A DNA stretch of 64,000 nt from a virus, in the IMG/VR virus record IMGVR_UViG_3300033388_000874, positions 639-64,638 of that record, one strand, 5' to 3'. Under the pieces are notes generated by a model. That model did no database searches and had not been told where the DNA came from. It saw nothing but the letters and a program-made list of their open reading frames with translations. Position numbers and translations under genes: made by a program. Numbering within the stretch: the stretch's first letter is position 1; each line of letters opens with the position of its first letter. Positions 1 through 64,000 of this stretch are shown piece after piece.

Positions 1-425
1 CTTTTAATGAGGATTTGAAATGAAAAATGCATCAACTAGCTCTACCAAAGGCGTCTCTTGGCCTCATCCATGCAAGGGCGCGAAGGAAGGCTATAATCAG
101 GTAGGTGGCGAAAGTCATTCGTCTGTTAGCCCTAGCCAGTTCTGTGGGCCAACCAAAGGCAACCGTGACTTACCGATTGACCGTACCGCTGGTGCCAGTC
201 AAGGCCAGTACTCAGGTAAGTGATGAAAGTCCCTAAACCCAAAAGCAGGGTTGTAAATTCCCATCGCTTGTCGAGTCTCGACGGCGTGAAGGATATTAAG
301 CTCGGCCCAGCATCGGTCGAAGCTCGGCAAGAGGGCAACGCTCACGTAACCGGCAAGGGGGTCGAACGTGATGATTCTGGATTTGATGACGTAGAGGAAC
401 GTCGTAAGAGATATGGCTTCCTTTA

Positions 426-665
426 TTGAAACCCACACCTGAAGTAGTACAGGCTCTAGCCAACCTCCGTACGAGCCACGACTTTAAGACCTTCCTTGGT
501 TGGATCGAGGAGGGTCTTGAGTCTGCCCGTGGTACGTGCGAGAGGCACACGGCTGACGAAAAGCTGTATCGAGCGCAAGGCATCTGCCAAGCACTGCGCA
601 CCATCAAAGAAGTAAATGAGGAATCACCGAAGTTACTAGAAAAGTTCAAATCAAAAAACCCCTAA
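426..665 (+). CDS. hypothetical small protein upstream of scaffold (TTG start in ORF track, no clear RBS)
   Basis: 79-aa ORF contiguous with two further small ORFs (20..223, 220..429) via ATGA-type overlaps; no recognisable motifs. Confidence 0.25.
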   Translation: MKPTPEVVQALANLRTSHDFKTFLGWIEEGLESARGTCERHTADEKLYRAQGICQALRTIKEVNEESPKLLEKFKSKNP

Positions 666-680
666 CCAAGAGGAATACGC

Positions 681-1748
681 ATGAGTACTAGAGACACGAC
701 GAAAGGCAATGCGCTCCCAGCAGCCGTACAAAAACAGGTTGATGAGGCAGACGCAATAATCAAACAGATGCAGGCAGTAGAAGATGCCGACCCTGCCGCA
801 GACCCAGCAGACCCAGCAGCAGTCGTTACTGACCCACCGACTGAGCCTGTACCCGAACCGACACCTGAACCTGAACCAGCAACCGAACGTGTCGACTGGA
901 AGCAAAAGTTTCTGGTGCTTCAGGGCAAGTACAATAATGAGGTTCCCATCCTACACTCCGACTTAAAGGAAGCGCGTGGCGCAATGGGTGGGTTACAAGA
1001 CCAACTGAATACATTGACAGCGACCGTCGCTTCTATGAAGGAGTTACGAACCAACCCGCCTGAACCTGCAACACCGCTCGTTTCCGCCGAGGAAGTTGAG
1101 CAGTTCGGGCCTGACCTCATTGACCTTATTGGGCGTGTTGCCAAGCAAGAACTTGGCGTTACGCTGGACGATAAGCTGAAGCCTGTGAAGGCAAGTGTCA
1201 AACAGGTGGAAGGAAAGGTTGCACAGAACGAAACATCTGTGGCACAATCGGCTCGTGAGAAGTTATACGACACGCTAGACAGAGAAGTCGGAGACTGGAG
1301 TACCATTAACAAGAGCGAACCGTTCTTGAAGTGGCTCGCCGAGGAAGACGATCTGACTGGAATAGTAAGAGGCAACATCCTCCGTACAGCTTTTGACAGG
1401 AACGACACAACGCGAGTTGTGAAGTTTTTTAACAGCTTTCAGAAAGAACACGTGGTTGAAACAACTGACCCCGTGCCTGCTACTCCAGCAGCGGATGAAA
1501 CACCTGCCGCAGCGGAACCACAGCAGACATTGGATGAATTGGTGGCCCCCGGAACGCCTAAAACCGGGTCAACTGGCGCTCAAGAGGAAAGCGGAAAAGG
1601 TCGGATTTGGAACCAAAAGCTGATTAACGAGTTCTACGAATATAAGAACGAGTTCGTCAAGAAGAACCCCGGAAAGGATATGCCAAAAGATATGGCATCA
1701 ATAGAACGGGATTTATTCAAGGCGCAGCATGAGGGAAGAATTCGGTAA
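681..1748 (+). CDS. putative head scaffolding protein
   Basis: 355 aa, very acidic with a Pro/Glu/Ala-rich repeat tract (DPAADPADPAAVVTDPPTEPVPEPTPEPEP), coiled-coil-like segments, immediately upstream of the capsid gene as in T7-like head modules; RBS GAGGAA before ATG. Confidence 0.5.
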   Translation: MSTRDTTKGNALPAAVQKQVDEADAIIKQMQAVEDADPAADPADPAAVVTDPPTEPVPEPTPEPEPATERVDWKQKFLVLQGKYNNEVPILHSDLKEARGAMGGLQDQLNTLTATVASMKELRTNPPEPATPLVSAEEVEQFGPDLIDLIGRVAKQELGVTLDDKLKPVKASVKQVEGKVAQNETSVAQSAREKLYDTLDREVGDWSTINKSEPFLKWLAEEDDLTGIVRGNILRTAFDRNDTTRVVKFFNSFQKEHVVETTDPVPATPAADETPAAAEPQQTLDELVAPGTPKTGSTGAQEESGKGRIWNQKLINEFYEYKNEFVKKNPGKDMPKDMASIERDLFKAQHEGRIR

Positions 1749-1816
1749 TTAACCGTTAATTTTTCAGGCTATAAACAGGGTTCCATCAGTACTGCAATAG
1801 TCTAGGAGCGCAAGAA

Positions 1817-2836
1817 ATGGCATTTCCAGTAGACGCGACCCCTTTTGCGGGCGCGACCCCATCACCAGCATACACTGGTGTATTCATCCCCGCTGTTTGG
1901 TCGGGCAAACTTGTAGAGAAATTCTACAAGGCGACCGTATTAGGGGCCATCGCTAACACTGACTACGAAGGCGAGATCAAGAACTATGGCGATAAGGTCG
2001 AGATTCGCTCTCGTCCAGACATCACCATTTCTGTTTATGAAGCAGATACCGATCTTGTACCCACCCGTCCGTCAGTAGCCAAGCAAACCATGAACATCGA
2101 ACACGGCAGGTACTTCAACCTTGCTCTTGATGATGTCATGGAGATTCAGTCTGACATCGACCAGTTGTCGATTTGGGCAGAAGACGCTGCCGAGCAGATG
2201 AAGATCAACATCGACAACCAAGTACTTAACGGTACGGTGAACGGTGATGGTTCAGGTCTGACAGGTAACGCTGGCATCCCAGCAGCCAATAAAGGTTTGA
2301 CCGCTGGTGTGTTGTCTAGCTCAATTCGTCTCGGTACGACCGCCGCTGCCCACTTCGTCTCGAAGAACGGCACTGCTGGTGCAGTACAAGATGGCGCATT
2401 GGTTTCGACTGCGATGTCTGTAACTGACTTCATCGTCAATTGCGGCACCGTCCTTGATGAGCAGAACCTTCCTGAGTCCGGTCGCTTTATGGTTATCCCG
2501 GCTTGGCTCGCAGGACAGATTAAGAAGTCTGACCTGAAGGATGCTTCTCTCGCTGGTGACGGCACGTCGATCCTGCGTAATGGTCGTTTGGGTATGGTTG
2601 ATCGTTTCACGATCTACATCTCCAACGTACTAGCAATTCCTGACACCCATACTGAGTGGCCGGTTCTGTTCGGCACGAAGGCGGCTGTTAGTTTTGCATC
2701 GCAGTTCACGAAGCTCGAAACCATCCGATCTGAGCGTTCGTTCTCGAACTTGCTCCGAGGACTCCAAGTCTTCGGTTACAAGGTCGTAAACGGCGTGGCG
2801 CTCGGTGAGGCATACATACTGCCGGGCAACGACTAA
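1817..2836 (+). CDS. major capsid protein (HK97-fold, T7-like position)
   Basis: 339 aa, follows the scaffold gene, followed by a strong hairpin/terminator as T7 Tphi follows gene 10; size and composition typical of podoviral coat proteins; RBS AGGAG 8 nt upstream. Confidence 0.7.
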   Translation: MAFPVDATPFAGATPSPAYTGVFIPAVWSGKLVEKFYKATVLGAIANTDYEGEIKNYGDKVEIRSRPDITISVYEADTDLVPTRPSVAKQTMNIEHGRYFNLALDDVMEIQSDIDQLSIWAEDAAEQMKINIDNQVLNGTVNGDGSGLTGNAGIPAANKGLTAGVLSSSIRLGTTAAAHFVSKNGTAGAVQDGALVSTAMSVTDFIVNCGTVLDEQNLPESGRFMVIPAWLAGQIKKSDLKDASLAGDGTSILRNGRLGMVDRFTIYISNVLAIPDTHTEWPVLFGTKAAVSFASQFTKLETIRSERSFSNLLRGLQVFGYKVVNGVALGEAYILPGND

Positions 2837-2856
2837 CCGTCGCTGTTTGACAAACC

Positions 2857-2897
2857 AGACCCCGGTCGCATCCCAATGGTGCGGCTGGGGCTTTCTC
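2857..2897 (+). terminator. putative intrinsic terminator / attenuator after the capsid gene
   Basis: GACCCCGGtCGCA-tcccaatgg-TGCGgCTGGGG stem (about 10 bp with one bulge) followed by CTTTCTC; same position as Tphi in T7-like phages. Confidence 0.4.
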
Positions 2898-2910
2898 AAG
2901 GAGCAGTTCG

Positions 2911-3288
2911 GTGGCTAAGTCGTATGAGAATCTTGTGTTTGAGGCCCGTGAGATGTTGCAAGACACCGACTCGGTAACGCCTCGATACACTGACTCCACG
3001 CTACTGAATATCCTTAACCGGGGTTTACAAGACCTTTCGCGTATCCGCCCGGACATCACCTACACCCTTTTTACAGGCAATTCTCTGGAAGTCCCCGAGA
3101 TTGTCGAGACTGCCCCCGGCGCTGGACAGGTCATTTGGTCTGACCCCTTTGGCTTGGAGATGCAGTTCTATCCCACGATGCTTTCGTACCTTGTTGGACT
3201 GGCCGAGATCACTGACGACGAGTATAGTGAAGACGGCAGAGCAGCTTTGTTCATGCAAGCCTTCCACAACAACGCGATAGGTATTTAA
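2911..3288 (+). CDS. hypothetical virion protein (head-tail adaptor candidate)
   Basis: 125-aa ORF, GTG start 7 nt after AAGGAG; position between capsid and tail genes. Confidence 0.45.
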   Translation: MAKSYENLVFEAREMLQDTDSVTPRYTDSTLLNILNRGLQDLSRIRPDITYTLFTGNSLEVPEIVETAPGAGQVIWSDPFGLEMQFYPTMLSYLVGLAEITDDEYSEDGRAALFMQAFHNNAIGI

Positions 3289-3289
3289 C

Positions 3290-3958
3290 GTGGCTACCGA
3301 ATACACCGAAGTTTTCGACACCATTCTCCAAGACACGATCCCCGAATTACCGGGTGCGTTACGTGCGGTTGCGAAGCGTGAACTTCGATTGGCATTGCGG
3401 GAGTTCTTCGAGAAGTCCCACGCATGGACTACCACCGTGGAGGCCATTGCACTGCCAGCGGGTAAGACCCCCGTGCAGATTGATGATTTAGATGCCAACA
3501 CTGAGATTATTGGTATCTTGAGACTTAGCATCGGGAACGATACTGAGGGGTACAGGGAATTGGCACCATTACCTAACCGCCCACTTGGGGTTGAGACAGG
3601 TACCAAACCTTCGTGTTGGTTCACGTCGTCCAACCCAGATGAGTTCATCCAGTACCCATACCCAGCCAATGCCCCGACTGATGTTGCGGTGGCCGATGTT
3701 GCTTTGATACCCGCGTTTGATACTGAGCTATTACCGAGACAGATCACGCTGAAATACTATGAGGCCATCGTCAACGGGTTCCTTGCACGTATGTATAACC
3801 ACCCGAACAAGCCCTACTCCGCACCTGCCGCCGCTGGCGGGCATCGGCTCGCGTTTGTTAGTGCTATTGGGTACTATGCTGCGCAGCGGAAACAAGGCTA
3901 TAATGGTGCCCCGAACTGGAGATTCCCCTCGGGTTGGAACATACCAAAGGCAGGGTGA
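3290..3958 (+). CDS. hypothetical virion structural protein
   Basis: 222-aa ORF tightly packed in the late operon. Confidence 0.45.
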   Translation: MATEYTEVFDTILQDTIPELPGALRAVAKRELRLALREFFEKSHAWTTTVEAIALPAGKTPVQIDDLDANTEIIGILRLSIGNDTEGYRELAPLPNRPLGVETGTKPSCWFTSSNPDEFIQYPYPANAPTDVAVADVALIPAFDTELLPRQITLKYYEAIVNGFLARMYNHPNKPYSAPAAAGGHRLAFVSAIGYYAAQRKQGYNGAPNWRFPSGWNIPKAG

Positions 3959-3964
3959 TAAGAC

Positions 3965-5083
3965 ATGGCTAACATTGTATTTACAAATAACGCAAGCGCA
4001 CTCCTTGCCGCTTCAATTGTACCCGCTGACACGACTATGCAAGTCGCTGTGGGTTTCGGTGATTTATTCCCCGTCGTAACCGCTCCGCAGTATGCGTACG
4101 CGACGCTGGAAGATGACGCAGGCGAACTTGAGGTCGTGAAGATAACTGCGCGAGCAGCCCTCAGTGATCTTTTGACAATCGTGCGGGCGCAGGAAGGTAC
4201 GACTGCTAAGAGCTTCACACTGTCTGTTACACGTGTTGAGCTTCGGCTGACGAAGGCGACGATGGAGGAGTTCGCGCAGGTCAACGGATTCACGATGACC
4301 GGCGACATCGACCTCAACCAGAACAACCTCGTCGACGCCCTTATCAACGGCGTGAATACTAGGATTACACAGGGCCAGATCGCTGGACTGCCATTGCGCG
4401 GTGCAGTCGATCTTACCTCGAATGAAATCGTCGTCCCCTCTGGTGGCGGTAGAGCCACTGCCGGTGGAGCCACACTGCTATTAACTGGTGATGACATAGT
4501 GGCTGAACTAGACACTGCTGGAATCATCATACTCAACAGCGCGACAGTGGGCGTACGTATCCCGGCCAGTGCTTACCTACGTGTGGAGGGTTCTACAACT
4601 GCCGAGTACTTTGAAATCACCCACGACGAAGTGGATGTGAATTTCGCGTTCGGTAACGCTGCCAACCTAAACCTCCCGATTATCCTGAACATGACTGATG
4701 TGATTCAGATGAATGATAACGAGGTACTTCGCGCACTGTTTGTTGACTTCGCGGTGAAGAAGCAGTCGGTGAGTGGAATTGCAACAACCGTTGTCGACTA
4801 TGAAGCTGGTTCGTATATCACGCTGACGCTTACCGCAGACATCGCCACACTCACCCTAGATAACCCACCAGCTACGGAAGTCGGCGTGTTCCGATTCAAG
4901 ATCATTCAGGATGCGACCCCCCGAGCGATTACATGGCCCGCTAATACAAAATGGCCCGAGGGTGGTCAAGCGCCCATACTAAGTGTTGGCCCCAGTTCCA
5001 TAGACTTCGTTGATCTCTGGACTGATGATGGTGGCGTAACTTGGTATGGTGGATTCAATGTGAACTGGACAGTACCAGTTTAG
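3965..5083 (+). CDS. hypothetical virion structural protein
   Basis: 372-aa ORF in the late operon; beta-rich composition. Confidence 0.45.
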   Translation: MANIVFTNNASALLAASIVPADTTMQVAVGFGDLFPVVTAPQYAYATLEDDAGELEVVKITARAALSDLLTIVRAQEGTTAKSFTLSVTRVELRLTKATMEEFAQVNGFTMTGDIDLNQNNLVDALINGVNTRITQGQIAGLPLRGAVDLTSNEIVVPSGGGRATAGGATLLLTGDDIVAELDTAGIIILNSATVGVRIPASAYLRVEGSTTAEYFEITHDEVDVNFAFGNAANLNLPIILNMTDVIQMNDNEVLRALFVDFAVKKQSVSGIATTVVDYEAGSYITLTLTADIATLTLDNPPATEVGVFRFKIIQDATPRAITWPANTKWPEGGQAPILSVGPSSIDFVDLWTDDGGVTWYGGFNVNWTVPV

Positions 5084-5094
5084 GGAGCGCAACC

Positions 5095-5586
5095 ATGTTT
5101 CCCTTTGCCAGCTTACTCAGCGGTAATTTTATAGATAGCTCCCTTGCCCTCCTTGGCACAGATGCCCCTGTAACTATTACTGGGACGAAGGGTGGTAGTA
5201 GCTTTGGTTGCGCTTACGCTGGGCTTATATTTCAAACCGATGGCGACCTATTGAAGCGACAAGGCGGGTCTGCTGATACTCCGTCAGCAGGTGCGGATGT
5301 ATGGATTCATAGTGATGTAAAACCCATCACAAATGCTGATGACTATGAGGTAAGGATAGTAATCATATCTGGCCCAACAGGTTCGGCGCTCCAAGGTTCC
5401 CATACTACAACGGTGTGGCATACAATAAATGCACAGATTAGCTGGTGGATTACATCTTGCGGTGATCGAACTGATGACACGACCAATACGGTCGACGTTG
5501 AGGTCAGCATCCGTAAGATTGCCGATCCCTTTAACACTGAGATAACAGGCGAGCTTACGTTCACTGCTCACTGGACTGGGGAGTAG
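5095..5586 (+). CDS. hypothetical structural protein
   Basis: ATG at 5095 preceded by GGGAG (track extends to a TTG at 5041 that overlaps the upstream gene); 163 aa. Confidence 0.4.
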   Translation: MFPFASLLSGNFIDSSLALLGTDAPVTITGTKGGSSFGCAYAGLIFQTDGDLLKRQGGSADTPSAGADVWIHSDVKPITNADDYEVRIVIISGPTGSALQGSHTTTVWHTINAQISWWITSCGDRTDDTTNTVDVEVSIRKIADPFNTEITGELTFTAHWTGE

Positions 5587-5589
5587 CAG

Positions 5590-8232
5590 ATGCCCGGTCT
5601 TAAACTAGAAGCATTCATGGGGCTTATCCCCCGTTCGTCGCCTCGACTCCTGCCACCAATGGCCGCGACGCAAGCCCGCAATACCAAACTCCTGAATGGA
5701 GAGGTTCGTGGCTTTCGTGCGTTGCGTGAGGAAGCAGACTTCTCGGCGGGTAATGTAACCCCAGTTCGCCGTGCGATGCGTGTCGTCGATAATGCCGGGA
5801 TACTTGCTGACACATGGCTCACATTCGATAGCCGAGATGTGGACATCGTTCGCAGCCCCATAGTCAACGATACCTTTGATCGATACTTTTGGGCGGGTGA
5901 TGGCCGACCGAAGATGAACACTTATGCGCGTATCCAGAACGGCGATCCAGAATACTTCCTCGGCATACCGATCCCCCAGAATGCGCCAGCAGTGACGCCA
6001 CCGGCAGGGACAGATGAAACACGCGCCTACGTCTACACTTTCGTAAGTGAGTTCGGCGAGGAGGGGCAACCATCCCCACCTATTGTTGCAACAGGTAATG
6101 CGGGCCAATGGGACTTATCGGGTATAGACACAACTGTACCCGATTCTGGATCACGTGCGTTCGGCGTTGGTGCGGTAGTGAAAATCTACCGGACGGTGAC
6201 TGGTGGGACAAGCTCAAACTTCTACTATGTCGATGAGATTGCGTTCGGCACTGCCGTTTATGCTGATAATGAATCGAGCGCCGACGTAGCTGCGAACTCC
6301 TTACTTGAGTCGACACTATGGGCTGAACCTCCAATCGACCTAGAAGGGTTTATTGTAATGCCGAACGGCTACCTCATCGGGTGGAAAGGTCGTCGGCTGG
6401 TATTCTCAGAGGCGTACCGCCCACACGCATGGCCTGCCGAGTACGAACTCAGTACCGAGTTCCCGATTGTCGGCCTCGTCGTATGGGGTTCGACACTTGT
6501 GATTGGAACCAAGTCACAACCATACTTCGGGCAAGGCAATAGCCCTCTTTCATTCACCATGCAGAAGCTCGATGCTGTCGAACCATGCTTGTCCCGCCGT
6601 GGCATGGTGGCTACGACTGCGGGTGCGTACTATCCATCGATCAATGGCCTTATTCTTGCCAATTCAAGTGGTGCTAAAGTTATTACGCAGGACATCTTAA
6701 CGAAGGAAGAATGGGCCACCTATAACCCCTCTGACATTTACGCTGCCCAACTAGGCTTGCAGTACATTGCGTTTAACAGCGAGACTTTTGGATTCATATT
6801 CAATCCAACGGAGCCGCAGACCAAGCTCGTGGAGCTTGATAGTTTCAACGATGTCGAGGGTATTGAGACTGACCGCTATTCAGGTAACGTACTCCTGTTA
6901 GCAAACAACCGAGCGATGGAGTGGGATCGACTCTCCTCCGAGCGACTTAACTGGCGGTGGCAGTCGAAACTGTATCACTTCCCCGAACCGATGAACTTCG
7001 GAGCAGTACGACTGCACTTCAATACTGGCACCGATGATGTATCGTTGGATGTAGAGCAGTATTACGGTTCCTACAACGAAGCGTTATTCGCTGCCGTGCC
7101 ATCGGGTACGGCTCCCGCCGCTGGCGATGAGTTTTGGGATGATGTTATCTACCTCGCCAAGTGGGAAGGCTCCGATGCAGCCACCGCTTACACAGAGTTG
7201 GCGCAGTCGGACGTTCAGAACTTCTACGGTAACGCCCAGCTTGATACAGCGTTCTTCAATTTCGGTGCTTCCTCTCTGTTGATGGATGGTACGACAGATG
7301 GCGTACAGTCGACCGGCAACACTATCTTTGCAGTAATTAGCACTGACGACGTGACAGTTGAAGGCTTTGTCCGTTTCGCCAGCCTACCCACAGCTGGCAA
7401 TCAGATGGCCCTCGTCAACCATGCGCAGCAAGACGCGCATGTGCATGAGATGACTATCGTGAATACCGCAGGTGTGTATACACTTGAGGGTAGAACTGGC
7501 TTCGGGGGTCAGCCTTTCGGTACCATTTCTGGTACACCGGCAACGGGTGTCCAGCACCATTTTGCTATGGTACGTAGGTACAACGCCGGAACACCGTGGG
7601 TAGACCTTTACTGGAATGGTACTCGGCTCTCAACTACGCAGAGTAACAACAACCCTTCAGCAGCCACCGCCCTTCCGATCACAATCGGTGCTTGGGATAA
7701 CGCGACCAATCAGACCTTCACTCAGGTTTTGGATGGGCATATTGATGATGTCCGTATAACCTTGGCCGCACGGTACACCGGAGCAACGCTCACGGTTCCT
7801 ACTACTGACTTCCTAACCAATGCCCCCGACTCTGGTATAGAACGCCGGGGGCTGAACACGCTCAACGGGCATGTCCTCGGTGGCGGTGGCGCGGGTATCG
7901 ACCAAAGCACGATGCTCCCCCTCGACGGTGGCGCTGCGGCACAGGCGAGTGGCCTTGTACCAAGCTGGACTGAGCCTGAGACGCGCCAACCACTCGGCGG
8001 GAGTCTGCTATACCCATTGACGTTTTTGTCATTCCAGACGCTTGCAGTGCGCCTGAAAGTGAAGACAGGGCCGGACGGAACAGTACGGTTCGATAAGGTG
8101 ATATACAACGAGAACATCGTCCGACTACCCACTGGGTACAAGGCAGACTTATGGCAATTTGATTTGTACGGCAACACTGACCTTTACTCCGTCCAGATAG
8201 GTACTACTCCCCGTGCATTGAAGCAAGTCTAA
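5590..8232 (+). CDS. large tail protein with LamG/ConA-like lectin-jellyroll domain
   Basis: 880 aa; segment '...FAVISTDDVTVEGFVRFASLP...TFTQVLDGHIDDVRITLAARY' matches the laminin-G/concanavalin-like pattern (hydrophobic core ending in G.IDDVRIy). Confidence 0.55.
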   Translation: MPGLKLEAFMGLIPRSSPRLLPPMAATQARNTKLLNGEVRGFRALREEADFSAGNVTPVRRAMRVVDNAGILADTWLTFDSRDVDIVRSPIVNDTFDRYFWAGDGRPKMNTYARIQNGDPEYFLGIPIPQNAPAVTPPAGTDETRAYVYTFVSEFGEEGQPSPPIVATGNAGQWDLSGIDTTVPDSGSRAFGVGAVVKIYRTVTGGTSSNFYYVDEIAFGTAVYADNESSADVAANSLLESTLWAEPPIDLEGFIVMPNGYLIGWKGRRLVFSEAYRPHAWPAEYELSTEFPIVGLVVWGSTLVIGTKSQPYFGQGNSPLSFTMQKLDAVEPCLSRRGMVATTAGAYYPSINGLILANSSGAKVITQDILTKEEWATYNPSDIYAAQLGLQYIAFNSETFGFIFNPTEPQTKLVELDSFNDVEGIETDRYSGNVLLLANNRAMEWDRLSSERLNWRWQSKLYHFPEPMNFGAVRLHFNTGTDDVSLDVEQYYGSYNEALFAAVPSGTAPAAGDEFWDDVIYLAKWEGSDAATAYTELAQSDVQNFYGNAQLDTAFFNFGASSLLMDGTTDGVQSTGNTIFAVISTDDVTVEGFVRFASLPTAGNQMALVNHAQQDAHVHEMTIVNTAGVYTLEGRTGFGGQPFGTISGTPATGVQHHFAMVRRYNAGTPWVDLYWNGTRLSTTQSNNNPSAATALPITIGAWDNATNQTFTQVLDGHIDDVRITLAARYTGATLTVPTTDFLTNAPDSGIERRGLNTLNGHVLGGGGAGIDQSTMLPLDGGAAAQASGLVPSWTEPETRQPLGGSLLYPLTFLSFQTLAVRLKVKTGPDGTVRFDKVIYNENIVRLPTGYKADLWQFDLYGNTDLYSVQIGTTPRALKQV

Positions 8233-8837
8233 TGCCGCAAATTTCATTCAAACCGAACAAGGCTTATCCTTCGATACCTACGGTTGGTGACACACTGGAT
8301 TCACACTCCCGTGCGCTTGAGGCAATCAGGGAAGCTGTTCAGATTCACGAGCGCCGTACCAAGGATGTACTCGACAGCTTCGTGCGCGTGAACGAACTGG
8401 TTACTCTCGGTTTGATAAGTGTGGATGGAAACGTCGTTGAGGATGGTGGTAGTGACCAAGAGTCGACCACTCACGTCCACGACACTCTATACATACGTTT
8501 GGATGGTGCGTCACCCGCCGCAACGGGCCTAATCAACTTCGGTGCCGGTATTGATGTAACAGGTAACATAGGTGTGTCTGGAACTGTCGATGGCCGCGAT
8601 GTGGCCGCAGACGGTACCGCACAGGACTCCCATATCGCTGATACCTCGATACACCACGGCGATCATTCTGGTGAAGTAACTGGCGTGGCCGAGGTATTGA
8701 CGCTCGATGTGACATCTATTACTAACAGGGGTACCATAGTGGCTGATGCTGCTGACGAAGTTTCGTTGAAGGACGATTCCGATGGAACCCTACGCAAGAC
8801 TTCTCTCAACTCAATAACTGATGGCGGGTATTTCTAA
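8232..8837 (+). CDS. tail fibre-associated protein
   Basis: 201 aa; contains a 'VDGRDVAADGTAQDSHIADTSIHHGDH' type repeat common in phage tail-fibre proteins; ATGA overlap with the upstream gene. Confidence 0.45.
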   Translation: MPQISFKPNKAYPSIPTVGDTLDSHSRALEAIREAVQIHERRTKDVLDSFVRVNELVTLGLISVDGNVVEDGGSDQESTTHVHDTLYIRLDGASPAATGLINFGAGIDVTGNIGVSGTVDGRDVAADGTAQDSHIADTSIHHGDHSGEVTGVAEVLTLDVTSITNRGTIVADAADEVSLKDDSDGTLRKTSLNSITDGGYF

Positions 8838-10600
8838 TGGCGAACACAATTCGGATCACACGATCCAACTCAACTAACACTCCAGCTGCATTGGCGCAGG
8901 GCGAACTTGCTTTTTCTGAGTCGGACTCTGGCAACAGTGTCGGCGAATTATTTATCGGTATAGCTGGGCCGGGTGTCCAGAAGATCGCAACGCTTACCGG
9001 CGCTGCTGCTGCTGAACCGAATGATTCGGCACAGAACAACCAAACGATCACAACTGGCCTCGGCATCGATGGTGCGGAGGCTGGTGATTCTGGCAACATC
9101 ACAATTAGCTTCGACCCGAACGAGCTTGTCAATACATCCCCAGTAACCGCAGATTACATCGTCTTTGAGGATGTCACTGACAGCGCACCAAAGAAGGCAT
9201 TACTAAGTACCTTCCCTCTTGGCCTGTTCAGCAATGACCAGAACTGGAATAACTACACCCACCCCCATCACTCAGGACAGGTAATCTCGGTTAATGATGG
9301 TGCGCAATCTCTGCACGTTTCAGCCATCACAGCCCAACCTGCCAGTGGTGCCCTTATCGGCACTGATACGCTTCTGACTAACGATGGCGGCGTATTGTCC
9401 GAGTCCACGTTCAACCAGTTGGTGACATACTTCAACGCCAACCTGTCTTTCCCAGCCGAGGCTGACACGCTCGCGTTGGTAACTGGTCGTGGCGCAACAA
9501 CCGCAGTCGAGTCGACCTTCAGTGGTGGCCTCCTCATGGCCGACAGCAATATCAACCGTGCGGTGCTTGAAGACTTCGGTGTAACCCACCAAACACCGAC
9601 AGTATCGACAAACGCGGTTACGATCAATTGCACCCTCGGCAACTCCGTACTGATCGACCTCGACCCGGCTACGGCTGATGTTACCGTGACACTTAGCAAC
9701 CCACCAGCCTCGGGAACCTACGGCGAGTTAAGCATCGCCGTCGTTATGGGTACACCAGCCCACGGCATAACATGGCCGGGAACTGTTGTATGGATGGGCG
9801 GTGGCGCTCCGACTCTTACAACGACTAACGATGTGGTCGACCTCATTCATCTCTTTACAGTGGACGGTGGCACGATTTGGTTCGGTACTTACTCACTTGC
9901 CGCTGCGGGTGCTTCCGGTACATTGTCTGGATTGACGGATGTAACACTTACGACCCCCGCCGATGCTGACATGCTGTTGTATGACACAGGAACGTCCATG
10001 TGGCGCGATGCAACAATGTCCGGTGATGCTTCAATCATTGACGACGGTACCATCACGGTATCCAACTCGGCTGCACTGGGAGGCACCGCTGCCGCCAGTT
10101 ACGCCCTGATAGCTAACGCAGTGATGGAGGCTGATACTGCTACTACGGGCTGGGGCTTCGTTCTCGATCAGGACACACTTTCTGACGATTCAGATACGAA
10201 ATTAGCCACCCAGCAATCCATTAAGGCGTATGTAGATAATGCTGTAGTGGGTGGGATGACCCATAAAGGCGGATACAACGCAACGACTAACATCCCGGCA
10301 TTGGATACGGGAAGCCCAACACTGGTGAAGGGTGATTTATATACAGTCACCACTGGTGGTACGTTCTTCACCGTTGAGTTGGAGATTGGCGATACTCTGA
10401 TCGCTGATGTCGACTCGGTTGATGCAGCAAATGTAGGTGACTGGACTATCGTACAGACCAACATCGGTGCGGCGACCGAAGCGGTACCGGGTTATATCGA
10501 GCTTGCAACACAAGGCGAGATGGACACCGCTACCGACGATGCGCGGGCTGTTACCCCACTCAAGTACGCAAGCAGCACCATCGATGGGGGTACATTCTAG
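8837..10600 (+). CDS. tail fibre protein 1
   Basis: 587 aa; N-terminus 'MANTIRITRSNSTNTPAALAQGELAFSES' is the conserved tail-fibre N-terminal anchor motif; Gly/Thr/Ser-rich beta-rich body. Confidence 0.6.
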   Translation: MANTIRITRSNSTNTPAALAQGELAFSESDSGNSVGELFIGIAGPGVQKIATLTGAAAAEPNDSAQNNQTITTGLGIDGAEAGDSGNITISFDPNELVNTSPVTADYIVFEDVTDSAPKKALLSTFPLGLFSNDQNWNNYTHPHHSGQVISVNDGAQSLHVSAITAQPASGALIGTDTLLTNDGGVLSESTFNQLVTYFNANLSFPAEADTLALVTGRGATTAVESTFSGGLLMADSNINRAVLEDFGVTHQTPTVSTNAVTINCTLGNSVLIDLDPATADVTVTLSNPPASGTYGELSIAVVMGTPAHGITWPGTVVWMGGGAPTLTTTNDVVDLIHLFTVDGGTIWFGTYSLAAAGASGTLSGLTDVTLTTPADADMLLYDTGTSMWRDATMSGDASIIDDGTITVSNSAALGGTAAASYALIANAVMEADTATTGWGFVLDQDTLSDDSDTKLATQQSIKAYVDNAVVGGMTHKGGYNATTNIPALDTGSPTLVKGDLYTVTTGGTFFTVELEIGDTLIADVDSVDAANVGDWTIVQTNIGAATEAVPGYIELATQGEMDTATDDARAVTPLKYASSTIDGGTF

Positions 10601-11053
10601 ATGGGCTTTCTGGCAGGTGGGTACCATTCCAAAGGCTCCGGTGGCGGTGACGGTGCCGTAACGCTCAGCGGTGAGTTTGTATCTAGTGTCTGGACTGACG
10701 AGGTTGGAATCAGGTTCAATTCAGACGGCACCATAGATAGTAAAATCGGTGCCACCTACGCGCAGGTTGATGCTGGCACGGACTGGATTATTCCCAACGG
10801 GGATGCTCCCGGTCTGTACGAAATAATGACTGATAACTGGAATGACATCGGCGGTGATACTAAAGGGTTCGAGAATGCAGCCGCAGCAGAAGGTGTATGG
10901 ATCGCTTTAACTTCCAACCGGGAGTGGACTGTCAAAGGCACTGCTTCTGGCGGTGCTGATTCAAATATAATGCAATTTGATGCGCATATCCGCCACAACG
11001 CCTCACAACCACTCGCCTCGGGCGCGTACGAGATTGAATCCGAACTCGAATAA
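10601..11053 (+). CDS. hypothetical protein between the tail fibre genes (fibre assembly/adaptor candidate)
   Basis: 150-aa ORF, Gly-rich, tightly coupled. Confidence 0.4.
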   Translation: MGFLAGGYHSKGSGGGDGAVTLSGEFVSSVWTDEVGIRFNSDGTIDSKIGATYAQVDAGTDWIIPNGDAPGLYEIMTDNWNDIGGDTKGFENAAAAEGVWIALTSNREWTVKGTASGGADSNIMQFDAHIRHNASQPLASGAYEIESELE

Positions 11054-11068
11054 CCAAAAGGTTCCCTT

Positions 11069-13165
11069 GTGGCTAACACGATAATTCTAAAGCAAAGCCC
11101 CACAGCCTCCAACGTCCCCACGTCGGGTGAGTTGGTAACGGGCGAGCTTGCGATCAATACCGCCGATAAAAAACTCTACTCGAAAGACGCGACTACAGTT
11201 TTTGAGATTGGTGGTGCTACGGCTGCTGCTGATGTTGGGGCGGGTGATCTTCCGTCAGATGTAATCCCATACGTCGCACTCCAAACCGGTAGCTCCGACT
11301 TCAAGGTGCCATTCTTAAATACGACCGGCAATGTTGCTGGCAACTTCGGCCTGCTCATGGACAATGGTGCAGCGCCAACCTATAACCCAGCGAGCAATTT
11401 ATTAAGTTCAGTAAACCTCGCAGGAGATTTCCCTCTCCCGCCACAGATGCTCTATGGGATGGGTGGCGACTACTCCTCAACTGGTGGCGCTGCTACGTGG
11501 GGCGCGACGATCTGGTCACTTGATACATCGTGGAAAGGTGGCGCTGCTGCCGTTAATTCTGTGTCGACCGGTGTCTATGGCCTACGCTGGCTCAGAGCCT
11601 CCCACGCAGAGGCTCACTCTCAGGTAGGCGAGGGGCTGTATGGCTATGTCAACAGCACTCAGTTATGGGGCGCTGGCGAAAGTGGCATTGCTATTTTCAA
11701 TGGTGATCGTTTCTCTGCCTACAGCGTTGGCAATGACAAAGTTGTCCAGATCGTCCACAACGATGTGGATGGAGTGATCGCTGCCTCAAGCTCTGGTGCG
11801 CTGCTGTTTACCACGGCAACGCACTTCTCATTTGATGACGATGTAATCACCACTGGTGGCATGTCTACCACTGGTGCCATCACCGACCACGGTCAGGTTG
11901 GACAGATAGCGCTGATGGATGTGACCTCTGGTGTCTCGCGTTTCGGCTCGTACAACTACGACACCTCTCTGTGGACACCTCTTGGTGTTCACGGCCTCGA
12001 TATTGAATACGAAGCAGCGAGCGGCACCGACTCTCACGTATGGAAAATAGCTTCTGCCGAACATCTCCGACTCGATTCTACTGGCCTAAAGATGCAGTTT
12101 GGAGGTACGACTGAAGGCTTCTTCATCTTCGCCAGTGGCGACCAGACAATTATACGGCCACGAGATGCCGCTGGCACCGCATGGGACTCAACAGCCGATC
12201 TTAGCTATGACAGGTCGAGTAACCGCTGGCGATTTGATACGCCTCTCGACATTGAAGGAGCGATCTATACGTCCACAACCCATGCGAACTGGCAGACTGC
12301 ATACACGTATGTAAACAACCTTACGGCAACCGAAGCTGAACTGAACTTACTCGATCTTTCCGGCTTGACTGCCGGATGGGTACTATCTGCTGATACGGCT
12401 ACAACTGCGAGTTGGAAAGCACCCGCTGGTGGTGGTGGCACCGTCTCAGGCACAGGCACCGATAATTTCCTCGCTGTCTGGAATGGCACGGCTAACATCG
12501 ATGCAACTGGCAGCTTCCTAATCACAAACGCTGTCGATAAGACGGCAACCGAAACTGTGACCGGGGCATGGGGGTTCTCACACGCCACGTTCGGCACGTT
12601 CAACATCAACTGTATAAGCACTACCCAAGCAGCAGCGATTAAGTACAGCAACACGGATGGGGTCAAAGGCTATGCCGGATTCCATGACACATTAGGATTT
12701 AAGGTCTGGAACACCGGAGGGTCAGACTCGGGTTTCGCCGTAAGCATCGCCGGTGCTATCACTGCTGTCAGTTATGGTGGTATCGCGTCGGCTGACCTAC
12801 TCGACAAGGCTGCTGCTGAAGTGGTCACTGGTGCATGGAGCGTACCCTCTCTAATTGTCGCCAAGACTGCCAGCTACACGATGATCCTTACCGACGCTGG
12901 TCAGACCGTGAGATTTACAGGTGCGACTGCATCGAAGGTTTGCACGATCCCCGCGAACAGTTCGGTGGCCTACCCAATCGGCACGATGATCGGAATAACA
13001 AACGATGGCTCGGTGACGATGACCCTCGCGATCACCACTGACACACTGACATGGGGCAAGGACAACACGACCGGCACCCGAACGCTGGCCGCTGGCGCTG
13101 ACTGCGTGATCCATAAGACCACGGCGACCACTTGGAAGATTAACGGCTCAGCCTTGGTGACTTAA
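11069..13165 (+). CDS. tail fibre protein 2
   Basis: 698 aa; N-terminus 'MANTIILKQSPTASNVPTSGELVTGELAINTADKKLYSKD' repeats the anchor motif of 8837..10600; Gly/Thr-rich. Confidence 0.6.
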   Translation: MANTIILKQSPTASNVPTSGELVTGELAINTADKKLYSKDATTVFEIGGATAAADVGAGDLPSDVIPYVALQTGSSDFKVPFLNTTGNVAGNFGLLMDNGAAPTYNPASNLLSSVNLAGDFPLPPQMLYGMGGDYSSTGGAATWGATIWSLDTSWKGGAAAVNSVSTGVYGLRWLRASHAEAHSQVGEGLYGYVNSTQLWGAGESGIAIFNGDRFSAYSVGNDKVVQIVHNDVDGVIAASSSGALLFTTATHFSFDDDVITTGGMSTTGAITDHGQVGQIALMDVTSGVSRFGSYNYDTSLWTPLGVHGLDIEYEAASGTDSHVWKIASAEHLRLDSTGLKMQFGGTTEGFFIFASGDQTIIRPRDAAGTAWDSTADLSYDRSSNRWRFDTPLDIEGAIYTSTTHANWQTAYTYVNNLTATEAELNLLDLSGLTAGWVLSADTATTASWKAPAGGGGTVSGTGTDNFLAVWNGTANIDATGSFLITNAVDKTATETVTGAWGFSHATFGTFNINCISTTQAAAIKYSNTDGVKGYAGFHDTLGFKVWNTGGSDSGFAVSIAGAITAVSYGGIASADLLDKAAAEVVTGAWSVPSLIVAKTASYTMILTDAGQTVRFTGATASKVCTIPANSSVAYPIGTMIGITNDGSVTMTLAITTDTLTWGKDNTTGTRTLAAGADCVIHKTTATTWKINGSALVT

Positions 13166-13419
13166 TGAGTAGTTTGCTGATGAAAAAATTCAGCCTTTTC
13201 GGTGATGCTGGGGTAGCGGATACCGTCACGTTGGAGATCGCTTCCTGTTACGACTCAAGTGATACAGGTGGTGGCGCTAACGCTAGGATTAGGGCTTACG
13301 ACTTAACTAACGCTACGCGAAAGGGCGAGGTATGGAACGAACTTGGTTATCCCTGCTACAAATATCGAAAACTACCAGATGAAGTGGGAGGCTCTATCTG
13401 GGTCAACTCCAAACGATAA
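13165..13419 (+). CDS. hypothetical small protein
   Basis: 84-aa ORF, ATGA overlap with the tail-fibre stop; overlaps 13343..13609 in the +1 frame. Confidence 0.3.
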   Translation: MSSLLMKKFSLFGDAGVADTVTLEIASCYDSSDTGGGANARIRAYDLTNATRKGEVWNELGYPCYKYRKLPDEVGGSIWVNSKR

Positions 13420-13609
13420 CAGCGTGGCTGTCAGTACATGGCAGGCATTAGGCCCAACTGACTTTTTCATTGGTTGGGATGCGCCGGGTGATGATGACTC
13501 AAGGTTTGGCACCGCTACTGTGAGCATACGCAAAGGAACCGGCTCTACACTTGACTCAGCCGTATGGGATGGCGATGTCTCATCCACACCCCCAGAAAAG
13601 GATAAGTAA
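13343..13609 (+). CDS. hypothetical small protein (possibly the 3' part of a frameshifted gene)
   Basis: 88-aa ORF in the +1 frame relative to 13165..13419, overlapping it by about 77 nt. Confidence 0.25.
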   Translation: MVIPATNIENYQMKWEALSGSTPNDNSVAVSTWQALGPTDFFIGWDAPGDDDSRFGTATVSIRKGTGSTLDSAVWDGDVSSTPPEKDK

Positions 13610-14352
13610 TGATACTTTCACACAGCAAGAAGTTTGTGTTTTTTCGCAATGCCAAGTCAGGCAGTACGACTGCACAAGTCATGTTGCGTATGTTCGGAGG
13701 GTTTGACCCAGCGGTTGACATGCTCAGTGGAACACGGGAGTGGTCACTGCCACCCATCAATATCCCCGGCAGCATCGAAGGTAGGACGTACGCGGGGCCA
13801 ACCATCGCCCGAGAGGGCAGGATGAACTGGCACCATGCGACACCGCAGCAGCTTATAGACCGTGGCGTGATAACGCTTGAGCAATTACGTGAGTATGATT
13901 GCTGGGCCTATGTTCGTGACGTACGGTACAGATTTATCTCCGGGTGCATTCATATGTCTAGAAGTGACAGGGGGCCAATGTGGAAGTACGGAGTGAACCC
14001 AGAAATGTTTTTGAAGCGATTCAAGGATAAAGAGAGATTGTTCTCCCCGACTGAAATCATTGGCAGATCACAAAGAGATTGGTTCTTCGTCGGGGACGAG
14101 CAGGTTGTCAAGCCGGTCGTATTCGATAATTACGAGAATGAGCTACGTTTCTTGATCGACAGAGTTGGGGGGTTTCGGCCACCGGAGATACCGAAGCTAA
14201 ACACGGCTCCGCATCACACACGACAGCACATCGAAAAATGGAAAGCGTGGTACGCCGAGGCTTGGGAGCATCCAGAAATTAGCAGTGCCATATTGGAACA
14301 GTACGCCGAAGACGAGGCGTTTTACCAACAAGCAATAGCTGACCGAGCATGA
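13609..14352 (+). CDS. sulfotransferase-family protein (moron)
   Basis: 247 aa; 5'-PSB-like P-loop 'FVFFRNAKSGSTT' near the N-terminus and 3'-PB-like 'YVRDVRYRFISGCIH' (RDPxxRxxS pattern); local GC lower than the flanking structural genes. Confidence 0.6.
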   Translation: MILSHSKKFVFFRNAKSGSTTAQVMLRMFGGFDPAVDMLSGTREWSLPPINIPGSIEGRTYAGPTIAREGRMNWHHATPQQLIDRGVITLEQLREYDCWAYVRDVRYRFISGCIHMSRSDRGPMWKYGVNPEMFLKRFKDKERLFSPTEIIGRSQRDWFFVGDEQVVKPVVFDNYENELRFLIDRVGGFRPPEIPKLNTAPHHTRQHIEKWKAWYAEAWEHPEISSAILEQYAEDEAFYQQAIADRA

Positions 14353-14579
14353 TGAGATACCTAATCATAATTCTTCTCCTGTCGGCATGCACACCCATGA
14401 CTATCGAAGAAAGGGAGGAACGCGAGTATAGGCGGGAGGAGCAGGCAGAAGCGTGGCTCCTGTATAAAGAGTCATGTGTATCCAACGGCGGATATGTCTA
14501 CGTCCAATCACATGGTTCCCTTACGCATGGGGGTGTGCCTGCTCGCGGCGATAGGGCTTACTGCGTTACCAAGCCGTAA
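14349..14579 (+). CDS. small lipoprotein
   Basis: 76 aa; 'MMRYLIIILLLSAC' signal peptide with lipobox LSAC; ATGA overlap with the sulfotransferase stop. Confidence 0.5.
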   Translation: MMRYLIIILLLSACTPMTIEEREEREYRREEQAEAWLLYKESCVSNGGYVYVQSHGSLTHGGVPARGDRAYCVTKP

Positions 14580-14585
14580 TACCGC

Positions 14586-14882
14586 TTGCTCGATGGGGTT
14601 ACGATGGGCTACAATCACCCACTCCTAAAACAGAGAGACAAAACCATGAATAGACAGCAAGTAGAAATGGCCGTAGGTGCTGGCCTTGAATTGCTCGGTG
14701 ATAATTCCGACATCGCGATCCCCGCAAAGTTGCTAAGTGGAACCTTCCTTTTGAAGCAACTCCTACTGGCAATTGGTCAGGGTCAGATGGGCCTCACGCC
14801 CACAGCACAAACACCACCGCAACCGGAGCTTACCCCGGTTGACCCCAGCATCGATCCGCCGGGCGAACCTGAAGAAGAATAA
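14586..14882 (+). CDS. hypothetical protein upstream of the endolysin (start uncertain, ATG at 14647 is an alternative)
   Basis: ORF with amphipathic central segment and Pro-rich acidic tail (TPPQPELTPVDPSIDPPGEPEEE); stop overlaps the endolysin start. Confidence 0.35.
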   Translation: MLDGVTMGYNHPLLKQRDKTMNRQQVEMAVGAGLELLGDNSDIAIPAKLLSGTFLLKQLLLAIGQGQMGLTPTAQTPPQPELTPVDPSIDPPGEPEEE

Positions 14883-15409
14883 TGATCGACGACATCATCA
14901 CTGATGTTATGAAAGCGGAGGGTTGGGACAAGTACACCAACCGACCGAACGACCGTGGTGGCCCTACGAAGTGGGGCATCACACTGAAGGCTTGGAGTGA
15001 GTGGCGAGGGCGGGATTGTTCCGCTGAAGATGTCAAAGCGATCACTGAGCCACAGGCACGGCAGTTCTACGAAACGGAGTACGTTCTGGCCCCTCGCTTC
15101 CATCATTTACCTGAAATGGTTCGTGCTATGGTCATTGACTGTGGTGTGAATCATGGCCCTCGTGCTGCTTCCAAGTGGGTGCAGCGAGCCATAGGAGTCA
15201 GGCAGGACGGCGTTCTTGGCCCTATAAGTATACAAGCAGCCGCAGACTGTAACCCTATAGCTATACACCTGAAGGTAAGTGCGTCCCGCATTAAGCTGTA
15301 CGGAAGGCTCGTCACCAAAGACCCAACACAAGCTGAATTTGCCCACGGATGGAACAATCGTGCGGCTAAATGGCTGGAAAGGCTTGCCCAGTCTCTAACA
15401 GGTGGGTAG
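14882..15409 (+). CDS. endolysin, GH108-type lysozyme with PG_binding_3-like domain
   Basis: 175 aa; 'AEGWDKYTNRPNDRGGPTKWGIT' matches the GH108 EGGYxxDPxDPGGxTKYGIT signature; 'RQDGVLGPISIQAA' matches the peptidoglycan-binding repeat. Confidence 0.75.
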   Translation: MIDDIITDVMKAEGWDKYTNRPNDRGGPTKWGITLKAWSEWRGRDCSAEDVKAITEPQARQFYETEYVLAPRFHHLPEMVRAMVIDCGVNHGPRAASKWVQRAIGVRQDGVLGPISIQAAADCNPIAIHLKVSASRIKLYGRLVTKDPTQAEFAHGWNNRAAKWLERLAQSLTGG

Positions 15410-15418
15410 AATGTTCCT

Positions 15419-15856
15419 ATGAATTGGATTAAGCAACTTTTCGGGTTGGGCGAAATTGCGGGTGAGTACCTAAAGGAACGCCAGAAGCTCAAGAATGCAT
15501 TGAGGCTCGCCAAGCTGCAAGGTAAGATCGACTTGGAGACAGCGAAGTTCCAAGCTAAAGCTGCGCAGCAAAACCACATACAGAATTGGGAGATGGCATC
15601 ACTCGCCAACTCCGGTCTAAAAGATGAAGTCGTTCTCGGCGTCATCCTCCTTCCCTACGTCGGGGCTTTCATCCCTGTCGTACAGGACTACGTTTTAGTA
15701 GGCTTTCAATACCTAGAGCAAATGCCCTATTGGGCAGTCGGGCTGACAGTCACAATCTTCCTCGCGATCTATGGCATCCGCCATAAGAACGCCTCGCGTA
15801 TTCAAGCGCCGGGTCTGCGGGATAAGGATGTGAACGATGCCCCTAGCAACTCTTAA
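15419..15856 (+). CDS. membrane protein of the lysis cassette (holin candidate)
   Basis: 145 aa; N-terminal amphipathic/coiled region then two hydrophobic helices (VVLGVILLPYVGAFIPVV / WAVGLTVTIFLAIYGI). Confidence 0.4.
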   Translation: MNWIKQLFGLGEIAGEYLKERQKLKNALRLAKLQGKIDLETAKFQAKAAQQNHIQNWEMASLANSGLKDEVVLGVILLPYVGAFIPVVQDYVLVGFQYLEQMPYWAVGLTVTIFLAIYGIRHKNASRIQAPGLRDKDVNDAPSNS

Positions 15857-16121
15857 CGACAAACTTAATTTCGGTCTGATCGGTGTCACTGCCTCGGCAG
15901 TGATATGGATGTTTACCCAGTTCGCCTCTGCCTCCGAAGTAGAGGCCATTGCTGTTGATGTTGCCTATGGGCAATACTACGACCGCCTTGATGATTTCGA
16001 CGAAGCAGAGAGTGAAGGCAATGCCCCCCTTGCCGCTGAGTACGCTCGGCAGATGGAGCGACTAAAAGCCAAAATTTGCGAAGCCGATCCCGAGTGGGAA
16101 CGCTGTGATAATCAGGGATGA
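15837..16121 (+). CDS. type-II membrane protein (i-spanin-like architecture)
   Basis: 94 aa; N-terminal TM helix (FGLIGVTASAVIWMFTQFA) followed by charged helical periplasmic part with two C-terminal Cys. Confidence 0.35.
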   Translation: MPLATLNDKLNFGLIGVTASAVIWMFTQFASASEVEAIAVDVAYGQYYDRLDDFDEAESEGNAPLAAEYARQMERLKAKICEADPEWERCDNQG

Positions 16122-16124
16122 GGC

Positions 16125-16373
16125 ATGTCAGATAAAGATGAGAAGGAAATCCTTCAACGGGTTGCGCGGCTTGAGCAGAGGGTCGACGACCGCAAGGAGA
16201 TCGACAAAAAGCGTGAGTCACAGATGGAGTCGATCAACTCCAAGCTGGACAGGATGGAACTTGACCTCGCTAGATACCGAGGTCTTGTTGGTGGCGTACT
16301 TCTTGTGGTTACTGCTATCGTGAGTTTTGCGAAGTTCTTCTGGGAAGACACCATTAAATTTTTTGGAAAATAA
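16125..16373 (+). CDS. small coiled-coil protein with C-terminal TM anchor
   Basis: 82 aa; charged heptad-like N-terminus, then LVGGVLLVVTAIVSFAKFFW. Confidence 0.4.
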   Translation: MSDKDEKEILQRVARLEQRVDDRKEIDKKRESQMESINSKLDRMELDLARYRGLVGGVLLVVTAIVSFAKFFWEDTIKFFGK

Positions 16374-16375
16374 TA

Positions 16376-16902
16376 TGAATGCACAGCTACAACAAAAGAT
16401 GCCAATATACTATTTCCACCCGCCGATCATCAAAGATGGGATCGCGATTGGACTTGAACATTTTTCAGATATGCAGGATGAAATTTATCCTCTGCATGAG
16501 GCGCATTATAACGAGACAGAAGTGCTTTATCTCGATGAGCCATTCAACCCAAATTATGAACGGTACTTCCCGATGGAGAAGGATGGTTCGTTTGTATGCT
16601 TCACCGTCAGGATTGGGTGGCAGATGGTCGCCTATATCCAGTACTATATTTATCAGGACTTGCACAGCCGCACCATTATGAATGGCAGGGAGGACGCATT
16701 CTTTGTGCATCCATCCGCTAGGAGTAAGGGAGTTGCGGGGCAGCTACTTACCTATGCAGAAGAAGCACTGGCGAGGGCAGGATGCAAGTACGTAGGCATG
16801 ACTACCAAGGCACCGTTGGGCGGTGTTGATATTGGGCCGTTCTTAGAGCGGAGAGATTACCGTCCTTGTGCTGTATATTACCAAAAGAAACTCACGGAGT
16901 AA
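16376..16902 (+). CDS. GNAT-family N-acetyltransferase
   Basis: ATG at 16376 after the previous stop (track extends to 16327); acetyl-CoA motif A 'HPSARSKGVAGQLL' and GNAT-like length (about 175 aa). Confidence 0.6.
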
Positions 16903-16908
16903 GAAGCT

Positions 16909-17985
16909 ATGTGTTGCAGTTCCCCACCCGACCCGCCTGATCTTTCTGGTCTTTCTGATGCTAGTGAAGAAGTAGGCCGCATGAATCAGCAGACTGCTCA
17001 AGAGCAGCTTGCTTGGGCACGTGAGCAGGATACGAACAACCGTGCGCTCCTTCAGGAAGTATTGGACGTTCAGCTTCCAGCCATGCGTGAGCAGATGGAA
17101 GTTGCCCAAGCTGACCGTTCCCGGTATGAAGAATTTTACCGTCCGTTCGAGGATGCGTTCGCTGAAGAAGCGGCCAACTACGACACCCCCGAGCGACGTG
17201 AGCGTGAGCGCGGCGGAGCTATCGCCGACGTTAATTCCCAATTCGATGCCGGTCGCCGGAACGCCCTACAGCGTCTCGAAGGTTACGGCGTTGATCCTTC
17301 CAGCACTCGTAACCAAGCACTCGACATCGGTGTACGCACCCAGCAGGCAATGGCGCAAGCCCAAGCTGCTACAGGCGCGACTCGTCGGGTGGAAGACATT
17401 GGCCGGGCGCTGAAGTCTGATGTAATCAATATGGGCCGTGGCGCACTGTCGAACGCGGCTGGTTTCTACGGACAAGCAGTGGGCGCAGGTAGCGCCGCAC
17501 AGGGTAACGCCCTGAACACAACGCAGTCCGGTGCTGGTGCTATCCAGTCAAGTCTTGGATTTTCCAACGCCGCATTATCCGGTTACGGTCAGGCCAGTAG
17601 CATTCAGAATTCAGGATTCCAGAATGAGATGAGTGTGTTTAACGCCGAGCAACAGCAAACCGCTGGCATGCTAAGTGCGGTCGGCGGCGTGGCTGGCATG
17701 TTTATGGCAGATGGCGGTGAGGTTGAGGGGCTTCCCAGTGGTGCTATGGCGGCTCAAGGTCGCGTAGGTGATCCACGTTACGGAGTACCGCAACAGGAAT
17801 TCACACAGGATGGGCCGGTTGATGGCCCCGGCGATGGCTCGGGTATCGATGACCGCGTTCCAGCACAGTTGTCAGAAGGTGAGTTCGTCATCCCTGCCGA
17901 CGTGGTACGTGCTAAAGGTGAGGAGTTCTTCGAGAAGTTACTTGAGAAGTATCACACACCTGCTGCACAACAGAGGGCAAACTAA
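16909..17985 (+). CDS. virion-associated protein (internal/ejected protein candidate)
   Basis: 358 aa; Gln/Ala/Gly-rich low-complexity centre; C-terminal 'ADGGEVEG...GEFVIPADVVRAKGEEFFEKL'; immediately upstream of the giant protein. Confidence 0.4.
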   Translation: MCCSSPPDPPDLSGLSDASEEVGRMNQQTAQEQLAWAREQDTNNRALLQEVLDVQLPAMREQMEVAQADRSRYEEFYRPFEDAFAEEAANYDTPERRERERGGAIADVNSQFDAGRRNALQRLEGYGVDPSSTRNQALDIGVRTQQAMAQAQAATGATRRVEDIGRALKSDVINMGRGALSNAAGFYGQAVGAGSAAQGNALNTTQSGAGAIQSSLGFSNAALSGYGQASSIQNSGFQNEMSVFNAEQQQTAGMLSAVGGVAGMFMADGGEVEGLPSGAMAAQGRVGDPRYGVPQQEFTQDGPVDGPGDGSGIDDRVPAQLSEGEFVIPADVVRAKGEEFFEKLLEKYHTPAAQQRAN

Positions 17986-19775
17986 TGTCAGGTATAGGAG
18001 CAGGTGCGTTCGTTGAAGGTCTACAAGGTGGCATTGCTTCACGTGATGCGATGGATCGCAACAAGCAATTCAAGCAAATGCGTAAGCTCGGTATCACTGA
18101 GAAGAAATACGAGTTAGCCGACAAGCGCGGTATAGCCGAAGCCGATTTAATGATGCAGGCAAAAGAAGGCGGCTATGACTTCGACCAAGCTGGGTTTGAT
18201 GAGGAATGGGCTGCATTCCAAGATGACAAAGACCCGGCCCTCCTCCGTTTCGGTAAGTGGATGGGTGGGAAGATGAGCGGTATGTTCGGCGGTAAGGGAG
18301 AAGAAGGAGGCTCTGAAGCACAGATGGCGATTGCCACTCCAAAAGTCGAGGCTCCAACGCCTGTTGAACGGTTCGGTGCATATGCTGATGGCGGCATTGT
18401 CCCCCATGGACGTTACGCGAATGGTGGTGTGGTTGATGACCCCACTGCCCCACGACCTTACTCTGACCCACGTCGTAGGAGAGAGGAAACTGAATCAGTT
18501 CTATCGGACTTGGCTCGTGCTACTAAAGAGAATGCGTTCGATGACACAGTAAATGTATGGCGCGGAGCCGATGATGCGATGTCCGAACGTAGTCAAGCCA
18601 TCAGTGATGCGGAAGGCCCACGTGAAACGATGGACGCAGTTCGTGGCTGGATGGGAGAGGGCATTAGAGGCACTGCTGCGTTAGGCGCAGGGCTGGTTAA
18701 AGATGTGGTTATCGATAATCCTGTCGTGCAAGGTGCGATGGGGTTCATGGGGTTTGATGGAGAGGGTTCGGAAGCACCCGCCGCAGATCAGGGCATACCC
18801 ACAACTGACGTACCGAGTACGCCGGAAGGTGATGCTATTGGTGCATCTGTTGATGAGCCAGAAAATAAACCCGAAGAAGTCGCACAACAGGCAGTTAGAA
18901 GTGCGGAAGAAGAATTTATAAAGAACCCCAATTACACATTGTTGGTCGATCAGGGCGTACGTCCCGAAGACCTTCCATCCATGACTACACAGGATTGGTC
19001 TGACTATCGTCGCAAGATAACCATGCATGCCATGCGTCAAGGCTCAACCCCGGCTGAAGCGCACCAGATGGTTGATAATCGTGTTACCCAAATGCAAATG
19101 GCTGGGTTCAATCGTCAAGCGATGATTGCCAATAAATACCTCCAGTCTGGACAAGCACGTGAAGCGTCAATGGCGCTGCGTCAGGCTTATCAGTATTTCC
19201 CCAATGGCGTAAGTGTCAAGTTTGGTAATACGGTTGATCCAAAGACAGGGCAGTCAGTCATCATCACTATGGGCGTCGATGAGGAGACTGGGGAGGCAAC
19301 TGGCACTCCTATGATTATCGATGTGAATCGCCTGAATGCAATGGTGGAGAACGCAAGTGATCCTTCCGCATTTCGTTCATGGACAAAGGACGGTCACGAT
19401 CTGCAAATGGAGATCAACAAATTGCAGTCCATCGATGACTACCGACAGGGTACTTTGGACATCGGTGCCTACAGAGCCGAGACTGGTCGTATAGGAGAGT
19501 TGACTGGCGGTGGGCGCGGTGCGATGACTGATGCGGAAGTTCGGCAAAGGAGCGAACTTTACATGAAGGTAGTGAATGAAGCCGGTCTAATGGAAGGTAT
19601 CGAGGGGCTTGATGAGGGCATAAACGCCCGAGCTTTGTATGATGCGATGGCGCAATACGAAAGGGTATCTGGAATAAGGGAGCCAGCTACCGTCGCCCGC
19701 AGAGTGCTTGAGGCTTATCAACTTAACCCCGACACCGGAGTACAAGAACTACTGGCAAACGCACGGGATCAGTAA
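17985..19775 (+). CDS. virion-associated protein (internal/ejected protein candidate)
   Basis: 596 aa; contains 'ADGGIVPHGRYANGGVVDD' related to the motif in 16909..17985 and 59748..60002; ATGA coupling. Confidence 0.4.
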   Translation: MSGIGAGAFVEGLQGGIASRDAMDRNKQFKQMRKLGITEKKYELADKRGIAEADLMMQAKEGGYDFDQAGFDEEWAAFQDDKDPALLRFGKWMGGKMSGMFGGKGEEGGSEAQMAIATPKVEAPTPVERFGAYADGGIVPHGRYANGGVVDDPTAPRPYSDPRRRREETESVLSDLARATKENAFDDTVNVWRGADDAMSERSQAISDAEGPRETMDAVRGWMGEGIRGTAALGAGLVKDVVIDNPVVQGAMGFMGFDGEGSEAPAADQGIPTTDVPSTPEGDAIGASVDEPENKPEEVAQQAVRSAEEEFIKNPNYTLLVDQGVRPEDLPSMTTQDWSDYRRKITMHAMRQGSTPAEAHQMVDNRVTQMQMAGFNRQAMIANKYLQSGQAREASMALRQAYQYFPNGVSVKFGNTVDPKTGQSVIITMGVDEETGEATGTPMIIDVNRLNAMVENASDPSAFRSWTKDGHDLQMEINKLQSIDDYRQGTLDIGAYRAETGRIGELTGGGRGAMTDAEVRQRSELYMKVVNEAGLMEGIEGLDEGINARALYDAMAQYERVSGIREPATVARRVLEAYQLNPDTGVQELLANARDQ

Positions 19776-22700
19776 TGTCAATCGCAGGTTTAGAGGATTA
19801 TCTGAATCGAGAGTTCGGTGAGCTAGACGAAGGAAGTCTGGAGCGCCAAACTGGTCGACGTGCAGATCGTCTTCTCGCAGAAGCACCAAGTTCAGCCTCC
19901 ACCACCGAAGTAGCGTCTGGTATCCCTGAGTGGAATCCGCCTGCTTCGGGTGGCGGTGGTCTTGACGACAATGCGGGACTCGGTGACGCAGCCAAGTTGT
20001 TCGCGGCTGGCAGTGTCGGTGTCGGTGAAGCTGTTGTTGGTGCTGGTGAGTATCTGGCGCGTCAGAATAAATTCACTCGCGGTACATTCGTTCAGGAAGG
20101 TCTAGGGGCTGCACGTAAAAGTATCGGCGGTTTCCGTGAGGCTATTATTGAGAGCGTCGACCCTGATGCAATGGATCGTGTTGGCCGTGAGTGGCTGAGT
20201 ACCGATCCGAGCAATACGATCTGGCAGGGTAGCCCTGTTGAGTTTGCGTCATCTGTTGGGATGAAGATGGCGCAGATGCTTCCATCCACACTCGCCACAC
20301 TTGCACCAGCAGCGGTATGGTTCCGTGGAGCGCAAGCCGGTAAAGCTCTTGCATACATGGGCGCGTCCGAAGCTGGCATCACAATGGGCAGCATCGCCAA
20401 TGGAATCTCAGATGAGATCGAGCAGACTCCCCACGAAGACCTAATGGCAGGGTCGCAGCGGTATAAAGTCATATACGGACAATTGGGTGACGAAGACGCT
20501 GCCAAAGACCAACTCATTACTGAGGCGCAGGGTGCAACACCAGCAGCCGCCGCCGCTTTCGTCGCTGCCATATCTATTACAGCCGGTCGCTATCTTGAAC
20601 CCGTGTTCCTCAAGACAGGTACACTCGGTCGATTCGGAGGCAAGGGTGGACTAGGAGCCGGTCAGCGAGTTGGGCGGGGCTTCCTTGCCGAAGCTGCACA
20701 GGAAGGCCCGCAGAGTGCAGGTGAGCAGCTTGCGACGAATATGTCGGCCAAGCTATACGATGAGAATAGGAACCTCTCAGAAGGCGTAGCAGAGGCTTCT
20801 GTTGAAGGTGCCATCATGGGTGGCCTGACAGGTGGTGCATTCACTGGAGCTATGGGCCAACGGCCTACAGCCCCGCCACCCCCACCCGTTGTCGAGGAAG
20901 GAGGCCAACAAGGTCTACCGGGTTTCGGCCCACAGGTTCGTGAGGAAGGGTTCGGTATTGAGCCGGAAGGCTATCGCGGCGATCCCAACCCACAGGAACA
21001 GTACGTTCCAGACACAGGTATGGGACTCCAGACAGAGTTCTTCCCTGATCCGGGTACGACGGAAGCCGTCATGGTTCCCGAGGAACAAGCACCGGGACAA
21101 GGAGTCCTGCCGCTGGGCATTGCTGGTACTGAGTCGTTGGCCGAGCGCGGCCCCGATCACCGTACACTCCAAGAGGGTGACATCGTACCTGACGAGATGG
21201 ATCAGCCTACCGCTGAGCCTGTCGAGGATATTCAGGCGCAGCTTGCAGACATGAAGGGTGCAAGTGGCCGCAGTGCGGTATACGTGTCACCAGCACAACG
21301 CAACGACAACTACCAGATTCCGAAGGGTGCGGTAGAAATCCGTAACTTCGATGGCAAGGGCGGTACGCTCATTGCTAAGAACCAAGCCGCTGCCGATCAT
21401 GCGCGCAAGATACGTGCTAGTGGTGGATCGATGCAGGCCATTATCGGTGAACTGACGATGGCTGGCGCAGGCAAACCAAACGTCAGAGCCGGATACGCAG
21501 TGCAGTTGGTTGATGAATCTGGCGCAGTGGCACGTGAGTCTTTGGTACGTACGAAGGCAGAGGCCACCGCGCTTGAGAAGCAGTGGGCACCGGACGGTAC
21601 GACACGTGTGTTGTCAGGGCCAGAAGCACTAGCGCGGCGTGGCGCGAAGATCGAGGAGGAGCAGCTTAACCTACGTACGGAAGACCCGGCACTGGTTGAC
21701 GAAGCAACACCTGATATGTTCGCACCGGGTCAGGCACCAACGCTCACAGCCGCCGAGAACCAGTCGGAGGGCGGTGCGTTCCAAGTCCAAATGAAAGACG
21801 ATGCCGGTAACGAGATCGTCACTGAAACTTTCGACACAGTGGAGGAGGCAGAAGCACGGGCAGATGAACTCGCTAAAGACTTTCCAGATGGGAACATTAC
21901 ATCCAAGCAACTGCGGGTGGAGGCAGCACCCGATAAGGCTGGCCTCTCTACTACGAAGCGTGTACCGAAGAAGGTACTTAAGGGGCCACCTGAAGGCCCG
22001 CCGACAGGTATGGATAAGCCAGAAGTGTCGACAGAACGTACACGTCCCCCGGAAGTGTCGATAGCACCGGAAGAATTCGACGAGACACAATCCGTCAAGG
22101 ACATTGAAAACCTCCCAGACTTCAGGGCACATTACAGCGTTATCACCGAGGAAGCGCAGCCGAACAAAACGACGAAGGTTGTGGAGACACGTGAGTCCCG
22201 CAAGTTCACCAGTAGGCAGCAGGCCCGATCATACGCAACACGTATGACGAATAAGGCAAGGGCGGCTGCACCAAAAGACTTCGATGTTACGGAAGGCAAG
22301 GTTGACGCGGTTGAATCGCCCGAGCTTGAGGGCCAGTTCGCGTCGGCGTTGCAGTCGAGAGCGGATCGTAAGCAGGAGACAACTGCCGAGGAAGAAGGCA
22401 AGAAGGTCGGCCACTTCATAAGCGATAAAGCCGTCTCCACCACTGGGGAAGGAGTTACCGACACGAGCAGGCAACTGACTGCTGAGTATCGTGCGCAGAA
22501 CACCAGCCCATCACAGAAGGTTCAATTCATACGTCGTGAACGTGCGTCGGTGTTACGCCGTCGTGCGCCGGTCAAGAATGTTGGTGCCGCCAAAGCGACC
22601 ACCGTCAAGAAAGGCGGCGGTACACAAGAGACAGAGACTAAGGCGCTGACCTATGAAACGGTAAGCGGCGAGGAGACAACCGAACAAACTACCAAGCGGA

Positions 22701-25700
22701 AAGCGGTAGTCAAGGAAGCTAACACACGTTTGAGATTCGCTTTGAATCGTGCGAAGAAATTCCTCGACCGATTCGATACTACCGGTGAGTACGGAACGTA
22801 CGTTGCAGATAATACGAATGTGGATGGCACATTGACACAAGCGGCCCGTGATTTCATGGCGGCTCGTGCGGTACTACACGAACTCGCCGACTTCGCAAAT
22901 TCAGCACTCGCATCTGGAAACACGAGCAACGCCCACGCAAAGATGGCGAAGAAGGTTGCTATCGCATTGGAGCGGGTGAAGCTCGGCAAGATGACTCCGC
23001 AGTTGTTCGCGAAAGAGTTTAGCGCGGTCGCCGAGTCAACAGACTATAAGATGTTGAGGAACGTACCTGCTCGCTTCAAAGAGTCTGCCACGGTGCGCGA
23101 CAAGAAGATCACCAAGAGCAACAACGAACGCCACAATGCGAACGTGCGTCAGGATCGCTTGGAGAATAAGTGGGGTAAGGACAAGATTTGGACAGAGAAT
23201 GTCGGCCCCATATTCCGTAAGTTCAGCGACGCAATGCTATCAGGTATGCGGTTGCAGTCGGGTGCGATAACCCCCTACTACAACCCAACGCTGCTTGAGA
23301 TTGAGGGGCTGCGATATGCTCTACGCACGTTCCGCAAGATGACCCAGCGGTATCCGACGAGTGAGTTCTACACACCTGTTAAGGAACAGCTTGAGTACTA
23401 CGGCTTTGAGTTCGATGCCAGTGGTGATGTCATCGTACAAGATTTTAGCCCGAGCGAGAACTTGCTGGGTTCCAGCTTCATCGAGAAGCATGGTGTATCG
23501 AAGAAAGCTGCTGGGGAAATTAGTGGTACTGGCCCAGTTCGCACAGATGTAATCGTGACACCTGATTCGACAGCGGTGCGCGGTGCGCGTGACAAGGCTG
23601 ATAAGGTTAAAGCGGTCAGTGGAATCAACATGGCGAACGCCTTGCTTGAGAAATTACAGGGTATGGTTTATACCGCGAAAGTCACAATTAACGGTATAAA
23701 GCGTCAGGAGCAGCGATTCATACGCGGGCTTAGAAAGCTCGGCGCATGGACAGATACGTCTCCCGGCATGGGAAAGATCAGTTTTGGTGGGTATGCGAGC
23801 AGAACGTACCGTCTGGTTGGCCCGAGGTTGGACAATCGCACCATGAGTAAGGGGGAGGCCAAGGGTGCAATTGAGCATTTGAAGCGTTTTGCGATGCCTC
23901 GCGAATTAGCGGCATTGGCCCGTTCGCAGCAGAATGTTGACGCTGCCAGTAACATCGACGAATTCATAGATACTAACAGCACGGAGTTCTTTTTAGAAGA
24001 ATTGAAACTCGAAGAAAATTCACCAGCCCTTGACAATGCTGCCAGTACTGTGGGTGACATTATCCGCGACAAGTACTCGGCGGCGTCGATCAACGATGTA
24101 CTCGATGCCATCATTGAGCAATTACCATCTGACCACTTCTATCATCGGTTAGCAGTGAAACTTCGTTCGCTGGGTATGGCGGATGTGACGTTGCAGTACG
24201 ACTGGACTGGTTCAAAATTCCACGGTAAGAAACGCAACCATCTCGGCATGTTTGATCCGAGTACCAACCGTGCGTATCTGAACCGGCGCAAGATGCTCGA
24301 TGACATGGATGTGATGTCAGGTAGCAAGGCTATCCACACCATGCTCCATGAAATGCTCCACGCTGCCACGCACAATGCGTTGGCTCATAGCTGGCCCCTA
24401 CGCAACCAGATGTTCCAGATACGTGCTGCCGCTTACCACCAGTGGGTGAAGGCAAACGGCAAGAAGAACCTACCTATAGGTTTGCGGCTTACTGATAGTC
24501 AGGGCAATCCCGCACCTGTTGATGAATTCGTTGTGGAAGTGTTTTCCGATGAAAACTTGCAGGATCACCTTCGCAACACGCCTGTAGAATTGGAAGGGTC
24601 GGCAACTGGCCTATCCGCCGCGTGGTCGAAGATCAAAGACGTACTTATCGAGATTCTGGGATGGGGTAACGTACCCGAAGTCCGTAACCTACTCGACGGA
24701 TTCATGGCTACCGCCGATGAAGTATTTTCTCAGGCAGGGGTTGCGCGTGAAGGTTCGGACGTACTCAATCTTGAATTGTATGACACACAACTTGGGAACG
24801 TCGCACGATCTGCATGGGATAAGATCAGCCAGCACAGCAGCATTGTCCAACGTGTGAAAGATGCAGGTGGGTCAGTTTTACGTAATATCCAGACGCTTGA
24901 GCAGTTCGTCGAGAACTACGCCAAGGAGTTCGTGGCAGATGGTAAGTCGATGCTCCAGCAGTACAGTGATGCATTCAACGCTCGTAACGCGAGAGCTAGT
25001 GAGTACATGAACGTGCCACAGGCTATCTCGCAGCAGTGGACGAAGTTGGAAGAAACTGACCCTGCCGGTGCGCTGGAACTTAGTCGCATCGGTACGGTAG
25101 CATCATTGAATCGTGTCACTGCCGCTGAAGCACCTGAAGACGGTAACGCGACTCACGCTGACATACACGCCCGTTACAATGCGTTATCAGCCGAAGCGAA
25201 GAAGGTCTACCAAGCCACGACAAAATACTATACCGAAGCATCCCAGCGCGAGCATATGTTCCTGCTCCAGTCGGCACTGCGCGGTATTATGACGAACAAG
25301 CAAGGTATCGGCATTGACCTCGACGTATTCGAGTCGAAGTTCAACGTCGCAGAGCTTGGCAAGATCGAGTCACGTGAAGACTTATCCAACATGATCGGGG
25401 AATACGTACCCGAAGAAGCGCGGTCTGAGATGATCGACCAGCTTTACAGAATGTCTGTCGTTCCACGGCAGCAGAAAGGCGACTACTTCCCTGCCATGCG
25501 TTACGGGGATGAGGTCGTGTATGCAGAGAAGTTAGCGCAGGAACAAATTTTTGAGGATCGCAAAGAAGCATGGGGTGTTCGCGCAGAGATAGCTGCCACA
25601 GACCCGACGCTTGACGTACAGATGTTGAAGACCGACGATGGAATGTGGGCCGTACGTACGTTCGAGCGCGAGTTTGTTATGGCTGAATCAGTGAGTGAGA

Positions 25701-27805
25701 TTGAGGAAGCTCACGCCCGGCTGGTACAGGAGTACGGAGCCGAGAATGTGTTCGACCCGCAGAAGCGTCGGAGCAAGCAGACCGATATCGATATCGGATC
25801 GAACCAAGCACTGAACAGCATTATCAAAACGCTAGACGGTAATCCCGCAGCGCAGGCAGCAATCAAAAACCTCTACCTTCGTAGTCTAAGCGAGGCTTCC
25901 TTCCGCAAGCACGAGATGAAGCGGAAGAACCGGCGCGGTCTGAACTATGACGTACAACACAGGAACCTTGCCGCCTACGCGAAGCAGGCTTCCTACTACA
26001 CTGCCCAGCTTGAGTTCGGCTGGAAGATGGCTGAATCCCTCAAGGGAATGGACGCTTTCGTGAGTCGCCGTCAGGCTGGCCCGAAAGACACGCCAACCCG
26101 TAAACTGCGAGCGATTGTCAATCACCTCCATGACCGAGATCAAATGTCCGTCGATCTTCCAGACATACAGCAGCTAGTTCGCAAGGGTGTCGAGTACACG
26201 CACTTCTTCATGCTTACGTCGCCGTCGTACTGGGCGATCAACGCCACACAGCCTTGGTTGGTGACAGCACCGACGATGGCTGGCCGTCATGGTTGGGGGC
26301 AGACAATCGCAGCACTGGGCGCGGTACAGAAGCTCATCAAGGCACCGCTGATCCAGCAGGCCGGAAGCTCCAAGGGTGGGTTCGCCGCGTTCTTCAAGGG
26401 CGGTAAGTCTAAGCTCGAAGATGCGTTTGATGTGATACACCAGTTGGAAACCCATATTAGAGAGAACGCGCCGTCGCAGGCGGATGAGTACATCGCCCTG
26501 CTTGAGACACTGCGTTCCAGACACATAATTGATATCAACGTCTTCACAGAGATGCGTGACCAAGCAGCCGGTAAGTCACAGAGCGCGGCTGATAAAACTA
26601 TTGACGCCTCACGTATCATGGCCCATCTGACCGAGGTCAATAACCGCGTTCTTACCGCCCTGTCAGCCTATCAGCTTGAGATCAATGCAGGCTCTACGGT
26701 TGAGGAAGCGACGAAGTACGCAGGTGACATGGTGTCGCAGACGCAGTTCAATTACTCCAGTGCTAACAAGCCGCCGCTGTTTCAGGCTGGTGGGCCGTTG
26801 GGTGGAGTCGCACCACTCATGTTCCAATTCATGCAGTGGCCTCAACATATGTATGCGCATCTCATCCGCAACTATCGCGGCATGGTTGACGCGGGCATTA
26901 TGGAGCGATCTGAAGCACGATCAGCGTTGCTCGGATTACTGGGAACACACGTTGCCGTTGGTGGCATGGTGGGTATGACGCTCCAGCCGATCAAATGGGC
27001 CATCGGCTTCACAATGATGGCGCTGGGCGATGACGACGAGCCGTACACATTTGCCAATGCGGTGAATGGTCGGACGGCGGATCGACTGATGACCGGAGCT
27101 ATGGACGACCTGTTTGGAACTACAGCAGCAACTTTCATCGCGAAGGGCATCCCCGCTGGCCTCGGCATCGACCTGTCCACTCGTATGAGTATGGGCACTG
27201 TCTATTTCGTGGACTTGCGCGGTGACACTGCCGAGAGCAACATCGGTAGCATCGTAGCCAGCTTCGGCGGTGCGACGCTGAACCAAGCCGTCAATCTGGC
27301 GCGGGGCATGGGGCGGATAGCTGAAGGTGACATAATGCGTGGTGTCGAGCAGATGAGTCCGAAGATTGCACGAGACTTCTTGCGGTCAATTCGGTACTAT
27401 AATGAAGGACTTGTGAATAATGCTGGTGATACAGTCATTCCAACGAGCGAGATGGGCTACGGCCAAATCGTTCCGCAGATACTCGGGTTTGCACCAACTG
27501 ATGTAGCCCAGTTCTACGAAGCGCAAAACGCCATCAAGGACGCAGAATCATTTGCACGTGACCGTAAGGAAGAATTATTGAAGCAGTTCCGACTGGCCGA
27601 GTCGGGTGAACGTCAGCAGGTTTTGAGCGAAGTACGGAGTTTTAATAAAGCGTTCCCTGTGGAACGCATTACATACTCGACGCTGCTATCGAACGTGAAA
27701 GGCAAGAAGGTACGCGAATCGAGATTCAGACGCTACGGAGCAAATATCGATGAGAAAAAAGCAAGGTTCTACAAAAGACACGGCGACCCCTTCCGCGAAG
27801 ACTAA
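19775..27805 (+). CDS. giant (2676 aa) virion/ejected multidomain protein with zincin-like HExxH motif (polyvalent-protein-like)
   Basis: single uninterrupted 8-kb ORF; 'SGSKAIHTMLHEMLHAATHNALAHSW' HExxH metallopeptidase-like signature in the middle; Gly-rich N-terminus, long charged segments; position just after other ejected-protein candidates. Confidence 0.55.
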   Translation: MSIAGLEDYLNREFGELDEGSLERQTGRRADRLLAEAPSSASTTEVASGIPEWNPPASGGGGLDDNAGLGDAAKLFAAGSVGVGEAVVGAGEYLARQNKFTRGTFVQEGLGAARKSIGGFREAIIESVDPDAMDRVGREWLSTDPSNTIWQGSPVEFASSVGMKMAQMLPSTLATLAPAAVWFRGAQAGKALAYMGASEAGITMGSIANGISDEIEQTPHEDLMAGSQRYKVIYGQLGDEDAAKDQLITEAQGATPAAAAAFVAAISITAGRYLEPVFLKTGTLGRFGGKGGLGAGQRVGRGFLAEAAQEGPQSAGEQLATNMSAKLYDENRNLSEGVAEASVEGAIMGGLTGGAFTGAMGQRPTAPPPPPVVEEGGQQGLPGFGPQVREEGFGIEPEGYRGDPNPQEQYVPDTGMGLQTEFFPDPGTTEAVMVPEEQAPGQGVLPLGIAGTESLAERGPDHRTLQEGDIVPDEMDQPTAEPVEDIQAQLADMKGASGRSAVYVSPAQRNDNYQIPKGAVEIRNFDGKGGTLIAKNQAAADHARKIRASGGSMQAIIGELTMAGAGKPNVRAGYAVQLVDESGAVARESLVRTKAEATALEKQWAPDGTTRVLSGPEALARRGAKIEEEQLNLRTEDPALVDEATPDMFAPGQAPTLTAAENQSEGGAFQVQMKDDAGNEIVTETFDTVEEAEARADELAKDFPDGNITSKQLRVEAAPDKAGLSTTKRVPKKVLKGPPEGPPTGMDKPEVSTERTRPPEVSIAPEEFDETQSVKDIENLPDFRAHYSVITEEAQPNKTTKVVETRESRKFTSRQQARSYATRMTNKARAAAPKDFDVTEGKVDAVESPELEGQFASALQSRADRKQETTAEEEGKKVGHFISDKAVSTTGEGVTDTSRQLTAEYRAQNTSPSQKVQFIRRERASVLRRRAPVKNVGAAKATTVKKGGGTQETETKALTYETVSGEETTEQTTKRKAVVKEANTRLRFALNRAKKFLDRFDTTGEYGTYVADNTNVDGTLTQAARDFMAARAVLHELADFANSALASGNTSNAHAKMAKKVAIALERVKLGKMTPQLFAKEFSAVAESTDYKMLRNVPARFKESATVRDKKITKSNNERHNANVRQDRLENKWGKDKIWTENVGPIFRKFSDAMLSGMRLQSGAITPYYNPTLLEIEGLRYALRTFRKMTQRYPTSEFYTPVKEQLEYYGFEFDASGDVIVQDFSPSENLLGSSFIEKHGVSKKAAGEISGTGPVRTDVIVTPDSTAVRGARDKADKVKAVSGINMANALLEKLQGMVYTAKVTINGIKRQEQRFIRGLRKLGAWTDTSPGMGKISFGGYASRTYRLVGPRLDNRTMSKGEAKGAIEHLKRFAMPRELAALARSQQNVDAASNIDEFIDTNSTEFFLEELKLEENSPALDNAASTVGDIIRDKYSAASINDVLDAIIEQLPSDHFYHRLAVKLRSLGMADVTLQYDWTGSKFHGKKRNHLGMFDPSTNRAYLNRRKMLDDMDVMSGSKAIHTMLHEMLHAATHNALAHSWPLRNQMFQIRAAAYHQWVKANGKKNLPIGLRLTDSQGNPAPVDEFVVEVFSDENLQDHLRNTPVELEGSATGLSAAWSKIKDVLIEILGWGNVPEVRNLLDGFMATADEVFSQAGVAREGSDVLNLELYDTQLGNVARSAWDKISQHSSIVQRVKDAGGSVLRNIQTLEQFVENYAKEFVADGKSMLQQYSDAFNARNARASEYMNVPQAISQQWTKLEETDPAGALELSRIGTVASLNRVTAAEAPEDGNATHADIHARYNALSAEAKKVYQATTKYYTEASQREHMFLLQSALRGIMTNKQGIGIDLDVFESKFNVAELGKIESREDLSNMIGEYVPEEARSEMIDQLYRMSVVPRQQKGDYFPAMRYGDEVVYAEKLAQEQIFEDRKEAWGVRAEIAATDPTLDVQMLKTDDGMWAVRTFEREFVMAESVSEIEEAHARLVQEYGAENVFDPQKRRSKQTDIDIGSNQALNSIIKTLDGNPAAQAAIKNLYLRSLSEASFRKHEMKRKNRRGLNYDVQHRNLAAYAKQASYYTAQLEFGWKMAESLKGMDAFVSRRQAGPKDTPTRKLRAIVNHLHDRDQMSVDLPDIQQLVRKGVEYTHFFMLTSPSYWAINATQPWLVTAPTMAGRHGWGQTIAALGAVQKLIKAPLIQQAGSSKGGFAAFFKGGKSKLEDAFDVIHQLETHIRENAPSQADEYIALLETLRSRHIIDINVFTEMRDQAAGKSQSAADKTIDASRIMAHLTEVNNRVLTALSAYQLEINAGSTVEEATKYAGDMVSQTQFNYSSANKPPLFQAGGPLGGVAPLMFQFMQWPQHMYAHLIRNYRGMVDAGIMERSEARSALLGLLGTHVAVGGMVGMTLQPIKWAIGFTMMALGDDDEPYTFANAVNGRTADRLMTGAMDDLFGTTAATFIAKGIPAGLGIDLSTRMSMGTVYFVDLRGDTAESNIGSIVASFGGATLNQAVNLARGMGRIAEGDIMRGVEQMSPKIARDFLRSIRYYNEGLVNNAGDTVIPTSEMGYGQIVPQILGFAPTDVAQFYEAQNAIKDAESFARDRKEELLKQFRLAESGERQQVLSEVRSFNKAFPVERITYSTLLSNVKGKKVRESRFRRYGANIDEKKARFYKRHGDPFRED

Positions 27806-29393
27806 GAACAAGAAGTGTCCGAAGTGCAAGCGACACGCACTGCGTAAGGATGGCTTCACTCCTTCAGGCAAACAACGCTGGGCATGCTCCCGCAGACGCG
27901 ACGGTGATAGGGTACTGTGTTACTCGACTACCGATCCTGACGCACCGTATCGCGATCAGGGAAGTGCTGCCAAAGAACCTGATGAGAATCCACGGTTCGC
28001 TCGGAAGCTGTCGGGCATCAAACGATTCATTATTACGTCAGCGCAAAATGCAACGCCAATACACGATGGCTTCTTCGCATCGCTGATGAACTACTGCGAC
28101 TACAATGAGGCCGAACTCGTTGTCATCCCGCTACGATACAAGAACGTCACGTCACGCTGGCCGCAGTCGCAAGAGAATGCGGAGGTATGGGACACGGCTC
28201 TCGCGCCATACCTATATAACCAGCGCAAGAAACTCAACGAGAATCTGGTACTGGTCGGCGACGTTAAGACGCAGCCCACTGCCATGTCCCCACTGTCGCG
28301 GTTCGACTCACTCACCGGCCCCGAGTCAGGCATCATCGGCCACACCAAGATACAGATGAAGACCATCGCGGTTCCTGCCGGACGGTACCCGAAAATCCTG
28401 ATGACGACTGGTGCTTGCACCGTCAAGAATTACACCGACACGAAGGCTGGCAAGGTTGGCGAATTCCATCACAGCTTAGCCGCTGTTGTCGTAGAGATCA
28501 TCGGTAAGAAGTTCTTTGTCAGACACGTGATTGGAACTCAGGATGGATCGTTCATCGATCTACAGCGTGAGTACACACCGAGCGGTGTCGCCACTGCTGA
28601 CCCAGCTTTGGCACTCGTGTTTGGAGACACCCATAGAGCGTTCATCGACAAGAAGGTCGAGAAGGTCACTTATGCTCCGGGCGGCATGGTCGACGTACTG
28701 AACCCCGAACACCTTGTATTCCACGACCTCCATGACGGATATGCGAGGAACCCCCACCACCGGGCAAACCCATTCAATGAGATCGCCAAGCGTACCGCGT
28801 CAATGCATGACGTGAAGTGCGAGGTCATCGAGGATGTGATGTGGCTGGCCCGAGTGATTGGTAAGCGGAAGGGGATCGTCGTATCGAGTAACCATGACGA
28901 CTTCTTCTCCCGCTGGATACTCGACTGCGACTGGCGGCGTGACCCGGACAATGCTGACTTCTATCTGGAGACTGCCCTTGAAATGGTGCGCTCGGTCAAG
29001 ATGACTGAGAGCGGCACCAGCTATGTCGACCCATTCGTTTATTGGGTGGAGAAGCTGAAGGGCACTGCACCGATACGCTGTCTTGGCCGTGACGAGTCGT
29101 TCACCCTCGGCGGTGTCGAGCTATCACTTCATGGAGATCAGGGGCCAAACGGCTCCAGAGGCTCCCGTACTAACCTCCGACGCATCGGTGTCAAGACCAT
29201 CGTAGGACACAGCCACAGCCCCGGTATCGAGGAAGGCTGTTACCAGAGCGGCACGAGTACCCCACTGAAGTTGGAGTACAACACCGGCCCCTCAAGCTGG
29301 CTGCAAGCACACGTAGTCCTGTATGCGAATGGTAAGCGAGCGATCCTGCCAATTATCGATGGGCAGTGGTGCTTCGATGACAGTAGGAAGTGA
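27750..29393 (+). CDS. Zn-ribbon + calcineurin-like metallophosphoesterase fusion protein
   Basis: 547 aa; N-terminal C4 ribbon 'CPKCKRHALRKDGFTPSGKQRWACSRRR' (IS1595/transposase-type Zn ribbon pattern); C-terminal MPP motifs GDTHR (I), HDLHDG (II-like), SSNHDD (III), LHGDQG (V), GHSHSPG (VI); the track start overlaps the giant ORF by 56 nt. Confidence 0.6.
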   Translation: MRKKQGSTKDTATPSAKTKNKKCPKCKRHALRKDGFTPSGKQRWACSRRRDGDRVLCYSTTDPDAPYRDQGSAAKEPDENPRFARKLSGIKRFIITSAQNATPIHDGFFASLMNYCDYNEAELVVIPLRYKNVTSRWPQSQENAEVWDTALAPYLYNQRKKLNENLVLVGDVKTQPTAMSPLSRFDSLTGPESGIIGHTKIQMKTIAVPAGRYPKILMTTGACTVKNYTDTKAGKVGEFHHSLAAVVVEIIGKKFFVRHVIGTQDGSFIDLQREYTPSGVATADPALALVFGDTHRAFIDKKVEKVTYAPGGMVDVLNPEHLVFHDLHDGYARNPHHRANPFNEIAKRTASMHDVKCEVIEDVMWLARVIGKRKGIVVSSNHDDFFSRWILDCDWRRDPDNADFYLETALEMVRSVKMTESGTSYVDPFVYWVEKLKGTAPIRCLGRDESFTLGGVELSLHGDQGPNGSRGSRTNLRRIGVKTIVGHSHSPGIEEGCYQSGTSTPLKLEYNTGPSSWLQAHVVLYANGKRAILPIIDGQWCFDDSRK

Positions 29394-29829
29394 CCAAGCA
29401 CTCTATGCTTTAGAAGAAGGCTTTAGTGGTTCAACGGGTCACAGCACGTCCACGCGGTCGCAGCTTGACAGCTTGGCCGCTGACGTGTGTTTCTACTACG
29501 GCACTGCCGTACCAAACATCCGGTTCATCAACACCCGAAGAAACACCCACGCAGCTTGGTTCGACCATGAGGTAGTTCTGAACAGAGCTAGGGAAGGTGC
29601 AAATGGTATGACGCTGCTGCACGAGTTGGCGCACTACTTAACTGATGAATTCTATACAGGTGTTGAGCATCACGGGCCAGAGTTCGTCGCGATCTACATG
29701 CACCTTCTAGATAGGTGGAAGTACCTACCCAATAAATGCTTCAGATTACTGGCAAAGCAAAACCGCCTCAAGATCGGGCGGCGCTACAGGCCCATCGCAT
29801 TTAGAACTGGAAGACGATCCGTAGATTAA
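29377..29829 (+). CDS. small HExxH zinc metallopeptidase-like protein (SprT/ImmA-like)
   Basis: ATG at 29377 overlapping the upstream stop region (track extends to 29323); 'GMTLLHELAHYLTDEFYTGVEHHGPEF' HExxH...H motif; the last 29 nt overlap the convergent OMP gene. Confidence 0.45.
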   Translation: MTVGSDQALYALEEGFSGSTGHSTSTRSQLDSLAADVCFYYGTAVPNIRFINTRRNTHAAWFDHEVVLNRAREGANGMTLLHELAHYLTDEFYTGVEHHGPEFVAIYMHLLDRWKYLPNKCFRLLAKQNRLKIGRRYRPIAFRTGRRSVD

Positions 29830-30301
29830 CGGAGTCAATGCCGGTGTTGCGCTCTGAACGCCCAGCAGTACTGTTGTGACCATCCACGTCAAGCTCAAGT
29901 ATATCCTTCCACCTAACGCCGAGGCGAAGGTCGTAGGCCAGATGCTCTGAAATGAGTCTTTCCGGTGCCTTGTCAAAATAGGCGACGCCGAGTGACAGGT
30001 AGGGGCGAAAGTCCTTGTCATCCCGCCAAAAGACGCGATACGCAATTACGTACCGGTCGTTGTATTTATCCTGCAAGCGATCCGAATCCACCCCACCTAC
30101 CCGCGAGTACGACGCAAACCAATGCAAGTCGTCGGTGATGACACTGAGTTCCTGTATGGTGGCGTCGGCAGCGTTGAATGTGCCGAAGCCTAAACCTAGC
30201 CCGACCTCGGCACTCTGCGCATTACGGCCCCACAAGAAGGCAACGACAAACGCAATGATCGCGAGTGTCGTAAGTATCTTGCCCTTCTTGAATCGATCCA
30301 C
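29801..30301 (-). CDS. small outer-membrane beta-barrel protein (Ail/OmpX/Lom/PagL-like moron)
   Basis: GTG at 30301 overlapping the upstream TAG (TAGTG); Sec signal peptide KKGKILTTLAIIAFVVAFLWGRNAQS|AEV; alternating amphipathic beta-strands; C-terminal '...LRIVFQF' aromatic terminal residue typical of OMP barrels. Confidence 0.55.
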   Translation of the reverse strand: MDRFKKGKILTTLAIIAFVVAFLWGRNAQSAEVGLGLGFGTFNAADATIQELSVITDDLHWFASYSRVGGVDSDRLQDKYNDRYVIAYRVFWRDDKDFRPYLSLGVAYFDKAPERLISEHLAYDLRLGVRWKDILELDVDGHNSTAGRSERNTGIDSVNLRIVFQF

Positions 30302-30648
30302 TAAGCGCCCATGCTCATAAAGCTGGCGGTGAACGTGAAGCCCGGTGTTGCAGTGCCGCCAAGTGTCCACTTGAGGCGAATCATAGGGCCGAATGGATTA
30401 GTAGCAGCGAGGATGGTATGGCGCATAGTAGTAACGCCGGTTAGCTGCGCTGGCGCTGGCAGGTCAAAGTACGTACCAGATGCGGGATCGAATTCTTGGA
30501 CGACTACATCCAGCGTCGGTAAAGTGCCCTGAACGGCAGTAATATCTACTACCAGTATCAAGTCCCGAGTGGGTAGCATAACTACTTCCGAGTTACCGCT
30601 GGCGAGGATTGCACCACTGTGTACTGTGGCATGTCTGGGTATATTCAT
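30301..30648 (-). CDS. hypothetical protein
   Basis: 115-aa ORF, beta-rich; translationally coupled to the OMP gene. Confidence 0.35.
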   Translation of the reverse strand: MNIPRHATVHSGAILASGNSEVVMLPTRDLILVVDITAVQGTLPTLDVVVQEFDPASGTYFDLPAPAQLTGVTTMRHTILAATNPFGPMIRLKWTLGGTATPGFTFTASFMSMGA

Positions 30649-30660
30649 TTCTAACTCCGG

Positions 30661-30918
30661 TTAAATTGGTCGGTTATTCGCGTTACGTTTATACGAGCGA
30701 TTGGTCTTGCGACTGACCACCCGCTGATTCGATTTGGCATTAGACCCACCGTTCGATAGAGCCTTCTTGTGATCTACCTCTTTTCCATCGCCCTTATGAA
30801 CTCGGCCCTCTCGCTCGGCGTCTTTACGAGCTTTATTCCGCATGGCTCGCTGTCGCTTGGCCTTTGCGGTGCCGTGGTACTTGTCATAGTAGGCTTTGGA
30901 TTGCTCTCGGGTTCCCAC
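30661..30918 (-). CDS. degenerate HNH-motif protein
   Basis: 'VDHKKALSNGGSNAKSNQRVVSRKTNRSYKR' aligns to the HNH core (v)DH..PLS.GGS...SNL...C..CNR.K with the Cys ligands replaced by Ser/Thr; Lys-rich N-terminus; the N-terminal 145 nt overlap 30774..31391 in another frame, so the true start may be internal. Confidence 0.4.
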   Translation of the reverse strand: MGTREQSKAYYDKYHGTAKAKRQRAMRNKARKDAEREGRVHKGDGKEVDHKKALSNGGSNAKSNQRVVSRKTNRSYKRNANNRPI

Positions 30919-31391
30919 TGCGTATCCTCAATAGTGTACTGATGGGGACTCTCGTCCTCGTAGATTGACTGCAAGTATCGCACAATCGGGGCCAGCGCAT
31001 CAATAGTTTCAGACACAGGTGCAGAAGGTGGGCGGTCATCGTTCAGCTTCCCCACTGCCCGAGCGTCGAGGATTATGGCAGAGCATGCCATTACTGAGGC
31101 GAGGTGTGGCACACCTGTTACGGGGTCAACCTCCTCGCCATTCTTCCACTTCTCCATGTGCCGCTCCATCGCATCCAGATAGATCGACGCACGAACACCA
31201 GCCACCCGCCAGTTGTATTTACCATACTTGAGAGCGCCTTCGAGGAATGCTAGGGCCATGAACGCCTTCGCCGTGCCGGGGATCAGATGCATCGGCAGCT
31301 TGGTTGAGCCGATTGCATCTTTCGGATTAGTAGGCTTCGTCTCTGCACGTTGCCGATGATTCGTAGCTAAGTCACTCATTACTTTGTCCAT
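30774..31391 (-). CDS. DUF5664-like protein (phage dATP/dGTP diphosphohydrolase N-terminal domain-like)
   Basis: 'KLPMHLIPGTAKAFMALAFLEGALKYGKYNWR...GVPHLASVMACSAIILDA' matches my recollection of the conserved K.P..L.P...A...A.V...GA.KYG..NW...H...H core; low-complexity C-terminal tail; not database-checked. Confidence 0.45.
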   Translation of the reverse strand: MDKVMSDLATNHRQRAETKPTNPKDAIGSTKLPMHLIPGTAKAFMALAFLEGALKYGKYNWRVAGVRASIYLDAMERHMEKWKNGEEVDPVTGVPHLASVMACSAIILDARAVGKLNDDRPPSAPVSETIDALAPIVRYLQSIYEDESPHQYTIEDTQWEPESNPKPTMTSTTAPQRPSDSEPCGIKLVKTPSERAEFIRAMEKR

Positions 31392-31638
31392 CTGCGACAG
31401 CGGCTAGTGCTTCTCTGGCCAAAAATTCTGCATCGCTAATGTGAAGTTGTCCGTCGCGGATTTGCTGGAACGCATCACGTAAGCGCACGTTCTCAGCCTC
31501 ATGCTCGTTGCTTGATTTCTGCCATGCTTTGATACGCTCGTCTTTCCGATGAACTGTAGCCTCAAGCTGTTCGATGCGTTGCTCTGCCCACTCTGGGTTC
31601 CAGAAACATTTATCTCCAAGTTTCGTTCTGTCACTCAT
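31372..31638 (-). CDS. small early protein, paralog family member 1 (RIEQLEA coiled-coil motif)
   Basis: 88 aa, starts 'MSD' in the conserved GGAGAAGACAGATGAGTGA junction; contains 'RIEQLEATV'. Confidence 0.45.
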   Translation of the reverse strand: MSDRTKLGDKCFWNPEWAEQRIEQLEATVHRKDERIKAWQKSSNEHEAENVRLRDAFQQIRDGQLHISDAEFLAREALAAVADGQSNE

Positions 31639-31849
31639 CTGTCTTCTCCAGTGCTGTCTTTAGCGCCGCGTGTTTAGAGCATAAGCTGGGCTGTGGGCAA
31701 CAAATATGACAGGCAACAACAGCCTCAAGTTGTTCGATGCGGTCTTGCTGCTCCTGTAGCGCGTTACGAATCTCTGAGCCAACGATCAGCGCATCATCCC
31801 TTCTGGACTTGATGCTTAGTTCTTTTGCCTTCGGTGTGTACTCACTCAT
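31631..31849 (-). CDS. small early protein, paralog family member 2 (RIEQLEA motif + Cys/His cluster)
   Basis: 72 aa 'MSEYTPK...RIEQLEAVVACHICCPQPSLCSKH...EKTDE*'; start and stop both lie in conserved junction repeats. Confidence 0.45.
   Translation of the reverse strand: MSEYTPKAKELSIKSRRDDALIVGSEIRNALQEQQDRIEQLEAVVACHICCPQPSLCSKHAALKTALEKTDE
31632..31649. repeat. conserved 18-bp gene-junction repeat, copy 1 (minus-strand reading GGAGAAGACAGATGAGTG)
   Basis: identical 18-mer CACTCATCTGTCTTCTCC. Confidence 0.6.
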
Positions 31850-32063
31850 CTGTCTTCTCCCCGTGACTGTCGGCTAGGCTGTCTAGTTGTTCCTCAAGTT
31901 CTTTGATATCAGCCTCAAGCCGCTCTATGCGCTTTAGAGCTTCGTTTGCCATTGCTCTATCTCCCGGCTCCATACCCATCGCGTCATCTGCGGTAGCCTG
32001 TAGCCAGTTTTTAATTGATGTCTGTTGAATCTGGTCATTGTATTGGTTTAGTTCATCACTCAT
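31842..32063 (-). CDS. small early protein, paralog family member 3 (RIERLEA motif)
   Basis: ATG at 32063 inside junction repeat copy 3 (track extends upstream to 32162 and overlaps the next gene); 'MSDELNQ...RIERLEADIKELEEQL...GEKTDE*'. Confidence 0.45.
   Translation of the reverse strand: MSDELNQYNDQIQQTSIKNWLQATADDAMGMEPGDRAMANEALKRIERLEADIKELEEQLDSLADSHGEKTDE
31843..31860. repeat. conserved 18-bp gene-junction repeat, copy 2
   Basis: identical 18-mer, 211 bp from copy 1. Confidence 0.6.
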
Positions 32064-32265
32064 CTGTCTTCTCCTCTGCGACTCTCCCAGAGTACGGATT
32101 GCCGTATGTCGCGTAATGGACTTGACACAGCAGTAAGTCCTCCCCCCATGCCCTTTCTTCACATCCTTTCATTCTACATTTCATTTCGATACGTGCCTCT
32201 TGTGTAGGTACATTGCCAAAACCGCACCCAGCCCACCGCCTGTTCCGATGGTCAGCGCGAACCAT
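32056..32265 (-). CDS. small Cys-rich (zinc-finger-like) early protein ending in KTDE
   Basis: 69 aa; Cys at 14, 30, 35, 47 plus His; C-terminal '...AEEKTDE*' inside the conserved junction. Confidence 0.4.
   Translation of the reverse strand: MVRADHRNRRWAGCGFGNVPTQEARIEMKCRMKGCEERAWGEDLLLCQVHYATYGNPYSGRVAEEKTDE
32057..32074. repeat. conserved 18-bp gene-junction repeat, copy 3
   Basis: identical 18-mer, 214 bp from copy 2. Confidence 0.6.
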
Positions 32266-32453
32266 AGTAGTTCGACGTTAATACCCTGAATCGCTTTGTG
32301 CGCGACGAGAGAGATAATGAATACCTCAGTCGTCGCCATTAGATAGCTGATCGGCATGATCCACTTGTAGTGCATGAAGGCGACGTTGCGCTGCTGGAAC
32401 GCCTTGAAGAACACGAATATAAAATACGCAACTCCTGCGATTAGCTCATTCAT
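32181..32453 (-). CDS. small integral membrane protein
   Basis: 90 aa with three hydrophobic helices; 8-nt overlap with the primase gene end. Confidence 0.4.
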   Translation of the reverse strand: MNELIAGVAYFIFVFFKAFQQRNVAFMHYKWIMPISYLMATTEVFIISLVAHKAIQGINVELLWFALTIGTGGGLGAVLAMYLHKRHVSK

Positions 32454-35343
32454 CCCTATCCACCATGTCTATGTTGAAGTCCAAGCACATTGCGCGGTTG
32501 GCCGCGTATTGTGTTGCCGCACCAAGCACGGTCTTGCGTTCTTTCATCCCTACCGTCTTCACGAAACTCGATGCGAGTTCACCGGTCAGACGGAGGCCGC
32601 GTGTTTTGTAAAGCCAACGAAGGAAGTCTGTTTTGTTGACTCGCATGATCCCTTGATCCTTACCTATCTGGTAGGTGATCTTCTTCAGGTTCGAGTAGTT
32701 GCCGACCAACTGCGGCTCGTACTTACCACCAGCACCGATGCGTAGGGTATCTGTCACCAGCTTCTCATGCATATGTTGCATCATGTAAGCGGTAATCAAT
32801 TCGTTGGGGTCGGTCGTGATGCGTGATTTATTCACCCTCACCCGGAGTTGGAGGAACTTGTCTTGCATGTACTTCCAGAGTTTTGGTATGTCGAACTCGG
32901 TCAGGCCCGATGCATTCGCGAGCATCGCACCGGCAATGACTGAGGTCATGGTCGCCACCCAAAAGCGTTCGGATGGCTCATCGTGGAAGTGTTCTTCCAC
33001 CTTACGCTTCACCTTCTCGACAGTACGGCGCACGAGCGGCAGGTTCTTAGCAAGGAAGCTGGCGTATTCCTCACCAGCCCTGCCGTAGTTACTCTGTAAC
33101 TCGCTCACCATACTGGCAATGCGCGGGTCTTTCTTAGGTCGCTCGTCGTCTCCAACAAACAACTCGAAGATTCTGTATACACCTGCGTCAGAAGCTCCAG
33201 TCATGTTCGCGGTGAGATCGAAGATTGATTCGTTCGACGTGACTACCAGCATCGTGTGCCAAGTCTGCGCGGCGATAGTCCGGGCGCTCCGGTCAGCGCG
33301 TTCCCTATCCTTACCCTGTGTAACTTGAAACACTGTCTGCGCGAAGTTTTTCATGGTCTGCTCGTCGCCGCGAGCTTCATCCCAATAGGCCGTAATGTTC
33401 TGGAGATAGGCCAACTTATTCTTCGTGGATGTGGGGGTGTCGTTCAACGTCATCCCGCCTAGCTTTGGGTTGCCCCAAGCAGCCAGTGCCGCTTCGAGCG
33501 ATAGCGATTTACCCGCACTCGTGTTGTTGGATACGACAGATATTACGCAGCCTGATTGATCCGTGAATTTGACCAGTGGCCCAGCGAACGCCGAGGCGAG
33601 CATGGCGATGATGTGATCGTGGCCCTGCTCAATGAGGAACGCTGAAGACTCTTTCCATTTTTCGGATAACCCAACAGGTGTGTAGTAGTCGGCGATACCT
33701 TTGTGTTTGTGGTTGGCAGTGACGACGCTGTTCTTGCTGCTGCCATCACTGAAGAATGCAGCGCCCCCGGATGCGAAGCCAACGATACTCTTGTTGTCCT
33801 TGTCATCCACTCGCTCGATCCAACCGAGTTGGTCAGCGGTATCAAGTACTGCGTTTTCCTCTTGTAGTTTCTGAAGCCAAGTAGCCATAAGATCAGTCCA
33901 ATGTGTTTTTTCGTTTGAGGTCAGGATCGCGCCGCGAGTACCCAACACTTCCCACGTTCTCGGACAGCCGTATGCAAGTCCACCGGGTATTTCAAACTGG
34001 ATAGCCTTGCCGGTTATCGACTTGGCTTCCATCATATACGTGTACTCGCCAGTATTCGCTGACCGTTGTGCTTGGATCAACCTCCACGTGCGCTGCAATA
34101 CTTTATCCCATCCCCATTCCTTTGCAACCTTGTCATACGTTTTGCGCTCGACTCCACCGTTCGCTGGGATAGGTCGCCAGTTGTCGGGGTAGTTGTGCTG
34201 CGGGGAGTTGACAGATTGCAGATGTGGTGTTCCCTTTTTGGGTACCTGTGTACCCAAATTAGGGTTTTGTGTCGTACCACTTTTAGGGTTTTGTGTTGTG
34301 GGTTTTACGTACGCAAGGGAGAGCGGGGTCTTTTGCTTCTTGCTCTTATAGATCGGGCAACCAACACAGAGGTTCGGGTGCCACCCCTCAAAAGTTGAGC
34401 AGAGTGTAGGGCCGGAAGTCTCCGCATTGAGCTTCTGCTGCCATTTCTCTTGCGTCGTTTCATAGTCGTATCCTATGTGTTTGGAACTCATTGGGTGGAC
34501 GAGCTTTTCGCCACCGTCAACGTACTTTAGTAACAGGAGTGTGGAGTTCCATTCCGGTTCATCCTGCTCAGCACCACCGGTCATAAAGATATGCTTCATC
34601 GCAGCGCAGTTGCGTACCAACTCTTTGCACGACGTTTGTCGTACATGGTTGCTACCCGAGAATTCGTTCGTTGCTTGCAGTCCACGAAGATGGGCGGGTA
34701 TTGCGTTATCACTCACGCCGGGAAGCATTTTCATTAACCCATCAGGTTCATACATTCGTGTGGGTTCGATGCCGAGGATTCTTACCGGCAGTGGTTCCTT
34801 CTTTCTGTTGTGAGTGCCCGGCGGTCGCAGTACGCGGGATGCATCGGCAGTACACATATGATCGGCGGGTAGGTCATGTGCTTGGCACAGTGCTTTGAAT
34901 GCGTTCGCGAGCGGTAGCCACTCGACCAGTGGTATCGCTTTGACCAGCGCCCAATAGACATGGACACCATTACCAGAGTGAACAATAGCGGTCGGCTTTG
35001 CGAACCCTGTCTTGGTTTGGAAGTCGTTCAGTGCGAGCATCGCGGTAGCCAAACTACCACCTGCTGATTTGAAATCGATGTCGAGCCAGAGTGCCTTCAG
35101 CTTATCGACGTTGGTGCGGGTGCGCTTTACACGCTCCTGTTTGAAATCGTTTAGGTGTATCTCTTTGAAGCTGGCGAGTGCAAAGAATACCGTCTCGCCT
35201 TTACTGTCCAGATGCAATGCAACTTTCGCCGCATCCTCATGGGTATGAACAGGTATCTGGCTGTACCCCTTCGGCTCCATCTTCTTCGCAATGCAAAGAA
35301 TACCGCTTGGCGTTACCAGTTCTAAGAATTGTTTTGTGTCCAC
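32446..35343 (-). CDS. bifunctional primase-polymerase (AEP) / SF3-like helicase
   Basis: 965 aa, GTG start after AAGGGG; AEP motifs 'ALWLDIDFK' (DxD), 'AIVHSGNGVHVYWAL' (sGxGxHxY), Cys cluster CSTFEGWHPNLCVGCP; C-terminal Walker A 'SNNTSAGKSLSLEAA' and D5/P4-type helicase region. Confidence 0.8.
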   Translation of the reverse strand: MDTKQFLELVTPSGILCIAKKMEPKGYSQIPVHTHEDAAKVALHLDSKGETVFFALASFKEIHLNDFKQERVKRTRTNVDKLKALWLDIDFKSAGGSLATAMLALNDFQTKTGFAKPTAIVHSGNGVHVYWALVKAIPLVEWLPLANAFKALCQAHDLPADHMCTADASRVLRPPGTHNRKKEPLPVRILGIEPTRMYEPDGLMKMLPGVSDNAIPAHLRGLQATNEFSGSNHVRQTSCKELVRNCAAMKHIFMTGGAEQDEPEWNSTLLLLKYVDGGEKLVHPMSSKHIGYDYETTQEKWQQKLNAETSGPTLCSTFEGWHPNLCVGCPIYKSKKQKTPLSLAYVKPTTQNPKSGTTQNPNLGTQVPKKGTPHLQSVNSPQHNYPDNWRPIPANGGVERKTYDKVAKEWGWDKVLQRTWRLIQAQRSANTGEYTYMMEAKSITGKAIQFEIPGGLAYGCPRTWEVLGTRGAILTSNEKTHWTDLMATWLQKLQEENAVLDTADQLGWIERVDDKDNKSIVGFASGGAAFFSDGSSKNSVVTANHKHKGIADYYTPVGLSEKWKESSAFLIEQGHDHIIAMLASAFAGPLVKFTDQSGCVISVVSNNTSAGKSLSLEAALAAWGNPKLGGMTLNDTPTSTKNKLAYLQNITAYWDEARGDEQTMKNFAQTVFQVTQGKDRERADRSARTIAAQTWHTMLVVTSNESIFDLTANMTGASDAGVYRIFELFVGDDERPKKDPRIASMVSELQSNYGRAGEEYASFLAKNLPLVRRTVEKVKRKVEEHFHDEPSERFWVATMTSVIAGAMLANASGLTEFDIPKLWKYMQDKFLQLRVRVNKSRITTDPNELITAYMMQHMHEKLVTDTLRIGAGGKYEPQLVGNYSNLKKITYQIGKDQGIMRVNKTDFLRWLYKTRGLRLTGELASSFVKTVGMKERKTVLGAATQYAANRAMCLDFNIDMVDRDE

Positions 35344-35408
35344 CGTCGCCCCTTAAAGTGAGGCCGGTAGCAACAACGAGGAAGAAGTTACTACCGGCCC
35401 ACAGTGCT

Positions 35409-36554
35409 TCAGTCGAGGATCGACGAAAGCATGTCCTCAATATCAGCATCCGCTCCGGGCGACTCGGGTTGGGGTGCTGGTACTTCGGACGGTGCAGCCA
35501 CCACCGTTGCCGGTGGAGTAGGGGGTTGCACGATTGTTGCAGCAGCGTGTTCTTCGATTGCTGCTGCACGAACTGGTTCAGGTGCCGGTGGAGCCACCAC
35601 AGGCGGCGGTGCTGCAACAACAACAGGCGCGGGGGCCGGTGCAGGTGCGGCAGGTGCTTCGGCTACAGCCTCAGAGTAATGCTGTTCTTCCGTGTTAGGT
35701 TTAGATGCTTCCGAGGGAGCCGGGGCAATGGCTTCTGCGTTTGCGGTCGACGCGCTACTAGCTGCATCACCATTACTTGCCGGGGTTCCCTCAGTTGCAT
35801 GCTCAGTCGACGTATCTAAGATGCGTCTGACCATATCGGAGTCGCGAAGCCCCTCAACTGTACTGAACTCGGTTTCCGACAGGAATCTCTCGCCCTTGAA
35901 GGTCAGCTTCGGATAGGCAACTGCCGTATCGAAACCTACCTTGGTTACGAGTACGTACACCGGCAGACCTTTCGGGCCGAGTACCTTCACTGCGTAATCC
36001 TTGAGCGGGTTGAGACTTGCCGGTGGGATTCTCAGGAGCATGACTGGAAGTTCGTCAAGAGCCTTCTGGCCCGTGGCAACTGCTTCAAGTTCATGCTCGA
36101 ACGTAACTGCGCAACGGCGAACGTCTTGACACGCACGTGTCTTGTTGCCTTGCTCAGTGATACGCGAACCCCATACGTTCATGGGACAGGACGCACAAGC
36201 CACGTTGACTGGATTCGGAACGTCAGCGTCAGGAGTGACACCGCTGGCCGACCAGCATTCTGGCTTGGACGAATCGCCCTCTTTGTACTTGCCCTCGTAG
36301 TATGTCTTCGATGGGCGTTCATTCGATTGAATCATTACGACACGGATGCTCTGAATGGCATCACCTTCAGTGTCGACGTATACCTGTTCCTCGCCGCCTT
36401 GACGGACACGCCATGTGCCACCGCGATACGAGATTACAGGGAAACCTGATTGGACGCCGCCAGCGAATTCTTTCGCTGCTGCTGCGTTTCCAACTGCGGC
36501 TTGTAAATGTGCGGGTAGCTGCGCACCGCCAGCGATCATCATATCTTGGGTCAT
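35409..36554 (-). CDS. hypothetical protein, possible ssDNA-binding protein
   Basis: 381 aa; globular N-terminal 270 aa, then Ala/Pro-rich linker and acidic C-terminal tail 'ESPGADADIEDMLSSILD', reminiscent of SSB/gp2.5 C-tails; location in the replication module. Confidence 0.35.
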   Translation of the reverse strand: MTQDMMIAGGAQLPAHLQAAVGNAAAAKEFAGGVQSGFPVISYRGGTWRVRQGGEEQVYVDTEGDAIQSIRVVMIQSNERPSKTYYEGKYKEGDSSKPECWSASGVTPDADVPNPVNVACASCPMNVWGSRITEQGNKTRACQDVRRCAVTFEHELEAVATGQKALDELPVMLLRIPPASLNPLKDYAVKVLGPKGLPVYVLVTKVGFDTAVAYPKLTFKGERFLSETEFSTVEGLRDSDMVRRILDTSTEHATEGTPASNGDAASSASTANAEAIAPAPSEASKPNTEEQHYSEAVAEAPAAPAPAPAPVVVAAPPPVVAPPAPEPVRAAAIEEHAAATIVQPPTPPATVVAAPSEVPAPQPESPGADADIEDMLSSILD

Positions 36555-36934
36555 TGTTTTGGCCTCCTAACGCCTACGACAAGTGTTTCGGAGTATTTGA
36601 CGCCGGGTACAATGGTACCTGCCTCGTTCAACTCCCGTACTGCTTTCGCGTTCGCCTTCATATCAATGGCACCGAGATTGTCGGTGGCAAGTGCGAACTC
36701 ATAAAATGCTTCACGATCTTTTACAGAACATGAAGTGCGTGATTTGGTGTACGCGGTACCGAACTGCGTCTTGATCGACTCGGCCCCTTCGAGCTTACCA
36801 AGGATCAATCCATCCAGTTTGACGAGAGCGGCGGTCATCCTACCAGTCTCTAAAGTGAACGCCTTCTTTGCGTTGTCCTTTGCGTCGCGAATCTTGACAT
36901 AATTGTCAACCATCTGTTCGAGTGTTAATTCCAT
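36551..36934 (-). CDS. hypothetical protein
   Basis: 127-aa ORF, ATGA coupling to the downstream gene. Confidence 0.4.
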   Translation of the reverse strand: MELTLEQMVDNYVKIRDAKDNAKKAFTLETGRMTAALVKLDGLILGKLEGAESIKTQFGTAYTKSRTSCSVKDREAFYEFALATDNLGAIDMKANAKAVRELNEAGTIVPGVKYSETLVVGVRRPKQ

Positions 36935-36939
36935 GTCGC

Positions 36940-37419
36940 CTACCTCTTTGTGTTTAGTTGTATTACCTTATCGTCTTTCGTAGATTTGGCGTTCGTCTTT
37001 TCGCGAGCTACTAAATCTTCAGGAGTTTCCCCCAGAATTTGTTTGTCGGTCATGCATAACACTGCCAGCCCGATACGTGCGCGAGTCAGTAACGATTGTT
37101 TCGCGATATGGAGTTGGGTTACGTAGGTGATAAATTCGTTGAGTTCGCGGCGGGTAACAGCAATGGTGACTGCTGCGTCTTTCTTGCCGTATTGCGTCAT
37201 AAGGGCAGTTGCTTCGAGTGCTTTTGCGAAACCCTCTACTCCGGGTCGCAAGCCGTGGTGCGTGGCGTGGGATAGTGCGCCAACAATCATGCGCATACGC
37301 ATTCGTGATAGCCAAGTTCCGTTCTTCATGGTTCGCCTTTTAGTTGTCGTCAAACATATCCAGAAGTGCGCCTTGTAAGCTCGCCTTCTGTTGTAAGCGT
37401 TTGTAAATCTTAGACTCAA
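36940..37419 (-). CDS. hypothetical protein
   Basis: 159-aa ORF; overlaps the helicase gene end by 80 nt, so the start may be internal. Confidence 0.3.
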   Translation of the reverse strand: MSLRFTNAYNRRRAYKAHFWICLTTTKRRTMKNGTWLSRMRMRMIVGALSHATHHGLRPGVEGFAKALEATALMTQYGKKDAAVTIAVTRRELNEFITYVTQLHIAKQSLLTRARIGLAVLCMTDKQILGETPEDLVAREKTNAKSTKDDKVIQLNTKR

Positions 37420-38908
37420 TCGGTGAGCCTGTCAAATGTATTATCAGAGCCTTGCGTGTTTGCCCCGGTCGAGTGATGCGAGCGTTCGCTTGCTCATAGG
37501 TTTCGAGTGAAGTCGTTGGAGTGAACCACACAATCGTACTCGCTTCGGTCAGCGTCAGTCCGTGACTCATCGTCTTGGGGTTGGCAACGAGTACCTTCGG
37601 ATGCTGTGAATTCTTGAACGCGCCGAAGATGTTATCACGCTCTTTCTTGCTCGTTCCGCCGTGGATCAATGCACAGTCGATGTTCTTCTTCAGTAGTCGC
37701 TGATGAAGTTCGACACATGCGTGAGAGAAGCTGGCGAACACGATCACCTTGCCGATAGACTGGTTGATAATATCCTTCACTTCGTCAACACGTGTTTGGT
37801 TATCGAGCCGAACGATCTTGCGTTGGTCTGTATACACCCAGCCGCATGCGATTTGTAGCAGCTTCATAAACAGTACGCCCTCGTTGGCAGCACTGATCCG
37901 ACCCTCTTGGAACGCCGTGCGAAGCAGCTTAATGAGTTTCTTATATGTGTCTGAAACCTGCTTGCTTGGCGGTACGTCAATAGTCTTGTACGACACACCG
38001 GGCAGTTCCATACAGTCGTCACGTTTGTAACGTACTGCGGGTTGCAGCATGTCATAAACGTGGTCGTTAGCGTCCGGCTTGGCGAACCACTTAAACTGCG
38101 TGATCTGCGTCATGGTCTTACGCTGGAATTCTTTCATGTACCGGGGAGCGCGACGCGGAGTCAGCAGCTTCGCCAGCCCCCATGCATCTGTCGGGTCGTT
38201 GGGTGTTGGGGAACCAGTCATACCCCACGCATATGCTGCGTCGGTCACGATCTTATTCATGTTCTTCCAACGAGTCGTGGACTTGTTACGGAAGGCACCG
38301 ACTTCATCTACAATAATCACGTCGAATTTCATGGCAAGTAACTCTGCCATTACGACGCCAAGCCCATCATGGTTGATGACGTAGAAGTGGTGCATTTCCT
38401 GCAAAATCTTCTGTCGTTTCTTGCGCGTCCCGTGAACTATCCCGACGCTAAAATGATTGAAGTACTGGTATATCTCTCTGTCCCACACCTGTGTCAAAGT
38501 TGATAGTGGTGCGACCACCAGCACCCGCTTAATCAGCCCCTCTTGAAACATATAGTCACAAGCGTAGAGGCTGGCACGTGTCTTGCCAGTACCCATTTCC
38601 GAGAGGACATAAGCTCTCGGGTTCATGGTCAGCAGCGCGGCTGTAATCTTTTGGGTGCGAAAGGGTGGAGGATTGGAGGGCCAAGCGTAATGCTGCACGA
38701 TGGGTGCGGGAACGACATACCCAATGTTTCGTAACAGGCGTGTGGTTTCTATAGTGTGGGGTACTTTGTAGCCCACGGCGTACGGGCCTGTCGTATGGGT
38801 ACGGTGTTCTGTAACAGCATCACCAAGCAGCGCCGGGATCGTTGGATCGACCGGGAGCAGTAGTTCTTTTGAAGCTGGTATTACCTGCGCTAGTTGAGCG
38901 TCAGCCAT
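37340..38908 (-). CDS. SNF2-family DEAD/DEAH-box helicase
   Basis: 522 aa; motif I 'LSEMGTGKT', 'VLVVAPLSTL', motif II 'IIVDEVGAFRN', helicase C-terminal block '...HGGTSKKERDNIFGAFKN...VLVANPKTMSHGLTLTEAS...QANARITRPGQ'. Confidence 0.8.
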   Translation of the reverse strand: MADAQLAQVIPASKELLLPVDPTIPALLGDAVTEHRTHTTGPYAVGYKVPHTIETTRLLRNIGYVVPAPIVQHYAWPSNPPPFRTQKITAALLTMNPRAYVLSEMGTGKTRASLYACDYMFQEGLIKRVLVVAPLSTLTQVWDREIYQYFNHFSVGIVHGTRKKRQKILQEMHHFYVINHDGLGVVMAELLAMKFDVIIVDEVGAFRNKSTTRWKNMNKIVTDAAYAWGMTGSPTPNDPTDAWGLAKLLTPRRAPRYMKEFQRKTMTQITQFKWFAKPDANDHVYDMLQPAVRYKRDDCMELPGVSYKTIDVPPSKQVSDTYKKLIKLLRTAFQEGRISAANEGVLFMKLLQIACGWVYTDQRKIVRLDNQTRVDEVKDIINQSIGKVIVFASFSHACVELHQRLLKKNIDCALIHGGTSKKERDNIFGAFKNSQHPKVLVANPKTMSHGLTLTEASTIVWFTPTTSLETYEQANARITRPGQTRKALIIHLTGSPIESKIYKRLQQKASLQGALLDMFDDN

Positions 38909-39195
38909 TCATCTAATTCCTGTTCGCCTGAGTAACCGTTCTTCGCGTCCCATGTTTCCCCAATGACAAGGACGTAGCCGCCAGCGGCCTGAACGTCATC
39001 CATAGTAAGTAGCTGTCGGGGTGTGGGGTGCTTGCCCGGCGCTTTTGTTTCGATGGCGAAGTAGATACCATTGTGGCATCCATGACAGTCTAAGCATGCT
39101 GCGCCATATCCAGTCTGTACCGGCCAGTGCTGATACGCACCAGCTTCCTTGAGTCGTTTCTTAACACGTGCTTTGACTTTCCCTTCGGGTGTCAT
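38890..39195 (-). CDS. VRR-NUC domain nuclease
   Basis: 101 aa; PD-(D/E)xK-type VRR-NUC signature around 'IYFAIETKAPGK...GGYVLVI'; classic partner located directly after a SNF2 helicase in phages. Confidence 0.7.
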   Translation of the reverse strand: MTPEGKVKARVKKRLKEAGAYQHWPVQTGYGAACLDCHGCHNGIYFAIETKAPGKHPTPRQLLTMDDVQAAGGYVLVIGETWDAKNGYSGEQELDEWLTLN

Positions 39196-39854
39196 CGGAG
39201 CAGACCACTGAAGATGCTGCCTTCGAGCGCACCACCGAGCGCATTACTTGCATTCATCAATCCACTCGCCTGTTGTTGATTGGCCTGTGATTGTCCCATC
39301 TGGGCTGAAGTTGATTCCGGCTCTGGCTTTGGGCGGGGCCACACATCTTCTCCTGCCTCGCACTTCATAATCGCGTCTGCTTGCCAGCATTCAAAGTCTT
39401 CGATAAGCGGGGTAAGATTACCATCATTCAGCATCCATTCCGCGTCAACTTTCAGACGTACGGATAGATCGTTGAAGAACGTCCACTTCACAATCTCGCA
39501 ACCAGCCTCCGCTGAATGTTCGTGGTCACATTTGTATATGTGTTCACGACACACTTCGGGAAGCAGGTTGTTGAGTAGTTTCCTAACCTGCACTTCGCGT
39601 ACTGGCATGCTCATTCCCCCCTGCTGCATCTGCATCTGCTGCTGTATCTCCGTTGCAGTTTTGTTCTGCTGATTCATCGATTGGTTCTGCGGGGGGACTT
39701 GGCTGTTGCACATCATTATGGGCCTTGACGACAAGGACAGCGCGTCTAACCTCGCTTTGTGTAAAGCGTTCAGATAGTTTTGCTGGCGCTCGCACTCTGC
39801 GGCGACACTTGTTCCGAATTGTCCTAATCCTCCCGCTCCACCCAATGAGGACAT
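39192..39854 (-). CDS. hypothetical Gln-rich protein (start uncertain)
   Basis: the track ORF starts at 40019 but overlaps the nuclease gene by 195 nt; internal Met (MSSLGG) at 39854 reduces the overlap; Q-rich low-complexity centre. Confidence 0.3.
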   Translation of the reverse strand: MSSLGGAGGLGQFGTSVAAECERQQNYLNALHKARLDALSLSSRPIMMCNSQVPPQNQSMNQQNKTATEIQQQMQMQQGGMSMPVREVQVRKLLNNLLPEVCREHIYKCDHEHSAEAGCEIVKWTFFNDLSVRLKVDAEWMLNDGNLTPLIEDFECWQADAIMKCEAGEDVWPRPKPEPESTSAQMGQSQANQQQASGLMNASNALGGALEGSIFSGLLR

Positions 39855-40453
39855 TGGCTCACTGGACAATACCTGCATAACCCGCTTTCCGTTGCTGGGA
39901 ATGAGGTTGTCATCTTCGCTTGCTCGATCTCTTTCACACGCGGTAGGAGTGTCATCCAAACTGGTCTTATGTCTGCCAATTCCAAGGACATTGAGGATAC
40001 TTCTGATGATTTTAGCCATACGAATACCAACTTAAAGTTTTTGATTTCAGGCATCAGGCGTGATAACACCGCTGCCGTGAGTTGAAGTTGCGTCCAGTCG
40101 ATCCGCTTCTTGCCTGTCTTCCAGTCCACGATGATCGCGGTGTCACCACGTATGATGAGAAGGTCAACGATTGCACGTACCCATGCATCCGGCGCGAACC
40201 AGTCGACAGGCTCGAACTTGTTGTTCAAACACATCTGCATTTCGCCATGCCTGTCGTCAAAGGGAGCATCTGCGAATCGCTTACCCCACTTCTCTAGGTG
40301 ACGGATTGGTAACGGTAGTGGGGTACCTTTAATGACACGATTGAACATCGCCTTGTGTATCTCTTTACCTTCGTTCGAGAACGACGAATTGCTATCCTTC
40401 GCGTCCTTCATAATTTTTATATGGTAGTACTTCTTCGCGCACTGCTCGAACAT
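39824..40453 (-). CDS. Cas4/RecB-like PD-(D/E)xK nuclease with C-terminal Cys cluster
   Basis: 'DLLIIRGDTAIIVDWKTGK' (D..EhDYKTG motif) plus C-terminal 'CRYCPVSQCPHW' (Fe-S type Cys triad); start taken at the internal Met after the polymerase stop (track 40519). Confidence 0.6.
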   Translation of the reverse strand: MFEQCAKKYYHIKIMKDAKDSNSSFSNEGKEIHKAMFNRVIKGTPLPLPIRHLEKWGKRFADAPFDDRHGEMQMCLNNKFEPVDWFAPDAWVRAIVDLLIIRGDTAIIVDWKTGKKRIDWTQLQLTAAVLSRLMPEIKNFKLVFVWLKSSEVSSMSLELADIRPVWMTLLPRVKEIEQAKMTTSFPATESGLCRYCPVSQCPHWVERED

Positions 40454-40488
40454 TGACAGTACCGAGAATGACCATGCGGTCTTGAGCT

Positions 40489-42342
40489 TCACTTCGCGTC
40501 TCCATAGGTTTGACCCCACGCTGCCTCTGCATCAATCGGTAGATCAGGTGCAAAGCTAGGCGGGGTTTTCATTATCTGTAGCACACCGCGTTCGTATTCC
40601 TCAACGCGATTCTCAGGCACAACATACACCAACTCATCATGCGCTTGCAACGCTGGCCGTAGACCGAGTTCCTTGCGAACTCGTATCATATGTTCTGTAA
40701 TTGTAATGCGAGCGAGACTCTGGACAATGTTCTCCACCATCTTCCCACCCCATAAAGTTTTGGGTCGTTCGGCGTGTGTGAATGACCAGCCACGATACTT
40801 CTTCGTGTCTATGTAACGTAGGTTGTGGTACCAGATAGCCATGCCGTTGGGTAGGGTCAGCCGATCATGCGTAGCCATGCATGGCCCGATCATCGCCATT
40901 GCCTCTCCTGTCGCCATCTGCTCGATGACACCATCACAGTACTTCCACATGGCAGGGATTTGGTGGTACTCGTCACGGTAAGCGTACACATATTTGTTGA
41001 CCTCTTGCTGGTCTGCTTTGTATCCATCCTTACGTAACGTCGCTTGTAGCTTCTTCCACCCCATGCCATAGCCAAGGCCGAGGATGCAGGTCTTTCCGAT
41101 GAACCGCTCAGTCTGGTCTGCTTTCGTAACAGGGCGACGGAACGCTTTGGATGCGAAGGCGCAGTATGGGTCGCCGCCAGTCTGGAAGACTTCTAACAGG
41201 GGTTTGCAATTCGATAGCCAAGCATTCAGCCGAGCCTCGATCTGTGACAAGTCACTCGCGAGTACCACGTACCCATCCGGTGCGGCGACTGCGTACCTTA
41301 GTTGATCCCTGCTTGGGTTCTTCGGGTCAACGCGGGTGAGGTTTTGGCAGTTGATCTTTTCCATGCCACCGTAGCGGCCTGTGTGAGCGCCGTAGTAGCG
41401 CAGGGGCACCCGAAGTGATCCATACTGCTCAGCAATGTCAATAAATCGCATGGTGCGGCTCTCAGTCAGCGTGGACTTGGTTCCAAGCCTTGCTGCTAGG
41501 ATAGGCCCGACCAGCGGATCGTCTTGGTATTCTTCCTCCATGTCCTTGAACTCGGGGTCAGTCTTGGCGAATGCATATGCAGGTTTCAGGGTTGTGGGGC
41601 TGATCTTCATGGGCACATCAACGCCCAATGCCTCCAGCACCTTTGCAAACTTCGGATTGGAACTCAGTTGGGACTGGTTCACTGAAGGTGGTAGTGCCGC
41701 GAGCAGTGCTTTCTTTTTCTCACGTGCGTTATGAAGTACGTTCCTAAGTATGTCGATGTCCAACACGAACTGCGGCTGTATATACATGCGCAGAGTCATG
41801 TCGATGATCCAATACTCGTCTTTCGGCAGACGTTCCTTTAGGCGATTGAATAGCCACCACTCCCCATCGCAGTCATCCGCACAGTATGCTGCGTACTTCT
41901 GGAACTCCTGCGGTGTCAGCGATTCGAGTCGCCTCCCGAGCATATTGCCAACGTACGTACCCTTCGACAGCGGAGAAGACTCGTGTACCAAACACTTCGC
42001 GAGCGATATCGACCGATGAAATGGTTTCAGTGTTGCCTGTGCCATGCACAGAGTATCGAAAAGCATCAGCGGTATGATCCCCAAGACAGTCTCTAGGATC
42101 AAAGCATCGAACATCGTATTGTGGCACAACACCGCTCCACGGTGAACGCCCCTTGCTTCCAAGGCTTGCTTGTATTCTGCGTGTGTCGTAAAGCTCAATA
42201 TCTCGGTAGGGTCGTCGTTCTTCTTCACTCCCACCATGATAATTTGAAATTGCGCGTCTGAAACGTAAGCCTCGGTACTCATCTTTGACAGCGAGTAAAT
42301 CTTGCTGTAGTAAGTCTCGAAGTCGATAGTAAATACGTCCAC
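40489..42342 (-). CDS. family A DNA polymerase with 3'-5' exonuclease domain
   Basis: 617 aa; Exo I 'FTIDFETY'; motif B 'RFIGKTCILGLGYGMGWKKL'; motif C 'LQAHDELVYVV'; GTG start. Confidence 0.85.
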   Translation of the reverse strand: MDVFTIDFETYYSKIYSLSKMSTEAYVSDAQFQIIMVGVKKNDDPTEILSFTTHAEYKQALEARGVHRGAVLCHNTMFDALILETVLGIIPLMLFDTLCMAQATLKPFHRSISLAKCLVHESSPLSKGTYVGNMLGRRLESLTPQEFQKYAAYCADDCDGEWWLFNRLKERLPKDEYWIIDMTLRMYIQPQFVLDIDILRNVLHNAREKKKALLAALPPSVNQSQLSSNPKFAKVLEALGVDVPMKISPTTLKPAYAFAKTDPEFKDMEEEYQDDPLVGPILAARLGTKSTLTESRTMRFIDIAEQYGSLRVPLRYYGAHTGRYGGMEKINCQNLTRVDPKNPSRDQLRYAVAAPDGYVVLASDLSQIEARLNAWLSNCKPLLEVFQTGGDPYCAFASKAFRRPVTKADQTERFIGKTCILGLGYGMGWKKLQATLRKDGYKADQQEVNKYVYAYRDEYHQIPAMWKYCDGVIEQMATGEAMAMIGPCMATHDRLTLPNGMAIWYHNLRYIDTKKYRGWSFTHAERPKTLWGGKMVENIVQSLARITITEHMIRVRKELGLRPALQAHDELVYVVPENRVEEYERGVLQIMKTPPSFAPDLPIDAEAAWGQTYGDAK

Positions 42343-42358
42343 GATAGTAAATACGTCC
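42323..42358. repeat. tandem 18-bp direct duplication at the DNA polymerase start
   Basis: plus strand CGATAGTAAATACGTCC(A/C) x2; minus GGACGTATTTACTATCGT x2, duplicating the first six DNAP codons (VDVFTI) in frame. Confidence 0.5.
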
Positions 42359-42359
42359 C

Positions 42360-42536
42360 CTATCGTCCTGATCTTGGGAATGTTTTGATGCTCTCGACAA
42401 GTATGTCTCCCTTACAGAAAGGACAAACAACAGGTGTTTCCACCCGTTGCGTCCTAACTACCACCTTAATATCCAGTCGGCATTTATCACACCACAACTG
42501 GAACTTGGTGCATTTGCTGTTGTCTGCCACACTCAC
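42360..42536 (-). CDS. small zinc-ribbon protein (58 aa, below the ORF-track cutoff)
   Basis: GTG start after GAGAGG; 'CTKFQLWCDKC...VCPFCKG' = C-x7-C-x2-C...C-x2-C; stop TAG immediately before the tandem repeat at the DNAP start. Confidence 0.35.
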   Translation of the reverse strand: MSVADNSKCTKFQLWCDKCRLDIKVVVRTQRVETPVVCPFCKGDILVESIKTFPRSGR

Positions 42537-42575
42537 GCTACACCTCTCGGTACGTGCTGATGATAACGGTCTGCC

Positions 42576-42944
42576 TCATGGGTGGTATGCCCCGCTGATG
42601 CAGTGAAGTAGTTCGTGGCCGAGTGCGTCCATTGCCGGATCACCTAACACCTGTTCCGGTAGCGTTGCGGTGATGAGGCACCAAGAGAAATTGTTGTCGA
42701 AGTCTGGTGTGTACTCTGCGTACGCCTCATACCCATCGGGCATGTCATCCTTATCGATGAAGTTCACCATGACTATGGAACCTCGCAGGAAGTATTCGGC
42801 TATGACCGGGGGGCCGTAGGGTTCGTAACACACTTGGTCAGAGGGGGGCGCGGGATCAGTGGTCATCCACTTCATAAGCCCATAAGAAAGGCCAGCACCA
42901 GTGAATAGTACTAGCCAGAAAACTACCGTCGCCAACCTTGTCAT
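42576..42944 (-). CDS. membrane-anchored HExxH metallopeptidase-like protein
   Basis: 122 aa; N-terminal TM/signal 'LATVVFWLVLFTGAGLSYGL'; C-terminal 'LGHELLHCISGAYHP'; preceded by palindromic motif copy 1 and a sigma70-like promoter. Confidence 0.4.
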   Translation of the reverse strand: MTRLATVVFWLVLFTGAGLSYGLMKWMTTDPAPPSDQVCYEPYGPPVIAEYFLRGSIVMVNFIDKDDMPDGYEAYAEYTPDFDNNFSWCLITATLPEQVLGDPAMDALGHELLHCISGAYHP

Positions 42945-42954
42945 AGTGTCGCCT

Positions 42955-42969
42955 TTACAACCGTTGTAA
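42955..42969. repeat. palindromic motif copy 1 (TTACAAC-C-GTTGTAA on plus)
   Basis: directly downstream of the -10 of a TTGACT-16nt-TAAGAT promoter (43005..42978, minus) and 10 nt before AAGGCGA-ATG of 42576..42944. Confidence 0.6.
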
Positions 42970-42977
42970 GATGGGCC

Positions 42978-43005
42978 ATCTTAGCACACTGATAAGTAGA
43001 GTCAA
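42978..43005 (-). promoter_or_regulatory. sigma70-like promoter (minus strand)
   Basis: TTGACT (43005..43000), 16-nt spacer, TAAGAT (42983..42978); palindromic motif starts about +2. Confidence 0.35.
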
Positions 43006-43059
43006 CCTACGTTTTGGGTGCCTAAACGAAGGGTATAACCTGCACCTATAGACAATAAA

Positions 43060-43092
43060 AAACCCCGACCAGCATTGCGCCAGCCGGGGTAC
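43060..43092 (-). terminator. putative rho-independent terminator (minus strand)
   Basis: minus-strand CCCCGGCTGG...CTGGTCGGGG imperfect GC stem followed by TTTTTT(ATT). Confidence 0.4.
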
Positions 43093-43107
43093 TTACAACC
43101 GTTGTAA
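43093..43107. repeat. palindromic motif copy 2
   Basis: between the stop of 43111..43908 and the minus-strand terminator hairpin. Confidence 0.6.
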
Positions 43108-43110
43108 GTT

Positions 43111-43908
43111 TTAGTTGGTATGGACAGAGGGGTATCCGTCCACGTGCCGCACTTCAATCATCATGCTCATTTGTACGAGTATGTGAGTAAGCGCCTCGAA
43201 GACACGTCGCTCGAATACTAATTCCTCTGGGGTTTGGTCTTCGTGTCGTGGTTCGAGGGAGAGGAACTGATCGACAGTACCCCAATCGGATATACGTGTT
43301 GGCATTCTAGACTTCATGTTTGCCTGACGCGCTACGTCGCGGCACTCGACAGGCATGAAGGCCATCAACTCAGGCCAGATTCTCATCAGTTGTCCGGGCG
43401 TGTTACAGGCTATTCCGGGTGTCGGGCCTCCACGCCGACCTCCCGTTGTGCTGTTAAAGCCTGCATAGTCATCCCACTCCCAATCGAATAGGTCATCAAC
43501 GCGCTTATACAACTTCTTCCGTAGCTTCTTTAGCTTGATCGCCTTACATACCCATGCTTGGATATTCTCTTGCACATCGACATGCAACTGTGCGAACTCC
43601 ACCGGGATATCAGGTCTTCGCTTACCATCGGGGAAACCGAACGTAATGTGATCCCGCTCCCATGTCGATCTGCCTTTCTTATCGTCTGTGAACAACTCGA
43701 ACGAGTCGCTACGGCTCAGACATTTCCGACCCAACTTACTATCCAATAGTACCTCAAGTGAGTTCCACTGTTTCTTTTTGAACGCGGGTCGATAGACATC
43801 TTCCAACGCATCAAACTTAACAGGATTTACAATCTCACAGTACTTGTCGAAGTGTCGGCAGACTTGGTTGGCAATGCGACTGCGGAAGTCCCGATTAAAG
43901 CGCGTCAT
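43111..43908 (-). CDS. hypothetical protein
   Basis: 265-aa ORF followed by a hairpin + T-run terminator on the minus strand. Confidence 0.4.
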   Translation of the reverse strand: MTRFNRDFRSRIANQVCRHFDKYCEIVNPVKFDALEDVYRPAFKKKQWNSLEVLLDSKLGRKCLSRSDSFELFTDDKKGRSTWERDHITFGFPDGKRRPDIPVEFAQLHVDVQENIQAWVCKAIKLKKLRKKLYKRVDDLFDWEWDDYAGFNSTTGGRRGGPTPGIACNTPGQLMRIWPELMAFMPVECRDVARQANMKSRMPTRISDWGTVDQFLSLEPRHEDQTPEELVFERRVFEALTHILVQMSMMIEVRHVDGYPSVHTN

Positions 43909-45166
43909 CGATCAAATCCACTTCAATAATCTCGCCCGGTATGTCGTGACTTGGGCGATAGTCTGTCGTTGCACACCATATGACTGGAAAGTCTGCATCT
44001 GTCGGGAAGCTACCGCCCATGTCTGTGAAGTACACCAGACAATCAGGACGTAGCCCATGTTCCTCAAGCCACACGAACGGTGGAATGAATGACGTACCTC
44101 CGCCACCTCCCAACGAACATAGCTCCGGTTGACCACGTAACGTGTCACCGCTTCCCAACTCATGCACAGTATCTACACGTGCATCGCATCCCATCAGGTA
44201 AACGAACTCCGGGTTGCAGTCAGTCAGAATCTTGTCACACTCAGTTAGTCCTTGTGCGATCTCCATCTGTGACATGCTTCCCGATGTATCAACTACGAAT
44301 ACAACCACTCCGCAACCAAAGCCTTTGTAGCTCGGCATGATAACGCCTTGGGTGATGTACCTTCGACGATTGAGCTTGCTCCAGTCACTCGCATCCCTGC
44401 CTATAGCCTTGGTGAATGCGTACCGTAGTTTCTCCGTCCACGGAATCTTCGGCTTAAGTAATTCATCGACGAATCTCTCAAGTCCCGCTGGCATTTTACC
44501 CATTGCCTTGGCAGCGTCTCCCGCTGTTTTGACAGCACGTTTCCATTCGACTTCACTACCAGTATTGGCAGCACTAGGCATAACGTGTGTGTCAAGCGTA
44601 CCGTCACCCTGTCCTTCCGGGCCTTGGTTGTTGTGACCACCCCCACCATCGCCCTGACCTTGACCTTCGGCATCGCCCTCACCGCCGCCACCTTCCTGCT
44701 GTTGCTTGAGTAGCTTACGGTACACTTCGTCAACCATGTCACCAGCCGATGCGATACTTACATCGTGCAAGCCCAGCTTCGGCATCTTACCAATCCTCGA
44801 CACAACTAACATATCGTTGATTACATAGTCACCAGCTTGGTTCCATAGACGCGGGTCAAACTTCTTACCATCGAACCCTGTGTCCTGATACTTCTTGCCA
44901 CGTGACATATGTGACCACATTGCGTGACCAACTTCGTGGCACATGACAAACACCGCTTCAGGCAGTTTGAGTGATTCGATGAAGTCCTCATCGATCCACA
45001 CGTTCTTACCGTCCGTCGCCATAGTCTCGTTACCCGGTGGAAATATCTGTGGGAACTTACCGAGCTTTATGACCATCATGTCCAGAAGTAACGATGCAAA
45101 GAATGGGCAATGCAAAAGCATCGCCGTCTTACACTCAGTTAGTTTCTGCTGTGCCGACATTTGCAT
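43895..45166 (-). CDS. vWA domain protein with N-terminal metallopeptidase-like domain (DUF2201-type MoxR partner)
   Basis: 423 aa; 'VFVMCHEVGHAMWSH' HExxH; MIDAS 'VVFVVDTSGSMS'; Gly/Gln-rich linker; standard partner of MoxR AAA+ ATPases. Confidence 0.65.
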   Translation of the reverse strand: MQMSAQQKLTECKTAMLLHCPFFASLLLDMMVIKLGKFPQIFPPGNETMATDGKNVWIDEDFIESLKLPEAVFVMCHEVGHAMWSHMSRGKKYQDTGFDGKKFDPRLWNQAGDYVINDMLVVSRIGKMPKLGLHDVSIASAGDMVDEVYRKLLKQQQEGGGGEGDAEGQGQGDGGGGHNNQGPEGQGDGTLDTHVMPSAANTGSEVEWKRAVKTAGDAAKAMGKMPAGLERFVDELLKPKIPWTEKLRYAFTKAIGRDASDWSKLNRRRYITQGVIMPSYKGFGCGVVVFVVDTSGSMSQMEIAQGLTECDKILTDCNPEFVYLMGCDARVDTVHELGSGDTLRGQPELCSLGGGGGTSFIPPFVWLEEHGLRPDCLVYFTDMGGSFPTDADFPVIWCATTDYRPSHDIPGEIIEVDLIDDAL

Positions 45167-46439
45167 ACTCCTTCATCATGCCAAAGATAGCAGTTGCCTG
45201 TTCACCCAACCGCCTACGGAGTGCGTCGTCCTTACGCACATCTTTTACGTCATGGTTGGTGAGCTTACCCTTCACTCGCAGACGTATAGCCTCGATCCGC
45301 TCGTCCTTTGTGACGTTAAGATGAGACAGCATCGACGCATGCTCTGCCAACTTATCGAACAGAGTGTAGTGGAACATTGCGTCCGGGTTTGATAACGCCG
45401 TTGCAGCACGTTCAACATCGTCATACAGACGTTGCCAAGCATCCTGCATTGCATTTTCCAACCGCTTCTGCGTCTTGCGTTGCAATGCACCAGCTAACTT
45501 CTCAACCTGTGCATCCTGCAAGCCCTGATAGTCACCGCCGACAGGTATCGGCTCAAAGTCAAACTCCAACGTGAAGTGTTGCTCAATCGCAGCGGGGGCA
45601 GGATACTCATTCTGATTGAATGCCTTTCCTAACTTCTGTTGCGAGATAGCGATCAGCGTTGGGTATGCTGTCGTGAACTTATCAAGCGACTCAAGCATTT
45701 CGACCTTGTGCATGCCCATTATCTGCGCGTACTCAAAGAACAGTGTGTTCGGAAGTAGCCGAGCGCCGGAACGCTTGCCGTGATCGTTGATCCCAACGGT
45801 TGACCACGGAAGGGTCATCCGGTAGTGATCGGTACGAGCAGCATCGATAGCTTTATGCACACGTTTCAGTTTCTCGTCGGCACCGACAAGCAATCTCTTG
45901 CGCGCCTCGAATGACTTAGCATCTGCACCGCTGGCATCCGCAGCATCCTTCGCTGCTTTGCGATCCTTAACCTTCGCATGCCACCTTCTATTCGTGAGTG
46001 ACACAAGAGTACCGAAGTTACGTATGTCCATCTCCTCCATAATCTCCTCACTCGTGAACGTAGGTACCGGAACGATATGCTCCTCAACAGCTTCACTGAA
46101 CATGGTGTTGTCGATCTCAGGAAGATCAGCCGCGTTTACAACGGTTGTAAGTTCCTGTTCCTCGATAGCACTGATCGCCTCGGGTGTCGCAGCAACTACC
46201 GCCGCCGTTTCCTCATTGAGTAACGATTCAAGGGTTGCATTGCTACTTGGTACAGGTGGTGATAACGGTCGCGACACTGGACTATTCGGGTAGCTAGGGT
46301 CGGGCGCACCTTCGACCTGTGGGGTTTCAGGGGTGTCGGGTGCTATAGCACTAGGTGCTACAGTTTCCTCTACCACTGGCTCTTTATCTTGCAATACGTC
46401 ATCGAGTAATGACTGTATATCCATGTCAAATCCTGACAT
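45135..46439 (-). CDS. hypothetical protein with acidic, Pro-rich N-terminal region
   Basis: 434-aa ORF between the vWA and MoxR genes; contains motif copy 3 in frame (ELTTVVNAADL). Confidence 0.4.
   Translation of the reverse strand: MSGFDMDIQSLLDDVLQDKEPVVEETVAPSAIAPDTPETPQVEGAPDPSYPNSPVSRPLSPPVPSSNATLESLLNEETAAVVAATPEAISAIEEQELTTVVNAADLPEIDNTMFSEAVEEHIVPVPTFTSEEIMEEMDIRNFGTLVSLTNRRWHAKVKDRKAAKDAADASGADAKSFEARKRLLVGADEKLKRVHKAIDAARTDHYRMTLPWSTVGINDHGKRSGARLLPNTLFFEYAQIMGMHKVEMLESLDKFTTAYPTLIAISQQKLGKAFNQNEYPAPAAIEQHFTLEFDFEPIPVGGDYQGLQDAQVEKLAGALQRKTQKRLENAMQDAWQRLYDDVERAATALSNPDAMFHYTLFDKLAEHASMLSHLNVTKDERIEAIRLRVKGKLTNHDVKDVRKDDALRRRLGEQATAIFGMMKEYANVGTAETN
46135..46149. repeat. palindromic motif copy 3 (inside ORF 45135..46439, in frame as TTVV)
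   Basis: exact TTACAACGGTTGTAA. Confidence 0.6.
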
Positions 46440-46450
46440 ATGTTTCTCCT

Positions 46451-47521
46451 TTACATGCTCGAAAGCAAGTTAGCGTTCACGATGAGTGCCTTGTTCTCTT
46501 TAACCCACTTGGCAAAGTCCTGATTGTTCAGAACTTGGGGCTGACGTTTCAATGTTGCCTTGAGTCCAGCTACCTGAAATTCTTCTGGCATACGTTTCAG
46601 ATAATTGAACGCGGGTGCTGCCGTACCACCGTCGACACGATGCGCGATCATTTGCATAGTTGCGAACTGTGCATCGGGTCGATCAGTCTCAGGTAGTTTG
46701 CAGCCCTTCGGATCAGCTACGATTTCATCAAAGGTTGGCAGTTGCTCAACCACTCGCAGGAATGATGTAAACTCTGCTGCTGCACCTTCACCGATGTACC
46801 CTGCTGCTGCCTCAGTGAACAAGTCACTAGGTAGTTGCTCAATCAGGTAGGACATTTGCACGAACGAACGTGGTGTGCAGAATGGCCCGGCCTTCTCGGG
46901 TACTGTGTCTTGGAATACCAGACCGGGCTTGTGCTTCGCGAATGCAATCGCTGCCCAATGGATATCCCCTTTACGTTCGGCCCAGTCCACCCAACTATCC
47001 AAGTCAGGCGTAATGGTGATTAGCATACGTCTGTTGGTAACGAACATGAGTTCACGTTGCACACCCGAGCGATCCTTCTCTCGGTTAGATGCTGCGAGTA
47101 CCATGTACGTGATTGGAAGCCATGAGTCATTCACCCTACCTTTCAGTAGTAACTCTGCGGCTGGCTTTTGCACATCATGTGCTGATTGCCGAAACTCATC
47201 CAAGAAGATGAACCCATGATCGGGATCGCCAGATCGCGGCATCCACGGCGCACGTGTGTAGTTCATAATCTTATTGCCTTCCTCATCCGAACCCGGTAGT
47301 CCGAAGCCGCCCATGTCGGGTGCCTCCTTACTGTTGAGAAAGAAGTCTTTGTTGGCGAAGGGCAATTCCATTTCCTCGCCCAACTCAACTGCCAACTGAT
47401 CCACCATTTCTGACTTACCAAGTCCCGGCCCGGATTCCAACTCAATGGTGAATCGGTTTCCTGTCTTAACTTGCTGGTGGTACGTTGACTTAATCAACTG
47501 CTTTGCTTGCATGATATTCAT
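46451..47521 (-). CDS. MoxR-like AAA+ ATPase
   Basis: ATG at 47521 after GAGGAAA and palindromic motif copy 4 (track extends to 47563 through the motif); Walker A 'ESGPGLGKSE', Walker B 'FIFLDEF'. Confidence 0.65.
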   Translation of the reverse strand: MNIMQAKQLIKSTYHQQVKTGNRFTIELESGPGLGKSEMVDQLAVELGEEMELPFANKDFFLNSKEAPDMGGFGLPGSDEEGNKIMNYTRAPWMPRSGDPDHGFIFLDEFRQSAHDVQKPAAELLLKGRVNDSWLPITYMVLAASNREKDRSGVQRELMFVTNRRMLITITPDLDSWVDWAERKGDIHWAAIAFAKHKPGLVFQDTVPEKAGPFCTPRSFVQMSYLIEQLPSDLFTEAAAGYIGEGAAAEFTSFLRVVEQLPTFDEIVADPKGCKLPETDRPDAQFATMQMIAHRVDGGTAAPAFNYLKRMPEEFQVAGLKATLKRQPQVLNNQDFAKWVKENKALIVNANLLSSM

Positions 47522-47940
47522 ACTGTTTCCTCGTTTACAACGGTTGTAAGATCGACCATGCACACCGTATCTTCTGGTGCGCCAATGGCCGAATGATAAC
47601 GCTGATACTTATCAGCAAATGTGCTTCCCTGAATGATGTAAATCATGCCGGGAAAGTTCTCTTGTATACGTATCCAAGCTGCGCTCTCGATACACGTATC
47701 TTCATCCTCCATCGTTCGCAGTAATAGACAAATCCTATCCGTCACTTCACCTTCGTTACGCATGAAATACACCTGATGTTCTCCTTCGACAATCACGAAT
47801 CTCATGTTGGTATGTTCTAGTTGGTGGCGGGTTCCTTCACCGTAATGCAAGAACTCCCAATCACACTTGTCAACGGGTGCTGCAAAACATACGGTGCTAT
47901 TCTCGGGCTGATTAACCCTTTGGTCTGGGTACAGAATCAT
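47518..47940 (-). CDS. hypothetical protein
   Basis: ATG at 47940 preceded by AAAAGGAGG (track start 48036); C-terminus '...DLTTVVNEETV*' reads through motif copy 4; ATGA overlap with the MoxR start. Confidence 0.4.
   Translation of the reverse strand: MILYPDQRVNQPENSTVCFAAPVDKCDWEFLHYGEGTRHQLEHTNMRFVIVEGEHQVYFMRNEGEVTDRICLLLRTMEDEDTCIESAAWIRIQENFPGMIYIIQGSTFADKYQRYHSAIGAPEDTVCMVDLTTVVNEETV
47535..47549. repeat. palindromic motif copy 4
   Basis: followed on the minus strand by ACGAGGAAACAGT-ATG (MoxR start). Confidence 0.6.
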
Positions 47941-48047
47941 GCGACCTCCTTTTACGCTCAATCGATGCGTATGCGCGACGCTGCTTACGGTTAGTGGGAA
48001 AGTGTTTCTCATTCCCAATTGCGGATACGTCCCCAAAAAAGAAACGC

Positions 48048-48326
48048 CTAATCTTCTTCCAGAATTTCATTGACTACTCCGTGTTTTTCCGCTGTCTCAT
48101 CGAATCCAATGAGCGTAATGATTGGGAAGAATTCCCTGAACAGAAACAGGTGCGACATATAATTTGCACCCATGAGTCTCATAGCCTTAACTGCTAGGTT
48201 CCAGTCCTCCAAGTTGCCTAGCTGTTTGGCAAGGTCTTCTGCCGCTGCCATGATAAAAAAGATATTGCCATCTGGCCCGGTAACGTCCAGACACAACCCT
48301 AACTGCGAGTCTCTATACACGGCCAT
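48048..48326 (-). CDS. hypothetical small protein
   Basis: 92-aa ORF, same strand and tight spacing in the early operon. Confidence 0.35.
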   Translation of the reverse strand: MAVYRDSQLGLCLDVTGPDGNIFFIMAAAEDLAKQLGNLEDWNLAVKAMRLMGANYMSHLFLFREFFPIITLIGFDETAEKHGVVNEILEED

Positions 48327-48335
48327 GATAACGGC

Positions 48336-48620
48336 CTACGCGAACAATGCAGGGACTATGAATGCATCCTCCGCTATTTCGCAGTCAAGTATTCCCTCCG
48401 CGAGTACGGTAGCTGGCCCATCCTTCGACCAATGTGGCAACATCACCACGCGGAATCGTTGGAATTCCTCGTCATCCATCAATCGCTGAAACACCTGCGT
48501 CTGAACGCGGCCATTCCAACTAGCCGCCTCCACCTGCAAGCCCGAGTCTTTCGATCCACCGCGAGTAACTTGCTTACTTCCATTACCCTGTAGCGAACCA
48601 TAGAAAGTCATCTTACCCAT
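48336..48620 (-). CDS. hypothetical small protein
   Basis: 94-aa ORF. Confidence 0.35.
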   Translation of the reverse strand: MGKMTFYGSLQGNGSKQVTRGGSKDSGLQVEAASWNGRVQTQVFQRLMDDEEFQRFRVVMLPHWSKDGPATVLAEGILDCEIAEDAFIVPALFA

Positions 48621-48783
48621 TCTGTTCTCCTTCCAGTTTCATGCCCCAAACATCACGCCAGTACTCATCGTTGTATTCGATTTGCACTGGTTGTCGGGCG
48701 TTAGATTGTGGTTCCCACTCAAGTGTGTCGATGGTGGGGTCTGCCGTGTTGTAAGGGTCGGTTCCTTTTGTGTTGTCTGACAT
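48613..48783 (-). CDS. hypothetical small protein
   Basis: ATG at 48783 6 nt after AAGGAGA, directly downstream of motif copy 5 (track extends to 48843 through the motif). Confidence 0.35.
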   Translation of the reverse strand: MSDNTKGTDPYNTADPTIDTLEWEPQSNARQPVQIEYNDEYWRDVWGMKLEGEQNG

Positions 48784-48794
48784 TCCTGTCTCCT

Positions 48795-48809
48795 TTACAA
48801 CGGTTGTAA
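48795..48809. repeat. palindromic motif copy 5
   Basis: TAG stop, motif, AGGAGACAGGA, ATG. Confidence 0.6.
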
Positions 48810-49082
48810 CTATTTGATGCCGACTCCCATGCAGTCCCACCAAGCTAGGTTGGGTACATATGAATTAGAAGCAGCGTCCCATTCGCCGAGATCATGCGAC
48901 TCATTCAAGTGCGCACACTTCTGTACCAAAGTCTGTTGGGGTGTGGGGGGTGCGGTGATAACGCTTTCGCCCTTGGCTGTTTGGATCAGTGCTACCACGA
49001 TCACTATATATAGCAGCGCAAGGCATGATAGGGACAGAGCTACCAGTCCCAACTCCATTTGCCTACGTATGTTACGGCGCAT
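48810..49082 (-). CDS. small membrane protein
   Basis: 90 aa; 'LVALSLSCLALLYIVIVVALI' TM helix; stop TAG immediately followed by motif copy 5. Confidence 0.4.
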   Translation of the reverse strand: MRRNIRRQMELGLVALSLSCLALLYIVIVVALIQTAKGESVITAPPTPQQTLVQKCAHLNESHDLGEWDAASNSYVPNLAWWDCMGVGIK

Positions 49083-49362
49083 AGTTATTCTCCTGTGCCT
49101 CGATTAACTCCTGCAACTTCGTTGTGAAGCCCGGATCGTTAGTGGAAAAGATGATGCTTTTATTGAACATCGTCTCGCGGTTCTTCTGCCATGCGTAGGC
49201 AACTCGTTGTGCAGAGTCGGCGGGCAAGGGTGCGTTGTTCCGCATCCAATGATCGCCTATGTAACAGGTGTGTCCAATGAATTGGAGTGCTGCTTGCAAC
49301 TCATCGTATGCCTGCTCAACGTCCTGTGTGTCTACGCACATACGTACACTAAACTCAATCAT
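49072..49362 (-). CDS. hypothetical small protein
   Basis: 96-aa ORF. Confidence 0.35.
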   Translation of the reverse strand: MIEFSVRMCVDTQDVEQAYDELQAALQFIGHTCYIGDHWMRNNAPLPADSAQRVAYAWQKNRETMFNKSIIFSTNDPGFTTKLQELIEAQENNYAP

Positions 49363-49577
49363 GGTAGTTCCTTATGTCAGAGAAATGATTGCCAACACGA
49401 TTGTCATGGTGGCAAGGATGCGGCGGTTGTCCGGGTGTCCAGCCCGGATCGTGTATGCCAGAATGGTAAGAAAGAAAGCGCCAAAGAATGCGACGCTGGT
49501 GATAACGCTAAAGGTCACGGTGACGCCCATCTAACTGATCGCCGCCTGAATTTCAGGGGTCAATTCTCGTTCTTTAT

Positions 49578-49841
49578 TCATGAAGTCTCCTTAATCGTCC
49601 AATCGAGGCCGGGGTACTGTCTCTCAACCTCGTGCATGGCCTCCTTCGTAGCTTGTTGCTCGGTACGGTTCATAATTTTCCATCTACCAACTATGGCCTC
49701 GCCGTCGTAAACCTCAACACGCCAATTCATGCGCATGTCATCTGTGAACACAATTGTCACACGTGGATCAGCTTGAGACTCGTCGTCGTACTCGGCAGTT
49801 TTAACTGTTCTGCCAACAATATCGCTGATGAACTTCTTCAT
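49578..49841 (-). CDS. hypothetical small protein
   Basis: 87 aa; motif copy 6 then AAGGAGA, 6 nt, ATG. Confidence 0.4.
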   Translation of the reverse strand: MKKFISDIVGRTVKTAEYDDESQADPRVTIVFTDDMRMNWRVEVYDGEAIVGRWKIMNRTEQQATKEAMHEVERQYPGLDWTIKETS

Positions 49842-50152
49842 TCGTCTATCTCCTTTACAACGGTTGTAAGATATGCCTTGCCATCACTGTGATACCAAGA
49901 CATGAATCGAGCATAGAATCTGTGCCCAGCCCCATTACCTTTCGGGGGCGTGTTGCCTGTGATTGATTGCATCCACCACTCAATAACCTCCATTTTGTAT
50001 AGCGCGGCCTTTGCCCAATTCTCAGGCTCTGGCCCATGCACTAGGAGACACATGATATATTTAGGCTCACGCCGGGTGCGTTTTTGCTTTCGGGACTTTC
50101 GACTGGCGTTGCTTGGCATTCCAGTTCTCCTTGCACCAGTGCATGTACTCAC
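49838..50152 (-). CDS. hypothetical small protein
   Basis: 104 aa; C-terminus '...AYLTTVVKEIDE*' reads through motif copy 6; ATGA overlap. Confidence 0.35.
   Translation of the reverse strand: MSTCTGARRTGMPSNASRKSRKQKRTRREPKYIMCLLVHGPEPENWAKAALYKMEVIEWWMQSITGNTPPKGNGAGHRFYARFMSWYHSDGKAYLTTVVKEIDE
49855..49869. repeat. palindromic motif copy 6
   Basis: motif, AGGAGATAGACGA, ATG. Confidence 0.6.
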
Positions 50153-50366
50153 CGTATAGCCCCTGATGTGGGTTGTGTTCCAGTTCGCCCATCATGTCCT
50201 TGATGCGCATACCGTAGTTGACATTCTTCGCGACGTACCTTCGTTGTGCATCCAATCCAGCGTGTAAGATCGGGGGGATTGGGGGTTCGCCGAACATGAG
50301 TAGTAGCGTTACGAATAGAATCTCTGCATCTTCTACTCGGCCACCATTGTATTGCTTGTTGTTCAT
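50067..50366 (-). CDS. hypothetical small protein
   Basis: ATG at 50366 in ATGA overlap with the upstream stop (track extends to 50432). Confidence 0.3.
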   Translation of the reverse strand: MNNKQYNGGRVEDAEILFVTLLLMFGEPPIPPILHAGLDAQRRYVAKNVNYGMRIKDMMGELEHNPHQGLYGEYMHWCKENWNAKQRQSKVPKAKTHPA

Positions 50367-50908
50367 TGCATTTGCCTCGCATACGTGCGCGTGATAACGC
50401 CGTGTCGCTGTTCGTATTGCCACCTGTGCCAAGCGAAATAGAATTTGAGGAACTGTGCTGCCTGATTTCTAAACGTAGTGATCCCACGCTTAAGGCACCA
50501 CTCACGAACGTCTTGCTTCCAGAACATATGTTCCCTCTCAATCTCATCACCCAACGAATAGTTCCTGCCACGTCGGGCAAGCACGTATTCCTCCCAGCGC
50601 GGGAGTTCACCGAAGCGCACCATGCATTCAGTACATATGCTGTCTAATGCAGGGTAGGTGAACCCTTCCCGCCATTTGCTATACACATGATTCTTGCGAC
50701 GGACATATTTCTCTACTGCGTATCTCTCTTTCAGTGCCTTCTTCACGTTCTGCCCTCCATAACATCCGGTCAATACTTGTCGATAGGGCGTCGACTGCTG
50801 TGCGTAACGCATTCGATCCCGCTTTCCATCCATAGCGATCAACCAAGTAGCTGCTGACCACGCGATACCATTCGTTTGAATCACTCCACGGTGCGCATGG
50901 CCCTGCAA
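50363..50908 (-). CDS. hypothetical protein (start uncertain; conflicts with 50679..51050)
   Basis: 181-aa ORF (TTG start in track; first ATG at 50833); aromatic/basic composition typical of a globular protein. Confidence 0.3.
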   Translation of the reverse strand: MQGHAHRGVIQTNGIAWSAATWLIAMDGKRDRMRYAQQSTPYRQVLTGCYGGQNVKKALKERYAVEKYVRRKNHVYSKWREGFTYPALDSICTECMVRFGELPRWEEYVLARRGRNYSLGDEIEREHMFWKQDVREWCLKRGITTFRNQAAQFLKFYFAWHRWQYEQRHGVITRTYARQMQ

Positions 50909-50989
50909 CCAGCAAGACCTCCATCACTATGTCGGGAGAGTCCCGCTCTAGCAGTCTCCAAACTGCCGAGCGGTATTGCTCTCGGTTCA

Positions 50990-51277
50990 CTACTGTTGCC
51001 GCATGCGAGCGCGTGATAACGCTTCGTCGTAGGTAGCGCGGGATATACACTGCGCGCCGCTACGCCCGACTGATCTGTCCTCTATCCAGACGCCATTGTT
51101 TGATAGACATGATGCTTTCGCCTCACGTGCATCAAGCCTCGCATAGTGAGACTCCCACTGCGCGTCGGTATTCGGGGTTGTCGAACACCCAGACTCGGCG
51201 CTAAGTACGGCTATCGCCAAGACGATCATCAAGACCACTGTCCAGATACTTCTTTCGTCTTTCCTTTCCATTACCAT
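50990..51277 (-). CDS. secreted/membrane-anchored small protein
   Basis: 95 aa; 'WTVVLMIVLAIAVLSAESGCSTT' signal-peptide-like N-terminus. Confidence 0.4.
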   Translation of the reverse strand: MVMERKDERSIWTVVLMIVLAIAVLSAESGCSTTPNTDAQWESHYARLDAREAKASCLSNNGVWIEDRSVGRSGAQCISRATYDEALSRARMRQQ

Positions 51278-51504
51278 TCTCCTTCGTCTGATTCATATGT
51301 CTCAAACGCTAACTCGCTGACGCAAGTCCATCGCTCACCACCCACTGATTTCAACCTGCCGCCGCCATACTTCACAACCATAGCAGTCTGACCATCTGGA
51401 CAGACTATTCGGTTCGGCGTTGGCGAGAACGAGTTCTCACGTGTGTGGCTCGTATTTGCACAGCCTGCCATGATTAGCAGGCACAAGATCACAATCATCT
51501 TCAT
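51271..51504 (-). CDS. small lipoprotein
   Basis: ATG at 51504 after motif copy 7 + CAGGAG; 'MKMIVILCLLIMAGCANTSH' signal peptide with lipobox-like MAGC (track extends to 51642 through the motif). Confidence 0.45.
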   Translation of the reverse strand: MKMIVILCLLIMAGCANTSHTRENSFSPTPNRIVCPDGQTAMVVKYGGGRLKSVGGERWTCVSELAFETYESDEGEW

Positions 51505-51516
51505 TTCATACTCCTG

Positions 51517-51531
51517 TTTACAACGGTTGTA
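51517..51531. repeat. palindromic motif copy 7
   Basis: motif, ACAGGAGTATGAA, ATG (lipoprotein). Confidence 0.6.
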
Positions 51532-51559
51532 AGGTGTTGGGTTGTTAGGCGACGCAAGG

Positions 51560-51961
51560 CTACACCCATTCTCCATAGCGCCGCATTGAATGATACGCCG
51601 CACGTGATGCCGGTGTATCGTGTTTGGTAAGTACGTATGCAAGTGGCTTGTATAGCTCGGCCTCCAGCATCACCTGCCAAGGCATATGCTGACAGGTGAA
51701 ACCCTGCGCGCTCCCAAGCATCCAATCTTTGAGGTCTATAAGCTGCGATGATAACGGTGACTCTGCCTTGAGGCAGTAGTCTATGGCGTTAAGCAAGGCT
51801 ACCTTGAGCGCGAGGTATTTCTCATGCTGATGTGCTGCTCCACTAAAGGATATGTGGTAATAGCTGCTGATGTACTGCGAATGACCGGGATAAGACTGGT
51901 CTGTGTATCGCGGATGTAAGTCCGGGTTTGAAAGTTGCTGTTTGGAAGTTACGGTACTCAT
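51560..51961 (-). CDS. hypothetical protein
   Basis: 133 aa; motif copy 8 + CAGGAG upstream. Confidence 0.4.
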   Translation of the reverse strand: MSTVTSKQQLSNPDLHPRYTDQSYPGHSQYISSYYHISFSGAAHQHEKYLALKVALLNAIDYCLKAESPLSSQLIDLKDWMLGSAQGFTCQHMPWQVMLEAELYKPLAYVLTKHDTPASRAAYHSMRRYGEWV

Positions 51962-51978
51962 TACTTTGGTACTCCTGT

Positions 51979-51993
51979 TTACAACGGTTGTAA
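51979..51993. repeat. palindromic motif copy 8
   Basis: motif, ACAGGAGTACCAAAGTA, ATG. Confidence 0.6.
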
Positions 51994-52027
51994 GATTAAA
52001 GGTTTGAAATCGTGCGTGTCAAAGCTG

Positions 52028-52320
52028 TTTGGACAATCAGGCCAATCACTCGTATGGTTTGGTGAATGACTATCCTTTAGGATTAGATACTTACATGTGA
52101 ATGTCTGAATGTCCAGCGTTTTAAAATCAGGGACAAGTTAGGGAGTGGGGATGTTGGGTCGTTCGTAAAAACGCAAACATGTTCACTCTCAAGAAATCTC
52201 TATAAGGTTCTACCTTATATAAGTGAGACATTCAGACATTCATATATATATACACGTAATCTATAGGGTTTCCACTGTCAGACCACTGTCCGATTGTCCA
52301 AATCCGTTCTGGACATTCAC
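52028..52320. repeat. nested inverted repeats / iteron-like GACATTC repeats in a 500-bp non-coding region (candidate origin or control region)
   Basis: TTGGACAATC (52028-37) vs GATTGTCCAA (52291-300); GAATGTCTGAATGTC (52098-112) vs GACATTCAGACATTC (52226-240); third GACATTC at 52311-17; CATATATATATAC AT tract at 52240-52252; CCACTGTC x2 at 52271-89. Confidence 0.5.
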
Positions 52321-52500
52321 TTTAGTGCCTACAGTACGCGCTTATGATAACGGTTCTGCCTAAAGCCCCACATAATGACGTACTTTGAAAGTTGCTGTTT
52401 GGAACCTGACATACTGTGATCCTGTTGGGATTTGGGGTTCTCGCTACACGTGTAGGCAAATGAAAGCCGGGCGAACCCGGCAATCATTCTGTCCTGCATG

Positions 52501-53025
52501 TTACAGATTGTACTCGGCAACCAGTACGTTAAGCGCCTTGCGGAACTTAATGATCTTCTGGCTACGTGTTTCAATCAACTTGATCGCAGACAACGCACGT
52601 TCCAAAGCCTTTTCAGGACTTACAACGGTTGTAACTTTCTTGGCCTTGATCGACTTGATTACTGCGGCAACGGCATCCTTCCAACTTTCGTGCTTGGGTA
52701 ATGCGCGAGCCAACATCAAGACATGCGTACGGCGAAGCTCGCCGAAAGTCTTGCGGAACGCAGTGGTCGCTTCGCCGAAGTAATAAGGGTATGCAATCAA
52801 GCAAGCCTTAATCTCGGACTTCCGAGCGCCTTCCGAGCTAGTACCCTTCCACGGCGCGTCTGCGGCAACATCCGTCTGTACGTTAGCAATTTGCTCGGCA
52901 GTCATATCATCGCCACCAAAGGTTGCGGTGCATGCTTCCACTAAGCCTGACACCATCTGTTGCATGGTGATCGCAGTCTGTGAATCCAGCTTGCGAATGG
53001 AACTAACAATTGACTTGATACTCAT
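52501..53025 (-). CDS. first gene of the minus-strand early operon, hypothetical protein
   Basis: ATG at 53025 after motif copy 10 + GAGGAG (track extends to 53085); contains motif copy 9 in frame (KKVTTVVSPEK). Confidence 0.4.
   Translation of the reverse strand: MSIKSIVSSIRKLDSQTAITMQQMVSGLVEACTATFGGDDMTAEQIANVQTDVAADAPWKGTSSEGARKSEIKACLIAYPYYFGEATTAFRKTFGELRRTHVLMLARALPKHESWKDAVAAVIKSIKAKKVTTVVSPEKALERALSAIKLIETRSQKIIKFRKALNVLVAEYNL
52620..52634. repeat. palindromic motif copy 9 (inside ORF 52501..53025, in frame as TTVV)
   Basis: exact TTACAACGGTTGTAA. Confidence 0.6.
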
Positions 53026-53039
53026 GTGTCTAACTCCTC

Positions 53040-53054
53040 TTACAACGGTTGTAA
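53040..53054. repeat. palindromic motif copy 10
   Basis: motif, GAGGAGTTAGACAC, ATG of the first early gene. Confidence 0.6.
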
Positions 53055-53354
53055 GATTAGGTGGGCAGTGCGCCCGACCCTTCATAGTACGCGAGGATGG
53101 AAGCGTGTCGGGCCGAAGGGGGTGCGGTACCGGGCCGAGGGGGGCCGGGGGGCCAGCACCGTATTAGGTAGTTCATATACAACATCCCACTAATATAGCG
53201 TGTGCTTTTAACACCCATGTCTCATATCTTGTGCAATTGAGTGGGGAACTGCCCGAAGTATAAAGCATCCATATTTCCCTATACGGCAATACAACTGAGT
53301 ATTTAACCTTGTTTTATCCGGCCACAATTCAAGTTTCCCGGCCAAAAATACCCC

Positions 53355-53383
53355 TTGCCAAAACTGAGCTAGTGTGCGTTAAT
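53355..53383 (+). promoter_or_regulatory. sigma70-like promoter for the plus-strand operon
   Basis: TTGCCA, 17 nt, (TGc)GTTAAT with extended -10 TG; about 35 nt upstream of the 53421 start. Confidence 0.3.
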
Positions 53384-53420
53384 GCCCCACACCCCAACAA
53401 CTCACAATGGAGATCGATCA

Positions 53421-53669
53421 ATGAACGAACGCGAAGAACAGGTCATTACTAAAGAGGATGTCGGTACGCTCGACGTAGCCGATCTTGGTCTTGCTGACCT
53501 CGATGTCATCAACCCGGAAGCAGTCGTTGATCCCGCCCCAGTGACGGAAGACGAACTGGAAAAAGCAGATTCCGCCCCCGATCCAGCCCCTACGGATGTG
53601 GGGAGGACTCACAAGGACGCCCACAAGACATCCCGCCAAATCCGAAAAGCTAGGCAGCGTGGACGTTAG
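53421..53669 (+). CDS. hypothetical small acidic/basic protein
   Basis: ATG at 53421 9 nt after GGAG (track start 53382); acidic body, basic C-tail. Confidence 0.3.
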   Translation: MNEREEQVITKEDVGTLDVADLGLADLDVINPEAVVDPAPVTEDELEKADSAPDPAPTDVGRTHKDAHKTSRQIRKARQRGR

Positions 53670-53919
53670 AATAGAAAAATTCGGTGATAAAACCGAAGCC
53701 ATCCACTCCTGTGCGCAAGTAGCGCACCCGATCATCGGGTTCGTCGTTCAAGACGAGCAGGGGTGGTTGGCGCTCCCGCGTCGGGTCAGCGTACCGCCAT
53801 CGAAAGAGCGGAGCCGGTCTGACGCCATTGACTATGTGAGGAGATCGGCTTGAAGCACAAAACAGGGACTAAGGTGCTGTCCCGCGTCGAGGCCCGCGCT
53901 CCCACTTGGACTTGCAGAC

Positions 53920-54234
53920 GTGACACAGAGAAATAGCCCTTGGCCGCGCCCGGAGAATCCCGAACATCTTTTCGCGTCTGCTCTTTTGGCACATGGGCCG
54001 ATGCCTGACGGCGGTTGGTCTATAACTCGTACAGCCGGGGGTGAAGCGCACTACATCACGCCGAGGAGCAAGGAGGCGAAAAGGTTTGTGCGGGACGTTG
54101 TGGAGATGTTCTCAAAGGACGTGCAACGTAAGTACGCATACAATCATTGGTCGCCGCATCACTGTGAGATGGTAGGCCGATCTTGGAAAAACATGTTCCT
54201 GCTTTGGATATGGGAGAAGATCGATGACAAGTGA
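53920..54234 (+). CDS. hypothetical protein
   Basis: 104-aa ORF. Confidence 0.3.
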   Translation: MTQRNSPWPRPENPEHLFASALLAHGPMPDGGWSITRTAGGEAHYITPRSKEAKRFVRDVVEMFSKDVQRKYAYNHWSPHHCEMVGRSWKNMFLLWIWEKIDDK

Positions 54235-54442
54235 GCCGCTACGAGTACAACTAACAATAAGTGCGTGGGGCGAGACGACCACTGACGAAGATATCGCGGT
54301 GTATGGGTCAGCAGTAAAATTCATGGCTATCTGGTTGATGAAACAAGATGGCGCGATGGGCAAGGACACCGAAGCCCTACTTAACGAATTCAAACATAAC
54401 GTCTGCACTGCAATGAGAGTGGGCGTACAGGGGACAGGGTAA
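54224..54442 (+). CDS. hypothetical small protein
   Basis: 72-aa ORF, coupled to neighbours. Confidence 0.3.
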   Translation: MTSEPLRVQLTISAWGETTTDEDIAVYGSAVKFMAIWLMKQDGAMGKDTEALLNEFKHNVCTAMRVGVQGTG

Positions 54443-54996
54443 TGGCATGGCTAAACAGCTTACTGACCAACTTTGCGGAAGCGTTCAAGTGGTTTTACAT
54501 CTTACAGCCGTGGGAGCAGGCGTTGCGCGTGAGATGTGGGAAGCATATCCGATTACACGCAGGCGGTTTGCATTTCAAAGTGCCGTACATCGACTTCATA
54601 TTCAAACAAAATACGCGACTAAGAATTTCGGATGTACCTGCTCAAACTATTACAACTTTAGACGCTCGAACTATAACTCTGTCGGGAGCTTTGCAATATC
54701 GTGTTGCCGACATTACACCGCTTTTTACGAAGTTACACATGGCGGAAAGCACGATAGCTCAAGAGTGTCAAGCGATTTTAACGGAGTATATCGCTTGGAA
54801 CGACTTCAGCCAATGCAGTCCGAAAGACGTAATGCTAAACGTGCAAAGAGAACTCAATTTGGAGAGGTACGGCCTCGCTGATGTTCGCTTCATACTTAAA
54901 GATTTCGCGGTTGTGAAAACGTACCGCTTCATTACTGGAGACATGGATACCTATTTGGATCACAGTCTCCAAACAGACGAACCGGAGGAAATGTAA
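54442..54996 (+). CDS. SPFH/band-7 (stomatin/prohibitin-like) domain protein
   Basis: 184 aa; 'HAGGLHFKVPYIDFIFKQNTRLRISDVPAQTITTLDARTITLSGALQYRVADI' matches the SPFH core (PG.hf.iPfid.v....R......p.q..T.D...v.v...v.yrv.D). Confidence 0.5.
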   Translation: MAWLNSLLTNFAEAFKWFYILQPWEQALRVRCGKHIRLHAGGLHFKVPYIDFIFKQNTRLRISDVPAQTITTLDARTITLSGALQYRVADITPLFTKLHMAESTIAQECQAILTEYIAWNDFSQCSPKDVMLNVQRELNLERYGLADVRFILKDFAVVKTYRFITGDMDTYLDHSLQTDEPEEM

Positions 54997-55157
54997 TGCC
55001 TAGACCAAAAAGCGATAATGTTCGCGCTCACGTGATGATGACGCAAAGTCAGCATGCGCGTATGCAAACACTATCAGCAAAAAGCGGGTACTCAATCTCG
55101 GAGCTAATGCGCCGAGCCATCGACTTGTATCTTACGAAGACTAAGAAAGATGGCTAA
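54996..55157 (+). CDS. ribbon-helix-helix (Arc/MetJ/CopG-like) DNA-binding protein, 53 aa (below the ORF-track cutoff)
   Basis: TAATG overlap with the SPFH stop; 'VRAHVMMTQSQHARMQTLSAKSGYSISELMRRAIDLYL' = beta-strand + helix A + helix B of an RHH fold. Confidence 0.5.
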   Translation: MPRPKSDNVRAHVMMTQSQHARMQTLSAKSGYSISELMRRAIDLYLTKTKKDG

Positions 55158-55383
55158 GTATCGTGGCGTGTTGATGGTACCAACCGTAATCGAGTTCGAC
55201 TCAGAGGGTTCCATGCGGCATGTTACGGAGCGGGCGTTGCGCATTGCGCGGGGTATGGGTAAGTGTGAATCGTTCAAAGACGAAGAAATGATCTACGAAC
55301 CGAAGTTGATGGAGGTTTGTATCACAGGCGGCAAAACTGCTCCCGAGGAACTGAATGTCATCTACACACCAGAATTCGCATAA
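55150..55383 (+). CDS. hypothetical small protein
   Basis: 77 aa; ATG overlaps the RHH stop region; stop followed by a GC hairpin. Confidence 0.35.
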   Translation: MAKYRGVLMVPTVIEFDSEGSMRHVTERALRIARGMGKCESFKDEEMIYEPKLMEVCITGGKTAPEELNVIYTPEFA

Positions 55384-55657
55384 AAAAGCCCCCGCGAACG
55401 GGGGCAAGGGAGGCGTACAGACGACGGCCATGAAAAAAGGTGGAACCAGTAAGTCGAAGATAAACCCTCTAACGGGCGTTGTAAAGCCCGAAATCCTCAC
55501 GGTGCATATCAAACAGTGCTGCGATGGGATGGATCGTTCGCGCAGTTACGTGCGCGGTGCAGTACAATACTTGGAAAGGAAACCCCCAAATCCTTTCATA
55601 GTGCCTCTCCTTAAGAAAGCATTGCAGAGATTTAATGAGCAAAATCAACGAACATAA
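55355..55657 (+). CDS. small basic protein upstream of TerL (terminase small subunit candidate, start uncertain)
   Basis: 100-aa ORF, Lys/Gly-rich N-terminus; position immediately 5' of the terminase large subunit. Confidence 0.3.
   Translation: MSSTHQNSHKKAPANGGKGGVQTTAMKKGGTSKSKINPLTGVVKPEILTVHIKQCCDGMDRSRSYVRGAVQYLERKPPNPFIVPLLKKALQRFNEQNQRT
55382..55405 (-). terminator. GC hairpin with flanking A/T tract (terminator-like, orientation ambiguous)
   Basis: plus strand AAAAAA-GCCCCCG-cgaa-CGGGGGC; on the minus strand the 7-bp GC stem is followed by TTTTTTAT. Confidence 0.3.
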
Positions 55658-57050
55658 TTTAGATTTCATCACGCCACCGACCATCGGGCAGTTCATGCTT
55701 GATGATTCTTTCGTCAGGCTTATAATGGGGCCGGTAGGATCAGGGAAGTCGGCGGGCTGCTTTATGGAGCTACTACGGCGAGCGAGACTACAAGAACCTG
55801 ATCGCAAAGGTGTACGTCGTACGCGCATGGCGATCATCCGTAACACCCTTCAACAGTTGAGACAGACGTGCCTTGCCGACATAGAAATGTGGTTGAATCC
55901 GATAGCCCACTACCGAACAACGGACGCGACCATACAGGTAAGGTTTCCTTTACCAGATGGGACGACGGTCGAGAGCGACTGGATGTTGATTCCGCTCGAC
56001 ACAAAGGCGGATCAGCAGCGTCTACTTTCATTAAACCTGACCGGAGCGTGGGTGTCAGAGTTCAGGGAAATAGAACCCTCCCTGATCTCCGCCCTCTCGG
56101 GTCGTCTTGGCCGCTTTCCTTCAAAGGCGATTGCGGAGCCAACTTGGTTTGGGATCGTCGCAGAGACTAACCCGCCCGACGAAGATTCAGAGTGGTACAC
56201 GCTGCTGGAAATTGAGCGCCCGCCGAACTGGGCCTTCTTCAAACAGCCGGGTGGAACGTCAGATGAAGCGGAGAATGTTGACAATCTACCTGACGGCTAC
56301 TATGACAATCTACTTGCGAATAACAACTCCGACTGGGCAGACATCCACGTCCACGCGCAGTATGGCAAATCACTCGGGGGCCAAGCAGTATTTCGTGCCT
56401 CCTTCAAACCGGCCTTCCATATAGTCAAAGCTGACGAGTTAATAAAGATCGATCACATGCCCATAATGATCGGACAAGACTTTGGTAGAACGCCTGCGAG
56501 CCTAATTGGGCAGATCGACAACAGAGGACGACTGGTCATTTTTGACGAGTTAACTTCGGAGGATATGGGCATTGAACAATTCGCAACGATGCTACTGCGA
56601 CCGCTGCTCTATGAAAAGTACCAAGGCCAAAAGATTTTTATGGTGGGTGATCCGAAAGGCAGGGATAAAAGCCAAACCAACGAAGACTCACCGTTTGATG
56701 TTTTGAAGCGTCTTGGCTTCGACGTGTACCCAGCGCCGACGAATTACATTGACCCGCGCCTACGCGCAGTCGAGCAGCTACTACTACACCAAGTCGATGG
56801 TGGCCCCATGCTCATGCTGAGTGATGAATGCTCGGTGACTGCTACCGCGATGAAATACTGGTACCGCTACCGGAGAAAGCAGACAGGTGTTCTGGAAGAC
56901 AAGCCAGAAAAAACCCACCCTTGGTCTGACGTTGCAGATTGCCTTCAGTATATGGCGCTCTCGACGAACGCAAATTACCTCGGCAAAGTTATGCAGTCGA
57001 TGAACCCGCCACCTCGTAGACCAGTGCCACCTAAACGGGGATGGATTTAG
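55635..57050 (+). CDS. terminase large subunit
   Basis: 471 aa; Walker A 'LIMGPVGSGKSAG'; Walker B-like 'TGAWVSEFRE'; RNase-H-like nuclease motifs 'IMIGQDFGRT' and 'MVGDPKGRD'. Confidence 0.8.
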   Translation: MSKINEHNLDFITPPTIGQFMLDDSFVRLIMGPVGSGKSAGCFMELLRRARLQEPDRKGVRRTRMAIIRNTLQQLRQTCLADIEMWLNPIAHYRTTDATIQVRFPLPDGTTVESDWMLIPLDTKADQQRLLSLNLTGAWVSEFREIEPSLISALSGRLGRFPSKAIAEPTWFGIVAETNPPDEDSEWYTLLEIERPPNWAFFKQPGGTSDEAENVDNLPDGYYDNLLANNNSDWADIHVHAQYGKSLGGQAVFRASFKPAFHIVKADELIKIDHMPIMIGQDFGRTPASLIGQIDNRGRLVIFDELTSEDMGIEQFATMLLRPLLYEKYQGQKIFMVGDPKGRDKSQTNEDSPFDVLKRLGFDVYPAPTNYIDPRLRAVEQLLLHQVDGGPMLMLSDECSVTATAMKYWYRYRRKQTGVLEDKPEKTHPWSDVADCLQYMALSTNANYLGKVMQSMNPPPRRPVPPKRGWI

Positions 57051-57520
57051 TCTTGGTGTTCGATGACTGCGCCTTCGATCCGAGCATCATCACGTCCGGT
57101 ATTGATATGGATAGCGACGTTGAATCCGCTACCGGCTGCGATGCCTGCATGATCCTGCTTACCGGAACGCCCAGCGAGGGCACTGAGTTGTTTCACCGTA
57201 TCGAGGACAGATTGTGTGCTTGCGTCGGGCCGGGACATTATCTTGTGGAGGATAGGCAGGGACTCCTCAAGAAGTATTTCCGCCTTCTTGGTGATACGTT
57301 TACCCGCATTCGCGTCCCCTGTAAACGCGACGGTTGCCTCCTGCATCATTCCGACAAAAGTCGGGTTGATACGTAGACGTTCCCATTGCGATGGGGTAAT
57401 CTCGTATTTGCTACAAACACTTTCAGGGTCGCTTAATCCAGCCGCTAGTTCCATGCAGATGAGTGGAGATAGGTGGGCCAATTCCAGAATAGTGTCTTCA
57501 GGTACTATGTTAGTTGACAT
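57047..57520 (-). CDS. antisense-oriented hypothetical protein between terminase and portal (uncertain)
   Basis: 157-aa ORF with protein-like amphipathic composition, longer than the competing plus-strand ORF 57041..57376; no clear RBS. Confidence 0.3.
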   Translation of the reverse strand: MSTNIVPEDTILELAHLSPLICMELAAGLSDPESVCSKYEITPSQWERLRINPTFVGMMQEATVAFTGDANAGKRITKKAEILLEESLPILHKIMSRPDASTQSVLDTVKQLSALAGRSGKQDHAGIAAGSGFNVAIHINTGRDDARIEGAVIEHQD

Positions 57521-57573
57521 TTATTTGCTACCATTTGTTGACACAGGCGTAGGATAGCAGGAAAATCAGGCGT

Positions 57574-59751
57574 ATGGCTACAGGTTCTCAAGGAATACCC
57601 GGACAAAACGACTCCGACAACTATGGCGGTGGTGTTGACATGGGCGGCGGTCAGGGACTCATACGTGTAGTCTCCAACTCTGATCTCATGGAACAGGAGC
57701 GTATTCAGGCCGAGGCCGAAGCCAACGCAGCAGAGCAGGAACAGCGCGAAATCGAGAACTCACTCGCTGCCTACATCCGATCACGCATGACTGACATGCG
57801 CAACTTCCGAAACGCCGAAGGAATTTCCGAACGATTACTGGCCGCGCTGCGCACCTATAAGGGCGAGTACGACCAGACAACTCTCAACGCGATTAAGCAA
57901 TTCGGTGGCAGCGAAGTCTATGCCCGCGTTACATCGACCAAATGTCGAGCAGCCACCGCCCTATTACGAGACGTGTACCTTGGTGCAGACCGCCCTTGGG
58001 ACATCGAGCCAACCCCACACCCCACCGTCCCGACAGAGGTTGAGGGTGATATTCAAGAGCTAGTCAAGATCGAAGTTCAGACCATGATGCAGGCCGGTGC
58101 GCAGATCGACCAGCAGGCCATCACGGATCGCGTCAACCTTCTGCGCAAACAGGCTGAGAGAGCGTCGAAGAAAGTCGCTGTCGAGGAAGCCGACCGAGCA
58201 GGTGAACGACTTGATGACATGCTTACGGAAGGTGGGTTTTATGAAGCCTTCGCCGAATTTTTGATTGACCTCCCGATCTTCCCCTACGCCTGTGTCAAAG
58301 GCCCATCAGTTCGCAACAACGAGCAGACGAAATGGGTCGAGGGTCAGCCGGTGCGCCAATCAGTTCCCAAGATGTATTGGGATCGCGTATCACCATTCGA
58401 CATCTATTGGTCGCCCGGTGCCGCGCACGTCAAGCAGGCTGACTTCGTTGAGCGAATTCAACTGAGTCGTGCCGAACTGAGTCAGGTGAAAGACCTCCCC
58501 GGTTACAACACCGAAGCTGTCAACGAAGTTCTGGAAAGAGCGCGAATGGATGGCTTGCACGAATGGTGGGATACCATCGACACCGAACGTGCGGAGTTGG
58601 AAGACCGCGAGCGATGGGCAAGAACTGCCACGTCGTTGATCGACACCGCCGAGTTTACCGGATACATCTCAGGATACATGCTGAGAGAGTTCGGCATGAC
58701 CGAGCAAGAAGTTCCAGATGCAACTCAGGAATATCATGTCAAGGCATGGTTGATCGACCGCTGGGTCATCAAGGTTCAAATGAACCCTACGAATAGCAAC
58801 CGCCCCCCGTACTACATTTCGAGTTTCGAGCAGGTTCCGGGTGCGATGATTGGTCAGGGCTTGCCTGACTTACTTGAAGACGTACAGGGTGTCTGTAATG
58901 CAGCCGCTCGTGCGCTGGTCAACAATGCCAGTATCTCGTCTGGGCCGCAGGTAGTCATCAACGATGGCGTAATGCAGCCGACTGACGACGATGAACTCTA
59001 CCCGTGGAAGCGTTGGCATGTGAATTACGATCCTGCAATGGTGTCTTCTGGCACTGAGCCGGTTGCGTTCTACCAGCCGAATATCAATGGTGCCGAACTC
59101 ATGGGCATCTATAAAGAGTGGAACTCGATGGGTAACGAGATTTCCGCTATTCCGAGTTACATGACTGGCAACGAGAAAGTCGGCGGTGCTGGTCGTACTG
59201 CGTCGGGCTTGGCAATGCTCATGGGCAACGCAAGCAAGACGCTTCAGAATGTCGCTGCCGCGATTGACAGGGATGTCATTCAGCCGCTCCTGACGGAGCT
59301 ATTCGATATGGTAATGCTGACGCAGCCGGGCACTTTTAAGGGCGATGAACTGATCGTCGTCAAGGGAGTCAATCATGCGGTAAAACGTGAGCAGGATAGA
59401 ATGCGCCAGCTTGAGTTCTTACAACTCACAGCTAACCCAATGGATATGCAAATTATGGGGCCAGCCGGTCGTGCTAACATTCTTAGGAGTGTTGCCACGA
59501 ACCTTGGCTTGGAACACGAGAAGACTATTCCTGATGATGAGGAAATTCGAGCGCAAATTGCCGCCGCTGAGCAAGCTCAAGCAGCACAGGCACAAGCAGA
59601 AGCACAAGCAGCCGGGGGTGGGCAAACGGGCGATCCCCAGAACACTCCCCGTCCCAAAGAATCCCGTGCAGGCCCGGAGGCGGCACGTGAGGAAGTTGAA
59701 GGTGACTTTACGGGGCCGACTGGTCGGCCCGGAATGAGGGCAGGTGGATGA
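57574..59751 (+). CDS. portal (head-tail connector) protein
   Basis: 725 aa directly downstream of TerL; charged/Ala-Gln-rich C-terminal tail typical of portal C-termini; RBS AGGAAAA. Confidence 0.6.
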   Translation: MATGSQGIPGQNDSDNYGGGVDMGGGQGLIRVVSNSDLMEQERIQAEAEANAAEQEQREIENSLAAYIRSRMTDMRNFRNAEGISERLLAALRTYKGEYDQTTLNAIKQFGGSEVYARVTSTKCRAATALLRDVYLGADRPWDIEPTPHPTVPTEVEGDIQELVKIEVQTMMQAGAQIDQQAITDRVNLLRKQAERASKKVAVEEADRAGERLDDMLTEGGFYEAFAEFLIDLPIFPYACVKGPSVRNNEQTKWVEGQPVRQSVPKMYWDRVSPFDIYWSPGAAHVKQADFVERIQLSRAELSQVKDLPGYNTEAVNEVLERARMDGLHEWWDTIDTERAELEDRERWARTATSLIDTAEFTGYISGYMLREFGMTEQEVPDATQEYHVKAWLIDRWVIKVQMNPTNSNRPPYYISSFEQVPGAMIGQGLPDLLEDVQGVCNAAARALVNNASISSGPQVVINDGVMQPTDDDELYPWKRWHVNYDPAMVSSGTEPVAFYQPNINGAELMGIYKEWNSMGNEISAIPSYMTGNEKVGGAGRTASGLAMLMGNASKTLQNVAAAIDRDVIQPLLTELFDMVMLTQPGTFKGDELIVVKGVNHAVKREQDRMRQLEFLQLTANPMDMQIMGPAGRANILRSVATNLGLEHEKTIPDDEEIRAQIAAAEQAQAAQAQAEAQAAGGGQTGDPQNTPRPKESRAGPEAAREEVEGDFTGPTGRPGMRAGG

Positions 59752-60002
59752 GAATCAAACATAAGTATGGAGACTGCATGGCCGATGGCGGTGTAGTCCA
59801 CGGATCGCCGCTGAGTACACCGAAGCCCGGTGGCACTACACGCAAGCGTCCGAAGGTAGGAGACAAGAGTGGCGATACGCGGCTCCTGAACCCGAAGAAA
59901 CGAACGCCCAGCAAACCGGCATCCAAAAAGAAGAAGGCTTCCGGGTCTGCTTTTAGAGACTACCGTGGCACAAAGGGCGCTATTGAAGACGCTGGCGGTT
60001 AG
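59748..60002 (+). CDS. small basic protein with ADGGVV motif
   Basis: 84 aa, Lys/Arg/Pro-rich; 'MADGGVVHGSPL' related to motifs in 16909..17985 and 17985..19775. Confidence 0.35.
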   Translation: MRIKHKYGDCMADGGVVHGSPLSTPKPGGTTRKRPKVGDKSGDTRLLNPKKRTPSKPASKKKKASGSAFRDYRGTKGAIEDAGG

Positions 60003-60004
60003 TA

Positions 60005-61633
60005 ATGGCCGTCGCAACCTACGCCACTGATCTAGCACTCATTGACGCTGCCCAAGCTGTCGGCAGCTATTCGGCTACGGGTGGCGGCGCTGGTGGTCTA
60101 GCAGATGAGACTGACTACTTCATCAACAACACTCAGTGCGTCAGTAAGGCTGGCTTCACAGGTGTCCAGAAGGGCATCATTCACGATGATGTGAGCGCAC
60201 CATCTATCGCGGCTGGTGATGCTGTGTTTATATGGGCACGGCAGGCCAACAGAAACATCATGGACACGGTTGCCTTACAAGGTGGCGCGGTCATCATGGG
60301 AACGTCGAGCAGCGTGTTCGAGGGCTTCAGTGTAGACGGTAATGATGTAGAAGGCTCTGAGTTACTCTCTTGGGTAAACTACGCAGTAGACCCCACACAA
60401 ACACCTTCATACAGTTCGGGCAGCCCCGGCGCTCCGAGTACATGGGATCACTTTGGGTTTGAGTGGACTATCGGAAGCAGTGGCTCACTTAAAGGTAATC
60501 CTAACGGCGTAGGAGTCAGTCGCCACGGGCGAGAACTGCAAATTATCGATGGTCAAGCAGCAGCATATGGCACCTTCTTGGGCGCGGCTGGTGAGGACGC
60601 TACAGTCACAAACCGCTGGGGCATCCTGACTCCGGTAGCTGGCGGGTATCAGTTCCACGGCGCATTCGTCATGGGTACCGTGGCGACGGCGGTAGACTTC
60701 CGAGACTCAGACAGAAGCATCAGCGTTCTTGATGACCCTTTCCTACCGGCAGGATTTAACGAGTTCGAGATTCGCAATGCCTCGTCCAATGTCGAGTGGA
60801 CGAACATCATCATCAGTCACTTGGGTACGAATACTCCGTCTTTACTGACGTTGGATGTTGGAACCTTCGCAGGGGCACTCTGCCAGTTCAATGGATTTGA
60901 CACCACTACCTTTGCATCTACTGGCGAGTGTCTGAACAGTACTTGGACAGGCTGCGCAAGGATCAATTTGAATGAGGCTGACATATCGGGTTCATCCATA
61001 TTGACACCATCGGTAGCCGCTGACGAAGGGGCCGTCTTCGACGACCGCACAACAACAGCCGCTACCAATATTTCGGAACTGGACAACACCACCTTTAGTC
61101 AGGGCACTGCCGCGCATCACGCTATACGCTTCGGCGCTAACGTCGATGACAATATTGTTTTGACTGGCATCGCGTTCGATGGTTTCGCTGCTATTGAGGA
61201 TGATAACGGGTGCGCCCTTAGATTTGATGCGACGACAGGCTCATTAAATTGCAGCTTGGTCGGTTGTACGGTTGACGGAGTACCGGCCACAGCATTAAAT
61301 CTATTCAAGGATGATGCGGCTGGCGTAGCCGTTACTCTGGTGTTCGATGTCATTACATTAGAAGTAACTGTTTTGGATGCTACTGATGACACAGCCCTTA
61401 CAACAGCACATGTTCAACTACTGAAGGACTCCGACAAGAGCGTTTTGCTTAGTGGTGCAGTAAACGGCAGTGGTGTAATTTCAGACACAATAGCCTATGA
61501 TGCTGATACCGATGTTGTTGGTTGGGCGAGAGAACATAACATCAGTGGGACTGATTACACCCCGCAAGATATTTCAGGTCAATACACGATTAACGGATTT
61601 TCTATAACCATCAGGCTAATACCGGCTGAGTAA
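60005..61633 (+). CDS. virion structural protein (beta-helix-like, possible spike/decoration)
   Basis: 542 aa; repetitive '...NIVLTGIAFDGFAAIEDDNGCALRFDATTGSLNCSLVGCTVDG...' segments suggest parallel beta-helix. Confidence 0.4.
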   Translation: MAVATYATDLALIDAAQAVGSYSATGGGAGGLADETDYFINNTQCVSKAGFTGVQKGIIHDDVSAPSIAAGDAVFIWARQANRNIMDTVALQGGAVIMGTSSSVFEGFSVDGNDVEGSELLSWVNYAVDPTQTPSYSSGSPGAPSTWDHFGFEWTIGSSGSLKGNPNGVGVSRHGRELQIIDGQAAAYGTFLGAAGEDATVTNRWGILTPVAGGYQFHGAFVMGTVATAVDFRDSDRSISVLDDPFLPAGFNEFEIRNASSNVEWTNIIISHLGTNTPSLLTLDVGTFAGALCQFNGFDTTTFASTGECLNSTWTGCARINLNEADISGSSILTPSVAADEGAVFDDRTTTAATNISELDNTTFSQGTAAHHAIRFGANVDDNIVLTGIAFDGFAAIEDDNGCALRFDATTGSLNCSLVGCTVDGVPATALNLFKDDAAGVAVTLVFDVITLEVTVLDATDDTALTTAHVQLLKDSDKSVLLSGAVNGSGVISDTIAYDADTDVVGWAREHNISGTDYTPQDISGQYTINGFSITIRLIPAE

Positions 61634-61647
61634 ACGAGGATATAACC

Positions 61648-63363
61648 ATGGCTGTCTATGACAGAGATTACGCAACACCCGCAGATGCAGTAACCGCTTG
61701 GTTAGCGCAGTATGCAATCGCCGCAGACGGTAGTATTACGTTTGTCTCAGGCACGGACACCTTTCACGTTTGGTGGTTACATCGAGCCTTGCAGAAAAAG
61801 GTTTGGGATTTAGCGACTTCGGGTAATGACTTACTCAACCTCGCGAAGCCGAACCCTAGTACGTCAGAAGCTCTCGGTACAATTATTACGTTGCTGGATC
61901 ACACCACTGATTTCTCGGTGCGGTACAACATCACTGACACGGTGGCCGAGACTCACTTTGGTGGGTCGATTGAGCAGCAAAATGCTTCCTCTCAAACTGA
62001 ACGCTATTCTGGTTTGATCGTGCTTGGCTCCGCTGTAGCGGCCACTCAACTACAGATCATTCAGAACGCTGCGGTGTATACCTCATTCTGGGGTACTGGT
62101 TTGAACCAGACGGATAGCAATACCTTGCTCCGTGTCTTGGTTAAAACAATCGTAGCTGGTGTTGATGTTGACCAGCAGATCGTTGTCGTGAAGGCGAGTG
62201 AGTTTGAAGATACCTATGCCGTATGGGAAACCACGCTGGGCTTGGGTGAGAAGGTAGCAGCAATTTCGACGGCAGATGATCCGAACAACAACACGCCCAT
62301 TGCAACGGTACAGGCTTACACTGGTTTCGCAGGAGTCGGGGCGACGGTAGAGGGTTGGACTCTCGTCGATGTCGATGGCAACGGGGCCGATCCGTTTATT
62401 GGTGATTTGTCCTACGCAGGATTGACTGGCAACCAGACTAAGGACGCTTTGTATGAAGTTGTTAAGGCGTATCTTGTTCGGGGCACCACCGACACGCTCT
62501 GGGGGATTGACGGCGATCTATACACCGCAAGGCTTTTCCAGATGACTGTGACGCCGGGCACTGGTGGTCTACTTTATGTCCAGAACGAACTTGTAACGTG
62601 GGGTACTGGTGGCGAGGGCGTCCTGTTAGCTGTCGATGATGTGGACGAGAACAACACCACTCGCATTGTCATCCATCTGAACAAGGGTGTCGCACCAGTC
62701 GCATCCGACACAATCGTAGGTGCGACGAATTCAGCAGATAACGTAGTTGTTTCGACTGAGAAGCTGGCGACTGCTGCGAACTATATCGGTGTGTATACCG
62801 GCACCAACTGGATCGCACCGAAAGGTACTGGTTTCCTTTCTACTGAATTGATCTTCGGTGATTCGGTTACGGCTCTTGATGGTCAAACACCGGGCGTACC
62901 GCAGAATGTTACGCTCAGTCTTACCGTCAACTGCGACGCATCCGATGATCCATATTGCTTCCTCGCGGAGAAAGATGGTGCGCTTAATGCTCCAGATTAC
63001 AACACCTACAATGGTACAGCGCAGGGTGTGAGTGTCAGTACGATTATCGTCGATGCTGCAATTCAAGCCGATGAGCCGCAGACTGGTTACGTTGGTGTGC
63101 TGCATACAGGACGGACGTATTACACGTTCTACGAGTATTCATCTTGGACAGGTTCGACGTTCACCCTTGTAGGTACGACTGATGCCATTGCGATTACCGC
63201 TGGTGACAATATGTTTATCGCCTACTTCTACGAGGCGCTGGTGGGTACAGGTGCAGTCCAAACACTGTCACGGAGCTTCGTGTTTGATGCAGGTACGAGG
63301 AACTTTGTTGGTTGGGTGAGGCATGGTGATCCGACGATACCGGATAAGCCAGTTGCCGGATAA
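61648..63363 (+). CDS. virion structural protein
   Basis: 571-aa ORF, Gly/Thr/Val-rich beta composition, in the late operon. Confidence 0.4.
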   Translation: MAVYDRDYATPADAVTAWLAQYAIAADGSITFVSGTDTFHVWWLHRALQKKVWDLATSGNDLLNLAKPNPSTSEALGTIITLLDHTTDFSVRYNITDTVAETHFGGSIEQQNASSQTERYSGLIVLGSAVAATQLQIIQNAAVYTSFWGTGLNQTDSNTLLRVLVKTIVAGVDVDQQIVVVKASEFEDTYAVWETTLGLGEKVAAISTADDPNNNTPIATVQAYTGFAGVGATVEGWTLVDVDGNGADPFIGDLSYAGLTGNQTKDALYEVVKAYLVRGTTDTLWGIDGDLYTARLFQMTVTPGTGGLLYVQNELVTWGTGGEGVLLAVDDVDENNTTRIVIHLNKGVAPVASDTIVGATNSADNVVVSTEKLATAANYIGVYTGTNWIAPKGTGFLSTELIFGDSVTALDGQTPGVPQNVTLSLTVNCDASDDPYCFLAEKDGALNAPDYNTYNGTAQGVSVSTIIVDAAIQADEPQTGYVGVLHTGRTYYTFYEYSSWTGSTFTLVGTTDAIAITAGDNMFIAYFYEALVGTGAVQTLSRSFVFDAGTRNFVGWVRHGDPTIPDKPVAG

Positions 63364-63443
63364 GCCAGTTGCCATTGCCTTCAACGCAGTAGGCTCTAAC
63401 TCTCAGTCCTTGACAGTGCAGCTTGACAATGAGAGCTAGGATA

Positions 63444-64000
63444 TGGCGTATGCAGTCAACTGGACTACAAAGGTCATTACCGTCCCTTTAGTGGACTTGA
63501 CCTTTGTATCTGGTACTAACTACACGCTTGATGCAGCAGATGTCTGGATCGAGTTACGTCGCTTGGAGGCTTCTCCGAGTGATGGCCTTTGGGCAGACCA
63601 GATAGCCGAGTTCGTCAATACTCAGGTGCTATCTGGCCTGTCCTATTCGGCCATTCTGAAAATGATTAACGGCTACACATGGGACACTGACACGACCAAC
63701 AAAACGATTTCATTGCTCGGAATCAATAACAATTTGTTGGATACGTTCGTTCCCGGTAGTGGCATCTCTGTTCTAGCAAACAACTCTGGCGGTAAAATTA
63801 CGGTAGATAGTGGTCTATCTGCCATCACCCAGCAGGATAAGGATGACATTGAGAGTCAAGTTCATCTGCACCACATGGAGAATGGTGAAACATTTGAGGA
63901 GCAGATTAGGCTCGTCCGAGCGGAAGCTGCGGGCAAGATTGTCGTAGCTGGCACCGAACACCGAATCAGAAATGCTGCGGATACGAAAGACCGCATCATT
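63444..64000 (+). CDS. hypothetical structural protein, 3'-truncated by the window end
   Basis: ORF 'MAYAVNWTTKVITVPLVDL...' open to the last base of the window; RBS GAGAGCTAGGATATGG. Confidence 0.35.

Follow-up and report, generated by a model that had tools for sequence, protein, structure and literature searches.

A composite iteron and AT-tract element separating genes 1 and 2 of the early operon in an uncultured tailed phage, a candidate replication origin and control region

What is a long, repeat-bearing, non-coding gap doing between the first and second genes of a phage early operon? The genome that raises this question belongs to an uncultured tailed phage of ~64.6 kb, of which the window (by which we mean the whole 64-kb stretch of DNA analysed here) represents approximately the entire length, and its genes are arranged in two blocks of opposite orientation. 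The plus-strand block encodes the large terminase, an SU10-type portal, internal virion and tail proteins, and a 2676-aa DarB-like protein. In the minus-strand block ~20 small early genes come first, and after them lie the genes of a MoxR-like ATPase, a DUF2201/VWA protein, a family-A DNA polymerase, a PD-(D/E)XK nuclease, an SNF2 helicase and a 965-aa primase-helicase. No lysogeny genes were seen in the phage, and a scan for tRNA and tmRNA genes returned none. The genomic features needed to place the gap are as follows.

~53.4 to 64 kb and 1 to 30 kb, plus strand: plus-strand gene block
53025 down to ~30 kb, minus strand: minus-strand gene block
54996-55157: gene of a ribbon-helix-helix protein
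52501-53025, minus strand: g1, which opens the leftward early operon (174 aa, all-alpha; start set from homologues) and the conserved upstream neighbour of the element
51962-52500: non-coding gap between the g1 stop and the g2 start
51560-51961, minus strand: g2, the downstream neighbour (133 aa)
32446-35343, minus strand: fused primase and DUF927 helicase (965 aa), proposed trans-acting initiator

That some 500 bp inside the early operon hold no credible ORF, as an initial annotation of this DNA had put forward, is borne out by a gap of 539 bp between operon genes 1 and 2, in which the ORFs are 21-56 aa long and show no conservation of frame or position across eight relatives. A coding reading was dropped on the grounds that no ORF is common in frame and position to the eight genomes, and it is also countered by indels of 1-2 nt that interrupt the most conserved block. 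The repeats had likewise been described correctly. The first inverted repeat joins TTTGGACAATC (52028-52038) to its exact complement at 52292-52302, the starts of the 10-mers being 263 bp apart; the second joins GAATGTCTGAATGTC (52099-52113) to its exact complement at 52227-52241, 128 bp start to start, and can be extended to 22 nt with 91% complementarity. A third GACATTC, a tandem pair of CCACTGTC (starts 52272 and 52283) and the AT tract CATATATATATAC (52241-52253) are all present. The one element of the description that has to be given up is the setting "inside a replication module": the neighbours of the gap are small early genes, and the replication genes lie down the operon at distances of ~4.4 kb (the ATPase) to 17-20 kb (the primase-helicase). 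No initiator signature was found in either g1 or g2, the latter being a protein without a Pfam or PHROG family match. The cumulative GC skew has its minimum at ~52-54 kb, which is weak evidence of an origin because it is confounded with the switch in gene orientation.

Are the repeats retained in related genomes? GenBank phages gave no DNA match to the region (megablast and sensitive blastn) and none to g1 (tblastn). Among isolates, Pseudomonas phage Rollin and the Rhizobium RHph_TM phages come nearest (their primase-helicases are ~27% identical to that of the window), and no equivalent element was obvious in Rollin, the closest cultured phage (27% helicase identity). Related loci were instead obtained by three routes, namely terminase and g1 probes, a DNA pattern derived from a conserved block, and contigs encoding g1 homologues. 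The resulting alignment of the gap holds eight full-length and several partial copies and extends over its whole length, with a mean column identity of 64%, and the g1 proteins of the aligned genomes are ~40-86% identical to that of the window. In more distant relatives, in which g1 identity goes down to 24%, there are traces of the element. The repeats are thus not private to one genome: the layout recurs in eight or more related phages from metagenomes. Followed along early transcription, it starts with a terminator, a C-rich motif and a repeat of the first codons of g2; continues with a near-invariant block ending in CGTTATCAT..GCGCGTAC, heptamer set A, an AT tract and an opposed set B; and ends with a core of ~110 nt, set C, an AT-leaning spacer, set D, the palindrome TTACAACCGTTGTAA, a ribosome-binding site and g2. 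In the window the individual parts are the following.

52456-52481, minus strand: intrinsic terminator after g1, from a terminator scan, GCCGGGTTCGCCCGGC then TTTCATTTGC
52423-52437, minus strand: C-rich motif CCCCAAATCCCAACA, one of six CCCMAMAYCCC in the window
52384-52404: copy 2 of a 21-nt exact direct repeat, TTTGAAAGTTGCTGTTTGGAA
51927-51947: copy 1 of the same 21-nt repeat, inside g2 codons 5-12; relatives have a looser direct repeat at both corresponding places
52334-52373, minus strand: most conserved block, sense ATGTGGGGCTTTAGGCAGAACCGTTATCATAAGCGCGTAC
52344-52352: CGTTATCAY copy within the invariant block
52272-52320: set A, with CACTGTC twice and GATTGTC (plus strand, 52273-52298) and GACATTC (52312-52318) in the opposite orientation
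52241-52265: AT tract between sets A and B, CATATATATATACACGTAATCTATA, candidate DNA unwinding element
52227-52241: set B, GACATTCAGACATTC, in the opposite direction to set A across the AT tract
52114-52226: conserved 113-nt core between sets B and C, sense ..GGTAGAAC..GAGAGTG..CCCAACATCCCCACTCCCTAACTTGTCCCTG..
52099-52113: set C, GAATGTCTGAATGTC, the exact inverse of set B
52039-52098: variable AT-leaning spacer between sets C and D
52028-52038: set D, TTTGGACAATC, the inverse of GATTGTCCAAA in set A
51979-51993: 15-bp palindrome TTACAACGGTTGTAA, directly upstream of the g2 ribosome-binding site

Several of these parts were absent from the initial annotation, namely the terminator, the invariant block with its polar motif and the second pair of iteron sets, as well as the conserved 113-nt core and the palindrome common to 10 early-gene starts. 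The missed parts point to a composite element.

The concentration of heptamers in the gap is exceptional for this genome. GAATGTC occurs 11 times in the window, and five of those copies are crowded into 220 bp here; under a relaxed pattern there are nine sites in 300 bp here versus three at most in any other 300-bp window (Poisson probability 1.5e-9 per window), and an unbiased scan for locally repeated 7-mers ranked the gap first. Strict matching finds 4-8 sites in seven relatives, plus degenerate copies, and in L034 the heptamers are barely recognisable. Each of the eight aligned genomes has a homologue of set A (columns 224-275). Seven of the eight keep the four sets in the same order and orientation, the exception being L031, where set D is flipped, and they do so even where the flanking protein is only ~40% identical; set D of L025, like that of L030, copies set B in direct orientation. 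The heptamer itself is uniform across all the sets of any one genome and differs between genomes: it is GAATGTC in the window and L027, CAATGTC in L001, L022, L025 and L030, and CATTGTC in L031. Judged from the aligned sequences, this concerted change is the behaviour expected of sites that would be co-evolving with a binding protein.

These observations also bear on the idea that the gap is non-functional debris, consisting of a decayed partial duplicate of g2 and chance repeats. The interval 52330-52440 does resemble a shortened 5' end of g2, having an RBS-like AGGA, an ATG, the 21-nt repeat and then CGTTATCAT, in an arrangement comparable to that of g2, which carries copy 1 of the repeat and a further CGTTATCAT at codon 68. 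Debris of this kind, however, does not account for a layout that is kept across genomes whose flanking protein is 24-86% identical, for invariant blocks, for heptamers that change in concert or for statistics that are far beyond chance, and we regard it as extremely improbable.

What lies between the opposed sets is equally distinctive. Duplex stabilities from nearest-neighbour energies identify the AT tract and its surroundings as the weakest point of the 64 kb at lengths of 30, 50 and 100 bp (z 4.0-4.9), and in each of nine related loci no 50-mer is less stable than the homologous tract. In the distant relatives L013, L012, L016, L018 and L006 the least stable 50-mer is found in the corresponding early region, where it adjoins a g1 homologue or a copy of CGTTATCAY (e.g., at 1575 in L013). 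Sets A (three sites) and B (two sites) flank the tract in opposite orientations in the window; the same opposed flanking is found with the strict pattern in L001, L022 and L031, and in L025, L027 and L030 once degenerate copies are counted. The fourth least stable 50-mer of the window is the segment 52063-52112. No second iteron/AT cluster was found beside the helicase gene, where the DNA is occupied by small paralogous genes, or in the other non-coding gaps. On inspection by eye, the consensus sites for DnaA, IHF, Fur, LexA, NtcA and sigma-54 fitted neither the invariant block nor the AT tract. The element has no DnaA box, TTATCATAA and TTATCATCA being two to three mismatches from the consensus.

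Which protein might recognize such sites? The 965-aa protein carries a DUF927 helicase domain (Pfam E 1.2e-17, 65 bits versus a cut-off of 22.6), and primase matches at its N-terminus are weak (RepB_primase at E 0.0026, below the cut-off, and a PHROG polymerase/primase at 1e-10). Under E 1e-3, phmmer matches only two PDB entries, SCCmec Cch (5DGK) and a pathogenicity-island protein (8TCH), at E 1.4e-5, and 5DGK is also the top Foldseek match (E 3e-8, with a low-confidence model of the C-terminal 406 residues), PriRep1 on DNA ranking lower. The last 134-184 residues are without a Pfam match; a distant homologue, P0026, carries the Cch HTH domain PF18662. The AF2 model of the C-terminus has a pLDDT of 46, with a terminal beta-beta-alpha-alpha-beta-beta unit at 54-79, and is poor because the word-based homologue search gave just two proteins. 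Origins used by the DUF927 family, as exemplified by SaPI Rep, consist of 6-12 short iterons and a roughly central AT-rich region, with two or more of the iterons on either side pointing in opposite directions, and the staphylococcal Rep is self-loading without helpers and recognizes its own iterons via a C-terminal winged-helix domain (PMC9371898).

The arrangement of sets A and B around the AT tract fits this description and nothing else in the genome does, for which reason we favour an origin. We place at about even the chance that the gap is a phage replication origin of the type used by self-loading primase-helicase initiators. Of the origin originally proposed for this locus, what stands is the conserved layout (at least eight phages), the concerted heptamers, the weakest duplex of the genome and a DUF927 helicase, and what falls is its location in a replication module. 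From that anatomy, its statistics and its conservation, together with the heptamer change and the helicase family, we infer that binding, melting and initiation would take place at the element. The heptamers, 7-8 bp in length, would be recognized by the C-terminal DNA-binding part of the 965-aa protein, and the opposed sets A and B would allow helicase rings to assemble on both sides and melt the AT tract. The first primers would be made by the N-terminal primase domain and extended by the family-A polymerase of the phage. The second opposed pair, C and D, around its meltable spacer, may be a second loading module or, alternatively, an operator, in which the iteron core TGGACA would double as a -35 box.

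How close is the likeness to the SaPI ori and to the SCCmec Cch system? The helicases belong to the same DUF927 family, and the fusion to a primase is as in PriRep. As in the SaPI ori, the iterons are short and number ~6-12 (nine relaxed sites here), an AT-rich centre has opposed iterons on both sides, and the iteron sequence is specific to each element (PMC9371898). There are also clear differences. The SaPI ori is immediately downstream of rep, whereas the phage element is 17-20 kb from the helicase gene and sits between early genes 1 and 2; SaPI iterons are 5-6 bp long and those of the phage 7-8 bp. The second opposed pair, the 113-nt core and the invariant CGTTATCAT..GCGCGTAC block are found in the phage only and have no SaPI counterpart. 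SaPI Rep has a C-terminal winged-helix domain, whereas the C-terminus of the phage helicase has no Pfam match and a low-confidence model. Finally, the SaPI is a satellite, and the carrier here is a ~64.6-kb phage in which no lysogeny genes were seen.

Similarities extend to other origins. In satellite phage P4 the ori and crr are bound by the alpha primase-helicase, and replication needs crr as a second, distant cluster. P4 ori resembles the phage element in having octamer-size direct and inverted iterons by AT-rich DNA and in the recognition of the iterons by a single initiator/helicase/primase protein, which for the phage is proposed; it differs in having two clusters (ori and crr) rather than the single one here, and its alpha helicase is of another family. 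Promoter-dependent origins offer a further parallel: the T7 primary origin and T4 oriF/oriG consist of a promoter followed by an unwinding element, and they share with the phage element a conserved promoter-like block upstream of an easily melted AT-rich stretch in the early region, but they lack iterons and depend on a defined phage promoter or a MotA-dependent one. The iteron theta origins (lambda ori, P1 oriR, R6K, RK2 and pSC101; reviewed in a paper cited in PMC7145576) have four or more iterons of 17-22 bp that are mostly direct. The phage element would share with them repeated initiator sites, an adjacent AT-rich unwinding element and inverted repeats that double as operators. Their iterons, however, stand beside the AT-rich element, whereas the phage sets stand around the AT tract, and they are usually in or next to the initiator gene with DnaA boxes, neither of which applies to the phage element.

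Not all of the conserved DNA is made up of heptamers. The 113-nt core has blocks conserved in the eight genomes (columns 328-432), without a conserved ORF in any of them, and within CGTTATCAT..GCGCGTAC 17 of the 19 columns are invariant in the eight. We conclude that the core and the invariant block are constrained for a reason other than that which governs the repeats, which behave as sites co-evolving with a protein. Could that reason be RNA? In such an explanation the element would be a structured RNA or a cis-acting RNA leader, in which a 19-bp helix of B with C closes a domain of ~113 nt. B and C are 93.9% complementary over the eight genomes, with nine of the 19 positions changed on both sides, a value that was reached in 0 of 500 shuffles and compares with 32-44% in slid controls. 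In single-sequence folding the core has a z of -2.1 in the sense orientation and of -3.5 in the antisense orientation, the latter being better than shuffles, and the C-rich motifs are strand-specific relative to transcription. Inside the B:C helix, however, the consensus fold is weak (-8.3 kcal/mol, covariation term -0.5) and the predicted pairs are nearly all invariant. There is no Rfam match at gathering thresholds (at E up to 10, two chance-level matches of 13-16 bits versus thresholds of 40), and the domain is not bracketed by a promoter and a terminator. Moreover, a single helix fails to explain why the heptamer unit is present in A and D, and why D is copied or flipped. That the unit recurs in A and D with one variant per genome leads us to consider that the repeats behave as binding sites co-evolving with a protein, as do the copied and flipped D, the weak inner fold, the lack of an Rfam match and the lack of an ORF. 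An RNA domain is therefore quite unlikely, and the small ncRNA that had been raised as an alternative to an origin finds neither an Rfam match nor a conserved internal fold.

Two further structures were considered and set aside. A plus-strand G-quadruplex in the core would have four G-runs in the window and L001 and three in L022 and L034, and is not conserved; a long-range pairing of CCCCAAATCCC with GGGGCTTTGGG is made up mostly of invariant 3-bp segments with mismatches and is an unconvincing helix.

A more elaborate form of the origin can also be envisaged, in which the element goes beyond the SaPI design and is bipartite, a type of origin so far undescribed, with two iteron-flanked melting modules (A-AT-B and C-spacer-D) that are coupled to dispersed punctuation motifs. 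The 113-nt core would then hold the modules in register, either bound by a host or phage factor or acting as RNA, and the polar CGTTATCAY motif and the 15-bp palindrome would coordinate early transcription with the start of replication across the clade. We consider this arrangement doubtful.

Does the gap govern transcription instead? A pure control region would supply promoters for the remaining early and middle genes, with the heptamers as operators of a phage regulator (g1, g2 or the ribbon-helix-helix protein) that switches promoters or blocks elongation. Support can be found first in the conserved intrinsic terminator directly upstream, a hairpin of six GC pairs with a 4-nt loop followed by TTTCATTTGC. 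It is kept in all eight relatives with differing stem sequences that still pair, and at each of four pairs both sides have changed in 1-3 sequences. With a terminator in this position, the downstream genes need a new promoter or antitermination. Candidate promoters exist: TGGACA matches five of the six bases of the -35 consensus, and in L022, L025, L027 and L030 that of set C is followed 16-18 bp on, within the C-D spacer, by a good TATnaT -10 box (scores of 9-10 out of 12). The window alone has a plus-strand TGGACA-17-TATGGT promoter-like site at set D (52030-52058). On the other side, the window, L001, L031 and L034 have a weak -10 box or none, and promoter-like sites in the window region are no more frequent than in shuffles; searching by eye for a sigma-70 promoter in the core or beside the invariant block gave only weak -10 candidates. 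The larger proteins tested include no phage RNA polymerase or sigma factor that might read CGTTATCAY, the small early proteins having been scanned in part, and the possibility of N4-like hairpin promoters served by a virion RNA polymerase was dropped, the 2676-aa protein being a DarB-like polyvalent protein and not a polymerase.

The region also holds two motifs that recur through the operon, and these add to the case for control. The palindrome TTACAAC(G/C)GTTGTAA has 10 exact copies, all in 42955-53054, versus 0.15 expected, and the one in the element is invariant in the eight genomes. CGTTATCAY has 16 copies versus 0.96 expected, 14 of them on the minus strand and 11 within 42560-52352; every copy in the early regions of relatives reads in the sense direction, also where the genome has no palindrome. 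The C-rich CCCMAMAYCCC is similarly polar, its six copies (0.25 expected) all being on the locally transcribed strand; the copy in the element is conserved at alignment columns 87-100. Contiguous direct or inverted repeats of 7-9 bp are the typical targets of ribbon-helix-helix repressors such as the omega protein of pSM19035, and the heptamer arrays resemble them. By form, the nearest analogy to CGTTATCAY is the stoperators of cluster A mycobacteriophages, which are likewise short, asymmetric and present in many copies in one orientation (PMC9283540, PMC6550527). Both are found in intergenic and in coding DNA, but stoperators are 13 bp long and CGTTATCAY 9 bp, and in the phage studied here no lysogeny genes were seen and no repressor was identified. 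A scan of a genome collection with the invariant block, in which CGTTATCAY lies, returned 18 matches, all of them chance ones without similarity to the region or g1, and hence neither a prophage copy nor a clue to the host.

What an operator array leaves unexplained is that the weakest duplex lies exactly between the opposed sets, and does so in every relative; in addition, ~500 bp with four sets is large for an operator. We therefore think that control of transcription as the sole function is possible but not probable. It is, however, compatible with an origin and does not exclude it. As a terminator precedes the AT tract and its heptamers, and a palindrome and a ribosome-binding site follow them, the same stretch punctuates early transcription too, and the element probably combines an origin with a control region of the early operon. 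This combination is the most economical reading.

One last function that short repeats might serve is packaging, and a genome terminus had indeed been mentioned as an alternative when the gap was first described. Arrays of short repeats surround the cleavage site at P1 pac and lambda cosB, and by analogy the gap could be a pac or cos site, or a terminal-repeat boundary, with its repeats bound by the terminase small subunit. The large terminase gene is only ~3 kb away, and the metagenomic contigs L024, L026 and L035 break inside or near the region. Breaks in assembly are, however, to be expected at repeats in any case, the contig ends of relatives are scattered with no common position, and a 65-kb contig of one relative ends ~1.7 kb past the region. 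The terminase genes also belong to the other, divergent transcription unit, and a terminus would be better placed in the divergent intergenic region 53086-53420, which has a conserved GC-rich element. As none of this agrees with relatives' contigs ending at the gap, we consider a role in packaging or as a terminus to be very unlikely.

We conclude that the element most likely belongs to the iteron/AT-tract class of origins, a familiar design in a new phage group, with some extra parts. Current ideas are not overturned by this, and its value therefore lies mainly in annotation and as a starting point for experiments. If our interpretation is true, it places a replication origin in an uncultured ~64.6-kb phage lineage without a close relative in GenBank, and it extends to a tailed phage, in which no lysogeny genes are seen, the DUF927 iteron/AT-tract design that has until now been characterised in staphylococcal satellites and SCCmec. 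The series GAATGTC/CAATGTC/CATTGTC would then offer a natural set of specificities with which to study site recognition by initiators of this kind, and the palindrome and CGTTATCAY suggest that there is an unstudied layer of early-gene control in these phages.

Three short motifs recur in the window, and the first of them, TTACAAC(G/C)GTTGTAA, is a perfect 15-bp palindrome of which there are 10 copies against an expectation of 0.15, all confined to the early region (42955-53054).

Copies of the 15-bp palindrome in the window
42955, 43093, 46136, 47535, 48795, 49855, 51518, 51979, 52620, 53040

Most copies have a ribosome-binding site directly downstream, relatives keep the palindrome at the same places, and one copy lies within the coding sequence of g1, the first gene of the leftward early operon, where it encodes the residues TTVV. 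The palindrome could serve as an operator, or it could act in the RNA as a hairpin, with 3 nt in the loop and a stem of 6-7 bp.

The second motif, CGTTATCAY, is 16-fold over-represented (16 sites in the window) and occurs in coding and non-coding DNA alike, with a strong strand bias: 14 of the 16 copies are on the minus strand, and 11 of these fall between 42560 and 52352. Across the early regions of relatives its orientation is invariably sense, and this extends to distant relatives that lack the palindrome, such as the L018 locus, which carries eight copies in 4.6 kb. Several copies are followed by GTA(C/T) 6-7 nt past the motif. By analogy, CGTTATCAY recalls in its form stoperators or a phage-specific promoter box.

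The third motif, the C-rich CCCMAMAYCCC, has six copies in the window (0.25 expected), all on the locally transcribed strand, and two of them are in the non-coding gap between g2 and g1 (51962-52500).

Copies of CCCMAMAYCCC in the window
39018, 48938, 52148, 52427, minus strand
53385, 58013, plus strand

The copy at 53385 is immediately 3' of a good sigma-70-like promoter for the rightward operon (TTGCCA-17-GTTAAT). This promoter lies within the region separating the divergent early and structural operons (53086-53420), where CCGACA-16-TACTAT is a likely leftward promoter. The same region contains a GC-rich element that is conserved, made up of CGGGCCGAAGGGGG and CGGGCCGAGGGGGG and then GGCCGGGGGGCC; after it comes the string GTATTAGGTAGTTCA(C/T)ATAC, conserved in all relatives. 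The region is a candidate terminus or packaging site, or a candidate regulatory region.

Within the gap, 52384-52404 is an exact 21-nt direct repeat of 51927-51947 (g2 codons 5-12), and the surrounding segment, 52330-52440, also has an AGGA resembling an RBS, a CGTTATCAT and, at 52412, an ATG. With these features the segment resembles the 5' part of g2 in shortened form. A looser version is retained in relatives. Gene conversion could account for the resemblance, or it could represent a shared target site. In the conserved core of the gap (52114-52226), about 26 nt (CCAACAACCCCACATCCCCT) present in locus L030 are missing from L029, a locus of the same clade from a second sample in which a 194-aa ORF was called across the region; the difference within the core may stem from assembly, or L029 may carry a natural deletion.

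Elsewhere, an 18-nt tandem duplication, CGATAGTAAATACGTCC(A/C) (42324-42359), extends across position 42342, where the DNA polymerase ORF starts. Just downstream of the primase-helicase gene, three tandem minus-strand genes of about 70 aa each (31631-32265) are a paralogous array, sharing their initial 19 nt (plus strand TCACTCATCTGTCTTCTCC) at a spacing of 211-214 bp. At 43895-47563, an ATPase (PHROG 1297) and a DUF2201 metallopeptidase/VWA-like protein are encoded close together, separated by a 434-aa protein that belongs to no known family, and such a MoxR/VWA-like pairing is unusual for a phage early-middle region.

The 2676-aa protein encoded at 19775-27805 matches LPD39 weakly, and its C-terminal part is DarB-like: several phages have proteins annotated as DarB-like antirestriction to which it is 22-30% identical. 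It is probably not a virion RNA polymerase but an injected polyvalent anti-defence protein.
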